Shown: one piece after another, positions 1 through 64,000 of the stretch | Position numbering within the stretch: the stretch's first letter is position 1 | Layout of the letters: every line of letters begins with the position of its first letter | Assembly: GCA_002269645.1 (NCBI GenBank) | Contig: NIVC01000024.1 | Span: forward strand, 806,001 to 870,000 | Direction: 5' to 3' | Source of the DNA: Macrostomum lignano | Taxonomy: Eukaryota | Length of the DNA: 64,000 nt | Notes under the pieces: model-generated | What the model was told of the DNA's origin: nothing | What the model saw: only the letters and a program-made list of their open reading frames with translations | Databases searched by the model: none | Made by a program: the position numbers and the translations under genes

Positions 1-1690
1 AACACAACACAGAAATACAACAACACAACACATAAATACAACAACACAACACAGAAATACAACACAACACATAAATACAACAACACAACACAGAAAAACA
101 ACACAGAAATACAACAACACAACACATAAATACAACAACACAACACAGAAAAACAACACAGAGATACAACAACACAACACATAAATACAACAACACAACA
201 CAGAAAAACAACACAAAAAACAACAACACAACACATAAATACAACAACACAACACAGAAAAACAACACAGAAATACAACAACACAACACATAAATACAAC
301 AACACAACACAGAAAAACAACACAGAAATACAACAACACAACACATAAATACAACAACACAACACAGAAATACAACAACACAACACATAAATACAACAAC
401 ACAACACAGAAATACAACACAACACATAAATACAACAACACAACACAGAAAAACAACACAGAAATACAACAACACAACACATAAATACAACAACACAACA
501 CAGAAAAACAACACAGAGATACAACAACACAACACATAAATACAACAACACAACACAGAAAAACAACACAGAAAAACAACAACACAACACATAAATACAA
601 CAACACAACACAGAAAAACAACACAGAAATACAACAACACAACACATAAATACAACAACACAACACAGAAAAACAACACAGAAAAACAACAACACAACAC
701 ATAAATACAACAACACAACACAGAAAAACAACACAGAAATACAACAACACAACACATAAATACAACAACACAACACAGAAAAACAACACAGAGATACAAC
801 AACACAACATATAAATACAACAACACAACACAGAAAAACAACACAGAGATACAACAACACAACACATAAATACAACAACACAACACAGAAAAACAACACA
901 GAGATACAACAACACAACACATAAATACAACAACACAACACAGAAAAACAACACAGAGATACAACAACACAACACATAAATACAACAACACAACACAGAA
1001 AAACAACACAGAGATACAACAACACAACACAGAAATACAACAACACAACACAGAAATACAACAACACAACACAGAAATACAACAACACAACACAGAAATA
1101 CAACAACACAACACATAAATACAACAAAACAACACAGAAAAACAACACAGAGATACAACAACACAACACATAAATACAACAACACAACACAGAAAAACAA
1201 CACAGAGATACAACAACACAACACATAAATACAACAACACAACACAGAAAAACAACACAGAGATACAACAACACAACACATAAATACAACAACACAACAC
1301 ATAAAAACAACACAGAGACACAACAACACAACACATAAATACAACAACACAACACAGAAATACAACAACACAACACAGAAATACAACAACACAACACATA
1401 AATACAACAACACAACACAGAAAAACAACACAGAGATACAACAACACAACACATAAATACAACAACACAACACAGAAAAACAACACAGAGATACAACAAC
1501 ACAACACATAAATACAACAACACAACACAGAAAAACAACACAGAGATACAACAACACAACACATAAATACAACAACACAACACAGAAAAACAACAGAGAT
1601 ACAACAACACAACACATAAATACAACAACACAACACAGAAAAACAACAGAGATACAACAACACAACACCTAAAAACAACACAAAAACAAC
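1..1690. repeat. AC-rich satellite array (ACAACACAACACAGAAAT / ACAACACAACACATAAAT variants, with higher-order units); runs off the window start
   Basis: Direct tandem periodicity; almost no G on the + strand. Confidence 0.95.
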
Positions 1691-4229
1691 TGAAATAGCC
1701 TTCCGTTCAGTTCCAGACTACTATTTAGCACTTCACGATCTGAACAGTTTCAGTTCATAAGACAATTTTTATGTGACCCCTCACCGGCGCAGAGGGGGCG
1801 GCAACTCTCTCAAAACAGAACAACATTAAAAAGTTTGACCGCGGCGGCTCTGCGTGGTCGGTCGGGCTGGGGCTGGGACTCGGCGGCTTCTCTCTCTGAT
1901 CTTTTTTCTAAGAGCCATGCATAACAGCAGCCACTGACTCAGCCGGGCCCGCAGTGGTCAGCCACCCCCCTCCCCGCCGGCACCAAACCAGCCACGGGGG
2001 GGTTTGGGGGGTTGGGGGGGGGGCAGTGGCCTGTTTCAGCGCGCCCCAACAGCAGGTCGTAAAACCGAGAAAGCATCGATGGCCCGCCGCCAGTCAGGCA
2101 GCCAAGCCAAGTGCGCCCCACCACCCCACCCACACCAATTTTAACAACCTTTTCGCTGCGCCCAGCTTATATTATATGAGCTGCAAAGGCTAGCTGAGAG
2201 AGAGAGAGAGAGCTGGGACGGGAGGAGGAGAAACGGCCTGCCTGACTTTCTGCCGAACAACTCCTAGGGTGCATGATACTGATAGGTATTGACTGTGGTG
2301 TTTATTAAGAAAGAAAATTGATTTCTTCTTGGTTTAGAAAGTTGAAAACAAACTACTGCAAACACGCGCATTAATCAAAGCCTCGTCGTCTGTCAAATAC
2401 GAGCTACAGCTACAGGCCAGGTACCAGTACCACCGTGGACAGGTAAGTTGAGGCCATAACATTGTCATCGTCATTTCAACTCAAATTAGCTAACCTAACG
2501 AGTTTTATTTTTTTAAATAATTGACCTCCGCCTCCAACAAAAGCAGTCATTATTGTGTCCTGTACATGCGAGCTGCTGACGCTGACGCTGACGCCTGAAT
2601 TGGCAGACCCGGAGACTAATTCGGTTATTGATTGCTCAGAAGCTCGTTTCTACAGGTGCGCAGACTGTGTTATTCAGCCGAGGACAGGTCCAGGTGTAAC
2701 CTTTGCCCCTTTTACCCGCAGCCTTTTACCCGTAACCTGTGATACTATTGACGTATTGAGTGCCGGATCTCCCCACTATATATTTTTAATTCTACTCAAA
2801 ATGTTAAAATCGATGTCGTGAGACTTAGTCGACAATCCACATTCGTTAACACGAGCGTACTGTAGAGGCCAAAGCTTAAATTTACGCAAAAATTACATCC
2901 TGAGAAGTTACCTTTTCCAGCTAGTCCTCCCGAATAAATTTAGCGAACATAGCCCGCCATTTTTCCAAACCTAAAATATCTCTACCTATAAAAATCAAAA
3001 CTCTGTGTGTGTGTGTGTGTGGACAATTTTGATCGCTATGGACTCCCAAACCACTCAACCAAATAACACCAAACTTTACACCCACCCTAAACTCACTACG
3101 GAGAATGTCTTAGGCTACCTTTTAACTTCCTAGACTCAAGTCTTCCTACCTAAAAGTACAAAAAACTGCTCAAAATGCGCGATTTTTTCACTAAATCCTC
3201 CATAGCGCCGCTCCACTTCTACCGATTCTCTTCAAATTTGACACAGGCAATTTTCAACTATTTTGACACAATCGTGTAAAATTTCAAATCTCAAAGTTAA
3301 TCCTGAAAGCCGCTGTGCACTTTTAAACTTAGGCTGTTTTTTTCAGCGAGGCAGCCACCCCAACCTCCGCCCGCCTGCCTCTCTTTCCCGATCTGGGCCC
3401 AGATGTGTAAAAGGGTTTCAAAATTGACTAACTTTCAGCTGCCATAAGTTTGCTCCAAGTAACGCGATTGACTTCAAACTTGACACAATTCTTCATTGAC
3501 TTATTCTCTGTCTAAATGTAAAGTTTCAACTCTCTAACTCAATCAGAACAGAAACTGTAAGCATGTAAAGTTTGTCTGCTTTTTCTGTTGTTTGTGCCAC
3601 TCACTCACTCATTCCCCCAGAGCCAGACGAAGGGTCAGGCGATAGGGCTCAATGTACATAGCGAATGTACAGTGTTTTGGAATAACTTTTTAATAGCCTT
3701 CTCTGTACCCCCGCGAGTGGAGAGGCGTGGAGAGGAGAGAGTTTAGCGAGAGATTTTTAGTATATAGGATTCAATTTCAAACCACTGTCCTCTGAATAGA
3801 CAAGTCTGCAGCAGTTAAACAAGGATGGCAAATCAAGGCGATGTGGGATGGTTTGTAAAAATATCGAAAAATTAATGAATAACTGATTACAATGCAATCC
3901 TACTAAATTAGTTAGTTACAGCATGAAGCTTTTAACATTAAGATTCGCATAAGGTAACTTTAAAATTTAAATGGCTACGAAGAAATGCGTATTTCCTTGG
4001 TTGTTAGACTGCTGCAGACTGGTGGTGGAGCTGGAGAATGGAGATACACAAATTCCTCTCAGGGCTGCTAATTGGCCAGAAAGATGACGCGATTAAAGCA
4101 TGAGAAATGATAACAAATAACAACCATGATAGTATTACTTCCCATCCCATGCACAAACTGGCTTTCGAAGCAGGGATCGGCAGATTTTTATCTCAAAGGC
4201 CAGATAAAGAATCCAACTCATGGCTGCGG

Positions 4230-4601
4230 GCTAGATGAGAGTGAAAAGGAAAAGGAATAGACTATTAGAAAGGGAGAAGGGGCGAGAGGGGGGATAAGAG
4301 AGCAGATAGAAGATAACAGGAGAGACGAGGGGGTTGAGGAGAGAGCAGAGAATATGGGACGAAGAAGCGAGAGGGGGAGAGAGAAGGGAGACGAAATAGT
4401 AGAGGTGAGAAGATGGAGAGAGAAGAGGGGAGAGATGAGACAGAGGATCGATGAGAGAGGAGAGTGGAGAAGAGTGAGAAGAGATGAGAGATGAGAGAAC
4501 AGAGAGGCAAATGAGAGAGCATCGAGAGAAGAGATTAGAAAGGATAGAGAAGAGAGGAGATAAGAGGGGGAGAGAGAGGAGTGAGAAGAGAGGAGATAAG
4601 A

Positions 4602-4669
<68 letters not shown>

Positions 4670-5720
4670 GAGAAAGAAGAGAGGACAAAGGAGAGATGAT
4701 AGAGTAAAGGGAAGAGGAGGAGAGAAAAAAGAGATGAGATTGTAGAGATGAGGGAGATGAAAGGAAAGATGAGAGAGTAGAGATGAGAGATGAAGGAAGA
4801 GAGAGCAGAGTGCAGAGAGACGAGAGAAGAGAATAGAGGGGTGAGAGTATAGAAGAGGGAAGAGAAGAGAGGAGTAAGGAAAGAGAGGAGTCAGAAGAGG
4901 AGAAAGAGAAGAGTACACAGTAGAGAGGAGAGTAGAGATGACAGAAGAGAGAGGGATATGAGAGAGCAAAGATGAGAGTGAACAGACGATATAAGAGAGG
5001 AGAGAGGAGAGTGGAGAGAGAAGAGAGAAGACAAGAGAGGGAGAGAGTATAGAAGAGAGAAGAGAAGAGACGAGAAGAAAGAAGAAAGGAAAGAGAGTCC
5101 TGAGTCAAAAAAGGGGAAAGAGAGGAGTACAAGAAGAGAGAGGTGAGAGAACATATGAGAGCAAAGATGACAGATGAGAGAGGGGAGATGAGAGAGCAGA
5201 AACCAGAGTGAACAGACGAGAGATGGGAGAGTAGAGAGAAGAGAGGAGAGATAAGAAATAAGAGATGAGATGTGGGGACAAGGGAGAGATGAGAAGTGAG
5301 TGAGGAGAGAGGAGGGGAAGGGAGAGAATTGAGAGGACAGGGGAAATTGGTGAAAAGGACGAGAGAGGAGAGGAAAGAGAGGAGAGATTAGAGAGAAGAG
5401 AGATAGGACAGGAGAGAGCAGAGAGAAGAGAGGAGAGAGAGAAGAGAGAAATGAGAAAAGATAAGAGAGAGAGAGAAGATAAAAGAAGAGAAATGAGATA
5501 TAAGAGAGCGAAGACGAGAGAGAAGGGAGGTGAGAGAAAAGAATAGAGGGGAGAGGGAAGAGACGAGAGAAGAGGGGAGAGAGGAGAGAGGACAGAGAAG
5601 AGAAGAAAGAAGAGATAAGAGGAGAAAAAGAGGAGACGAGAGACGTGAGAGAAGATAGGAAACAGAAAAGAAGATGGAAGTTTTAAAGGATGCAAAGTAC
5701 ATAGGGAGAGGCAGAGGTAG
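4230..5720. repeat. GA-rich low-complexity tract including a pure (GA)n run near 4608-4667
   Basis: Polypurine composition; ORFs over it are Leu/Ser low-complexity artefacts. Confidence 0.9.
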
Positions 5721-6023
5721 AGGCCAGAGTTTGCCTGACATTCTGCGCAGCACCCCAGCCAACAATATCAATGTTTGCTTCAAATCCTAATTTTACACGA
5801 ATCTATACTCTATTTTATGTTTAACTCCATCCTAACTATTAACAAGTTTTTGTTTGAGTTTGACCTCAGATTTTAGATTACATGCAAAAATAATTCTGGG
5901 GAATGGAGTTCCCCGGGTTCAAAATCCGCGGGTTTCAACAGCTTGTCATAAATATAAATTGAAAGAGTTTCCAATTCCATGCAATTCAAACTTCCAACCT
6001 CCAAACTTCCAATCGCATTAGAC

Positions 6024-6190
6024 CTAGGTAGGTACACCGATTTCACAGATATTAGAATAGAATAACTAGGTAGGTACACCGATTTCACAGATATTAGAAT
6101 AGAATACCTAGGTAGGTACACCGATTTCACAGATATTAGAATAGAATAACTAGGTAGGTACACCGATTTCACAGATATTAGAATAGAATA
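6024..6190. repeat. About 41-bp tandem repeat x4 (CTAGGTAGGTACACCGATTTCACAGATATTAGAATAGAATA)
   Basis: Direct; the unit includes the left terminus of the adjacent MITE-like element. Confidence 0.85.
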
Positions 6191-6567
6191 ATAAACTCAG
6201 CACATTAGCGTGTAAGCTACTTTCAGTTCAGTAGTAAGTTTAACTAAATCATTTTAATGTTTTATTAAAGCCAGGCTTATTTATTGGCTCTTCCCCCAGC
6301 TTAAACCCTCCAACCTCGCCTTTTCACACTAGCCCCTGCAGCCCAATTTTTATTACCTCTCGGAATTCCAGCCTAAAGCTGCCATGTACATTTCAGTGGA
6401 CTGGCCAATGTACATTATGGCTGAGCCAATTAGCAAGTTGTTTATGCCTGCATTCCTGCAAGCTAAACTTATCAAAGTCATCTCAGCTAGCTGCTTTAAT
6501 TTTTATAGCTCGTAAAATAGCTTCTAGTTTATCTAAAATAGCCCAACTAGTTATTCTAGTATCTGTG
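6170..6567. mobile_element. Non-autonomous foldback/MITE-like element, family A copy 1
   Basis: Termini CACAGATATTAGAATA...TATTCTAGTATCTGTG; body similar to the copies at 46008 and 55997. No TSD resolved. Confidence 0.7.
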
Positions 6568-7013
6568 TAATCGATTTTCAGTTTAATCAAAATTTGTTTA
6601 TCCTTAGTAGTCTACTGAAAGTAGCGGTATAGTGAATTAGCTTTAAAATTTGCTTCAAGCGCAAGCCCATCAACAGTCATTTTTACGCTTTCCCGATCGG
6701 CCAATGTATTAATTAGCAACGAAAGAAGAATAGTTCCAGTGGTATGTCCGTTGCTTTGTTACTAGGGGGGGGGGGTGATCAGTGATTTCAGTGATCTGAT
6801 CACACAGGGTCCGAGAATAAACTTAAGTAATCGATTTTTTCTCTTTTGTATTTTTCAATACTCCATTTTTAATCCCCGTATAATTTTTATACTGCAGCAT
6901 TGCTTCCTTAGACAACGGCTTTTGCTTTCAAGAATATTTTACGTTTTAAATAGCTGCTAGAAGAATGCGATGGGAAAATACTGTTTGAGACAGTTCGAGC
7001 TTCTCAGAAGTGA

Positions 7014-7472
7014 AGCAGCTGTGAGTTTTCCCCTTTAATCGCAGTCACCCGCATCGGAGAAGAAATACAGAGAGTCAACGGCAATGACCTGCTTCCAGAA
7101 GATAACTCGCTGTTCAAATCTAATAGCCCAAGTGGTTCCAAAGACGAAGACTGCCTGAGACTGACAAACAACAGGGAGATGGCGGATAAAGCCTGCGACA
7201 CTCGCCTCGGATTTGTATGCGAGTTTGCGAGTCAGAAAGTCCCAAACTCGACTGCCGGCACATGGAAGGTTGCCAATATTAAGCAAGAGCTGTACAAATC
7301 CAACTACTGCTTCAGCGATGTGCCAAAATGCGAGCAGCGCTATGAGGTGCACTGCAGCCGGCATGCGTACAACAGCAAGCTGAGAGCCTGCCGCCTGCTG
7401 CTGTTCACCGACGCTCAGGTGGAGGCGGAGATCGAGACGAGCGCCGACTGGGTCAAGTTCAGCGTGCACTGA
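7014..7472 (+). pseudogene. C-type lectin (CTLD C-terminal half) plus PAN/apple-like tail; 5' part degenerate
   Basis: Frame open from 7014: QRVNGNDLLPEDNSLF...DEDCLRL...ADKACDTRLGFVCEF, paralogous to the 18822 lectin. In-frame TGA at 7011, no signal peptide found, and the segment after HC appears shortened. Confidence 0.6.
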
Positions 7473-7812
7473 AAATTGAATTTTTATTTTGGCGTTTGAC
7501 AACAATCAACATTTAGGTTGCTAAAGGTATAACAGAAGTAACAAAACAAGAAGTCTGACTTTTATGCAGAAAAATGTCCGTAAACGTTAGAAAGATGTAG
7601 TTAGTCAATTCTGAACAAATAGGATGTCACTGTAGTGTCAAATGCTCGTACATGTAAAAGTATAGAGAAGGCCTTTTTCAATATCATTGTTTTTTCTCAA
7701 TCTATAAGAAAGACTGTCCCAAATCCTATTGAAACCTTTCCGAAGAGCTATTATTTTTATGTACAAATACTGTGATGCTTGATGAGGAGTGAGGATGCAC
7801 CTGAGGTCTCAT

Positions 7813-8334
7813 CAGGGGCGTAGCCAGGAATTTTGATTGGGGGGGGGCCGTGAGTTAGGGGGCGCCAGCTTCTTATAGGGGGGGGGCGCCAGTTTTTTTT
7901 AGGGGAGGGGGCGCCAGTTTCTTTTAGGGGGCGCCAGTTTCTTTTAGGAGGGGGGCGCCAGTTTTTTTTAGGGGAGGGGGCGCCAGTTTCTTTTAGGGGG
8001 CGCCAGTTTCTTTTAGGAGGGGGGCGCCAGTTTTTTTTAGGGGAGGGGGCGCCAGTTTCTTTTAGGGGGCGCCAGTTTCTTTTAGGAGGGGGGCGCCAGT
8101 TTTTTTAGGGGAGGGGGCGCCAGTTTCTTTTAGGGGGCGCCAGTTTCTTTTAGGAGGGGGGCGCCAGTTTCTTTTAGGGGGGCGCCAGTTTCTTATAGGG
8201 GGGCGCCAGTTTCTTTTAGGGGGGGGGGGGGCGCCAGTTTCTTTTAGGGGGAGGGGGGCGCCAAGGCCAGAGTTGGTGATTATGGGGGGGGGGAGGCCAC
8301 GGCCCCCCTTGCCCCCCCTCTGGCTACGCCCCTG
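7813..8334. mobile_element. hAT-type MITE with internal GGCGCCAGTTTCTTTTAGGGG array
   Basis: TIR CAGGGGCGTAGCCAG...CTGGCTACGCCCCTG; 8-bp TSD GGTCTCAT at 7805-7812 and 8335-8342. Confidence 0.9.
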
Positions 8335-9248
8335 GGTCTCATCTCATTCTCTCTTGTACTCTTAGTAGGCTGGCTGAACAATTTTCTTAATTGTTTATTA
8401 TATAGTAGCTTTGCTTAACTACGAGTATTTTTTGTAAGTCGTATATGAGCGTATTGCACTTTGTTTCTTTAAAGTTGCTTCTATAGAGGCTTCTCCCATT
8501 TAAAAAAAATTTTTGTGGCTTACGATCTGGCCGTTTGCGAGGGCTTTCCCAAAGTAGTGTTACTTTTCATTATAGCTCTCGTTCTGATGATCCAAATAAC
8601 ACATAGTTTCGCACATTTTTAGCGGCAATTCTCTTCTCCATATTAATGTGAGCATCTTTGGTATTTTTGACATGCTTATTACTATGTTTTTATCCTCCAT
8701 TTTTATTATTTATGAACGCACCTGTCAATTTCAAGTTTCTTAGGGGGTTAAAACATCGAACGAGCCATCTTGACGTAGCAGCAGCACCCTGTGATTGACA
8801 TGGCTGACAGGGCTTCTTGACCTTCTCTATCGCGGATGCACCTGTTGTCTGATCCCTTGTTCAGTAGCTGAATTAGGCACCTCTGCTTTCAAGTGCTGAA
8901 CTCAGAAGGTTAAATAATAAAGTGGAAATAAACTACAATAATATTCCTCCTATCTTTGACATGTAACACGCTCTACCAGCCGTCCCTTTTTGCAGACTTT
9001 GTTGAAATGTGTACGAGTAGTTCGCTTGATGTTAAGTTGAAGAAACATCCAAATGAATTATGAATCACAAAAATATCATAGAAAATAAGCAGGCGCTGTT
9101 ACTGTACGATGGAAAAAAACTGGAAAAAGGAAATATGTCAATACGACTACTGCCAGTAGCAATGCTGCTTGTCATTCCACAGAGCGAACTGTCAGTGTCG
9201 GCAGGAGCTTGGCGCAGTCAAAGAGGCTGTCCAGCCAGTCCAGGGACC

Positions 9249-11117
9249 TCACGGGTCCAGCTGCTGGGTGTCGACGTTCAGCTGCAGGCCGAACCTCTTG
9301 AAGGTGATGATGTTGAAGAAGTTGGTCAGAGCCTGCAGGTCCTCCTCTGTGATGCTCCTTGGAATCCGATGGAACTTGTACTTCTCCGACTGGTAGATGC
9401 CGCCCAGCACGGACTTGGACTCCTTGATGATGAGCACATCCGGTGCCAGCCGGAAGCGCTGCCGCACGTTGGCGATCAGGAAGTTGAAGGTGCCGTCCTC
9501 GTTCCGGTTGGACAGAACCGTCACCCACGCGTTGTGGCCGCCGCTGTTCACGTCGAACAGGAAGTCGTTCTTGTTCCAGTCCTGGTGGCCCACGAACTGC
9601 ACCATCTCCATCACGGCGCTCACCTGAGGCAGGTACTTTGCGGGAAAGCCGTACAGCCGGTCCAGCATTCCGAGAAACCGCGGCAGGAAGACTGGGTTCA
9701 TCCGGGAGATCACGTGGGCCCGCGACTGCATGGAGAAGAAGTCGAAGCCCTTCCCGATGATCTTGCCGACAATCTGCGACGTCTTCTTGGTGGAGAAGGT
9801 CTTGGCGATCTGACCGTACAGCTTGACGCCTGCCTGCACCGCGGCGATGTACCCAACGGCTGCAGACCTTCTGAAGCGGGCGCCTCTCACCGGGATGTCC
9901 AGCATGAGGGCGAACCTGCGGAAAGCGGCCAGGTCGAAGAACGCCATCAGAACGTCGAGGTCGGCGTCCCGAATGGACGCGGGGACTTTGTGGATGACGG
10001 TCTCGGATGAGCCGAAGGCGCCCCACATCGAGCTGGACTTTCGCTCGACCACCAGCAGGTCCGGAGCGAGCTGGAACGACGTCTGGAAGTCGGCAATCAC
10101 GAAGTCAAAGCCCCGGGAGCCGCCGTTGTGCGCCAGGACGCTGACGAACTTCGTGGAGCCACCCGAGCCGGAGCGAAACAGGATGTTGAAGTCGTGCCAC
10201 TCGCTCTGTCCGAGGAATGGCAGCAGGTCGAAGACGCCCCGCCTCACCTCGCTTCTCACGGTCGGTGACACGTCAATCATGTTGAGCGCGTACTCAACAA
10301 AGCTGGGGTACTGGCTGGGATCGACCTCTGCGATCGCCTGCATGGAGGCGCTCTGGCTGAAAACCTCGAAGCCTCTGCTGGTGATTCTTCGGATCGGCGT
10401 GGACACCGTCAGCTCCTGCCTCTTCACGAGGTCACTCAACCACTGGAACTTCGACAGGAAGCTGCTCACGCCGGTGCGGAGCGAATCCTGGCTTCCCGCC
10501 GACCTCCGAGACCTCCTGAGTGAAGCCGGTTGAGCAGCCATGGCTGGGTGACTCAGGATCCGACTTGCTGCTTCTCGCCTGAGCAGTGCCGTCAGCGCCG
10601 GCATGTCGCGGAATGCCGGTCCCCACTGCGCCTCATCGCAGCGTCTCCATGGCAACGCCCAGTCTCCGCAGTCCCTAGACGCGAAGCTGCACGAGACGAG
10701 AGTGGAGAAAGCGCCGAACTGGATGGCGCTTCCGGAGGTCCGGGCGGAGCCGACGAACAGCTGGTAGCGACACAGCGGCACCTCGACCTCAATCGCGAAC
10801 GAGGTGGCCGCAAAGTCTTCGGACTCGGCAACTCGCAGCAGCCGGCTGACGAAGTGGGCGGGCAGGAAGCGCAGCTGCTGGACCGCCTGTGCCGCGTCCA
10901 CCGAGCCCTCGACAAAGCTGACGTCCTCCGCGGAGCTCGTGAAGTTGCGCACCAGCCGAGCGGCGTCAGCGGCCTCGGTGGCGGCCAGGCGGCTGGCGAA
11001 GCTGGCCAGGGACGCTCGAAGGCTTCGCTGGTCGGCCGCGGGCAGTGGGTCGGCGACGACCAGAGCGCCGCAGAGGACGAACAGCAGAGGCAGCAGAGCG
11101 CGCATTGCAAAGTGCAT
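9249..11117 (-). CDS. Intronless secreted 622-aa protein: signal peptide plus three related alpha/beta domains separated by furin-type sites; family not recognised
   Basis: Long GC-rich ORF with hydrophobic N-terminus (ALLPLLFVLCGALVVA). RRSRR at aa 201-205 and RFRR at aa 414-417. Domains 2 and 3 align (GFxxFS, SGG, FxLAPDxLxx, FFxxxxFxRF). TATA box upstream. Confidence 0.85.
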   Translation of the reverse strand: MHFAMRALLPLLFVLCGALVVADPLPAADQRSLRASLASFASRLAATEAADAARLVRNFTSSAEDVSFVEGSVDAAQAVQQLRFLPAHFVSRLLRVAESEDFAATSFAIEVEVPLCRYQLFVGSARTSGSAIQFGAFSTLVSCSFASRDCGDWALPWRRCDEAQWGPAFRDMPALTALLRREAASRILSHPAMAAQPASLRRSRRSAGSQDSLRTGVSSFLSKFQWLSDLVKRQELTVSTPIRRITSRGFEVFSQSASMQAIAEVDPSQYPSFVEYALNMIDVSPTVRSEVRRGVFDLLPFLGQSEWHDFNILFRSGSGGSTKFVSVLAHNGGSRGFDFVIADFQTSFQLAPDLLVVERKSSSMWGAFGSSETVIHKVPASIRDADLDVLMAFFDLAAFRRFALMLDIPVRGARFRRSAAVGYIAAVQAGVKLYGQIAKTFSTKKTSQIVGKIIGKGFDFFSMQSRAHVISRMNPVFLPRFLGMLDRLYGFPAKYLPQVSAVMEMVQFVGHQDWNKNDFLFDVNSGGHNAWVTVLSNRNEDGTFNFLIANVRQRFRLAPDVLIIKESKSVLGGIYQSEKYKFHRIPRSITEEDLQALTNFFNIITFKRFGLQLNVDTQQLDP

Positions 11118-11202
11118 CGGACTGAGTGCTCAGAGGTGTTTGCTTTGAACTGACTGCTCGGAGATGAGCTCAATTAACATCTGCTCTATCAGATCCGATG
11201 GT

Positions 11203-11210
11203 CTTTTATA
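11203..11210 (-). promoter_or_regulatory. TATA box (TATAAAAG) of the 622-aa gene
   Basis: Canonical motif about 90 nt upstream of the ATG at 11117. Confidence 0.55.
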
Positions 11211-11720
11211 CTGTTTAAGCGGAAATGCACCTGCAACGATCAGTTTGCAACCGCATGGCCACCGCAGACGTGAGCGGAGGCGTTCTCTGATAAGGTTATT
11301 TTTTAGCCGAACTTTTCCTGACTGCATGGGCGGCTCGTGTGAGCGCCAATCTTATCAGCGAACCAGCGTTTCCGACTGCTGGATTTGGGCATTCGAGTGC
11401 CGAGTGCGTCGGAAAGGAGACAGAGCCTTTGGAGTGTTGGCAAGGTAACCCGTGAAACCGTAGCGAGCGATGTGCTGTTTCAGCCGCACGCAGCTACGGC
11501 TACTTGATGCCTGCTTGCTCAGCGATTTCCCATACTTTTTACTGCTTTATCCAAATTAATGTGAAAATATTTCTGCTGTTTGGATAAATGGATATACGTC
11601 AGATACTTTTGCATTTAAGAAAAACCCATTGGGTGAACGTATTTCAATCATGTATTTGAGGCTGGGAAACAAAGGTTTTCGCTTCATTGGTGTGAAGGTT
11701 CATTCAAGGTCAGTTTGACG

Positions 11721-11852
11721 TCAGAACACGCTGAACTTGACCCAGTCGGCGCTCGTCTCGATCTCCGCCTCCACCTGAGCGTCGGTGAACAGCAGCAGGC
11801 GGCAGGCTCTCAGCTTGCTGTTGTACAGCACGTGTCTGCAGCTGGCCGCACG
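11721..11852 (-). pseudogene. 3' end of C-type lectin/PAN gene B, separated from its 5' part by the Gypsy element
   Basis: Reads RAASCRHVLYNSKLRACRLLLFTDAQVEAEIETSADWVKFSVF*; abuts the LTR end; 100 bp identical to 7367-7466 in inverted orientation. Confidence 0.75.
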
Positions 11853-12883
11853 TGTTGTACTCGCGGGCTGCGATCTCGTCTAGCCCGGTCGTTTTGTTTC
11901 CCCGGGGTAGCGGGTTCGGTGCGGGACTGCCTTGGGCGCGCGGCGGAGGGATGGACAGAGGACGAACGACTGGCGCTCCTCGAGGCGGATGGCCACTCCG
12001 AGGGGAAGAGGAAGAGATGCGACCCGGGGCGCACAGGCATTCCTTGGTCACGGAAGGCTCGGGGTACTTCCGCGGTCAGCGGAGCGGATAGCCACTCAGA
12101 GCCGGCCCGGGAGTCACCGAGGTGAATGTGGAACGAGGTGAAGGTGAAGGATTGGCCGGGGCGTACAGACACTCCGGACCAATCAAGAGATACGATACAG
12201 ACATTCCAAGCCAATCGAAGAGTGCAGGTGAGCAAGGGGGTGAGTAGGTGAAGCGATGAGGCGGCGAGGATGGAGGGAAGACACGTGCAGAGAGCCCCAA
12301 AAAACGCGAACGCAACCCGAATAAACGTAATTTAAGCTCACCGGGCGGGGTCAAACCGACTCATGCAACGCAGTTTATTTGGCCGTAGTAACTGTTCTGG
12401 CAGCTCGGAGACGGCGGGTGGCACGGATTAGCTTGCTACGAAGTGTTCCGATAGTTTACTGGGCTCGTGCAGTTTTGTACTTTTATGATAGTTTTCTTAC
12501 TCAGTTGCTGGTGTAGCTCTAACCGCAAAAACCAAGCAGCGTGCCACCGGCCGGCTCCAAGCCAGCTAATAAATAGTATGCCAAAAAATGGAGGAGTGGG
12601 CCAAACCGGCCTGAGCGCAAATACTCACACAACAGAACCCCGCGAGCACCCCACCCTAGCCCAGCCAATCAAAACACGCGCTGGGTAAGGCTTTACGAAC
12701 GAGGGGGGGGGGGTAGAAAAGCGAGGGTCTGCCGGCCCAGCCAGCCAATCAGAGCACACGCCGGCTGCCTAAAACCAAAGCCGGCTGAACCAACTCAAAC
12801 CAGCTAGGCCGGCAGACTGGGCGGTTCGCATGCACCAAAAAAAACAGGTTGATGAGAAGGTCATTGTGGCGCAGGCCACAACA
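11853..12883 (-). repeat. 3' LTR (1031 bp), TGTTGT...ACAACA
   Basis: Terminal inverted TGTTGT/ACAACA; on the minus strand it is directly preceded by the polypurine tract GCGGGGAAGGG (12884-12894); AATAAA on the minus strand near 12376. Confidence 0.85.
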
Positions 12884-13059
12884 CCCTTCCCCGCAAAAAA
12901 AAACAAAAAGGGAAAAAACACAAAAACGAAAAAACAACGCGATGACTCCAGCAGCAGCAAAAAATCGTACTGTACGTGCCGCGCTCTTATTATGACGCAA
13001 CTGGCGGAGGAAAATGACATAATGACGCAAATGGCAAGGGAGCGGGAGAGTGAGCCACT

Positions 13060-13430
13060 GGCGTCGGACAGCGGGACGCAGGCGCCGGAAAGCGGGCCGC
13101 AGGCGCCGGACAGCGGGCCGCAGAAGCCGGACAGTGGGCCGCAGAAGCCGGACAACGGGCCGAAGAAGCCGGACAGTGGGCCGCAGACGCCGGACAGCGG
13201 GCCACAGACGCCGGACAGCGGGCCGCCGACGCCGGACAGTGGGCTGCAGACTTCGGACAGTGGGCCGCAGACGCCAGACAGCGGGCCGCCGACGCCGGAC
13301 AGCGGGCCGCAGACTTCGGACAGTGGGCCGCAGACGCCAGACAGCGGGCCGCCGACGCCGGACAGCGGGTCGCAGGCGTCGGAACGCAGGCCGCAGGCGT
13401 CGGAACGCAGGCCGCAGGCGTCGGGAAGCG
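13060..13430. repeat. 21-bp GC-rich minisatellite (GACGCCGGACAGCGGGCCGCA) between pol and the 3' LTR
   Basis: About 17 units; stop-free in all frames checked. Confidence 0.9.
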
Positions 13431-13957
13431 GGGCCGCAGGCGTTGGACGCGCACTCCCGCCCCTCTGTCAGCCCTCGTCTCAATGAATCTTAGGGACTAT
13501 CCCGGTGAGCTTCCGGGACACGCATTCGCATTCGAGGGGGACGACTATGATAAGATGAAGATGAAAAGAGAACAGAAGGGAGAACAGAAGAACACGCTTC
13601 CCAGCCTGTCCGCACCGACCCCCTACCCCGCGATCCAGGCCAAACCCCGCAGAAGCCCCAGCAGACGCCCGCCGTTAAACAGTCGGAACTCCGGAATCGC
13701 GACCTCGGTGATGAACCTCGAGCTCCGGATGAAGGCATCTGGCCGCCACTTGCGCTGTGAGTGACCACAAAACTTTTTACCAACATCCCGGCTGAGGAAC
13801 TTCAGAACCTGCTCAAGCAGAGCCGTAATTTCTCGCCGATGGTCCCGACGCTCGCGGCGACATAGCTCGACAATCTTCGTGAGGACCCGGAACGTGGCTG
13901 CCCAAGCTCCATGCAAGATTTTCTTGGTGTTCTTGCTTGGGGTAAAGTGCTCACTGG

Positions 13958-14110
13958 GCGGTTGATGACGCAAAATGACGGTAACTAGGCGGTTGATGAC
14001 GCAAAATGACGATAACGGGGCGGTTGATGACGCAAAATGACGGTAACTAGGCGGTTGATGACGCAAAATTACGGTAACTAGGCGGTTGATGACGCAAAAT
14101 GATGATAACT
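13958..14110. repeat. About 31-bp tandem repeat x5 carrying TGACGCAA
   Basis: Direct; lies just 3' of the pol stop. Confidence 0.85.
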
Positions 14111-14120
14111 GGCCCGCGCC

Positions 14121-15630
14121 CTAGTAGTACAGAGGCACCCCGTAGCGCTGCGGAACCCTTCGAGTCCGGAGTGGCCGGCCCGCCCTTGTATCGCCGGTCT
14201 CCTCCCTCTCGGGCGCTTCTTCCCCAGGCGCTTCCACCTCCAGCGCTTCCATCTCCGGTGCTTCCATCTCAGGCGCTTTCATCTCAGGCGCTTCCATCTC
14301 CGGTGCTTCCATCTCAGGCGCTTCTATCTCAGGCGCTTCCATCTCAGGCGCTTCCATCTCAGGCGCTTCCATCCGTCTCTGCCACTGGTATTCACCGTCG
14401 TCCTCAGATTCCTCCTTCTCCTCGCCCGCTGGTTCCGCTTCCGCAGCAGGGTCGGGCTGCCGCTCCATCCGGGGAGCTCGACGGGGCCCTTTAGCGTCGT
14501 CAACGGGTTTCACCCGGTAGCGAGGCAAGAGTTTGTTGAAGTGCACCACCTTTGGAGCGAACTCTCGACCTTTCACCTTCCTGTCATACCAATCCTTCTG
14601 CACCCTCTGATAGGACGCTGTCTTCTCCCGTACTTCTCGGTGAGCTTCCTCGAGAATCTCTCGCAGGTGCTGAACTTCCTCGCAATATGGCTCGATCTCC
14701 GGGGGCCGGGCTATTCCTATATCAACTGGTAGGGCCATCTCGTGGCCGTGCAGAAGAAAAAAACGGCGAATATCCCGTACCACGATGAACGCTCGAACGG
14801 TACGCCATGAGTGCGGCACATACGAACTCGTCCCATCTCTTCTGGTCCGGCGCATCGACAAGATGGCTACGAAGCACTGCCGTCAGCGTCTTATTGAAAC
14901 TCTCGACCTGTCCGTTCCCCGCAGGGTGATAGGCAGTCGTCCGAGTCTTCCAAATATTCAGATTCTCACATAGTTGGCTGACTAACTGGGACTCAAAGTT
15001 GGCTCCCTGGTCGGAGTGGATAATCCCGGGTGTCCCGTAATGGCAGATCCACTCTTCCAGCATCGCCCTCGCACAGGTGCTCGCCGTTTGGTCTGGCACG
15101 GGGACAGCCACCGGCCATTTGCTGTACGCGTCTTGCATTGTTAAAACGTATTTGTTGCCGCGATTGCTGGTCGGTAACGGCCCGATTAAGTCCACCATTA
15201 CTCTTTCGAATGCTCTGTTGCTCGCGATGGGCTCCAAGGGTGCTCTTCGACGCATTCGCGGTTTGCTTCGGTTGCAGACATCGCATCTCCTCACATACTC
15301 CTCGACTTCCCGCTTGAGACCCGGTCTCCAAAATCGGCTTCTGATTTTCTCGATTGTTTTCTTGACTCCGAAATGTCCTCCACCTGGGCCGCAGTGAAGA
15401 GCTTGCAGGACTTCGCCGACCATAGCCTTCGGCAGCACAATCCGTGGTGCGTAACGCCCGACGCCCTTGATCATGAGTACTCCCTCCGTGAGCTCCAGCT
15501 GAGGCATCTGGGCCCAAAAAAAGGCCCGAGCCGCGGGCGACGCGTTTCGTGGTGGCCCCCCGAATACCGCGCTGGTTCTCACAGCTGCGCTGCTGGGCCC
15601 GATGTCATTGTCGGCCGTCTGTGCTGCCAC
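14121..15630 (-). pseudogene. Gypsy integrase (HHCC zinc finger, DDE core) with frameshifted C-terminal tail carrying MEAPE repeats
   Basis: LH..GGHFG..CDVC; VMVDLIG, IHSDQG, NGQVESFN; frameshift at the A-run 14757-14763. Confidence 0.92.
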
Positions 15631-15669
15631 TAGGTCGCCTGGGTCGATCGTTCCGCCTAGCGCCGTCGC

Positions 15670-16985
15670 TCACACCGCGGGGCAGTCATGAATTTGGCAG
15701 GATGGACAGCTGTCCATTTCTGGATGCCGTCGTAGCGGTTTTCGCGACAAGGCGTCCGCGTTCTGGTGGCGGGCTCCAGGGCGATGCTCCACATAGAAGT
15801 CGAAAGGTGCCAGTCGCTCCAACCACCGTGCCAGTTGGCCTTCGGGTTGCTTCATGCTTCGGATCCATTGCAGGCTGGAGTGATCGGTGCGAACGCGGAA
15901 CCTTCGACCGAGTAGATAGTATCGGAATTTTTCCACAAACGTCACTACGGCCAGGAGTTCGATTCTTGTCGTGCAGTAGTTGAACTCGGCGCCGTGTAAG
16001 CGTCGGCTTCCGTACGCAATGACCCGCTCGGACCCGTCCTCCTGGATCTGCGACAACACCGCCCCGAGGCCCTGCCGAGTACTCCCATCCATGTCCAAGA
16101 TGAACTCTCCCGCTTTGGCTTCGAAATTTGGGTACGCCATGACGTGACATCCGGTCAGCTCTTCTTTGAGTTTTTTGAAGGCCTCGTCGTGTTCAGCGCT
16201 CCAGCGGAAGTTCTTGTCCTTCTTGGTCAGGTCGAACAACGGCGCGGCGACAAGCGAGAATTCAGGTATGAAGTTCCTGTAGTACCCCGCCAGGCCTAGG
16301 AATGACTGCAACTCCCTCGTGTTTCTCGGTGTATTCCAATTGTTGACTTCCTTTATTTTTTCAGGGTCGACATCTATACCGTCCTCCGACACAACGTGCC
16401 CTAAGAATTTCACTCTGTCTGCCAAAAATCGGCATTTAGATGGCTTCAGTTTGAGATTGGCGGCCCGTAGTCGTCGAAACACCGCTTCCAGGTTTTGCAG
16501 ATGTTCTGGGACCGTTCGCGACCAGATTATGATGTCGTCGATGTACACGAGCGCCATCTTCCAGAGGAGATCATGCAGCACCATGCTCATCAGCCGAGTG
16601 AACGTTGCCGGTGCATTGGTCAGTCCAAACGGCAGGACATTGAACGCAAACTGTCCTCGGTGCGGGACCACAAACGCAGTCTTGTGCCGATCCTCCCCTT
16701 TGACGGCGACTTGCCAATATCCGGAGAACAGGTCAAGAGTCGAGAACACTGCAGCACCTCTTAGTGCTTCGAGGGCGTCATCAACCCGCGGGATCGCGAT
16801 GGCATCTCTTACTGTTAGTTGGTTCAGTTCTCGATAATCGATGCACAGCCGCAGCTCTCCGTCCTTCTTACGGACACACACCACCGGTGAGCTCCACGGC
16901 GATTATGTCGGCTCGATCTTCTTGGTCGCCAGCAGCTCATTCAACTTCAACCGGTCAACTTCACCACGCCAATGGGGGGGGGGGG
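15670..16985 (-). pseudogene. Gypsy reverse transcriptase plus RNase H
   Basis: SPWSSPVVCVRKKDGELRLCIDYRELN, LDLFSGYWQ, YIDD, RTDHSSLQW. In-frame stops at 16903 and 15670; frameshift at the G12 run 16974-16985. Confidence 0.95.
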
Positions 16986-18068
16986 CAGCCGCCGCGGGGG
17001 CTGCTTCACCGCCGGTCCAGTGGTCTCGATTTCGTGCTGCACTAAATCGGTTATCCCGAGTTGTGACGCGTCCTCGGCTAAGACGTCTGTGTAGCGATTG
17101 ATCAGTTCCAGGAAATTCTTGCGATCGACCTCTGTGAGCTTCTTGGACCCGTGCTCGTTCAGGGACGCCTCCGGATCCCAGGGGTCGCTGTTCCTCAAAC
17201 CCGAAACTGGAGCTCCCTCGTCGACGCTGACCATCATCACTTCCTGAGCTGGATCCGCCGGCCGGAACCAGCCAATGACAGCTCCCTTCCGCAGTCGAAG
17301 TTCCGAATCCGTGATGTTTGCAAAGTGCACCGGAAGAGTGTTCCCCGGCTGGACGAAGCATACACTCCTGGCTTACATAGGTCGTTCGTCGCTTTTTGGT
17401 CGCTTGTCTGACTCAGCAATTCCCAACACTCCAACATTTCGAGTCTCCGTCCTGCGGATTCTTGCTGAGGCGGTGATCTCGTGGTGCGCGGGTATAACCA
17501 CATTCTCGCTCAGGTACAGCCTGCAGATTACGGGCTTATGTTTGGTCTCTCTTATCGGCACTCTCGATCCATTTACATGAAATATTCCTCTGGCAAAATC
17601 AATTAGACAGGCGTGCCGGCGCAAAAAATCTGTGCCCAGCAGTAGCTCATATCCGACTCCTTGGACCACTGCGATTGGCGTCTGCAGGACTTCCGAACCG
17701 AACTGTAGTTGCGGTGTAACGCACCCTTGGACCTTCATAGGGGTCCCATTCGCGGAGATAAGGTCTGTATTGGTTGGACTAAGTTCCGCTCGAAAAACCC
17801 GACTCAATCGTTGCCAGGTTTTCTCATTCACCAGCGACATCACCGAACCCAAATCTAGCAGACACGGCAGCTCGACTCCGGCGATCTTCACGGATACATA
17901 GACGGACACCGGATGAAACGCTGTGGCAGGACGGTCCTCGCTCTCTGAGTAGCCCCCCTGATGTCCTGCCGTATGATGCTCAGGAGGTGCTACGCCGCCA
18001 TGTGATGGGGCTTCTACTGTCTCGGCGGAACCCCCTCGCCCCTGCGGGGGTTCCCCTTGCCGTTTCCC
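16986..18068 (-). pseudogene. Gypsy aspartic protease and downstream spacer domain
   Basis: CLLDLGSVMSL (D[TS]G degenerate to DLG) and LLGTDFL; in-frame TAA at 17373. Confidence 0.85.
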
Positions 18069-18190
18069 TGCTGCTGGCGAGACGGGCAGTTCGTAGTCAG
18101 GTGTCCCGGTTTCTTGCAAGTGAAGCAGCGAACTCCCCCGCCTTTGGACTGTCCATGGGTGGTGTCTTCAGCCCGTTCGGCCGCCCGGCT
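18014..18190 (-). pseudogene. gag C-terminal remnant with CCHC zinc knuckle
   Basis: VRCFTCKKPGHLTTNCP at 18127-18086; gag frame stops at TAG 18016-18014. Confidence 0.85.
18027..18068 (-). promoter_or_regulatory. -1 programmed ribosomal frameshift signal (gag to pol)
   Basis: Slippery G GGA AAC in the gag frame, 7-nt spacer, 9-bp perfect stem GGAACCCCC/GGGGGTTCC; a -1 slip enters the protease ORF frame. Confidence 0.8.
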
Positions 18191-18822
18191 GCTGTCACGC
18201 AGTGCATTGCGTTCTTCACCTGCAGCAGGTCAGCGTGGCAGAACTCGGAGTTGGGGTTGTAGCTGGTGCGCTTGAACGGAGTCCGCAGCCATGAGGCTCC
18301 AGCTGGAGCTTCTCGCGGAGTCTCAACGAACTCGCAGGCAAAGCCAGCCAGCGCTGAGCACTTCATGTCGACTATCTTCGCATGTGATGTGAAGTACCAC
18401 GCGATGCAGTCCTCATATCCTCCAGAGTTGCTCGGATCATTTCTATGCCACAGTGAGTCATCCTTTGGCAGCTGGCCGTTGCCGTTGACCCTTTGCCAAC
18501 CCGACCTGCTCGTGCCTCTCTCCTCAGCCAGGTCGGACACTCCGAGCCAGATGTTGCAGCCACAGTTGAGACTCGGCATGCTGCCCAGCAACTGCAGCGA
18601 GCTGTACGAGTTGAGCAGCTCGCCTCCGATCGATGCGCAGTGCCGATTCGCTGAGCACCAGCTGTGGCTGTGAGCTGTGCTCACGAACACGCATTTGCCG
18701 GCCTCGAGACGGAACGGAGCGGGGCACGGTTGAGCTGACGGCCAGAGCAGCTGGCAGACCGCCGCTTGCAGAGCGAGTGCTGTGGCGATCTGATGGAGCT
18801 GCATGCGGATGTTGGGGCTCAC
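18097..18822 (-). pseudogene. Secreted C-type lectin gene B, 5' part (signal peptide, complete CTLD, start of PAN-like domain), truncated by the retroelement
   Basis: CPAPF...KCVFV, WCSANRHCASIGGEL, IWLGV, W..NDP..EDC, DMKCSALAGFACEF. After about 18200 the ORF runs into out-of-frame gag sequence. Confidence 0.85.
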
Positions 18823-21027
18823 CGATGAGATTCAGTTCTGTCAGGGCTTTTACCTTGCGAAGCGTAGCTATTATAATTGATCTCCTGTCATTTTATTTTT
18901 CTGCTCACGCTTTTAATTGCACTTGGCTTAAAAGCTACTATTCAAGAGTAACTTTGAAAGCATTAAAATCTTTTTATAGCTCGTATTGTAATAGACAGCT
19001 TCACATTTGTGTTGATAAGCTTTGCGAAGCCAACTGTCACTCATCCATCAAGCCGCTATACCAGTTTTTTTATTCGAGAAGCTGTCAATTTATCGTTCAT
19101 TCCCTTTAAGCCTTGCACGAACTGCAGCTGAATGTTCCATTTTCATACCAGTGGCGGATTCTCATAATGCTAGCTGTTGCAGTCAGGAGAAAAAATCTAC
19201 AATACTACTAATGAGAGACTTCAGAAAAGATGTTGAACCGCATTATAGGGACCTTGGTCTGAATTTGCCTAAAGTCAATGATATTTAGAATCACTTAGAA
19301 TTGTGGCATACTCTTGACGAATCCCGAATCGCTTAACGAGTGCAGGCCTTCCAATTCGCTTTCGAAAGCTCGGCTTAGCCCAATCTAATTTATTTTGGGT
19401 TAAGTGACGATAAATGCCCTTCGACTCACGCAAATTATTAAAATTTGTACGCGAATTCTGTAAAGCAGTTTAAATTCTCTCCCCGATAGACTAATGGGAT
19501 AGAGTGAATCTTCAGACTGGTGGTAGTGGAGCTATTTATACATGTACATATAGTTATATATGATTCTATCTCTACAAGTAAGTGTACATGTGATGGATAC
19601 TATACATCTACATGTACATAAAGTCTTTCGCAAATTCTTTTAATTTTAAGTGAAAATAAACTAAATTATTAAAGACGCTATATATGTATTGTATATATAT
19701 ATATAACTTATGTATATATACGAGTTACATTGGTAACAACGATATAAAATCATGCATTTAGATTTTTTCAATTTTGAATCATCAGAACAAAATCATATGT
19801 TCGATCGTAATTTCAGAATTTTAGTTTAAAATAATTAATCCTTGAAAATGTAAAATCTTTTTATAAAATGACTCATTTTAAACGAAAGCTTCGCGGAAAT
19901 TGAAAGTGCAAAAGAAACAGATGCTTAATAAAAAAGGAGGATTCATAGTACACCTGTCGGCGTCACAAATTTGTAACGGTGTTGCTAGTTTGCTAGTTTT
20001 AAATGTTCAAACAAAATCTATTAAAAGGCAACTGCAGCAAGCCAAAGTATGCTCATTATTTAGTTTGATAGTTATAAAAAAACGTGCTTAAAATAGATAT
20101 TACTAAACATTGTCATTTGTGCATAGCAACAAAATCGTTTATTGGTACTAGTTTAACGTAAATATTTTACCTGGTTTATGGATTTGGTCGTGGAGTTAAG
20201 TAAGACTGCTTAAGAAGTATTTGTTGCATTATTAAGCTTGGTATAAAAATTGAAAATAAAGATTTGTTTAGCTTACTTACATATAAGACAGCTAAGCATA
20301 AACATTATCGGAAAGCTTCATTATTACATGTTAACAGGCTTACATGTCCGACGACGGACAGTGAAAAGTGAAAACACATTGAAGTTAAGCTTCTATCCAG
20401 AGGTTTTATACAGAGGTTATTACATTGTGTTTTAGTTTATTATATATATGCTTAGACTTTTAGCATTAGCCCTGGTCCCCTCTTGCCTGGAAGAAACGTT
20501 GTAAAATAAATGCAACTCAATATTTATTGTATTGAAGGAAGGATATATTAATATAATATTGGATATAGTTAGAAATATTTTTGTGTTAGTGTCGCTCAGT
20601 TTTTATAATGCCAAGCTAATTTAAACGAGCACTGGACTCAACATGTCTTTGATAATGATTCGAGAAAGAAAGCGGAAGTTTCCAATGGAACTCTTACTGA
20701 AATATCGATTACAAAGGTTCCAAAACTAAAAAACAATGCAATAACTATTGAATATATTTTCTCAGCTTTGATTTGAGTTAGTGTAAATTTTTTACGCTTA
20801 GAGTTTTATGACTCCATACACGTATTGTCATTATAGAAAATATTTAATTTTACTGCAATAGAAAATAGAAAATTTACCAAATATTTCTTATCTTAAAATG
20901 AGCAGAATAGAAATATTTGTTATAACTGTCTTTGGTACAAAAACCAAAGTCTGCAATTGCTCTAAACAAAATTTGGTTTCAACTACAATCAGCATTTAAG
21001 CTGTAAATCAATTATTGCTGTGCCAAG

Positions 21028-27982
<6,955 letters not shown>

Positions 27983-28429
27983 TGGGAGAACAAAGTTGCC
28001 TCTCTGCACTCCACAGTGTTGTCAAATACGAGTATCACTAAAACGCATATTTGTATTGACTAGCTAAACCCTGATCTTTTAAATAATAACTGGCTGATTA
28101 ATGATAAAAAATTTGCAGTCTCTACTACCGAGTAGCGCTGTTCGAATGTTTTTGCTAGAATTTCTTGTTATTCATTCGTTCGTCTATTTTTTATTTTCTG
28201 CAAATAATAATTTTCCTAGAATCAAAATACAAATTCGAGATATGTATTATAGGGCCGCGAGAGCGTTCTTCCGTGTTTTTCAAGTTTTTTCAGGTACAAC
28301 ATCATGCACGATTAGCCAGCTGAATCACCGCTTCAGGAAGATTTCGGGTGAACTGCGTGCCTGCAAAAGTGCGCCCCATTAGTCAGCTGCGAAAGAGGAT
28401 CATGAAACACCTGTTGTTTATACTGTTCC

Positions 28430-28479
28430 CCCGTCTGTCTGCCCTTCAGTCCTAGTTCCTGTCTGTCTGTCTGTCTGTC

Positions 28480-28519
<40 letters not shown>

Positions 28520-28550
28520 GCCTGTCTGTCTGTCTGTCTGTCTGTCTGCC

Positions 28551-28583
<33 letters not shown>

Positions 28584-28586
28584 GCC

Positions 28587-28619
<33 letters not shown>

Positions 28620-28678
28620 GCCTGTCTGTCTGCCTGTCTGTCTGTCCGTCTGCCTGTCTGTCTGCCTGTCTGTCTGTG

Positions 28679-28727
<49 letters not shown>

Positions 28728-28818
28728 GCCTGTCTGTCTGCCTGTCTGTCTGTCCGTCTGCCTGTCTGTCTGCCTGTCCGTCTGCCTGTCTGTCTGCCTG
28801 TCTGTCTGTCTGTCTGCC

Positions 28819-28851
<33 letters not shown>

Positions 28852-28854
28852 GCC

Positions 28855-28887
<33 letters not shown>

Positions 28888-28934
28888 GCCTGTCTGTCTG
28901 CCTGTCTGTCTGTCCGTCTGCCTGTCTGTCTGCC

Positions 28935-28995
<61 letters not shown>

Positions 28996-29135
28996 GCCTG
29001 TCTGTCTGCCTGTCTGTCTGTCCGTCTGCCTGTCTGTCTGCCTGTCTGTCTGTCTGTCTGTCTGCCTGTCTGTCTGCCTGTCTGTCTGTCTGTCCGTCTG
29101 CCTGTCTGTCTGTCTGTCTGTCTGTCTGTCTGCCT
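28430..29135. repeat. (TCTG)n microsatellite
   Basis: Direct. Confidence 0.97.
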
Positions 29136-29241
29136 GTCATATTCAAAAGCCATATTTCTGATTATTGTGACGCCAGATAAAATCATTGGATTTGATATTC
29201 ACTTTGTCAAAATACTTCAGCTTCCAGCCTCCCTGCATCAG

Positions 29242-30241
29242 ATGTCCGGGCCAAAGCCAAATGAGATTAGCGAGGAGCAGCGAGTCGAGTTCAAGCTTAT
29301 GTTCGACTCCTTCGTCAAGAATGAGGAGCGCACAGTGCTGCCGGAGGATCTGGAGATGATGATGCGGAAGTTGGGCTTCCACCCGTCCAAGATGGAGATC
29401 CAGGTGCGAAATTATGAAATCATTTCGCCTTTCTCTGTTAATATTATATCTCTTAAAACACCTACTCTACATTTGCCCCTGTCTCACCCTACCTCTCTCT
29501 CTACCTCTCTACCCTGTGCCTCTCTACCCCGTCTTTTCCGCTCTATCATATTCAGTCTGCATATTGAATAACTTTAGTCCATCTTCATTCATATGTGTCT
29601 GCTTCACTCCCAACTATCTTTTTTTCTGCCACTTTGCCCTTTAGCTACATGTACCTATCTTGGTGCCCATTCACAGACGTGAAAGCAACCGTTTTCCACC
29701 AAAACAACAAAAAAGCATAATAGTACACTTCTGTTTTGTTGCGTGGGCTGGAAATGTTGCACTTTTCTGCTTTGATAGGATCGACTTGATTAGAAAGGTT
29801 ACAGTAGACATTCACTAGTGAAAAGTTCTGCTGTACTCTGCGTTCAATTATCCAATTCTCTACGCTTGGCTTGCTCTCTCATGGCTGTTGTCAGTTGCAC
29901 AAAGCTGTCACAGAACTCGTCGCTCACTCGCACAGGGCATGATCGAGGAGATCGACACGGACGGCTCCGTGACCATCAACGGCATGTCCTACGAGCAGTT
30001 CGAGCTGCTGGCGGCTAGAAAAGCTCACGACGACATCAGCTCGGAGGACATCACGGATGCTTTCCGTGTGTTCGACCGGGACGCCAACGGGTTCATCTCG
30101 GCAGCTGAGATTCGCAACGTTCTCACCCAGGTAGGCGAGACCTACACCGACGAGGAGATCGATGCGTTGCTACAGGCGGCGAAGCCGGACATGGACGGAA
30201 ACATCAACTATGAGGACTTTGTGCAGAGAATGATGGAGTGA
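29242..30241 (+). CDS. Divergent calmodulin-like EF-hand protein; exons 29242-29403 and 29936-30241
   Basis: EISEEQRVEFKLMF..., GMIEEIDTDGS, DAFRVFDRDANGFISAAEIRNVLTQVGE, DMDGNINYEDFVQRMME*; phase-0 intron. Confidence 0.9.
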
Positions 30242-31269
30242 CGTTAGATTCCGCGTGATCTGTAAATCCCGATTTAATTGACTAACCATGCGTGACTGAC
30301 TGACAGCCATCCGAGGGATGGTTATTCAGCAAAGACTACACATTTGAAAGAAAATAAACTCTCAGTTGAACATTTTAATTGACTCAATATTTGTCTACAT
30401 GATCGAATGGTGCACAATGGTCAATGCGGTATATTCATAGTTACCCTTGTGGTGCTATATATATATAGTTGCCAGCATTCCACTCAAGACAGCGCATTAA
30501 CCTTTGTCTAGCGATTCCGAGGGTCGTGAAAAGACTTGTAAAATTTTATTCGTACCATTCATTCGCTCAGACCGGTTTAGAAGTTTGACTGTCAGCAGCT
30601 TCCACCGCGAATCCCAGGCCCTATTCAAGAACTCCAGGCATGCTAGTTATAGCGGGAGTTTGATAAGACCGGCAGACAGTTCCCGTGGTGCAAGCGGTAG
30701 AAAGGAACGCTGTTACCCCGGTATTGCTGCTGCTACTGTTGTTGCTTCCGCTGTTGCTGGAAATTCCTTTCAGACATACAGGATGTGAACAGCGGACAAA
30801 GAGTAGCTGATGGCGGAGATTCATGTCTGGCTGTGTCAGTCGGTCACCAGTAAGCCGGTTTTGTTAACTAAAAAAACGAGTACGCGACTGTCTGGGAAGC
30901 TAAGCATGAATGCGCTTTGCATGACAGCCAACATCATTCATCTTCTACTTCAGTCCCATTCTAAATTCTTTAGCGACCGGACACACCCACGCAGTGGAGA
31001 GGATGAGAAAAAATTCCTATAGACTGAGCAGCTATTCTTAGCTCAGCCGAGACGATTTTCTTTTTGGCACATTGCCAAGCAGACTAAAAAGCTTTTTTTG
31101 GCCTTTGAGGAACTTCCGCTCGTACTGTAGACTAGTGAACTTTTCTGCAACTTCAAGTTCCTAGTTTGAAGAAAGGGTTATGGTGTAGGACCTAATGATT
31201 TCAAATAAATTTGTACGAGGTACATAAGAGTAGTAGAACGATTGCAGATTGAAGTAGAATGATCGTCTT

Positions 31270-31935
31270 ATCGGAGTAGAATGGTCGTAGAACGGGGTAG
31301 AATGGTCGTTTATAGGAGTAGAATGGTCGTAGAACGGGGTAGAATGGTCGTTTATAGGAGTAGAATGGTCGTAGAACGGAGTAGAATGGTCGAAGAACGA
31401 AGTAGAATGGTCGTAGAACGGAGTAGAATGATCGTTTATCGGAGTAGAATGGTCGTCTATCGGAGTAGAATGGTCGTCCATCGGAGTAGAAGGGTCGTAG
31501 AATGGAGTAGAATGGTCGTAGAACGGAGTAGAATGGTCGTCTATCGGAGTAGAATGGTCGTCTATCGGAGTAGAAAGGTCGTCCATCGGAGTAGAAGAGT
31601 CGTAGAATGGAGTAGAATGATCGTTTATCGGAGTAGAATGGTCGTCCATCGGAGTAGAATGGTCGTCCATCGGAGTAGAATGGTCGTAGAACTGAGTAGA
31701 ATGATCGTTTATCGGAGTAGAATGGTCGTCTATCGGAGTAGAATGGTCGTCCATCGGAGTAGAAGGGTCGTAGAATGGAGTAGAATGATCGTTTATCGGA
31801 GTAGAATGGTCGTCCATCGGAGTAGAATGGTCGTAGAACTGAGTAGAATGGTCGTCCATCGGAGTAGAATGGTCGTAGAACTGAGTAGAATGGTCGTCTA
31901 TCGGAGTAGAAGGGTCGTCCATCGGAGTAGAATAG
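31270..31935. repeat. 21-bp minisatellite (GGAGTAGAATGGTCGTCCATC variants)
   Basis: Direct. Confidence 0.95.
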
Positions 31936-32201
31936 TCGTAAATTTAAACCTGAATTTCAATGAACCGCTCAGCAACTAAGTTAGGGACGTTTGAGATGCG
32001 TTCATGTTTTAAAAGATGCCAACGGTGATAATCAATCTTCCTCAATAGATATTAATAACCTCTGCAGTTTATTTATTTTGATTTAATTTTCGCTCTAACA
32101 CAGCAGAGACATAATGTCTGTTCTATTCGAAAATCAGCATTGTTAGTCGAATGATCGTGCTCTAGGTCGAGCATCTGTCTTAAGCCTCGGGATTCGAAGG
32201 C

Positions 32202-32804
32202 TTAGTTGTTCCAATTGTGAGATGACAGGTAGTAACGGCACCGGCGCTGCTGGGCCTCGTGCCACTGAGTCAGCCGGTTCAGCGGCAGGCACAGGCTGTC
32301 GATGCACTGCGTCAGGCTGTTGAAAATGAAGCCATGATCGCGCCAGTTGTTAATGTCCTTGCTCCTCAGGTGCCGGCACTTGGTCTCAATCTTCTGGAAG
32401 GACACCTCATCGTCTTGGTTTTCGAAGGCTCTGCAATTGTCAAGCATATAGAATCGATTTTGTAGTGGATGCAGGACTGACGGAGTGTCGGAGATGCAGA
32501 CGTCTTACCTGATTAGATACTGCTTGGAAGCCAGGCAGGCTTCCTTGGAGGCAGTCAGGATGTATACAGTGCTGGAATGGTCGTACCGGTCGGTGGACAA
32601 GAACAAGGCGTACTCGCAGAAGTTGGCGTAGCCGCTGCAGCTGTTCTGCGGCTGGCGCGTCCGGATGATCTCGTACTGGCCGACTATGATGTCCGGGCTG
32701 CTGTCAGAGAGGCACTCGTAGCGGTAGGCCTCCACCGTCGCCAGGCACACGAAGATGACGACAGTCAGCAGGGTCATCCGGTGCGGAATTCTACGGATTG
32801 GCAT
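32202..32804 (-). CDS. Orphan secreted cysteine-rich protein (about 174 aa); exons 32804-32509 and 32430-32202
   Basis: Signal peptide MTLLTVVIFVCLATVEA; a 78-nt GTAAG...TTGCAG intron joins two ORFs in frame; 8 mature Cys; TATAAAT at 32899-32893 and CCAAT near 32950. Confidence 0.8.
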
Positions 32805-33455
32805 GGCTGCAGAGTGGCCGCTTATTAACTGAACGGTTGCAACTTGCCACTAGGAACTAAAGAACTGAAAAAGCGGAGACTGAATCCTTGCAATTTATAG
32901 CGATAATATAGCCCGGGACTGGTTTGGCCTTTCAGTCTCTGTCAGGTCCCTGATTGGCCGAATGGGGAGCTGCGGAGACCCAGCTGATGTCGGTGTGCGT
33001 TCCCTCCCCCCTCCGGCCCACTCGCACCTGGATCAGGTAACGCCCAACCAGTTTATTTGCATATAGCTCTCATTGTCAATCGAGTATCGAGGCCTCGTTG
33101 TCGGGGAGAGAGAGGTCTGAAGTCTGTCGGAGCAAAAACATGTTTACCGGGCAAGAAAGCAGTTCTCCCTGTTCTCTTGGAGCACACCGATAATCAAATC
33201 AATACTTTGACTCTGCCGATACGGAGAAAAATATTGCTAGGCAAAAAAATCAACAGCTATCAAAAACTGCTACTTTGTTCCGTTCGAGATTTTTTATGCT
33301 TCCAGACTTTGAACAGCAAAAAACAACAAAATATATTTTTTCGAGTAATTAAGCAAAAACGGAAATTAACGTTTAGCTTTGAATATAGCTTCTCTTGTAT
33401 TGAACTGAAAGCGTTATGCTCACAAGCGAGTTATGCATTTTCGGATCAGCAGTTT

Positions 33456-36400
33456 CTAGACGTCAAACGCGTGTTGAATTCTGCAGTGTCGAAGCTGCGC
33501 CTGGTAGGGAGAGAAAACCAGGCCGCAAAGCACCGCGTTATTGTCGTAGTTGAACTCGGCTGATTTGAACTCCGGGTTGAGGACAACCTGCGAGGCGTGC
33601 TGTATACGATTTTCAAAATGACACTTGCGTCCCGGCCATTGAAATGAAAGTAACAGTAGAACCTAATCTGTCTATTGCATGATGCACTCTTGACATTTAC
33701 ATCTACCGCGACACTTGCATGACGCTCCCACACGTGTAAGATAACCTTTGCGTCACACCCATGAACAGCTGAAGGACGTTGAAGGGCGCTGCACTTTTCT
33801 TTCTTAGAAATGAGCTGGATATGTTTCGTATCGCCAGTGCATTTAGATTGTTCTCGAGTATTCAAGCTCGATATATCAAGCTCGTTTCTTAGAAAATCGA
33901 ATCTATACGAGCGTAGTGGCCTTCTACAATGCTTCAGTTTTTCATGGACACACACCGATTGTACCATGACCTTTGTGCCCGCTGGGCACTTATTCTTGCC
34001 TTTTAATGCCATAGACTACATTTAAGCCCGCTTGCAGGACTTTAAATGCTATAAACCATGGATGAAGGAATACACTGGATTGCTCATCTGAAATAGTCTA
34101 TGGTCGAGTTCTTTCCTCCAAACTTGGAATTTACCCCCCCCCCCCTAGGAATCTATTGGCTGATGAAAGTTAAAAATAATCCCCCCGTAGGACTTGACTG
34201 GCTGCTGAATCAGTCAGGGGGAATTCGAAGATCGGGGTGTGAGTTTGACTTTGAGTGTTTTCATAGAATATTGTATGTAGCAGTATGTATCAAAGCAGAC
34301 GAGCTGCAGAGAGAAGGGTGCATATACATGTAAGAAGGTAAGAGCTATTTGTCATTAATTTGAAGGAAATCCAAAGATGTATTTGATAGACTGATTCAGC
34401 AGCCAGTCAAGTCCTACGGGGGATTATTTTTAACTTTCATCAGCCAATAGATTCCTAGGGGGATAAATTCCAAGTTTGGAGGAAAGAACTCGACCACATA
34501 CTATTTCAGATGAGCAATCCAGTGTATTCCTTCATCCATGCTATAAACGTACTTTAATGCAAATTAGCGGGCAGTTAAGTATAAGATATCGGCTCGAGGC
34601 ATTTAATGACATTTAACGCCCGATTATTCTGTCCCACTTTGTCAAGGACACAAATGTGTATGGCACAATAATAATAATACCCATGCTTTAAGGGCGTTAA
34701 TGGGAAAATCAGAGGGCGCCGTTAGGCAAGTTATGATGTTATTGATGCAAGTTGCATAGCAGGGGGTATCCATCTGCCCTCCCTTCCTAGGGTCTTTTCG
34801 AGGGCCGTGGGGATGGTGCATGGGGTGGTCACCCCCTGATATGCAACTTGCATCAAAAACATCATAACTTGCCTAACGGCGCCCTCTGATTTCCCATTAA
34901 CGCCCTTAAAGCATGGGTATTACTGTACTATTCTTACATCTTACCAGTGGCGGCGCAGGGGGGGGGGGCAGGGGGGGGGCAACTGCCCCCGGGTGACCAC
35001 AGGTCACTGCCTCAAGGGGGGTGACCACCCCACCATCCCCACGGCCCTCGAAAAGACCCTAGGAAGGGAGGGCAGATGGATACCCACTGCTATGCAACTT
35101 GCATCAATGATTAAAAATGCATTTTTATAAGAATTTTCGTGTCGTACATTCGTTTTGTAAGAAGTGTGTCATAATTTGTTCGTAATTCTTTACTTTCTTA
35201 GAAAATTTGTGTTCTAATTCAAATGTTATCATTTGTTTAATTACAATTGGTAGGGGAAGAAGGTGACCACCTAACTACTGCCCCCCCCCAACCAGAGATA
35301 CTGCGGCTGTGCCGCCACCGCATCTTACATGGCACTCTTACATGAAATTTACATGACACAGACCGTCTCTTACATGTAAATTTACGTGGCATTATTTTTC
35401 ACAGAAAAAAAGTTTCGCATACATGTACATTGACACACTCCGACGCTATACATGGCAATTGTATCACACGTACATGAGTGCATGACGAACATGTCGTTTG
35501 CATGATAAAAATCTGGCGCATACACGAGACAGTTCGACACTTTTGCGTAACAACGATGAAAATTGCATGACTGTGCATAGAAACACACGCAATAACATTG
35601 CGATTTAAAGCTCACTCTAAATCGGTAAAACCCGAACGGCAGATCCGTGATGTCAATCCACTGGCAGTCCAGATCGTGCAGGTAGTTATCGCTGCAGCCC
35701 ACCGAGATGCCCTGATTGCCGGTGTCCCAGGGGTCCCTGCTGCACTGGTACTTCGGCTGCAGGCCTCCGCGGCACGAGCTGTCCTCCAGACAGAAGCTGG
35801 CCTTGTGCCCGCTGGCCAAAGCCAAATGGGTGCCATTGCGCTGCTGATAGATTTCGTAGGCTGCAAAGTACGGCATGCTGTGGTAGTGCATGTGGCAGGT
35901 GTGCCATGTCCAGCTTTCGCTGCCGTTGTAGGGCCGGTAGTCACTGGTGCCGATGTTGCTCACTATGGTGGAGAACCGGAGCAGAGTGCGAAGGGCGTAG
36001 GGCCAGTCTGCGGGTTGTTGCGGAGAAATTAAATTACCGATCTACTGTAAGTAGCAATGCGCGGCTTGTTGATTGTGATTTAATCTACTAAAATTTCATC
36101 ATCCAGCTTCGTTATGGTTTGTCTGAATAAGCTTATATTATTGCTATTTTTGTTATAGTAAGCATAGTGCACGTGTTTTAGTATTTTAACTAGCAATCTA
36201 GTGGTTAAATTGACATTAAAAAACACACATCTTCTAAAGTACCACATTTTCTTAAAATTAACATCTTTCTTCAATGTTATAAATTGAGTATTGTTTGTCT
36301 AGTTTTTAGTCTAGTGTAGCTGAACTTTATTTATTGTCATTTTTTAAATCTGTTCAACGATTTATTTATTTATGGGCTGGTTTAATTATTGCCTATAGGT

Positions 36401-39400
36401 CGCCCGTTTTTTGTTTATTGTTTGTAGAATTAAATAAGCTGTGCTGATTTATTATATAATTTAATATAAATCTAATTTCAAAAGTTCAAGTATTATTTTT
36501 TTAATAATTTTTTAATAGTTGTTTGTTCAATTTTTTAACTTTTTTGTTTTTATGTTTGTCATCCAGATAAGCACGTAAATTGCTTAATATGGCCTATTTA
36601 TTTTTAGTCCAGCTTTACCTGATTTTTACCTCGTATCGTTTTTTGTTTTGTTTAACTTTTTACGTATTTATTGGCTGGCCTATTGTTTAGCTATTTCGAC
36701 TTTGTTTTGTTGACTTTTTGGTTTATTGCCATTGTATTGAATTAAGTGCTGATTTAATTGTTGCTTTATTCAATTTGAATCCGTGCTTGTTTTTTACTGT
36801 TTAAATTTGTTTTGTTTAACTTTCTTCTTATTTATTTTTCTGCTTGTCCGGCATGGATGAATCATTCATCCATGTTGTCCGGCTTGAACGGCACATGATA
36901 ATACAAAAACTGCAATTTACTTTTATCCCGAGGAAAACCTGTGCCCCCACCTACGTGAGCTTCTATTTCGCACTTCGAAGGCAGTGCGGGCTGCGCAATT
37001 CTCCTCAAGCGCGCAGTTCATGTAGTACATCGGCACCCTGGCCACGTAAGCTGATAACTGGAGCACTCGGTGATCCAGAACGAGATCCGGCAGGTCTGCG
37101 ACGGGAATTTTTCCGGGAAATATTTTTGAAAACGATGAAAACAAATTATAAGGGATCAAAGCAGTTCAATTCTTTAGTACCCCTCTTTTTACGGGATCAA
37201 AAAAAATTAATATTTGATTCTTGCATGGTTAGGTCGTCAAATTGTTTCTATCTTTAATGTTTTTGTTTTTAAACATATATTTTCTAGATATGGTTATTTT
37301 ATAGTGTCTAAAAACCCCTATAGTACATATACGACTTAAGTCCCACCAGCTGTGCACTCAATCGCCAGCGTAAAGGTGGGCTCCAGGCAAACTGTTTGGT
37401 TTGAATGCCCAGGCCCGATGAGCTGAGCACAGTCTGACAGTCGGGCTTCTCCGCCGCGGCAGCCAGCGACTGACAGCGCGGGTGAAATTCTGGCCGAGCC
37501 CGCGATCTGGGCGGCCTCAGGCGCGACGGGGTGCTGCGAGTTGCACAAAAAGGGAAAAAATTGATACTGGAAATATTCTAGATTCGTGCCAGAAAATTCA
37601 ACACTGCTATCGAGTTGTTGCTAAGGAGAATTCCGGATTAGTATATGTTGCTAAGGAGAATCCTGGATTGGTATCTGTTGCTAAGGAGAATCCCGGATTA
37701 GTATCTCTTGCTAAGTAGAATCCCGGATTAGTATCTGTTGCTAAGGAGAATCCTGGATTGGTATCTGTTGCTAAGGAGAATCCCAGATTAGTATCTGTTG
37801 CTAAGGAGAATCCTGGATTGGTATGGGTTGCTAAGGAGAATCCCGGATTAGTATCTGTTGCTAAGGAGAATCCTAGATTGGTATCTGTTGCTAAGGAGAA
37901 TCCCGGATTAGTATCTCTTGCTAAGGAGAATCCTGGATTGGTATCTGTTGCTAAGGAGAATCCCAGATTAGTATCTGTTGCTAAGGAGAATCCTAGATTG
38001 GTATCTGTTGCTAAGGAGGATTCCAGATTGGTGTCTATTGCTAAGGGGAATCCCGGATTGGTATCAGTTGCTAAGGGGAATCCCAGTGTAGTATCTGTTG
38101 CTAAGGTGTGTTCTCAAGACAAAGAACTTTTGGCCAAACTCTCAGCAGGTTTTGACTATTGCCACGACGCGCTCTCACAAACAAACTCAAGCCATCGATC
38201 CTTTTATATTTAATTTCTAAATGTCACACAAAAGATTGGGGTGGGGCTGAGATTGCATGTACACTAAGCGACAATGGGGGGCGGGGCCCGGGGACTTACA
38301 TATCTCCGATATACAGAAATGAGACCTATAACTATATTAACTCTAATCAACAGAAAAACATACATACAAAGCCTACGCAACAAGGAGAATCCCGGTTTGG
38401 TATCTGTTGCTAAGGAGAATCCTGTATTGGTATCTGTTGCTAAGGAGAATCCCGGATCAGTGTCTGTTGCTAAGGAGAATCCCGGATTGGCATCTGTTGC
38501 TAAGGAGAATCCCAGATTAGTTGCTAGCTTGCCAAACAAAATGTGTTAACATCAGTTTGCGCACCTTCCAGACGGTTCTGGCAGCGCCCAGGCCGAGCTC
38601 TCGGCAGGCAACGCTGGCCTCGCGTAGCGTGACGTAACTGTCCGCACAAAGCCCATCTGCTGGCGCTTGAAGACTGCTGCTGCTACCGTTAAAAACTACC
38701 AACACTATTCCGCTGGTTGTTCGATTATCAGAATCACTGCTGCCATTTTCTGCTTTTAGAGGCACCAGTTTGAGTTGATAGGACGGCTGCAGAGAGTTCA
38801 AAAGTTAATAATGCAACTGACATTGCTTAGGTTCGCTTCGGTTTGCTTCAGGTTTTGATTTAACTTTTAAGTCTTCTTTAGAGTCTAATTTGGCGCTTAC
38901 TTCTGAGTCTACTTTGGAGTGTACCTTGGAGTCTACTTCTTAGTGTACTTCTCAGTCTATTCCTGAGTCTAACTTGGAGTCTGCTTTAAAGGTGTCAACT
39001 AATTAGTCTACTTCTTAGTCTTCTTATTAGTCTTCTTATTAGTCTACTTATTAGTCTACTTATTAGTCTACTTCTTAGTCTACTTATTAGTCTACTTATT
39101 AGTCTACTTATTAGTCTACTTCTTAGTCTACTTATTAGTCTACTTATTAGTCTACTTATTAGTCTACTTCTTAGTCTACTTCTTAGTCTACTTATTAGTC
39201 TACTTATTAGTCTACTTCTTAGTCTACTTCTTAGTCTACTTATTAGTCTACTTCTTAATCTACTTATTAGTCTACTTATTAGTCTACTTATTAGTCTACT
39301 TCTTAGTCTACTTCTTAGTCTACTTATTAATCTACTTAATATTCTACTTATTATTCTACTTATTATTTTACTTATAAATCTACTTCTTAGACTACTTACT

Positions 39401-41279
39401 ATTCTACTCATTATTCTACTTATTAGTCTATTTATTAGTCTACTAATTAGTCCACGTCGAAGTATATTTTTCTCAGTCTAATTCGGAGTTTAACTCTAAG
39501 TTAACCGCCGAGTCTATGTCGGAATCTACAGTTGATTCTACTGCTGGCTTTAATTACGGACTGTAAAAAATGGAGTCAATTTAAAAATCCGCGTCCACCC
39601 TACTAAAAGTAGTTTAAAAGCCTTTTCCGGTTTCTAAGGTTTGCGAAACTTGCAAAACGATCAGAAAAGTCAGAGGCTGTTGATGTAAAGGCATGACTCA
39701 CCTTAGTCGAACTTGCGAGAGTGTTCTCAGTGTTCTCAGGCCGCCGCCAGCTGTTCAGTTCGACAACTCTGCCGGCAGCTGAGCAGCGAACTCCGGCGGC
39801 TTCTCCGACTTCGCAGTTGTGCTGACCGGGTGAGCGGCTGCGGCACTGGCTGAGGTCGGCCTCCGACCCCGAGCAGCGAACATCGTCGAGTAGGATTTGC
39901 CGTCCTGGTTTCGAGACATTCCGTAAAATGTTTCGCAAAGCCCCTGGTTCTGGCGCCACTGGTGCTGCTAAATTGCCATTGGTGCTAAAGCCTCTGGTGC
40001 TAAAGCCACTGGTGCTAAAGCCTCTGGTGCTAAAGCCTCTGGTGCTAAAGCCTCTGTTGCTAAAGCCTCTGGTGCTAAAGCCCCTGGTGCTAAAGCCCCT
40101 GGTGCTAAAGCCCCTGGTGCTAAAGCCTCTGGTGCTAAAGCCCCTAGTGCTAAAGACATTGGTGCTAAAGCCCCTGGTGCTAAAGTTCCTTGTGCTAAAG
40201 CCCCTGGATAAAGCCACTTGTGCTAAAGCCCCTGGCTAAAGCCAGTGGTGCTAAAGCAACTGGTGCCAAAGCCCCTAGTGCTAAAGCCACTGGTGCTAAA
40301 GTCCATGGTGCTAAAGCCCCAGGTGCTAAAGTCCATGGTGCTAAAGCCACTGGTGCTAGGGCCCCAGGTGCTAAAGCCCCTGGTGCTAAAGCCATTGGTG
40401 CAAAAGCCCCTGGTGCTAAAAGTTCCTTGTGCTAAAGCCCCTGGATAAAGCCAGTGGTGCTAAAGCCCCTGGCTAAAGCCAGTGGTGCTAAAGCCGCTGG
40501 TGCTAAAGCCTCTGGTGCTAAAGCCTCTGGTGCTAAAGCCTCTGGTGCTAAAGCCCCAGGTGCTAAAGTCCATGTTGCTAAAGCCACTGGTGCTAGGGCC
40601 CCAGGTGCTAAAGTCCATGGTGCTAAAGCCACTGGTGCTAGGGCCCCAGGTGCTAAAGCCCCTGGTGCTAAAGCCATTGGTGCTCGGGCCCCAGGTGCTA
40701 AAGCCCCTGGTGCTAAAGCCATTGGTGCAAAAGCCCCTGGTGCTAAAGCCATTGGTGCAAAAGCCCCTGGTGCTAAAGCCATTGGTGCAAAAGCCCCTGG
40801 TGCTAAAGCCATTGGTGCAAAAGCCCCTGGTGCTAAAGCCATTGGTGCAAAAGCCCCTGGTGCTAAAGTTCCTTGTGCTAAAGCCCCTGGATAAAGCCAC
40901 TGGTGCTAAAGCCCCTGGTGCTAAAGCATCCCGAGCTACATGCAGGTGCTCTGCTCTCACCTCTCAGATCTGTCTGAAACTTGTTGGCCACAGTGTACTG
41001 GAGAGCCGGACCGAACCCCAGCTGCTTGCAGACAACATCAGCGCTCGCAGTGCTCCAGCCGTCGTCGCAGAGCAGACCCCAAAGGCTCCAAGCCTGAGAC
41101 GCATTATTCAAGCGTCGAAATCGCAGCATGACGGTGCCCTCCATCGAGGTGTGCCCATCAATCAGTTTGATTTGCATTTCAATTGAATCTCGACTCTCCT
41201 TCCCTGGTAGTCCGTTTGCATTCAATAAAAGCACACACGGAAATAGCGTCGTTAATATTACCAGCAAGATGACTTTCAT
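33456..41279 (-). CDS. LOXL2: Lysyl oxidase-like protein with two SRCR domains; exons 41279-40961, 39967/39964-39702, 38786-38565, 37533-37347, 37095-36955, 36007-35616, 33587-33456
   Basis: Signal peptide; SRCR motifs (WGLLCDDGW...VVCKQLGF; LDDVRCSGSEADLSQC); LPDLVLD; copper site WTWHTCHMHYHSM; GHKASFCLED; DNYLHDLDCQWIDITD; last exon VVLNPEFKSAEFNYDNNAVLC. All phases consistent. The symbol denotes the LOXL2/3/4 class. Confidence 0.92.
34057..34540. mobile_element. Long-TIR MITE with 8-bp TSD
   Basis: About 160-bp inverted termini CATGGATGAAGG...CCTTCATCCATG; TSD CTATAAAC at 34049-34056 and 34541-34548. Confidence 0.9.
34675..34922. mobile_element. Palindromic MITE (possible TA target)
   Basis: About 80-bp inverted termini TAATACCCATGCTTTAAGGGCG...CGCCCTTAAAGCATGGGTATTA. 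Confidence 0.8.
34945..35320. mobile_element. hAT-type MITE
   Basis: TIR CAGTGGCGGCGCAG...CTGTGCCGCCACCG; 8-bp TSD CATCTTAC at 34937-34944 and 35321-35328. Confidence 0.85.
37615..38525. repeat. 30-bp minisatellite (GTTGCTAAGGAGAATCCCGGATTAGTATCT) in two blocks, 37615-38110 and 38380-38525
   Basis: Direct; LOXL intron. Confidence 0.92.
38990..39450. repeat. 12-bp repeat (TTAGTCTACTTA)
   Basis: Direct; LOXL intron. Confidence 0.92.
39975..40930. repeat. 15-bp repeat (CTGGTGCTAAAGCCC) with higher-order blocks
   Basis: Direct; fills LOXL intron 1. Confidence 0.93.
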
Positions 41280-42081
41280 GTCTTGAATTGCATTTAAAGC
41301 TTTCATTAATTTGCTGGTACAGTGTATTTGAGAGACTCATACTAGAAGTCTAAGAAGCAGTAGTTTTCTACTAAATAAGTACCTCTTGCCACTCCGAAAT
41401 AGCAGTTTTTATACGTTATAAAAAGCTGCCATTGTAACAGACAATTGGGGTGGGTTTTTGCACCGGTCAGACAGACTAATAGGAATGTGATGACAACATA
41501 GCTGCTCTCTGCCAGTGTGCAGTGCAGTCTGAAGAAGCTGCATGTCTGCCTGCTCAGAAGCCGCACCCCTAGCTACGAGTATACTGTAAAAATGAGAGTA
41601 TAAAAATTGTCTACGAGTGTTTGCTGTAAAATTGACAAATTTAGCCGCTGACAAAGCTAGCCGCCATGCGACAGTCAGTGTTGTACTAAATAATAGGCCT
41701 GCAATATCATGTAACCGTAGATGCCTTGCCTGAATATTTGTCCATATAGAACCTTTTTCTCTGTACCCGATCGCTTTAAATTTTATCCTAGGGTTAATAT
41801 AATAACAAAAAAGATTGAGCTGCCGGGTTTACAAAGAGGTCACGGCGCAGCGTATTAACAGTCTGTTCAGCTTCATGCACATAGTACAACATGCGCATAT
41901 GGTGTATACAGTACATGCTCACATGTACATGTACATGTACATGTGAATTCGCATAATACATATATATATACAGATGTATTATAATATTTGATCTGATCTG
42001 CGCCTTCCCTTCTCGGTTATCCGCGAGCACTTGTGCGCTAGGACTCTTAGTCCTCTGCGTCGCTATACTCTGTACTACTAC

Positions 42082-42557
42082 CAGGGGCGTCGCGATGGAT
42101 TTTATGGTGGGGGGACTAAAGCCAACAATTACACATGTACCTGTACATGTACATGACTAAATTCCTACATTTCAATATTTTCAGAATAAGTTTTCAGCGC
42201 TCAATTTAGCGCCGCGTGCACTCATTTTAACGCCGCAGACACTCATTTTAGCGCCGTTATAGGCCCTCATTTTAGCGCCGCAGGCACTCATTTTGACGCC
42301 GCAGACACTCATTTTAGCGCCGTTATAAGGCCCTCATTTTAGCGCCGCAGGCACTCATCTAAGCCCCGCAGGCACTCATTTTGGCGCCGCAGACACTCGT
42401 TTCAGCGCCGCAGGCGCTATGTTTTGTCGCCTTGCAGCAAAATTATTTCCGTAACGGGTCACAAAAAAGTGGTGTGGGGGGACAAAAGCATTGGCACGTC
42501 CCCCCAAATATTTTACTGGGGAGGGGGGACATGCCCCCCCCGTTGGCGACGCCCCTG
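42082..42557. mobile_element. hAT-type MITE with internal CACTCATTTTAGCGCCG repeats
   Basis: TIR CAGGGGCGTCGC...GCGACGCCCCTG; 8-bp TSD ACTACTAC at 42074-42081 and 42558-42565. Confidence 0.9.
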
Positions 42558-44115
42558 ACTACTACACTGTACAGTGTATATATGTACGCATGACACAACA
42601 CAAAAAAGGCCTGATCTGCGACTAGGCGGAACTGACTTTCATAGAGCTTTAATGTTAATTACCTTAGAGCTCTAACCAGTTTTGACTATTATCTGTTCGC
42701 AAATCCAAACTCTAACCTAGGAGACAAGTCATCCTTGCAAGGCAAGCCACGAAGTATAATTGCTGCAGTTTTGAAATGGTAATGGAGTCAATAAATATAG
42801 TATGTGTTGAATTAATGACGACATATTTTTTTATGAAATAAATTTGCTATTGAATAGGCTGTGTTAGGATAAAAAGCATTTTATTTAATTTTAATTACCA
42901 GTACCCCACTTGTCGGCAGTTCTTTTAAAACACAAATAAAATTAGTTTAACTTTGATAACGCGATAAAATTTGTTACTGTTAAAAGTTTAAGTTAAGCTA
43001 AAGTTTAATTTTTTACCGTGGAAAGAAAATAACTTCAGCTCAGTGTTATGTGACATCGCTATGTCTAAGCCAGCTATAAGCTCAACACAGCCAATAAATT
43101 TAATGCACTCGTCACACATTTTAAAGCATCTACCTTGAGAGCTCTTCCGTTTTGTATTTACAAATACTATAGTATAGGTGGACTACATAAAACGCATGTC
43201 TTGATGTCTTTATCCGTCCTGACCGTCCGCGTCCATATCCATTATTTACTATTGGACATTAGCATTACCATAATCCATCAGTATTTTTTCTTTTTTTGAC
43301 TGTAAGATCATAATTATTAAACTAATTTTGGTATGACTGGTAGCATAGTTTTTTTAGATTTTAGCTTAATTGAATATTGATGCTTTTTTTATTTTTTAAA
43401 TAATATTTTAGCAAAAATGAAAGAAAATCTATATTTAATATTTCTTTCACAATCAATAAAATTAAACCTAATTCTAACGATGCAGTGAAAGTACTCGTAA
43501 TTCTGCAGTTTAGTTAATATTCTAAAAAAAGAAAGACTTTAAACAGTTTTGTTGCTTTATTAGTAAGTAGACTAGTTAGAAATATTAGATTTGTCAATTT
43601 ATATTACTTGTATGATAAAATTTATATTATTATACTGTGCTGCTAAGTATACACATGAATTAAAAGCAAAATCATAGTTTTTTATGCCAATTTATGCAAA
43701 ACTTTCCAATTTTGTTATGCTTGAGAGTTGTGGCATGGTACCAATAGGAAACCATGCCAATTATTATTAAATTATTTTTACTTAAAAAATCTTTTCCACA
43801 TAAAGCCTTTGCCTTTGTCAAAATTGTTATCAATAGAAAAAAATTACAAGTTTGGATGTAAAACTATAATAAATGCCTTCTTGGTCGATAGAAAACTAAA
43901 AAAATAAAATTTCAAGTCAATCAAAGCATCAACTTTTTTTCTGCTACAGTACCAATTTAGTGCACAGAAAAAACTTGTTTTGCCTACTGATACTGATAGT
44001 ACTAAAGGTAACTATTCTCACCAAAAGTAGTAACATTAGACATTGCTAAAGTAAATACAATATAATATGGCCTAAAAATTGTCAATAAAATGTTTATTTC
44101 AGCTGCAGGCCAGCC

Positions 44116-47100
44116 ATGGCAATCAGCTCTGTTGCTGGCAGCCTGCAGCAGGCCATAGCAACCACAGCGGTTGACCTAGCTGGATCGAAGCGCTCTCTGG
44201 CGCAAACTCTGCGCTCTGGGAAGGAGCAGGTTTGTTTCTTCTAGACTTTACAGTGGCTGGCCTAAAGCACTAGCAATTTTGTATATAATTTCCACTCTTC
44301 CCTCCCTGATCGAGTGGGTCGCAGTCTCTTTTTTTCCTCTCTCCCCACTTTTTTTTCTCTCGTCTCCCCCTTTCTCTCTTCTCTCCTCTCTAATCTCCCT
44401 CTTTTCTCTTCTCTCTTTTCTTCTCTTCTTTCTTCTCTCTTCTCTTCTCTATTCTCTCCCCTTTTCTCTCTCCCCTCTTCTCTCCCCTCTCCTTTCTGCC
44501 CATTCTCCTTTCTCTCCTCTCTTCTCTTTTCTCTTTTCTTCTCTTCTTTCTTTTCTTCTCTTCTCTCTTTTCTTCTCTTCTCTCTTCTCTTCTCTTCTCT
44601 CTTCTCTCCCCTTTTCTCTATCCCCTCTTCTCTCCCCTCTCCTTTCTGCCCATTCTTTCTCTCCTCTCTTCTCTTTTCTCTTTTCTTCTCTTCTCTCTTC
44701 TCTTCTCTTCTCTCTTCTCTCCCCTTTTCTCTCTCCCCTCTTCTCTCCCCTCTCCTTTCTGCCCATTCTCCTTTCTCTCCTCTCTTCTCTTCTCTCTTCT
44801 CTTCTCTTCTCTTCTCTCTTTTCTTCTCTTCTCTCTTCTCTTCTCTTCTCTCTTCTCTCCCCTCTTCTCTCCCCTCTCCTTTCTGCCCATTCTTTCTCTC
44901 CTCTCTTCTCTTCTCTTCTCTCTTCTCTTCTCTTCTCTCTTTTCTTCTCTTCTCTCTTCTCTTCTCTTCTCTCTTCTCTCCCCTCTTCTCTCCCATCTCC
45001 TTTCTGCCCATTCTTTCTCTCCTCTCTTCTCTTCTCTCTTCTCTCCCCTCTTCTCTCCCATCTCCTTTCTGCCCATTCTTTCTCTCCTCTCTTCTCTTCT
45101 CTCTTTCTCTCCCATCTTCTCTCTCCCCCATATTCTCTTTCCTCTCCTCTCTCCTCTAATTCTCTTTTCTCTTTCTTCTCACCTCTCTTCTCCCTTCTCT
45201 CCTCTTCCCTCTTCTCTCTCCTCTCCACTCTCCCTTCTCATCTCTTGTCTCCTTTCATCTCTCATCTTATCTATCCTCTCAACTCTTTCTTTTCTTTTTT
45301 CTTACTTTCTTTCTCATCTTCTCTCTCGCCTCTCGCCTCTCGCCTCTCCTCTTTCCTCCTCTCACTCCTCCATTCTCTCTCTTTTTCTCTCATCTGGCCC
45401 GCAGCAACGAGCTGGATTATTTATCTGGCCCATGAGGTCAAGAAGCTTGCCTACCCCAGGCTTAAAACCAGCCTCCAAATACTTTTTTCTAAGAAACCTC
45501 GTCCTTCCACTTAGCCGTAGATTTGCTCCTATCTTTCTCATACTGAAAGACCCGGCTTTCCTGACCGAATTAGCCGAGCTGGCGCGCCGTGACTTCTCCA
45601 GGCGCGACTGTCGCTCAGGCCTGATTCGCCTCATCCAGTTGAGAACACTCGACTGTTCTGGCGTAAGCGCTGGTCTCAGCTGGTCCGGAGTTCGAATCCT
45701 GGAGTCGATGAGTTCGAATAGATTCGCATTGAAGCGCCTGGCTTATCTGGCGGCCTCTTTGATCTTTGATAACGACAGCGCCGCCGAATTGCTTATCCTA
45801 GCAACTAATCTGCTGCGCAAGGACCTCTGCTCTACCTGTCCCGTGGAGACCAGCTCGACCCTGTGCTCACTGGCCTCGTTTATGACTGCCGACTTGGCTA
45901 AGTGAGTCCTAGGACTTTTTTGGAGGACTCATCGCTGGGTTTTCGGGGCTTTGTGAATTGTTGAATATGTCAGATCTTAGTTTTACTCATTAAATACGTA
46001 TCCGAACCACAGAAACTAGAATAACTAGATGGGCCACTCAGCAGATTTGCGTGTAAGCTACTTTCAGTTCAGTAGTAAGTTGAACTGAAGCATTTTAATG
46101 TATTTTTAAAGCCAAGGCTACTTTATTGGCTCTGGTCCCCAGCTTAAACCCTCCAACCGCGCCTTACCACACTAAACCCCCCGCCCCACCCTAATTTTTA
46201 TTGCCTTTCTCGGAATTCCAGCCTAAAGCTGTCATGTACATTTCAGTGGACTGGCCAATGTAGATTATGGCTGAACCAATTAGCAAGTTGTTTACGCCTT
46301 TAAGCTTGGGCTTCTGAAATTATTAAAGTAATCTCAGCTGCCTTGATTTTTATAAAATAGCTTATTTATTCTTCTTTGCTACTGAACTGAAAGTAGAAAG
46401 CTGTTTTGCTAAGTATTGACTTATCAGATTTGTGTCAGATGTTTTTCAGCAGTCTTGAGCTGTATGGACCTCTAAAAACATTCGCAGAGACCTCTGCAAC
46501 GATCTGCTCTCTCTTGCTGCCAGTTCGCCCCACGCCTGCGTCAGAGCTCGCTGCACTCTGCTGCTGCCCCGCCTGCTGGCCCGCTTCCCTGAAGCGGCCG
46601 GCCTAGCGTTTGCCAGCCTTCGCGACCGTCTCGGCGATGCTCACGCCGCAGTTCGCGGCGCCGCCGTCTGCGCCACTTGCGAATTGGCCGGCAGCGCCGG
46701 CGCCAATCCCGGCGCCTGTTTGCCGTTGGCGCCGGCGCTGTTCCGCCTGCTCTGCTCCGGCGAGTGCTGCTTCGGCTTGGCAACGGCCTGGCACGCTGCC
46801 AAACTGTTGAGGCTGTTCGCTTTGCTGACTCAGCTGGAGCCGCGGCTTGGCAGGAAGCTGATCGACCCGATTGTGGCACAGCTGCAGGTTTGTGACTGCG
46901 CCATTTGGGAATACTTCTTAGGGATTCACTCTTCACCGCTTCCCGGAGACTTGAGAAACTAACCAGAGAGCTTGGACATTCTTTATGGAACTTGAGCACC
47001 ACAAATCCAGATCCCTGAGACACTTATGGGAGAGCTGAGACACTTATTGAAGAGTTGAGACACTTATCGGAGAGAGAGTTGGGACACTTATCGTAGAGCT

Positions 47101-50100
47101 GAGACACTTATCAGAAAGACAGCTGAGACACTTATCGGAGAGCTGAGACACTTATCGGAGAGACAGCTGAGACACTTATCGGAGAGACAGCTGAGACACT
47201 TATCGGAGAGCTGAAACACTTATCGGAGAGCTGAGACACTTATCGGAGAGCTGAGACACTTATCGGAGAGCTGAGACACTTATCGGAGAGACAGCTGAGA
47301 CACTTATCGGAGAGCTGAGACACTTATCGGAGAGACAGCTGAGACACTTATCGGAGAGCTGAGACACTTATCGGAGAGACAGCTGAGACAATTATCGGAG
47401 AGACAGCTGAGACACTTATCGGAGAGCTGAGACACTTATCGGAGAGACAGCTGAAACACTTATCGGAGAGCTGAGACACTTATCGGAGAGCTGAGACACT
47501 TATCGGAGAGCTGAGACACTTATCGGAGAGACAGCTGAGACACTTATCGGAGAGCTGAGACACTTATCGGAGAGCTGAGACACTTATCGGAGAGACAGCT
47601 GAGACACTTACTAAGCTCTTTTCTTCTCAACTCCGCCTGTCAGGACTCCAGTTCGATACCCCTGCTGTACGAGTGCGTCAACACCTTGGTAACAGCCCTG
47701 CAGACTGCTCAGGATCGCGTGCCAGCCTCGTCACGTTCAACAGCTATTCACATGTGCTCATCTCGACTGCACTCCCTGCTTGAGCATTACGATCGAAATA
47801 TTCGCTGTTTGGGCCTCATGTCTATGGCCAGACTCACCGCCCTGGACCCTAAATCAGTGAGCCTTTAAGATAATCTCAATTTTAACTGAAACTTGATTCG
47901 AATGCCCAGATCCCCACCCAGATCCCCATTGAGGTCCCCACCCAGATCCCCACTGAGGTCCCCACCCAGATCCCCGAGGTCCCCACCCAGATCCCCGAGG
48001 TCCCCACCCAGATCCCCACCCAGATCCCCACCCAGATCCCCACCCAGATCCCCACCCAGATCCCCACCCAGATCCCCACCCAGATCCCCACCCAGATCCC
48101 CACTCAGATCCCCACTCAGATCCCCACTCAGATCCCCACCCAGATCCCCACTGAGGTCCCCACCCAGATCCCCGAGGTCCCCACTCAGATCCCCACCCAG
48201 ATCCCCACCCAGATCCCCATTGAGGTCCCCACCCAGATCCCCACTGAGGTCCCCACCCAGATCCCCGAGGTTCCCACTCAGATCCCCACCCAGATCCCCA
48301 CCCAGATCCCCACCCAGATCCCCACCCAGATCCCCACCCAGATCCCCACCCAGATCCCCACCCAGATCCCCACCCAGATCCCCACCCAGATCCCCACCCA
48401 GATCCCCACCCAGATCCCCACCCAGATCCCCACCCAGATCCCCACCCAGATCCCCACCCAGATCCCCACCCAGATCCCCACCCAGATCCCCACCCAGATC
48501 CCCACCCAGATCCCCACCCAGATCCCCACCCAGATCCCCACCCAGATCCCCACTGAGGTCCCCACCCAGATCCCCACTCAGATCCCCACCCAGATCCCCA
48601 CCCAGATCCCCACTCAGATCCCCACTCAGATCCCCACCCAGATCCCCACCCAGATCCCCACCCAGATCCCCACCCAGATCCCCACCCAGATCCCAGCCAC
48701 TGCAGCGAGTTCCGAACTCGGCACCACGCAGGCGCAGTCCCAGCGCGAGTTGGTGGCCTCGGCCTGCCTGACTGACTCCGACGCCTCGGTGTCGTGCCGC
48801 GCCGCCGACCTGCTGTGCCGCCTGGCCTGCCGCGACAGCCTGGCCGACACGGTGCGCCTCCTTCGCGGCCACCTCGCCGACAGCCTCGGCTTGCACCGTC
48901 GAGCCCGCCTGCTGGAGCAGCTGCTCACTTGCTGCTCAGCCGCCAATTACAGCCTAGTCAGCCCGAATTTCGACTGGTACATTGTGGAGCTGTTCAACTT
49001 GTCCGTTGTGGTTGCTAATGACGCTCTGGTTAGCAACGAGTGTCCGCTAGGACGCCAGCTAGTGGAAGTCAGCCGTTGCCTAGCAACAGTAGTGTCGCGT
49101 CGGAGAGCTCGGCAGCTCTGCTTGAACGTCCTGATCGGCGCTGCCGACTGCCGCCCGTCGCCCGTCCGCCTGCTGCCGGCGGCCGCCTGGCTGTACGCCG
49201 AATTTGCCGACGATGTCGAGGACGACGATCTGGCAGACTCGGTCGCCGCTGAGGCGATGCTCCGCCTGCCGAGGTGTCCGATTGTTGTCGGCCGGCTGGC
49301 GGACTGGCAGCAGGCGGCTCTGCTGCACAGCGGCGTCAAGCTGACGGTGAAACGGGCGCTGCGGCGAGGACGGAACAGCAGCGGCAGGTGCGACCTGGCA
49401 TGTGGCGGAGTGGCTGCTGATGCTCTATAGAAAGGGGGAAGAGAAGGAGAGAATAGAGGAGAAGGCAGAAGCGAAGGGAGAAAAGGGAAAAGAGAAAAGA
49501 AGAGAAGGGAAAAGAAAGGGGAGAAGAGAGGGGAGAAGAGAAGGGAGAAGAGAAGGGAGAAGAGAAGGGAAAAGATGCAGAGAGAGGGAGGAAGAGCGCT
49601 GGAGGTGACTATCTCACTATTACTAATGGTGAAGTAGAATCTACTCAATTCATTGACTCAAAAGGCCTGCACCGGCCGATCTGCTATCCGAGTGCGTGGA
49701 ACGACTCGAGTCGCTGGTCCGGTCCCCGCTGCTGGAGGTTCAGGAGCGCGCGGTTAGCTGCCACAGTCTGCTGCGGGCGGCGGCGGCGGCTGCGCCAGCC
49801 TGCGGAGTGGACTGGCTGGCCGCTCTGTTCGAGCGGGACCGCCAACTGGAGCCGGTGGGGCCGGCAGCCCAGCGGCAGGTGCACCCGCCAGACGGTCTGG
49901 ACCTCGAAGCTTGGATCAACGCTCCGTTGGCTGCGACGGACTCTCAGAGGAAGAAGAAAAAGAAGACGAAACAAAAGCGGCAGGCAGCGGCGAATCCGGT
50001 GCCCGCGCCGGAGCTACGGGACTCGGCCGATGTGAGTCCTCCGTCTCTTTCCTCTCATGTCTTCTCTCTCATCTCATCTCTTCTCTCCCCCCTCATCTCT

Positions 50101-51328
50101 TCTCTCTCCTCTCATCTCTTCTCTCCCCCCTCATCTCTTCTCTCCCCTCTCATCTCTTCTCTACCCCTCATCTCTTCTCTCCCTCTCATCTCTTCTCTCC
50201 CTCTCATCTCTTATCTCCCTCTCATCTCTTCTCTCCCTCTCCTCTTCTCTCCCTCTCCTCTTCTCTCCCTCTCCTCTTCTCTCCCTTCTCATCTCTTCTC
50301 TCCCTCTCATCTCTTCTCTCCCTCTCATCTCTTCTCTCCCTCTCCTCTTCTCTCCCTCTCCTCTTCTCTCCCTCTCCTCTTCTCTCCCTTCTCATCTCTT
50401 CTCTCCCTCTTATCTCTTCTCTCCCTCTCATCTCTTCTCTCCCCTCTCATCTCTTCTGTCCCTCTCATCTCTTCTCTCCCTTTTCATCTCTTGTCTCTCC
50501 CAGCTTAGCTGCATAGTTCGAATTCCCAACATAATTCAGCGTTCTTGTTAGTTGAGTATCATGGCTGCCTTGCATGCAGTTTCTCGAGTAAACCGTATGC
50601 TTTTTCACTCGCTGCTTTTACCGGCAATTATTAATTTATGCGGACATTAAATACTATCCTCGGAAACTGGACTCTGTGATAGATATTTATATTCTATCAG
50701 CCCAAAGGAAGTTCAGTTCGAAAGCAGAAATGTCTCAAACTCAGCCCGCCTCTCTGCGGCTCGAGTGTATTCTGCCGAAGACCATAAAGCATGCAATATC
50801 GCGTGACAAACGCTGGAATTTCCTGAGCACTAATTGTTTAGTTTGAAGCACTGCTCTCCTGATCCTGGATTGGCTGCGTCTGTCTGATATCACAGAGGCA
50901 AAATATCTTTACTGTATTCTCCTGGTGGCTCCGGCAGCAGAGACATGGAAAGAAAGGAGCAGCTGGGGTGACTCACACAGATTGGGTGACAGCTGGGGTG
51001 ACTCACACAGATTGGGTGACAGCTGGGGTGACTCACACAGATTGGGTGACAGCTGGGGTGACTCACACAGATTGGGTGACAGCTGGGGTGACTCACACAG
51101 ATTGGGTGACAGCTGGGGTGACTCACACAGATTGGGTGACAGCTGGGGTGACTCACACAGATTGGGTGACAGCTGGGGTGACTCGCACAGATTGGGTGAC
51201 AGCTGGGGTGACTCACACAGATTGGGTGACAGCTGGGGTGACTCACATGATTTCGATTCGCTGAAATCAATTCACTCAGTAAATCAAGTTAAGAATTAAT
51301 GTTGAATGTGCACTGCACATTGCTCTTT

Positions 51329-51366
<38 letters not shown>

Positions 51367-54300
51367 TGTGTCAGTCGGGCAAGGAGCAGAACCCGCACTA
51401 CCTGAAGAGTCCAGCTGACCAATCCAACAAATCGGATGCGGTAGACTCTGCAAACTCGCCACTGTCGGTGGACCAGCAACTGCTCAGGGGCTTAGCCAGA
51501 TCTGATTACTATTTGATGCAGCACCGGAGGCTGGCCGAGCAGTCGGTCGGTAGGAGAAGCAAATCCGGGTCGAAGAAGCTGCGCCAACCGCCACCACCTG
51601 TAGAGGCTGGGGTCCGCGACTGCGAGAACCTCGGAGAGGAGTCGGACGAGCTGTTCTCTGCCGCTGTGGTCAGTGCCGACATTGTGTGCCCGCATTTCTT
51701 CGTACTCCAGCCTTGGGTCACAGTTTTGGTGATGCATTGGTCACAGTTCTGGTGATGCATTGGTCACAGTTCTGGTGATGCATTGGTCACAGTTCATATC
51801 ACTCTAATTGGTCACAGTTCTGGTGATTGGTCACAGTTCTGGTGATTAGTCACAGTTCTGTTCATGCATTGGTCACAGTTCTGGTGATGCATTGGTCACA
51901 GTTCTGGTGATGCATTGGTCAAAGTTCTGGTGATGCATTGGTCACAGTTCTGGTGATGCATTGGTCACAGTTCTGGTGATGCATTGGTCAAAGTTCTGGT
52001 GATGCATTGGTCACAGTTCTGGTGATGGTGATACATTGGTTACAGTTCTGGTGATGCATTGGTCACAGTTCTGGTGATGCATTGGTCACAGTTCTGGTGA
52101 TGCATTGGTCACAGTTCTGGTGATGCATTGGTCACAGTTCTGGTGATGCATTGGTCACAGTTCTGGTGATGCATTGGTCACAGTTCTGGTGATGCATTGG
52201 TTACAGTTCTGGTGATGCATTGGTCACAGTTCTGGTGATGCATTGGTCACAGTTCTGTTCATGCATTGGTCACAGTTCATATCACTCTAATTGGTCACAG
52301 TTCTGGTGATTGGTCACAGTTCTGGTGATTGGTCACAGTTCTGTTCATGCATTGGTCACAGTTCATGTCACAACACATTGGTCACAGTTCATATCACTCT
52401 AATTGGTCACAGTTTATGTCACACACATTGGTCACAGTTCATATCACTCTAATTGGTCACAGTTTATGTCACACACATTGGTCACAGTTCATATCACTCT
52501 AATTGGTCACAGTTTATGTCACACACATTGGTCACAGTTCATGTCACACTATAATTGGTCACAGGTGTCCACCGCGCTTGATTCACCGGAAGTAGCTGGC
52601 GTTTCTAAGAAAGACAACGCCAATTCGCTTTTAAAAGAAAAGCAAAAGAAGAAGCGGAAGAAGGCAAAGCGCGAGTCAGTGAGCTCCTCGGTCGGAGACT
52701 ACGAAAGCTTGCCAAACTCAAAGCTCAATAATTCGAAGGCGAAGTCGGTTAATCTGACCGAATACCTCACCGTGAGCAGCCTCTCTCCCGGCTGCGTGGA
52801 GCAGTCCGACCTGACAGCTAAACTGGAACTGGCTTGGCCAACTGATGCTGAGCAGAGGCTGCTGCATCTGAGACTGCGGGCTCCGGCTCGGCTATCAGTG
52901 GTGTCGGCGCACCTGCTCACTCTCGCTGCTCAAGAGCCGGCAGACACGCCTGTACACTTTCCTGGGTGCCCGCTGGCTCCTGGACAGTGCACCGCTTCCG
53001 TCTGCGTGCCAGTGAGTCTGTGGGGCATCGAGATTGTTTTCCAGATTTATAATTCAGTTGTGCCAGTCTGTAGAGTCAGTTGTGCCAGTCTGTAGAGTCT
53101 GTTGTGCCAGTCTGTAGAGTCTGTTGTGCCAGTCTGTAGAGTCTGTTGTGCCAGTCTGTAGAGTCTGTTGTGCCAGTCTGTAGAGTCTGTTGTGCCAGTC
53201 TGTAGAGTCTGTTGTGCCAGTCTGTAGAGTCTGTTGTGCCAGTCTGTAGAGTCTGTTGTGCCAGTCTGTAGAGTCTGTTGTGCCAGTCTGTAGAGTCTGT
53301 TGTGCCAGTCTGTAGAGTCTGTTGTGCCAGTCTGTAGAGTCTGTTGTGCCAGTCTGTAGAGTCTGTTGTGCCAGTCTGTAGAGTCTGTTGTGCCAGTCTG
53401 TAGAGTCAGTTGTGCCAGTCTGTAGAGTCAGTTGTGCCAGTCTGTAGAGTCAGTTGTCCCAGTCTGTAGAATCAATTGTCCCAGTCTGTAGAGTCAGTTG
53501 TCCAGAGAGTCCTACCAGTCCGCAGTCTGAGAGTCCCTCAGTCCGCAGTCTGAGAGTCCCCCAGTCCGCAGCCTGAGAGTCCCCAGTCCGCAACCTGAGA
53601 GTCCCCAGTCCGCAGCCTGAGTGTCCCCCAGTCCGCAATCTGAGAGTCCCCCAGTCCGCAGCCTGAGAGTCCCCCAGTCCGCAGCCTGAGAGTCCCCAGT
53701 CCGCAGCCTGAGAGTCCCCAGTCCGCAGCCTGAGAGTCCCCAGTCCGCAGCCTGAGAGTCCCCCAGTCCGCAGCCTGAGAGTCCCCCAGTCCGCAGCCTG
53801 AGAGTCCCCAGTCCGCAACCTGAGAGTCCCCAGTCCGCAGCCTGAGTGTCCCCCAGTCCGCAATCTGAGAGTCCCCCAGTCCGCAGCCTGAGAGTCCCCA
53901 GTCCGCAGCCTGAGAGTCCCCAGTCCGCAGCCTGAGAGTCCCCAGTCCGCAGCCTGAGAGTCCCCAGTCCGCAGCCTGAGAGTCCCCAGTCCGCAGCCTG
54001 AGAGTCCCCCAGTCCGCAGCCTGAGAGTCCCCCAGTCCGCAGCCTGAGAGTCCCCAGTCCGCAACCTGAGAGTCCCCAGTCCGCAGCCTGAGTGTCCCCC
54101 AGTCCGCAATCTGAGAGTCCCCCAGTCCGCAGCCTGAGAGTCCCCCAATCCGCAGCCTGAGAGTCCCCAGTCCGCAGCCTGAGAGTCCCCAGTCCGCAGC
54201 CTGAGAGTCCCCCAGTCCGCAGCCTGAGAGTCCCCAGTCCGCAGCCTGAGAGTCCCCCAGTCCGCAGCCTGAGAGTCCCCCAGTCCGCAGCCTGAGAGTC

Positions 54301-54953
54301 CCCAGTCCGCAGCCTGAGAGTCCCCAGTCCGCAGCCTGAGAGTCCCCCAGTCCGCAGCCTGAGAGTCCCCAGTCCGCAGCCTGAGAGTCCCCAGTCCGCT
54401 GCCTGAGAGTCCCCAGTCCGCAGCCTGAGAGTCCCCCAGTCCGCAGCCTGAGAGTCCCCCAGTCCGCAGCCTGAGAGTCCGCACCCTGCCGCACCCTCAG
54501 TGGAGCAGCAAGCGCCGCGCCAGGCTGAAGCTGCACTGCCTGTTTGGCGACGCGGTGAATTTTTGCGTCGCCGACGTTCGTCTGCCGTCGCTCCGCTTGT
54601 CCGCGCAGCTCCGCCCGGATTCGTCGATGACGCCGGAGCTGCTTCAGCAGCGCGTGGCCGAAGGCCGCCTGCCCGGGCAGGCGCAAGTTCAGCTACGCCT
54701 CGTTGCTAAGGGCGCCACCGAGTTTGGCGCTATCGAAGCTCGGCTGGCGCCGATCGCGCGCCCTCTCATTTCGGCGCCGAATTCGACGCTCTGCGCCTCG
54801 GTCGATTCTCGAGGTTGGTCGGCCTCCCTGCTGGCGAAATTGTCGGCTGACTCGTCGGTCAGACTGGAGATCCGGGCCAGGGATCAGGCTGCGGCGGACG
54901 GGCTGGCCGAGGAGCTGCGCTGGGTTCTTGATCGATCGGTTTCTTCACTCTGA
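44116..54953 (+). CDS. AP3D1: AP-3 complex subunit delta, strongly diverged; exons approximately 44116-44229, about 45550-45901, 46488-46887, 47644-47856, 48732-49387, 49665-50031, 51333-about 51683, 52565-53011, 54501-54953
   Basis: KRLAYLAAS, LLRKDL, LEPRLGRKLIDP, LLYECVNT, NFDWYI, LEVQERA, PDGLDLEAWINAPL and NPHYLKS match remembered AP3D1 motifs in order. The exon 1/2 junction phase is not resolved. Confidence 0.85.
44320..45400. repeat. CT-rich low-complexity/tandem tract (AP3D1 intron 1)
   Basis: Direct. Confidence 0.9.
46008..46421. mobile_element. MITE-like family A copy 2 (right end truncated)
   Basis: CACAGAAACTAGAATAACTAGATGGGCCACTCAG start; body similar to 6170 and 55997. Confidence 0.75.
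47010..47610. repeat. 18/22-bp repeat (CTGAGACACTTATCGGAGAG[ACAG])
   Basis: Direct; intronic. Confidence 0.93.
47905..48695. repeat. 12-bp repeat (AGATCCCCACCC)
   Basis: Direct; intronic. Confidence 0.95.
50040..50500. repeat. CT-rich repeat (intronic)
   Basis: Direct. Confidence 0.85.
50958..51248 (-). repeat. 30-bp minisatellite (CAGCTGGGGTGACTCACACAGATTGGGTGA)
   Basis: Direct; reverse complement of the array at 56750. Confidence 0.93.
51710..52564. repeat. About 23-bp repeat (TTGGTCACAGTTCTGGTGATGCA)
   Basis: Direct; the last unit provides the splice acceptor. Confidence 0.92.
53055..54480. repeat. Two abutting arrays: 22-bp GTCTGTAGAGTCTGTTGTGCCA (to about 53500) and 21/22-bp CCCCAGTCCGCAGCCTGAGAGT
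   Basis: Direct; last AP3D1 intron. Confidence 0.94.
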
Positions 54954-54969
54954 TGCAGAGTGTGGTGCG

Positions 54970-55650
54970 TTTTCTAGCAACGGTTGCTATGGAAACAAGC
55001 CGATAAATAATCAGCCACGGTTGCTATGGTAACAAGCCGAAACAATATACTATAACAACGATTGTTATTACAATAATTCTAGAGAAACTACTATAGAAAC
55101 GGTTGCTATGGAAATAAATCGTGAGAAAATATCATAGCAACGGTTGCTATGGAAACAAGCCGAGAAATTATCATAGCAACGGTTGCTATGGAAATAAGCC
55201 GAGAAATTATCATAGCAACGGTTGCTATGGAAACAAGCTGAGAAATTATCATAGCAACGGTTGCTATGGAAACAAGCTGAGAAATTATCATAGCAACGGT
55301 TGCTATGGAAATAAGCCGAGAAATTATCATAGCAACGGTTGCTATGGAAACAAGCTGAGAAATTATCATAGCAACGGTTGCTATGGAAATAAGCCGAGAA
55401 ATTATCATGGCAACGCTTGCTATGGAAACAAGCCGAAACAATATACTATAGCAACGATTGCTATAACAATAATTCGAGAGAAACTACTATAGAAACGGTT
55501 GCTATGGAAATAGATCGAGAGAAACTATCATAGCAATGTTTTCTATGGAAACAAGTCGAGAGGAAATACCATTGCAACGGTTGCTAATTAAGAAAATAAA
55601 TCAAAGGCTATGATATGGTGTTCATGTGACAGCGGTTGCTATGGTAACAC
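54970..55650. repeat. 39-bp minisatellite carrying an X-box-like GTTGCTATGGAAAC in each unit
   Basis: Direct; unit TAGCAACGGTTGCTATGGAAACAAGCCGAGAAATTATCA. Confidence 0.9.
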
Positions 55651-55996
55651 GTCACAAATGCTTCACAAAGATTTAAAAAAAATCCTATCAAGATGGCTTA
55701 AGTAACAGCACAGCCATGACACAGTTTGATTAGCATGACATGTAATTTAGCCGTGCAGTGTTGTTCAGAATTGCGTGCCTTAACTTAATAGTATTTTTTA
55801 AATATTTGTTTTCAAATATTTGTTGTTTATTAAACGGTTGAAGGTATTTTTCGTCTTTAATAGAATCTATTTTGGTTCATTATTTTCAGTGCTTCATCGC
55901 GAGTATTTGTCAGGTTTCAAAGTGTGTACATTATGCACTTTTAGGCTAATGAAAATATATTTGCTGTTATTTCAATTAGGTATTTACCACGTTTAC

Positions 55997-56392
55997 CACA
56001 GATACTAAAATAAGATGGGCCACTCAGCACATTTGCGTGCAAGCTACTTTCAGTTCAGTAGTAAGTTAAACGGAAACATTTTAATTCATTTTTAATGCCA
56101 ATGCTCATTTATTGGCTCTTACCCCCCTCACTTAAACCCTCCAACCGCGCCTTTCCACACCACCCCACCCCCAGTGGACTGGCCAATGTACATTATGGCT
56201 GAACCAATTAGCCAGTTGTTTACGCCTGCAAGCTTGGGCTTCTGAACTTATCAAAGTAATTTCAGCTGCCTCTATTTTTATAAAATAGCTTCTGTATTCT
56301 TCTCTGCTACTGAACTGAAAGTAGAAAGCTGTTTTGCTAAGTATTGCAATATATGTGCCTGAGTGGCCCATCTGGTTATTCTAGTATCTGTG
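55997..56392. mobile_element. MITE-like family A copy 3 (most complete)
   Basis: Inverted termini CACAGATACTAAAATAAGATGGGCCACTCAG / CTGAGTGGCCCATCTGGTTATTCTAGTATCTGTG, plus the inner inverted pair CTACTTTCAGTTCAGTAG. Confidence 0.8.
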
Positions 56393-56749
56393 CCATGTTA
56401 CTTAATTATTTTTCGTCGTCTTGTGCGGTGACTTTCTGCAGCTTATTTTAATAATTTTTATTCCAGTCAGTTTCTGTGTTTGTTATGTAAGTCAGATTTT
56501 ATATTTTTCAAATATGACTGGTTTCATTTTTATCGCCTTCATCTGTTCCTCATAGCGCCACGGAGATGCTTCTGCTATTTCTCGTTTTCCAGTCAGTTCT
56601 CGTGCAGCAAAAGTATTCTTAACTAGTCACGTTTGAGTCCCAGCAGCTCTTCTCCTCATTGATATTATTCTTTTCTCATCTCGCATACATGTTAATGTGC
56701 TTGTTGCTCTGGCTCTGCAACCACCTTGTGTTTTTGCTTTATCTCACAA

Positions 56750-57350
56750 ACTACAGCTGTCACCCAATCTGTGCGAGTCACCCCAGCTGTCACCCAATCT
56801 GTGCGAGTCACCCCAGCTGTCACCCTATCTGTGTGAGTCACCCCAGCTGTCACCCAATCTGAGAGTCACCCCAGCTGTCACCCTATCTGTGTGAGTCACC
56901 CCAGCTGTCACCCAATCTGTGTGAGTCACCCCAGCTGTCACCCCATCTGTGTACGTCACCCCCAGCTGTCACCCCATCTTTGAGTCACCCCAGGTGCCAC
57001 CCTATCTGTGTGAGTCACCCCAGCTAACTATCTATGAGTCACTCCAGCTGTCACCCCATCTGTGTGAGTCACCCCAGCTGTCACCCCATCTGTGTGAGTC
57101 ACCCCAGCTGTCACCCCATCTGTGTGAGTCACCCCAGCTGTTACCCTATCTGTGTACGTCACCCCCAGCTGTCACCCCATCTGTGAGTCACCCCATCTGA
57201 GTCACCCCAGGTGCCACCCTATCTGTGTGAGTCACCCCAGCTAACTATCTATGAGTCACCCCAGCTGTCAACCCATCTGTGAGTCACCCCATCTGTGAGT
57301 CACCCCTGCTGTCACCCCGTCTGTGAGTCCCCCATCTGTGAGTCACCCCA
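56750..57350 (+). repeat. 30-bp minisatellite (GTCACCCCAGCTGTCACCCAATCTGTGTGA), degenerating distally
   Basis: Direct. Confidence 0.9.
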
Positions 57351-57944
57351 ACTGCCCCTTGTTTCCTTCTCTCAAAAAAGCAACTCTCAATTATCATGCA
57401 TTGATCGGTGACTTCCACACTGCAGCAATATATTAAAGTTGTCAAACTTGTGTCCAATTCTTCATGGGACATTTTTAAAACAGTTGACTGTATTCCAAAA
57501 TTCTTTTGCTATGACTGTCTTTCTTTTTGAGATTAACCGTTTTACTCCCAGTAATAGTTTTCATTGTTTTTTGACAACACACGAAGCAATATCTATTGCA
57601 CTGCTTGCAATAGCTGGCTTTGAATTTACTCCTCTCTGTCGGTGTTTGTGCTCTTGTATTTGTGTCTGACTGTCTGTCTGTTTACCTTTCTGCTAGATAT
57701 TTTAAGTTTTTTTATCGTTATTAATTGAGATTTGGTGTCCAATTTCCAATGCTGAACTATAAAGTTTGAAAAGCACTTCCAATGAGAGAAAAATTCTTTA
57801 ATTGTGTTTTTTATTTACAAATTGCACTACTTATAAAACTTGATAGCTTAGTAGTGCAGTAAAAATACGGTTTTGATTTTTTGCAATGCGATGTTTGGGT
57901 TAAATTAACATAAAAAGTAGGTAGAATCACGGACTAACTGAACC

Positions 57945-58660
57945 ACCAGCTGACCCACTAACTGACCCACCAGCTGACCCACCAACTGACCCACCAGCTG
58001 ACCCATCAACTGACCCACCAGCTGACCCATCAACTGACCCACCAGCTGACCCATCAACTGAACCACCAACTGACCCACCAACTGCCAAACTGACCCATCA
58101 ACTGACCCACCAACTGACCCACCAGCTGACCCATCAACTGACCCACCAGCTGACCCATCAACTGAACCACCAACTGACCCACCAACTGCCAAACTGACCC
58201 ACCAACTGACCCACCAGCTGACCCACCAACTGACCCATCAACTGACCCACCAACTGACCCATCAACTGACCCACCAGCTGACCCATCAACTGAACCACCA
58301 ACTGACCCACCAACTGCCAAACTGACCCACCAACTGACCCACCAGCTGACCCACCAACTGACCCATCAACTGACCCACCAACTGACCCATCAACTGACCC
58401 ACCAACTGACTCATTAACTGACCCACCAGCTGACCCACCAAATGACCCACCAACTGACCCATCAACTGACCCACCAACTGACCCACCAGCTGACCCACCA
58501 GCTGACCCACCAGCTGACCCACCAACTGACCCATCAACTGACCCATCAACTGACCCATCAACTGACCCATCAACTGAACTACCAACTGACCCACAACTGA
58601 CCCACCAGCTGACCCACCAACTGACCCAAACTGACCCAAACTAATCCACAACTGACCCGC
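57945..58660. repeat. 12-bp repeat (AACTGACCCACC)
   Basis: Direct. Confidence 0.93.
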
Positions 58661-58673
58661 CGACGCTCCGCAG

Positions 58674-63184
<4,511 letters not shown>

Positions 63185-63449
63185 CTAACTGTCAAATAAT
63201 TTGTTCTCTTGCGCTATGCACTGGGTCCGATTTTTAATGACATTCCAATTTTTTCTTTTCAATTTTTGTAGCCTTTTTTAGTGTTTTTCTACCGATATTA
63301 CTGCATAGAGAATCTCGCGAAAGTTTTTTCTTGGGCGTTGACGCGTGCAGCTTCACTTGATGCTGGGTTGACTTTTTTTACCTGAGACATATTTACTAGT
63401 TATAATGTACTTTTTATTGATGAGATTGATTAGAATCGTGAGCATTCCT

Positions 63450-64000
63450 TTTTCCTCTCCCTCGGTGTTTGAGAATCTGCCTCTCCGCTCCCTCAGTGCT
63501 TGAGAATCTGCCTCTCCGCTCCCCTCAGTCACTGAATCTGCCTCTCCGCCCCCCTCAGTCACTGAATCTGCCTCTCCGCTCCCTCAGTCACTGAATCTGC
63601 CTCTCCGCTCCCTCAGTCACTGAATCTGCCTCTCCGCTCCCTCAGTCACTGAATCTGCCTCTCCGCCCCCCTCAGTCACTGAATCTGCCTCTCCACCCCC
63701 CTCAGTCACTGAATCTGCCTCTCCGCTCCCTCAGTCACTGAATCTGCCTCTCCGCCCCCCTCAGTCACTGAATCTGCCTCTCCACCCCCTCAGTCACTGA
63801 ATCTGCCTCTCCACCCCCTTCAGTCACTGAATCTGCCTCTCCACCCCCTCAGCCACTGAATCTGCCTCTCCGCTCCCTTAGTGCTTGAGAATCTGCCTCT
63901 CCACCCCCCTCAGTCACTGAATCTGCCTCTCCACCCCCCTCAGTCACTGAATCTGCCTCTCCACCCCCCTCAGTCACTGAATCTGCCTCTCCACCCCCCT
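63450..64000. repeat. About 30-bp minisatellite (CTCAGTCACTGAATCTGCCTCTCCGCTCCC); runs off the window end
   Basis: Direct. Confidence 0.95.

Follow-up and report, generated by a model that had tools for sequence, protein, structure and literature searches.

The single-exon gene at 9249..11117 on the (-) strand of the 64-kb window, the stretch of Macrostomum lignano DNA analyzed here, is best explained as encoding a secreted precursor from a large, unnamed family of eukaryotes and giant viruses. In this explanation, which taken whole we regard as evenly balanced, each of its two linkers carries an R-x-R-R motif followed by SA, a convertase would cut at both sites, and the protein would bind something hydrophobic.

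The gene and its three-domain product

The coding sequence runs from an ATG through 622 codons to a TGA stop, with an in-frame TGA lying 12 nt 5' of the ATG. Its 622-aa product is identical to an NCBI protein from M. lignano contig NIVC01000024.1, and RNA-seq underlies the gene models that GenBank gives for this assembly (PMC5730564). We conclude that 9249-11117 (-) is a genuine transcribed M. lignano gene. Contamination was rejected because the flanking sequence is typical of an animal genome, with an LTR retroelement and exons of lysyl oxidase, EF-hand, adaptin and C-type lectin genes, and the gene sits on an 893-kb M. lignano contig. The original prediction, made from the DNA letters, described the gene as intronless and TATA-driven. 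It is indeed a single exon, and TATAAAAG is present at 11203..11210 (-), 86 nt 5' of the ATG, where we read it from the sequence as a candidate TATA box; its promoter role has the same candidate status. The reading frame of a partial paralogue model, PAA78934.1, starts at TATAAAAG, which makes the transcription start site uncertain. No further copy of the gene was found within the 64-kb window. The identifiers Mlig000053 and Mlig031413 were absent from the full texts and M. lignano supplements searched, and the same literature and supplements contained no record of the gene's expression or localization.

Several lines of analysis support the view that the protein is a secreted precursor of three related domains, the first of them related at profile level only. 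Residues 1-22 (MHFAMRALLPLLFVLCGALVVA; 11052..11117 (-)), read from the sequence and followed by DPLP, have by eye the n/h/c layout of the signal peptide that had been predicted, with a basic n-region, a hydrophobic core and a small-residue VVA site. Such an N-terminus would provide the entry into the secretory pathway expected of a convertase substrate. Repeat domain 1 (D2, aa 206-413; 9879..10502 (-)) is supported by sequence motifs and profile, and repeat domain 2 (D3, aa 418-622; 9252..9866 (-)) by AlphaFold2 and Foldseek. Their proposed homology is borne out by BLASTP, which aligns 206-417 with 418-622 at E 3e-30 and 29% identity over 167 aa. All of the motifs named beforehand were found: GF.xFS, W..(N/D)(I/F)LF..SGG, F(Q/R)LAPD(L/V)L, the SMWGAF / VLGGIY hairpin and the DL..L..FF....F.RF helix. 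Each of the two repeats resembles the domain at its own position in other species more than any other domain; for D2, the closest relatives are thus middle domains, with 45% identity to that of P0004.

In the full-length AlphaFold2 model (pLDDT 69, pTM 0.44), all three domains show an identical order of helices and strands, in agreement with the structural similarity predicted for them. D3 alone, modeled with a 66-sequence alignment, reaches a pLDDT of 93.7 and a pTM of 0.75. In order, this model contains a helix, a long beta-hairpin, a helix pair, an antiparallel meander of five strands and, at the C-terminus, a long helix. Foldseek matches of the full-length model, with its pLDDT of 69, were meaningless, and the confident single-domain D3 model was searched instead.

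The N-domain (D1, aa 23-201; 10515..11051 (-)), supported by profile and model, had been described as a Cys-containing degenerate copy of the other two. Compared as a single sequence with the D2/D3 profile, it gives no significant match (hhalign probability 0.4%), whereas a 15-sequence N-domain profile matches a 154-sequence repeat-domain profile with 93.5% probability and E 2.3e-7 over 130 columns (hhalign). The domain is conserved across these 15 homologues, and its HMM recognizes the window protein at E 2.7e-52. The N-domain is thus, on profile evidence, a distant copy of the repeat domain, a relation visible in family-level profiles only. As predicted, the hhalign register puts DMPALTALLRREAASRI on the C-terminal helix. 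The same register brings the Cys150-Cys160 loop CGDWALPWRRC (10638..10670 (-)) to the place of the repeat domains' hairpin tip. Homologue N-domains have Cys-bracketed aromatic and basic loops of their own, for example CKRILFFKKC, CHHCWLLFHCC and CTSYLFFWTKC, and we infer a Cys150-Cys160 disulfide in the flatworm protein. One N-glycosylation sequon occurs in the N-domain, at N58.

Convertase-type sites in both linkers

Only two R-x-[KR]-R motifs occur in the protein, RSRR at 202-205 and RFRR at 414-417, and both lie in linkers, where they had been predicted to split the domains. Putative site 1 (R202-S-R-R205, then SAGS; 10503..10514 (-)) and putative site 2 (R414-F-R-R417, then SAAV; 9867..9878 (-)) share Ser-Ala at P1'-P2'. 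The full-length AlphaFold2 model has pLDDT below 50 at 197-207 and 411-421, covering both motifs, and predicts that each sits in the kind of flexible, accessible segment that a convertase substrate offers. Both paralogues retain R-x-R-R despite substitutions nearby, with GRSRR and RRYRR at site 1 and an identical RFRR at site 2.

The linkers might instead simply tolerate these motifs, the uncut single chain working as it does in protists. None of the other representatives listed has a site in the linker between two domains, so elsewhere in the family the protein evidently works as a single chain, and cutting may be unimportant. Additionally, arginine makes up a high share of the protein (8.2%), and at least two motifs fell anywhere in 7% of shuffles. 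Across 20,000 shuffles of the protein (mean motif count 0.44), however, one motif in each 17-aa linker window arose with P = 3.5e-4. The recurrence of R-R/S-A in two disordered linkers, the survival of R-x-R-R in the paralogues and the specificity of furin, under which an exposed R-x-R-R in a Golgi-transiting protein is normally cut, also argue against an uncut chain, which we judge improbable. Among the representatives listed, a furin-type site in both linkers appears specific to the flatworm lineage; in P0117, P0145 and P0148, R-x-[KR]-R lies just ahead of the first helix of a domain. Proprotein convertases occur in flatworms (PMC2953531). A convertase could plausibly cut the flatworm protein into three chains of 19-23 kDa; the predicted products measure about 19 kDa (pI 6.2), 23 kDa (pI 5.9) and 23 kDa (pI 9.8).

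An unnamed family in protists and giant viruses

The three domains had been assigned to an unrecognized family, a claim that stands in one respect and needs correction in another. Pfam scans of the window protein, 10 homologues and 66 domain members returned no consistent family, and searches of PDB sequences with the single protein and two profiles found no relative. Two weak Pfam matches to AdfA among the 10 homologues did not recur in the 66 members and were dismissed. The domain is not an orphan, however: a D2+D3 profile collects 488 representative proteins at E<=1e-3 and 275 at E<=1e-10. We define the family by this profile together with the signature G-F-x2-F, W, G-G, F-x-L-A-P-D, S-x2-G-G-(L/I)-(F/W/Y), P-x2-(L/I)-T-x2-D, F-F, which D2 and D3 both fit. 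Judged by these sequence criteria, it is neither an orphan nor a flatworm invention but common in protists and giant viruses. The roughly 200-residue domain, covered by no Pfam entry, solved structure or known function, constitutes an undescribed family.

Most of the 150 homologues listed carry no taxon label, because the word-indexed searches, run with the protein, a 16-sequence alignment and P0004, matched the query alone and lack the sensitivity that this family needs. Scans of contigs from viruses and metagenomes either confirmed no related loci or met an alignment too variable to serve as a query. Members that could be placed belong to protists (Ancoracysta twista and eukaryotic contigs) and to giant-virus-like contigs, the latter carrying the sequence-level relatives P0107 and P0147. 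One member lies on a compact eukaryotic contig that also bears an intraflagellar-transport gene. The closest homologues of the flatworm protein, P0004 (38%) and P0007 (31%), come from transcript-like contigs that may be animal.

Many members share the order N-domain, repeat, repeat, and most full-length members have a hydrophobic N-terminus. The protist proteins P0004, P0005, P0006, P0011, P0012, P0020 and P0156 combine a signal peptide, a Cys-loop N-domain and two repeats in the same order as the flatworm protein, with 21-38% full-length identity to it, a collinear full-length alignment and the shared motifs GF..F, W, GG, F.LAPD, S..GG(L/I)(F/W/Y), P..LT..D and FF. EP00164_P000950 of Ancoracysta twista is a three-repeat relative. 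The protist proteins differ from the flatworm protein in lacking R-x-[KR]-R in their linkers, and two of them, P0005 and P0020, end in a C-terminal membrane anchor. These comparisons indicate that N-domain, repeat, repeat is the ancestral cellular layout and that M. lignano has kept it.

Mimiviridae proteins have the fold of the repeat domain. The D3 model matches them by Foldseek at E 6e-9 to 4e-4 and probability 1.0, with TM 0.57-0.60 for the best three; they include Hyperionvirus A0A3G5A862, Terrestrivirus A0A3G4ZN21, Edafosvirus A0A3G4ZYQ2 and Borely moumouvirus A0A6G6ADX5. In contrast to the flatworm protein, these uncharacterized BFVD entries are single domains of about 190-270 aa, at about 15% identity and without furin-type linkers.

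Against the PDB, the D3 model returned no Foldseek hit at E <= 0.001 (best E 0.02, TM <= 0.18 for the leading hits). A Cyt/volvatoxin-type fold, as the original prediction had loosely suggested, is not supported here: the PDB matches listed include no Cyt or volvatoxin entry, and Pfam found no Cyt match in the window protein, 10 homologues or 66 domain members. The protein resembles Cyt delta-endotoxin and volvatoxin A2 in general alpha/beta character and size only, and differs in having neither a Pfam nor a significant PDB match. Neither profiles nor folds (Pfam, PDB, Foldseek) matched it to aerolysin/ETX-MTX2, MACPF/CDC or actinoporin, the models matched no known lipid-binding or membrane-active fold by Foldseek, and the START / Bet v 1 helix-grip fold was not recovered despite a similar order of elements on paper. 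An enzyme reading was set aside as well. The well-conserved polar residues are K113, D143, S152 and D176 only; K113 is missing from flatworm D3, and the N-domain keeps none of the four.

Hairpin tips, function and origin

Across 154 domains, the hairpin tip at 153-158 is the sole hydrophobic loop of ten, with a mean Eisenberg value of +0.71 and a summed Wimley-White interfacial value of +2.1 kcal/mol; the remaining loops are Wimley-White negative, with Eisenberg values <= +0.15. In the flatworm protein the tips are KSSSMWGAF in D2 (10014..10040 (-)), located by sequence and column statistics, and KSVLGGIY in D3 (9393..9416 (-)), which fits the signature S-x-(L/F)-G-G-(L/I)-(F/W/Y) derived from column statistics over the 154 domains. 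In the N-domain the tip gives way to the loop between the two cysteines, where aromatic and basic residues abound. A conserved hydrophobic tip in each domain hints at membrane or lipid binding.

We propose the following mechanism. The signal peptide would direct the protein into the ER, where the N-domain loop would be closed by its disulfide and N58 glycosylated. A furin/kexin-type convertase of the late secretory pathway would then cut after R205 and R417 to give the three chains of about 19 (pI 6.2), 23 (pI 5.9) and 23 kDa (pI 9.8), which may come apart or, as opposite charges would permit, stay associated without covalent bonds. Because each domain has a conserved hydrophobic or aromatic tip at the equivalent beta-hairpin, we further propose that the three tips attach the protein to a membrane, or else to some other surface or ligand of hydrophobic character, with cleavage loosening or activating the assembly; this functional part is the least certain, and we hold it to be less likely than not. 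The C-terminal membrane anchors of P0005 and P0020 speak for such binding, whereas the modest amphipathicity of the N-terminal helices and the failure to match a known lipid-binding or membrane-active fold speak against it.

The closest working parallel to a polyprotein that furin would split into homologous domains is the ABA-1 type of nematode polyprotein allergen/antigen, secreted as a tandem array of homologous units; convertases cut the R-x-K/R-R sites between these units to yield lipid-binding proteins. ABA-1 units, of which a precursor contains many, are all-helical and measure about 15 kDa. Pfam, PDB and Foldseek reveal no sequence or fold relation between them and the flatworm units, and the resemblance lies in precursor processing alone.

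A toxin or granule role for the flatworm protein is speculative. The toxin version, in which cleavage of a pro-form frees membrane-inserting N-terminal helices of a pore-forming or membrane-damaging protein for prey capture, defense or digestion, fits a secreted protein with hydrophobic hairpin tips and convertase sites directly before each domain's first helix, an arrangement echoed by the three other members with R-x-K/R-R just ahead of a domain. Another point in its favor is that the family is found in protists of predatory or phagotrophic habit, Ancoracysta among them. Cleavage at site 2 would expose SAAVGYIAAVQAGVKLYG as a new N-terminus, a hydrophobic stretch (mean H 0.36) with many small residues. 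Actinoporin precursors and class I viral fusion glycoproteins likewise have, directly after a dibasic or furin cut, a hydrophobic segment rich in small residues, and RFRR with the adjoining SAAVGYIAAVQAG resembles this pattern. The flatworm fold is dissimilar, though, and the segment after RFRR is modeled as a packed domain helix. Amphipathic N-termini had been expected to be freed by cleavage; the N-terminal helices prove only modestly amphipathic (muH 0.16-0.34), and the confident model of D3 packs its helix into the fold. Given also the lack of similarity to Cyt/volvatoxin, aerolysin, MACPF, actinoporin or any solved structure, and the missing cleavage site in most homologues, we consider a toxin unlikely.

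We are similarly doubtful that the protein is cargo or matrix of a regulated secretory granule (rhabdite or gland granule, or the protist extrusome) whose processing would trigger assembly by analogy with ciliate granule proteins: putative processing sites at the precursor's domain boundaries, opposite charges of the D1/D2 and D3 products that could drive assembly, a GC3 of 0.85 that could mean high expression, and family members in extrusome-bearing Ancoracysta and beside the intraflagellar-transport gene fit it, but giant viruses also carry the domain, some members are membrane-anchored, and the coiled coils or low-complexity stretches usual in granule lattice proteins are missing.

Horizontal acquisition of the flatworm gene is possible, and so is the retro origin that the original prediction also raised. 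A transfer from a protist or giant virus into the Macrostomum lineage, with furin sites gained afterward, has a real chance of being correct, though we lean the other way. The M. lignano genome averages 4.9 introns per gene (PMC5730564), and this gene has none; all placeable homologues are protist or giant-virus sequences, and no named animal homologue was seen among those labeled. Its GC3 of 0.85 exceeds that of neighboring exons (0.62-0.73) but may merely reflect high expression. Against transfer, most of the 150 homologues listed are without a taxon label, the transcript-like contigs of P0004 and P0007 could be animal, and viral genes are absent from the flanks of the locus. An ancient origin with loss in most animals fits equally well.

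A broader conjecture, which we advance as a long shot, is that the roughly 200-residue domain is an unrecognized membrane-active fold, a binder, pore former or fusion aid with a conserved hydrophobic tip. It would act, as a trimer or as a pseudo-trimer of three domains, both in protists that are phagotrophic and in giant viruses whose route into cells is the phagosome. The flatworm would have acquired it, possibly horizontally, and then placed it under furin control through new cleavage sites in both linkers.

The family, with hundreds of secreted proteins from protists and giant viruses and one from an animal, is a target for structure determination and curation. Since M. lignano is amenable to transgenesis and RNAi, the flatworm gene is maybe the easiest route to the family's function. 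Its patchy distribution over protists, giant viruses and one flatworm sets transfer into an animal against ancient origin with widespread loss, and in the flatworm copy an old single-chain, three-domain protein is apparently becoming a convertase-processed polyprotein. Should the hydrophobic hairpins prove to act on membranes, the family could be relevant to the handling of phagosomal membranes by giant viruses and phagotrophs.

A secreted protein of three related domains

The gene at 9249-11117 on the minus strand is a single unbroken open reading frame of 622 codons, with an in-frame stop 12 nt 5' of its ATG and a candidate TATA box, TATAAAAG (11203-11210, minus strand), 86 nt 5' of the ATG. 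An exact-sequence look-up traced the 622-aa protein to the 893-kb contig NIVC01000024.1 in assembly GCA_002269645.1. Because gene models exist and the assembly's GenBank annotation draws solely on RNA-seq-derived transcripts (PMC5730564), we consider the gene to be transcribed. M. lignano genes carry a mean of 4.9 introns each (PMC5730564), so a coding sequence that runs uninterrupted over 1.9 kb in a single exon, as had been predicted, is somewhat unusual. Two M. lignano hypothetical proteins, PAA78934.1 (Mlig000053g3) and PAA93605.1 (Mlig031413g1), fall in the same cluster at >90% identity, the latter encoded on the same contig beyond the window and the former on a different contig. One of these two near-identical paralogue models is truncated at its 5' end and starts at M171, and PAA78934.1 has CGA in place of the in-frame TGA that precedes the ATG in the window.

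The original prediction described a secreted protein of three homologous domains, and the observation itself is confirmed. D2 (206-417) and D3 (418-622) are 29% identical over 167 residues (E 3e-30) and contain all of the motifs listed for them. D1 had been called a degenerate, cysteine-bearing copy. As a lone sequence, its similarity to the D2/D3 pair is not significant, but a corresponding N-domain of ~200 residues is conserved in a subset of 15 homologues, with the motifs (E/L)(Y/F)IG.AR(R/K) and RG(F/Y)T..E and a Cys-bracketed loop, and D1 matches it with an E-value of 2.7e-52. The N-domain profile in turn matches the repeat-domain profile (154 domains) with 93.5% probability (E 2.3e-7), the 130 aligned columns keeping register between the helical pair and the C-terminal helix, so the description stands at the family level. 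A full-length AlphaFold2 model shows an identical succession of elements in all three domains. Since D2 is closest to the middle domains and D3 to the last domains of other species (45% and 48% in the homologue P0004), the triplication is ancestral: it predates the flatworm and is no flatworm event.

A large family of protists and giant viruses

Pfam gave no match for the window protein, ten homologues or 66 single-domain members, and a PDB sequence search with the protein and two profiles was also empty. The family is therefore unrecognised in the sense that no curated entry covers it, but the protein is no orphan. When the D2/D3 profile was run exhaustively with HMMER against 1.84 billion representative proteins, 488 matched at E<=1e-3, 275 of them at E<=1e-10 and 41 of them at E<=1e-30; many have two domain copies, and together they define a large, unnamed family of protists and giant viruses. 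A word-indexed homologue search returned the first query alone, even for alignments containing that collection's own representatives, and its negatives therefore weigh little for this family.

The AlphaFold2 model of D3 (66-sequence alignment; pLDDT 93.7, pTM 0.75) begins with helix 2-23 and a long hairpin (27-36, 41-56), continues with a pair of helices (58-72, 76-91) and five strands within 98-168, and ends in helix 174-195. Against 350,542 PDB chains, Foldseek found none at E <= 0.001 (best E 0.02, leading TM <= 0.18), and the proposed resemblance to Cyt/volvatoxin-type toxin folds fails. Against a viral structure library, the same model matched uncharacterised proteins of Hyperionvirus, Terrestrivirus, Edafosvirus and a moumouvirus (E 6e-9 to 4e-4; TM 0.57-0.60 for the best three), which independently supports giant-virus membership. 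The original interpretation is partly supported: the secreted, three-domain architecture with its convertase-type sites and the lack of a curated family hold.

Few of the matches are named. Those that could be placed occur in the predatory protist Ancoracysta twista (EukProt), on cellular-eukaryote contigs alongside histone, SNF5, prefoldin and IFT122 genes or a split Ras gene, and, in many cases, on environmental contigs that resemble transcripts and measure about 2 kb. Two other settings look like giant viruses, with dense, intronless, mostly orphan ORFs accompanied by PTH2, RNase HII, JmjC, ubiquitin, Mrr and glycosyltransferase genes: the 404-kb contig L003 (JGI 3300064746) and L005/L006 from the Tara marine metagenome (L005: 0.22-0.45 um fraction, 29% GC). 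No animal homologue was found by name among the matches listed, most of which have no taxon label; the nearest homologues, P0004 (38%) and P0007 (31%), are likewise unlabelled and could be of any origin.

Candidate cleavage and hydrophobic hairpin tips

The N-terminus, MHFAMRALLPLLFVLCGALVVA before DPLP, resembles a signal peptide. R-x-[KR]-R occurs only twice in the protein, at each domain junction as predicted (RSRR 202-205 and RFRR 414-417), in both cases followed by Ser-Ala. In 20,000 shuffles the mean was 0.44 motifs per protein, and 0.035% placed one in each 17-residue linker window. Both sites lie in unstructured segments of the full-length model (pLDDT <50 at 197-207 and 411-421). The paralogues read GRSRR and RRYRR at site 1, keeping R-x-R-R despite substitutions, and are identical at site 2. 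Among the matches listed, no other family representative has the motif between two domains, so both flatworm sites are lineage-specific additions. It does occur a few residues ahead of a domain's first helix in P0117 (REKR), P0145 (RVRR) and P0148 (RAKR), so predicted cutting just upstream of a domain seems to recur within the family. Flatworms possess proprotein convertases, and cleavage into three chains of about 19 kDa (pI 6.2), 23 kDa (pI 5.9) and 23 kDa (pI 9.8) is therefore probable. The occurrence of these enzymes in flatworms is recorded in PMC2953531. A protein that acts as an uncut single chain is rather unlikely.

With no characterised homologue, function can be approached only by inference. 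The 154 repeat domains conserve an aromatic/aliphatic core and few polar residues (K113, D143, S152, D176); not all of these are retained in flatworm D3 or the N-domain, which disfavours an enzyme. Of ten loops, the hairpin tip, S-x-(L/F)-G-G-(L/I)-(F/W/Y), is the sole hydrophobic one (Eisenberg +0.71, Wimley-White interfacial +2.1 kcal/mol); the other nine are all negative by Wimley-White and never above +0.15 by Eisenberg. At this position the N-domain carries a Cys-bracketed loop, 10-11 residues long, in which aromatic and basic/His residues abound (CKRILFFKKC, CHHCWLLFHCC and CTSYLFFWTKC in homologues; CGDWALPWRRC in the flatworm). Some homologues have a C-terminal transmembrane anchor. 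We tentatively suggest a surface, formed jointly by the three tips, that would bind membrane or some other hydrophobic partner, with cleavage loosening or activating the assembly. A pore-forming toxin is doubtful: the N-terminal helices that cleavage would expose are amphipathic, as predicted, but modestly so (muH 0.16-0.34), and that of D3 is modelled as integral to the fold, although the N-terminus arising at site 2 (SAAVGYIAAVQAG...) is hydrophobic and rich in small residues. A role as granule matrix is equally improbable.

In the protist homologues P0005, P0011, P0012, P0156 and P0148, the N-domain loop is His- and Cys-rich (CHHCWLLFHCCHH) and may represent a variant that binds metal or senses pH.

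Genomic setting and origin

Outside this gene, the window has the make-up of a typical animal genome (minisatellites, an LTR retroelement and animal exons), which rules out contamination. Dozens of minisatellites are present (61 Tandem Repeats Finder rows at score >= 100, of which overlapping rows may be one array), mostly with 12-30 bp periods and up to about 65 copies, for example at 1-1648, 23269-24653, 25115-26290, 53505-54480 and 59837-60981; several yield long spurious ORFs, such as 25106-26293 (minus strand). Remnants of an LTR retrotransposon (14725-18167, minus strand) lie some 3.6 kb from the gene on its upstream side; their neighbouring ORFs encode a gag-type aspartyl protease (E 1e-7) as well as an integrase (Integrase_H2C2 and rve, E 4e-20) and adjoin a C-type lectin ORF (18100-18831, minus strand; Lectin_C, E 6e-6). 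Further exons encode a lysyl oxidase catalytic domain (35385-36041, minus strand; Lysyl_oxidase, E 4e-53), a pair of EF-hands (29822-30238, plus strand; E 4e-14) and the N-terminal region of an adaptin (46459-46959, plus strand; E 2.5e-10), the last two belonging to unremarkable animal genes (GC3 0.72). The gene is overlapped by long ORFs, the largest of 316 aa, that run antisense (9060-10010, 9823-10533 and 10530-11153, plus strand) or in other frames (9172-10026 and 10592-11173, minus strand); these are most simply by-products of its GC3-rich coding (0.85) rather than genes.

Horizontal acquisition by the flatworm lineage is possible, if short of an even chance. The lack of introns, a GC3 of 0.85 against 0.62-0.73 in five other coding segments of the window, and the protist or viral identity of every placeable homologue are suggestive; however, high expression may account for the GC3, viral neighbours are absent around the gene, and close homologues without a taxon label exist. 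The interest of the protein lies chiefly in its undescribed domain, in the odd distribution of that domain, and in the experimental tractability of M. lignano.
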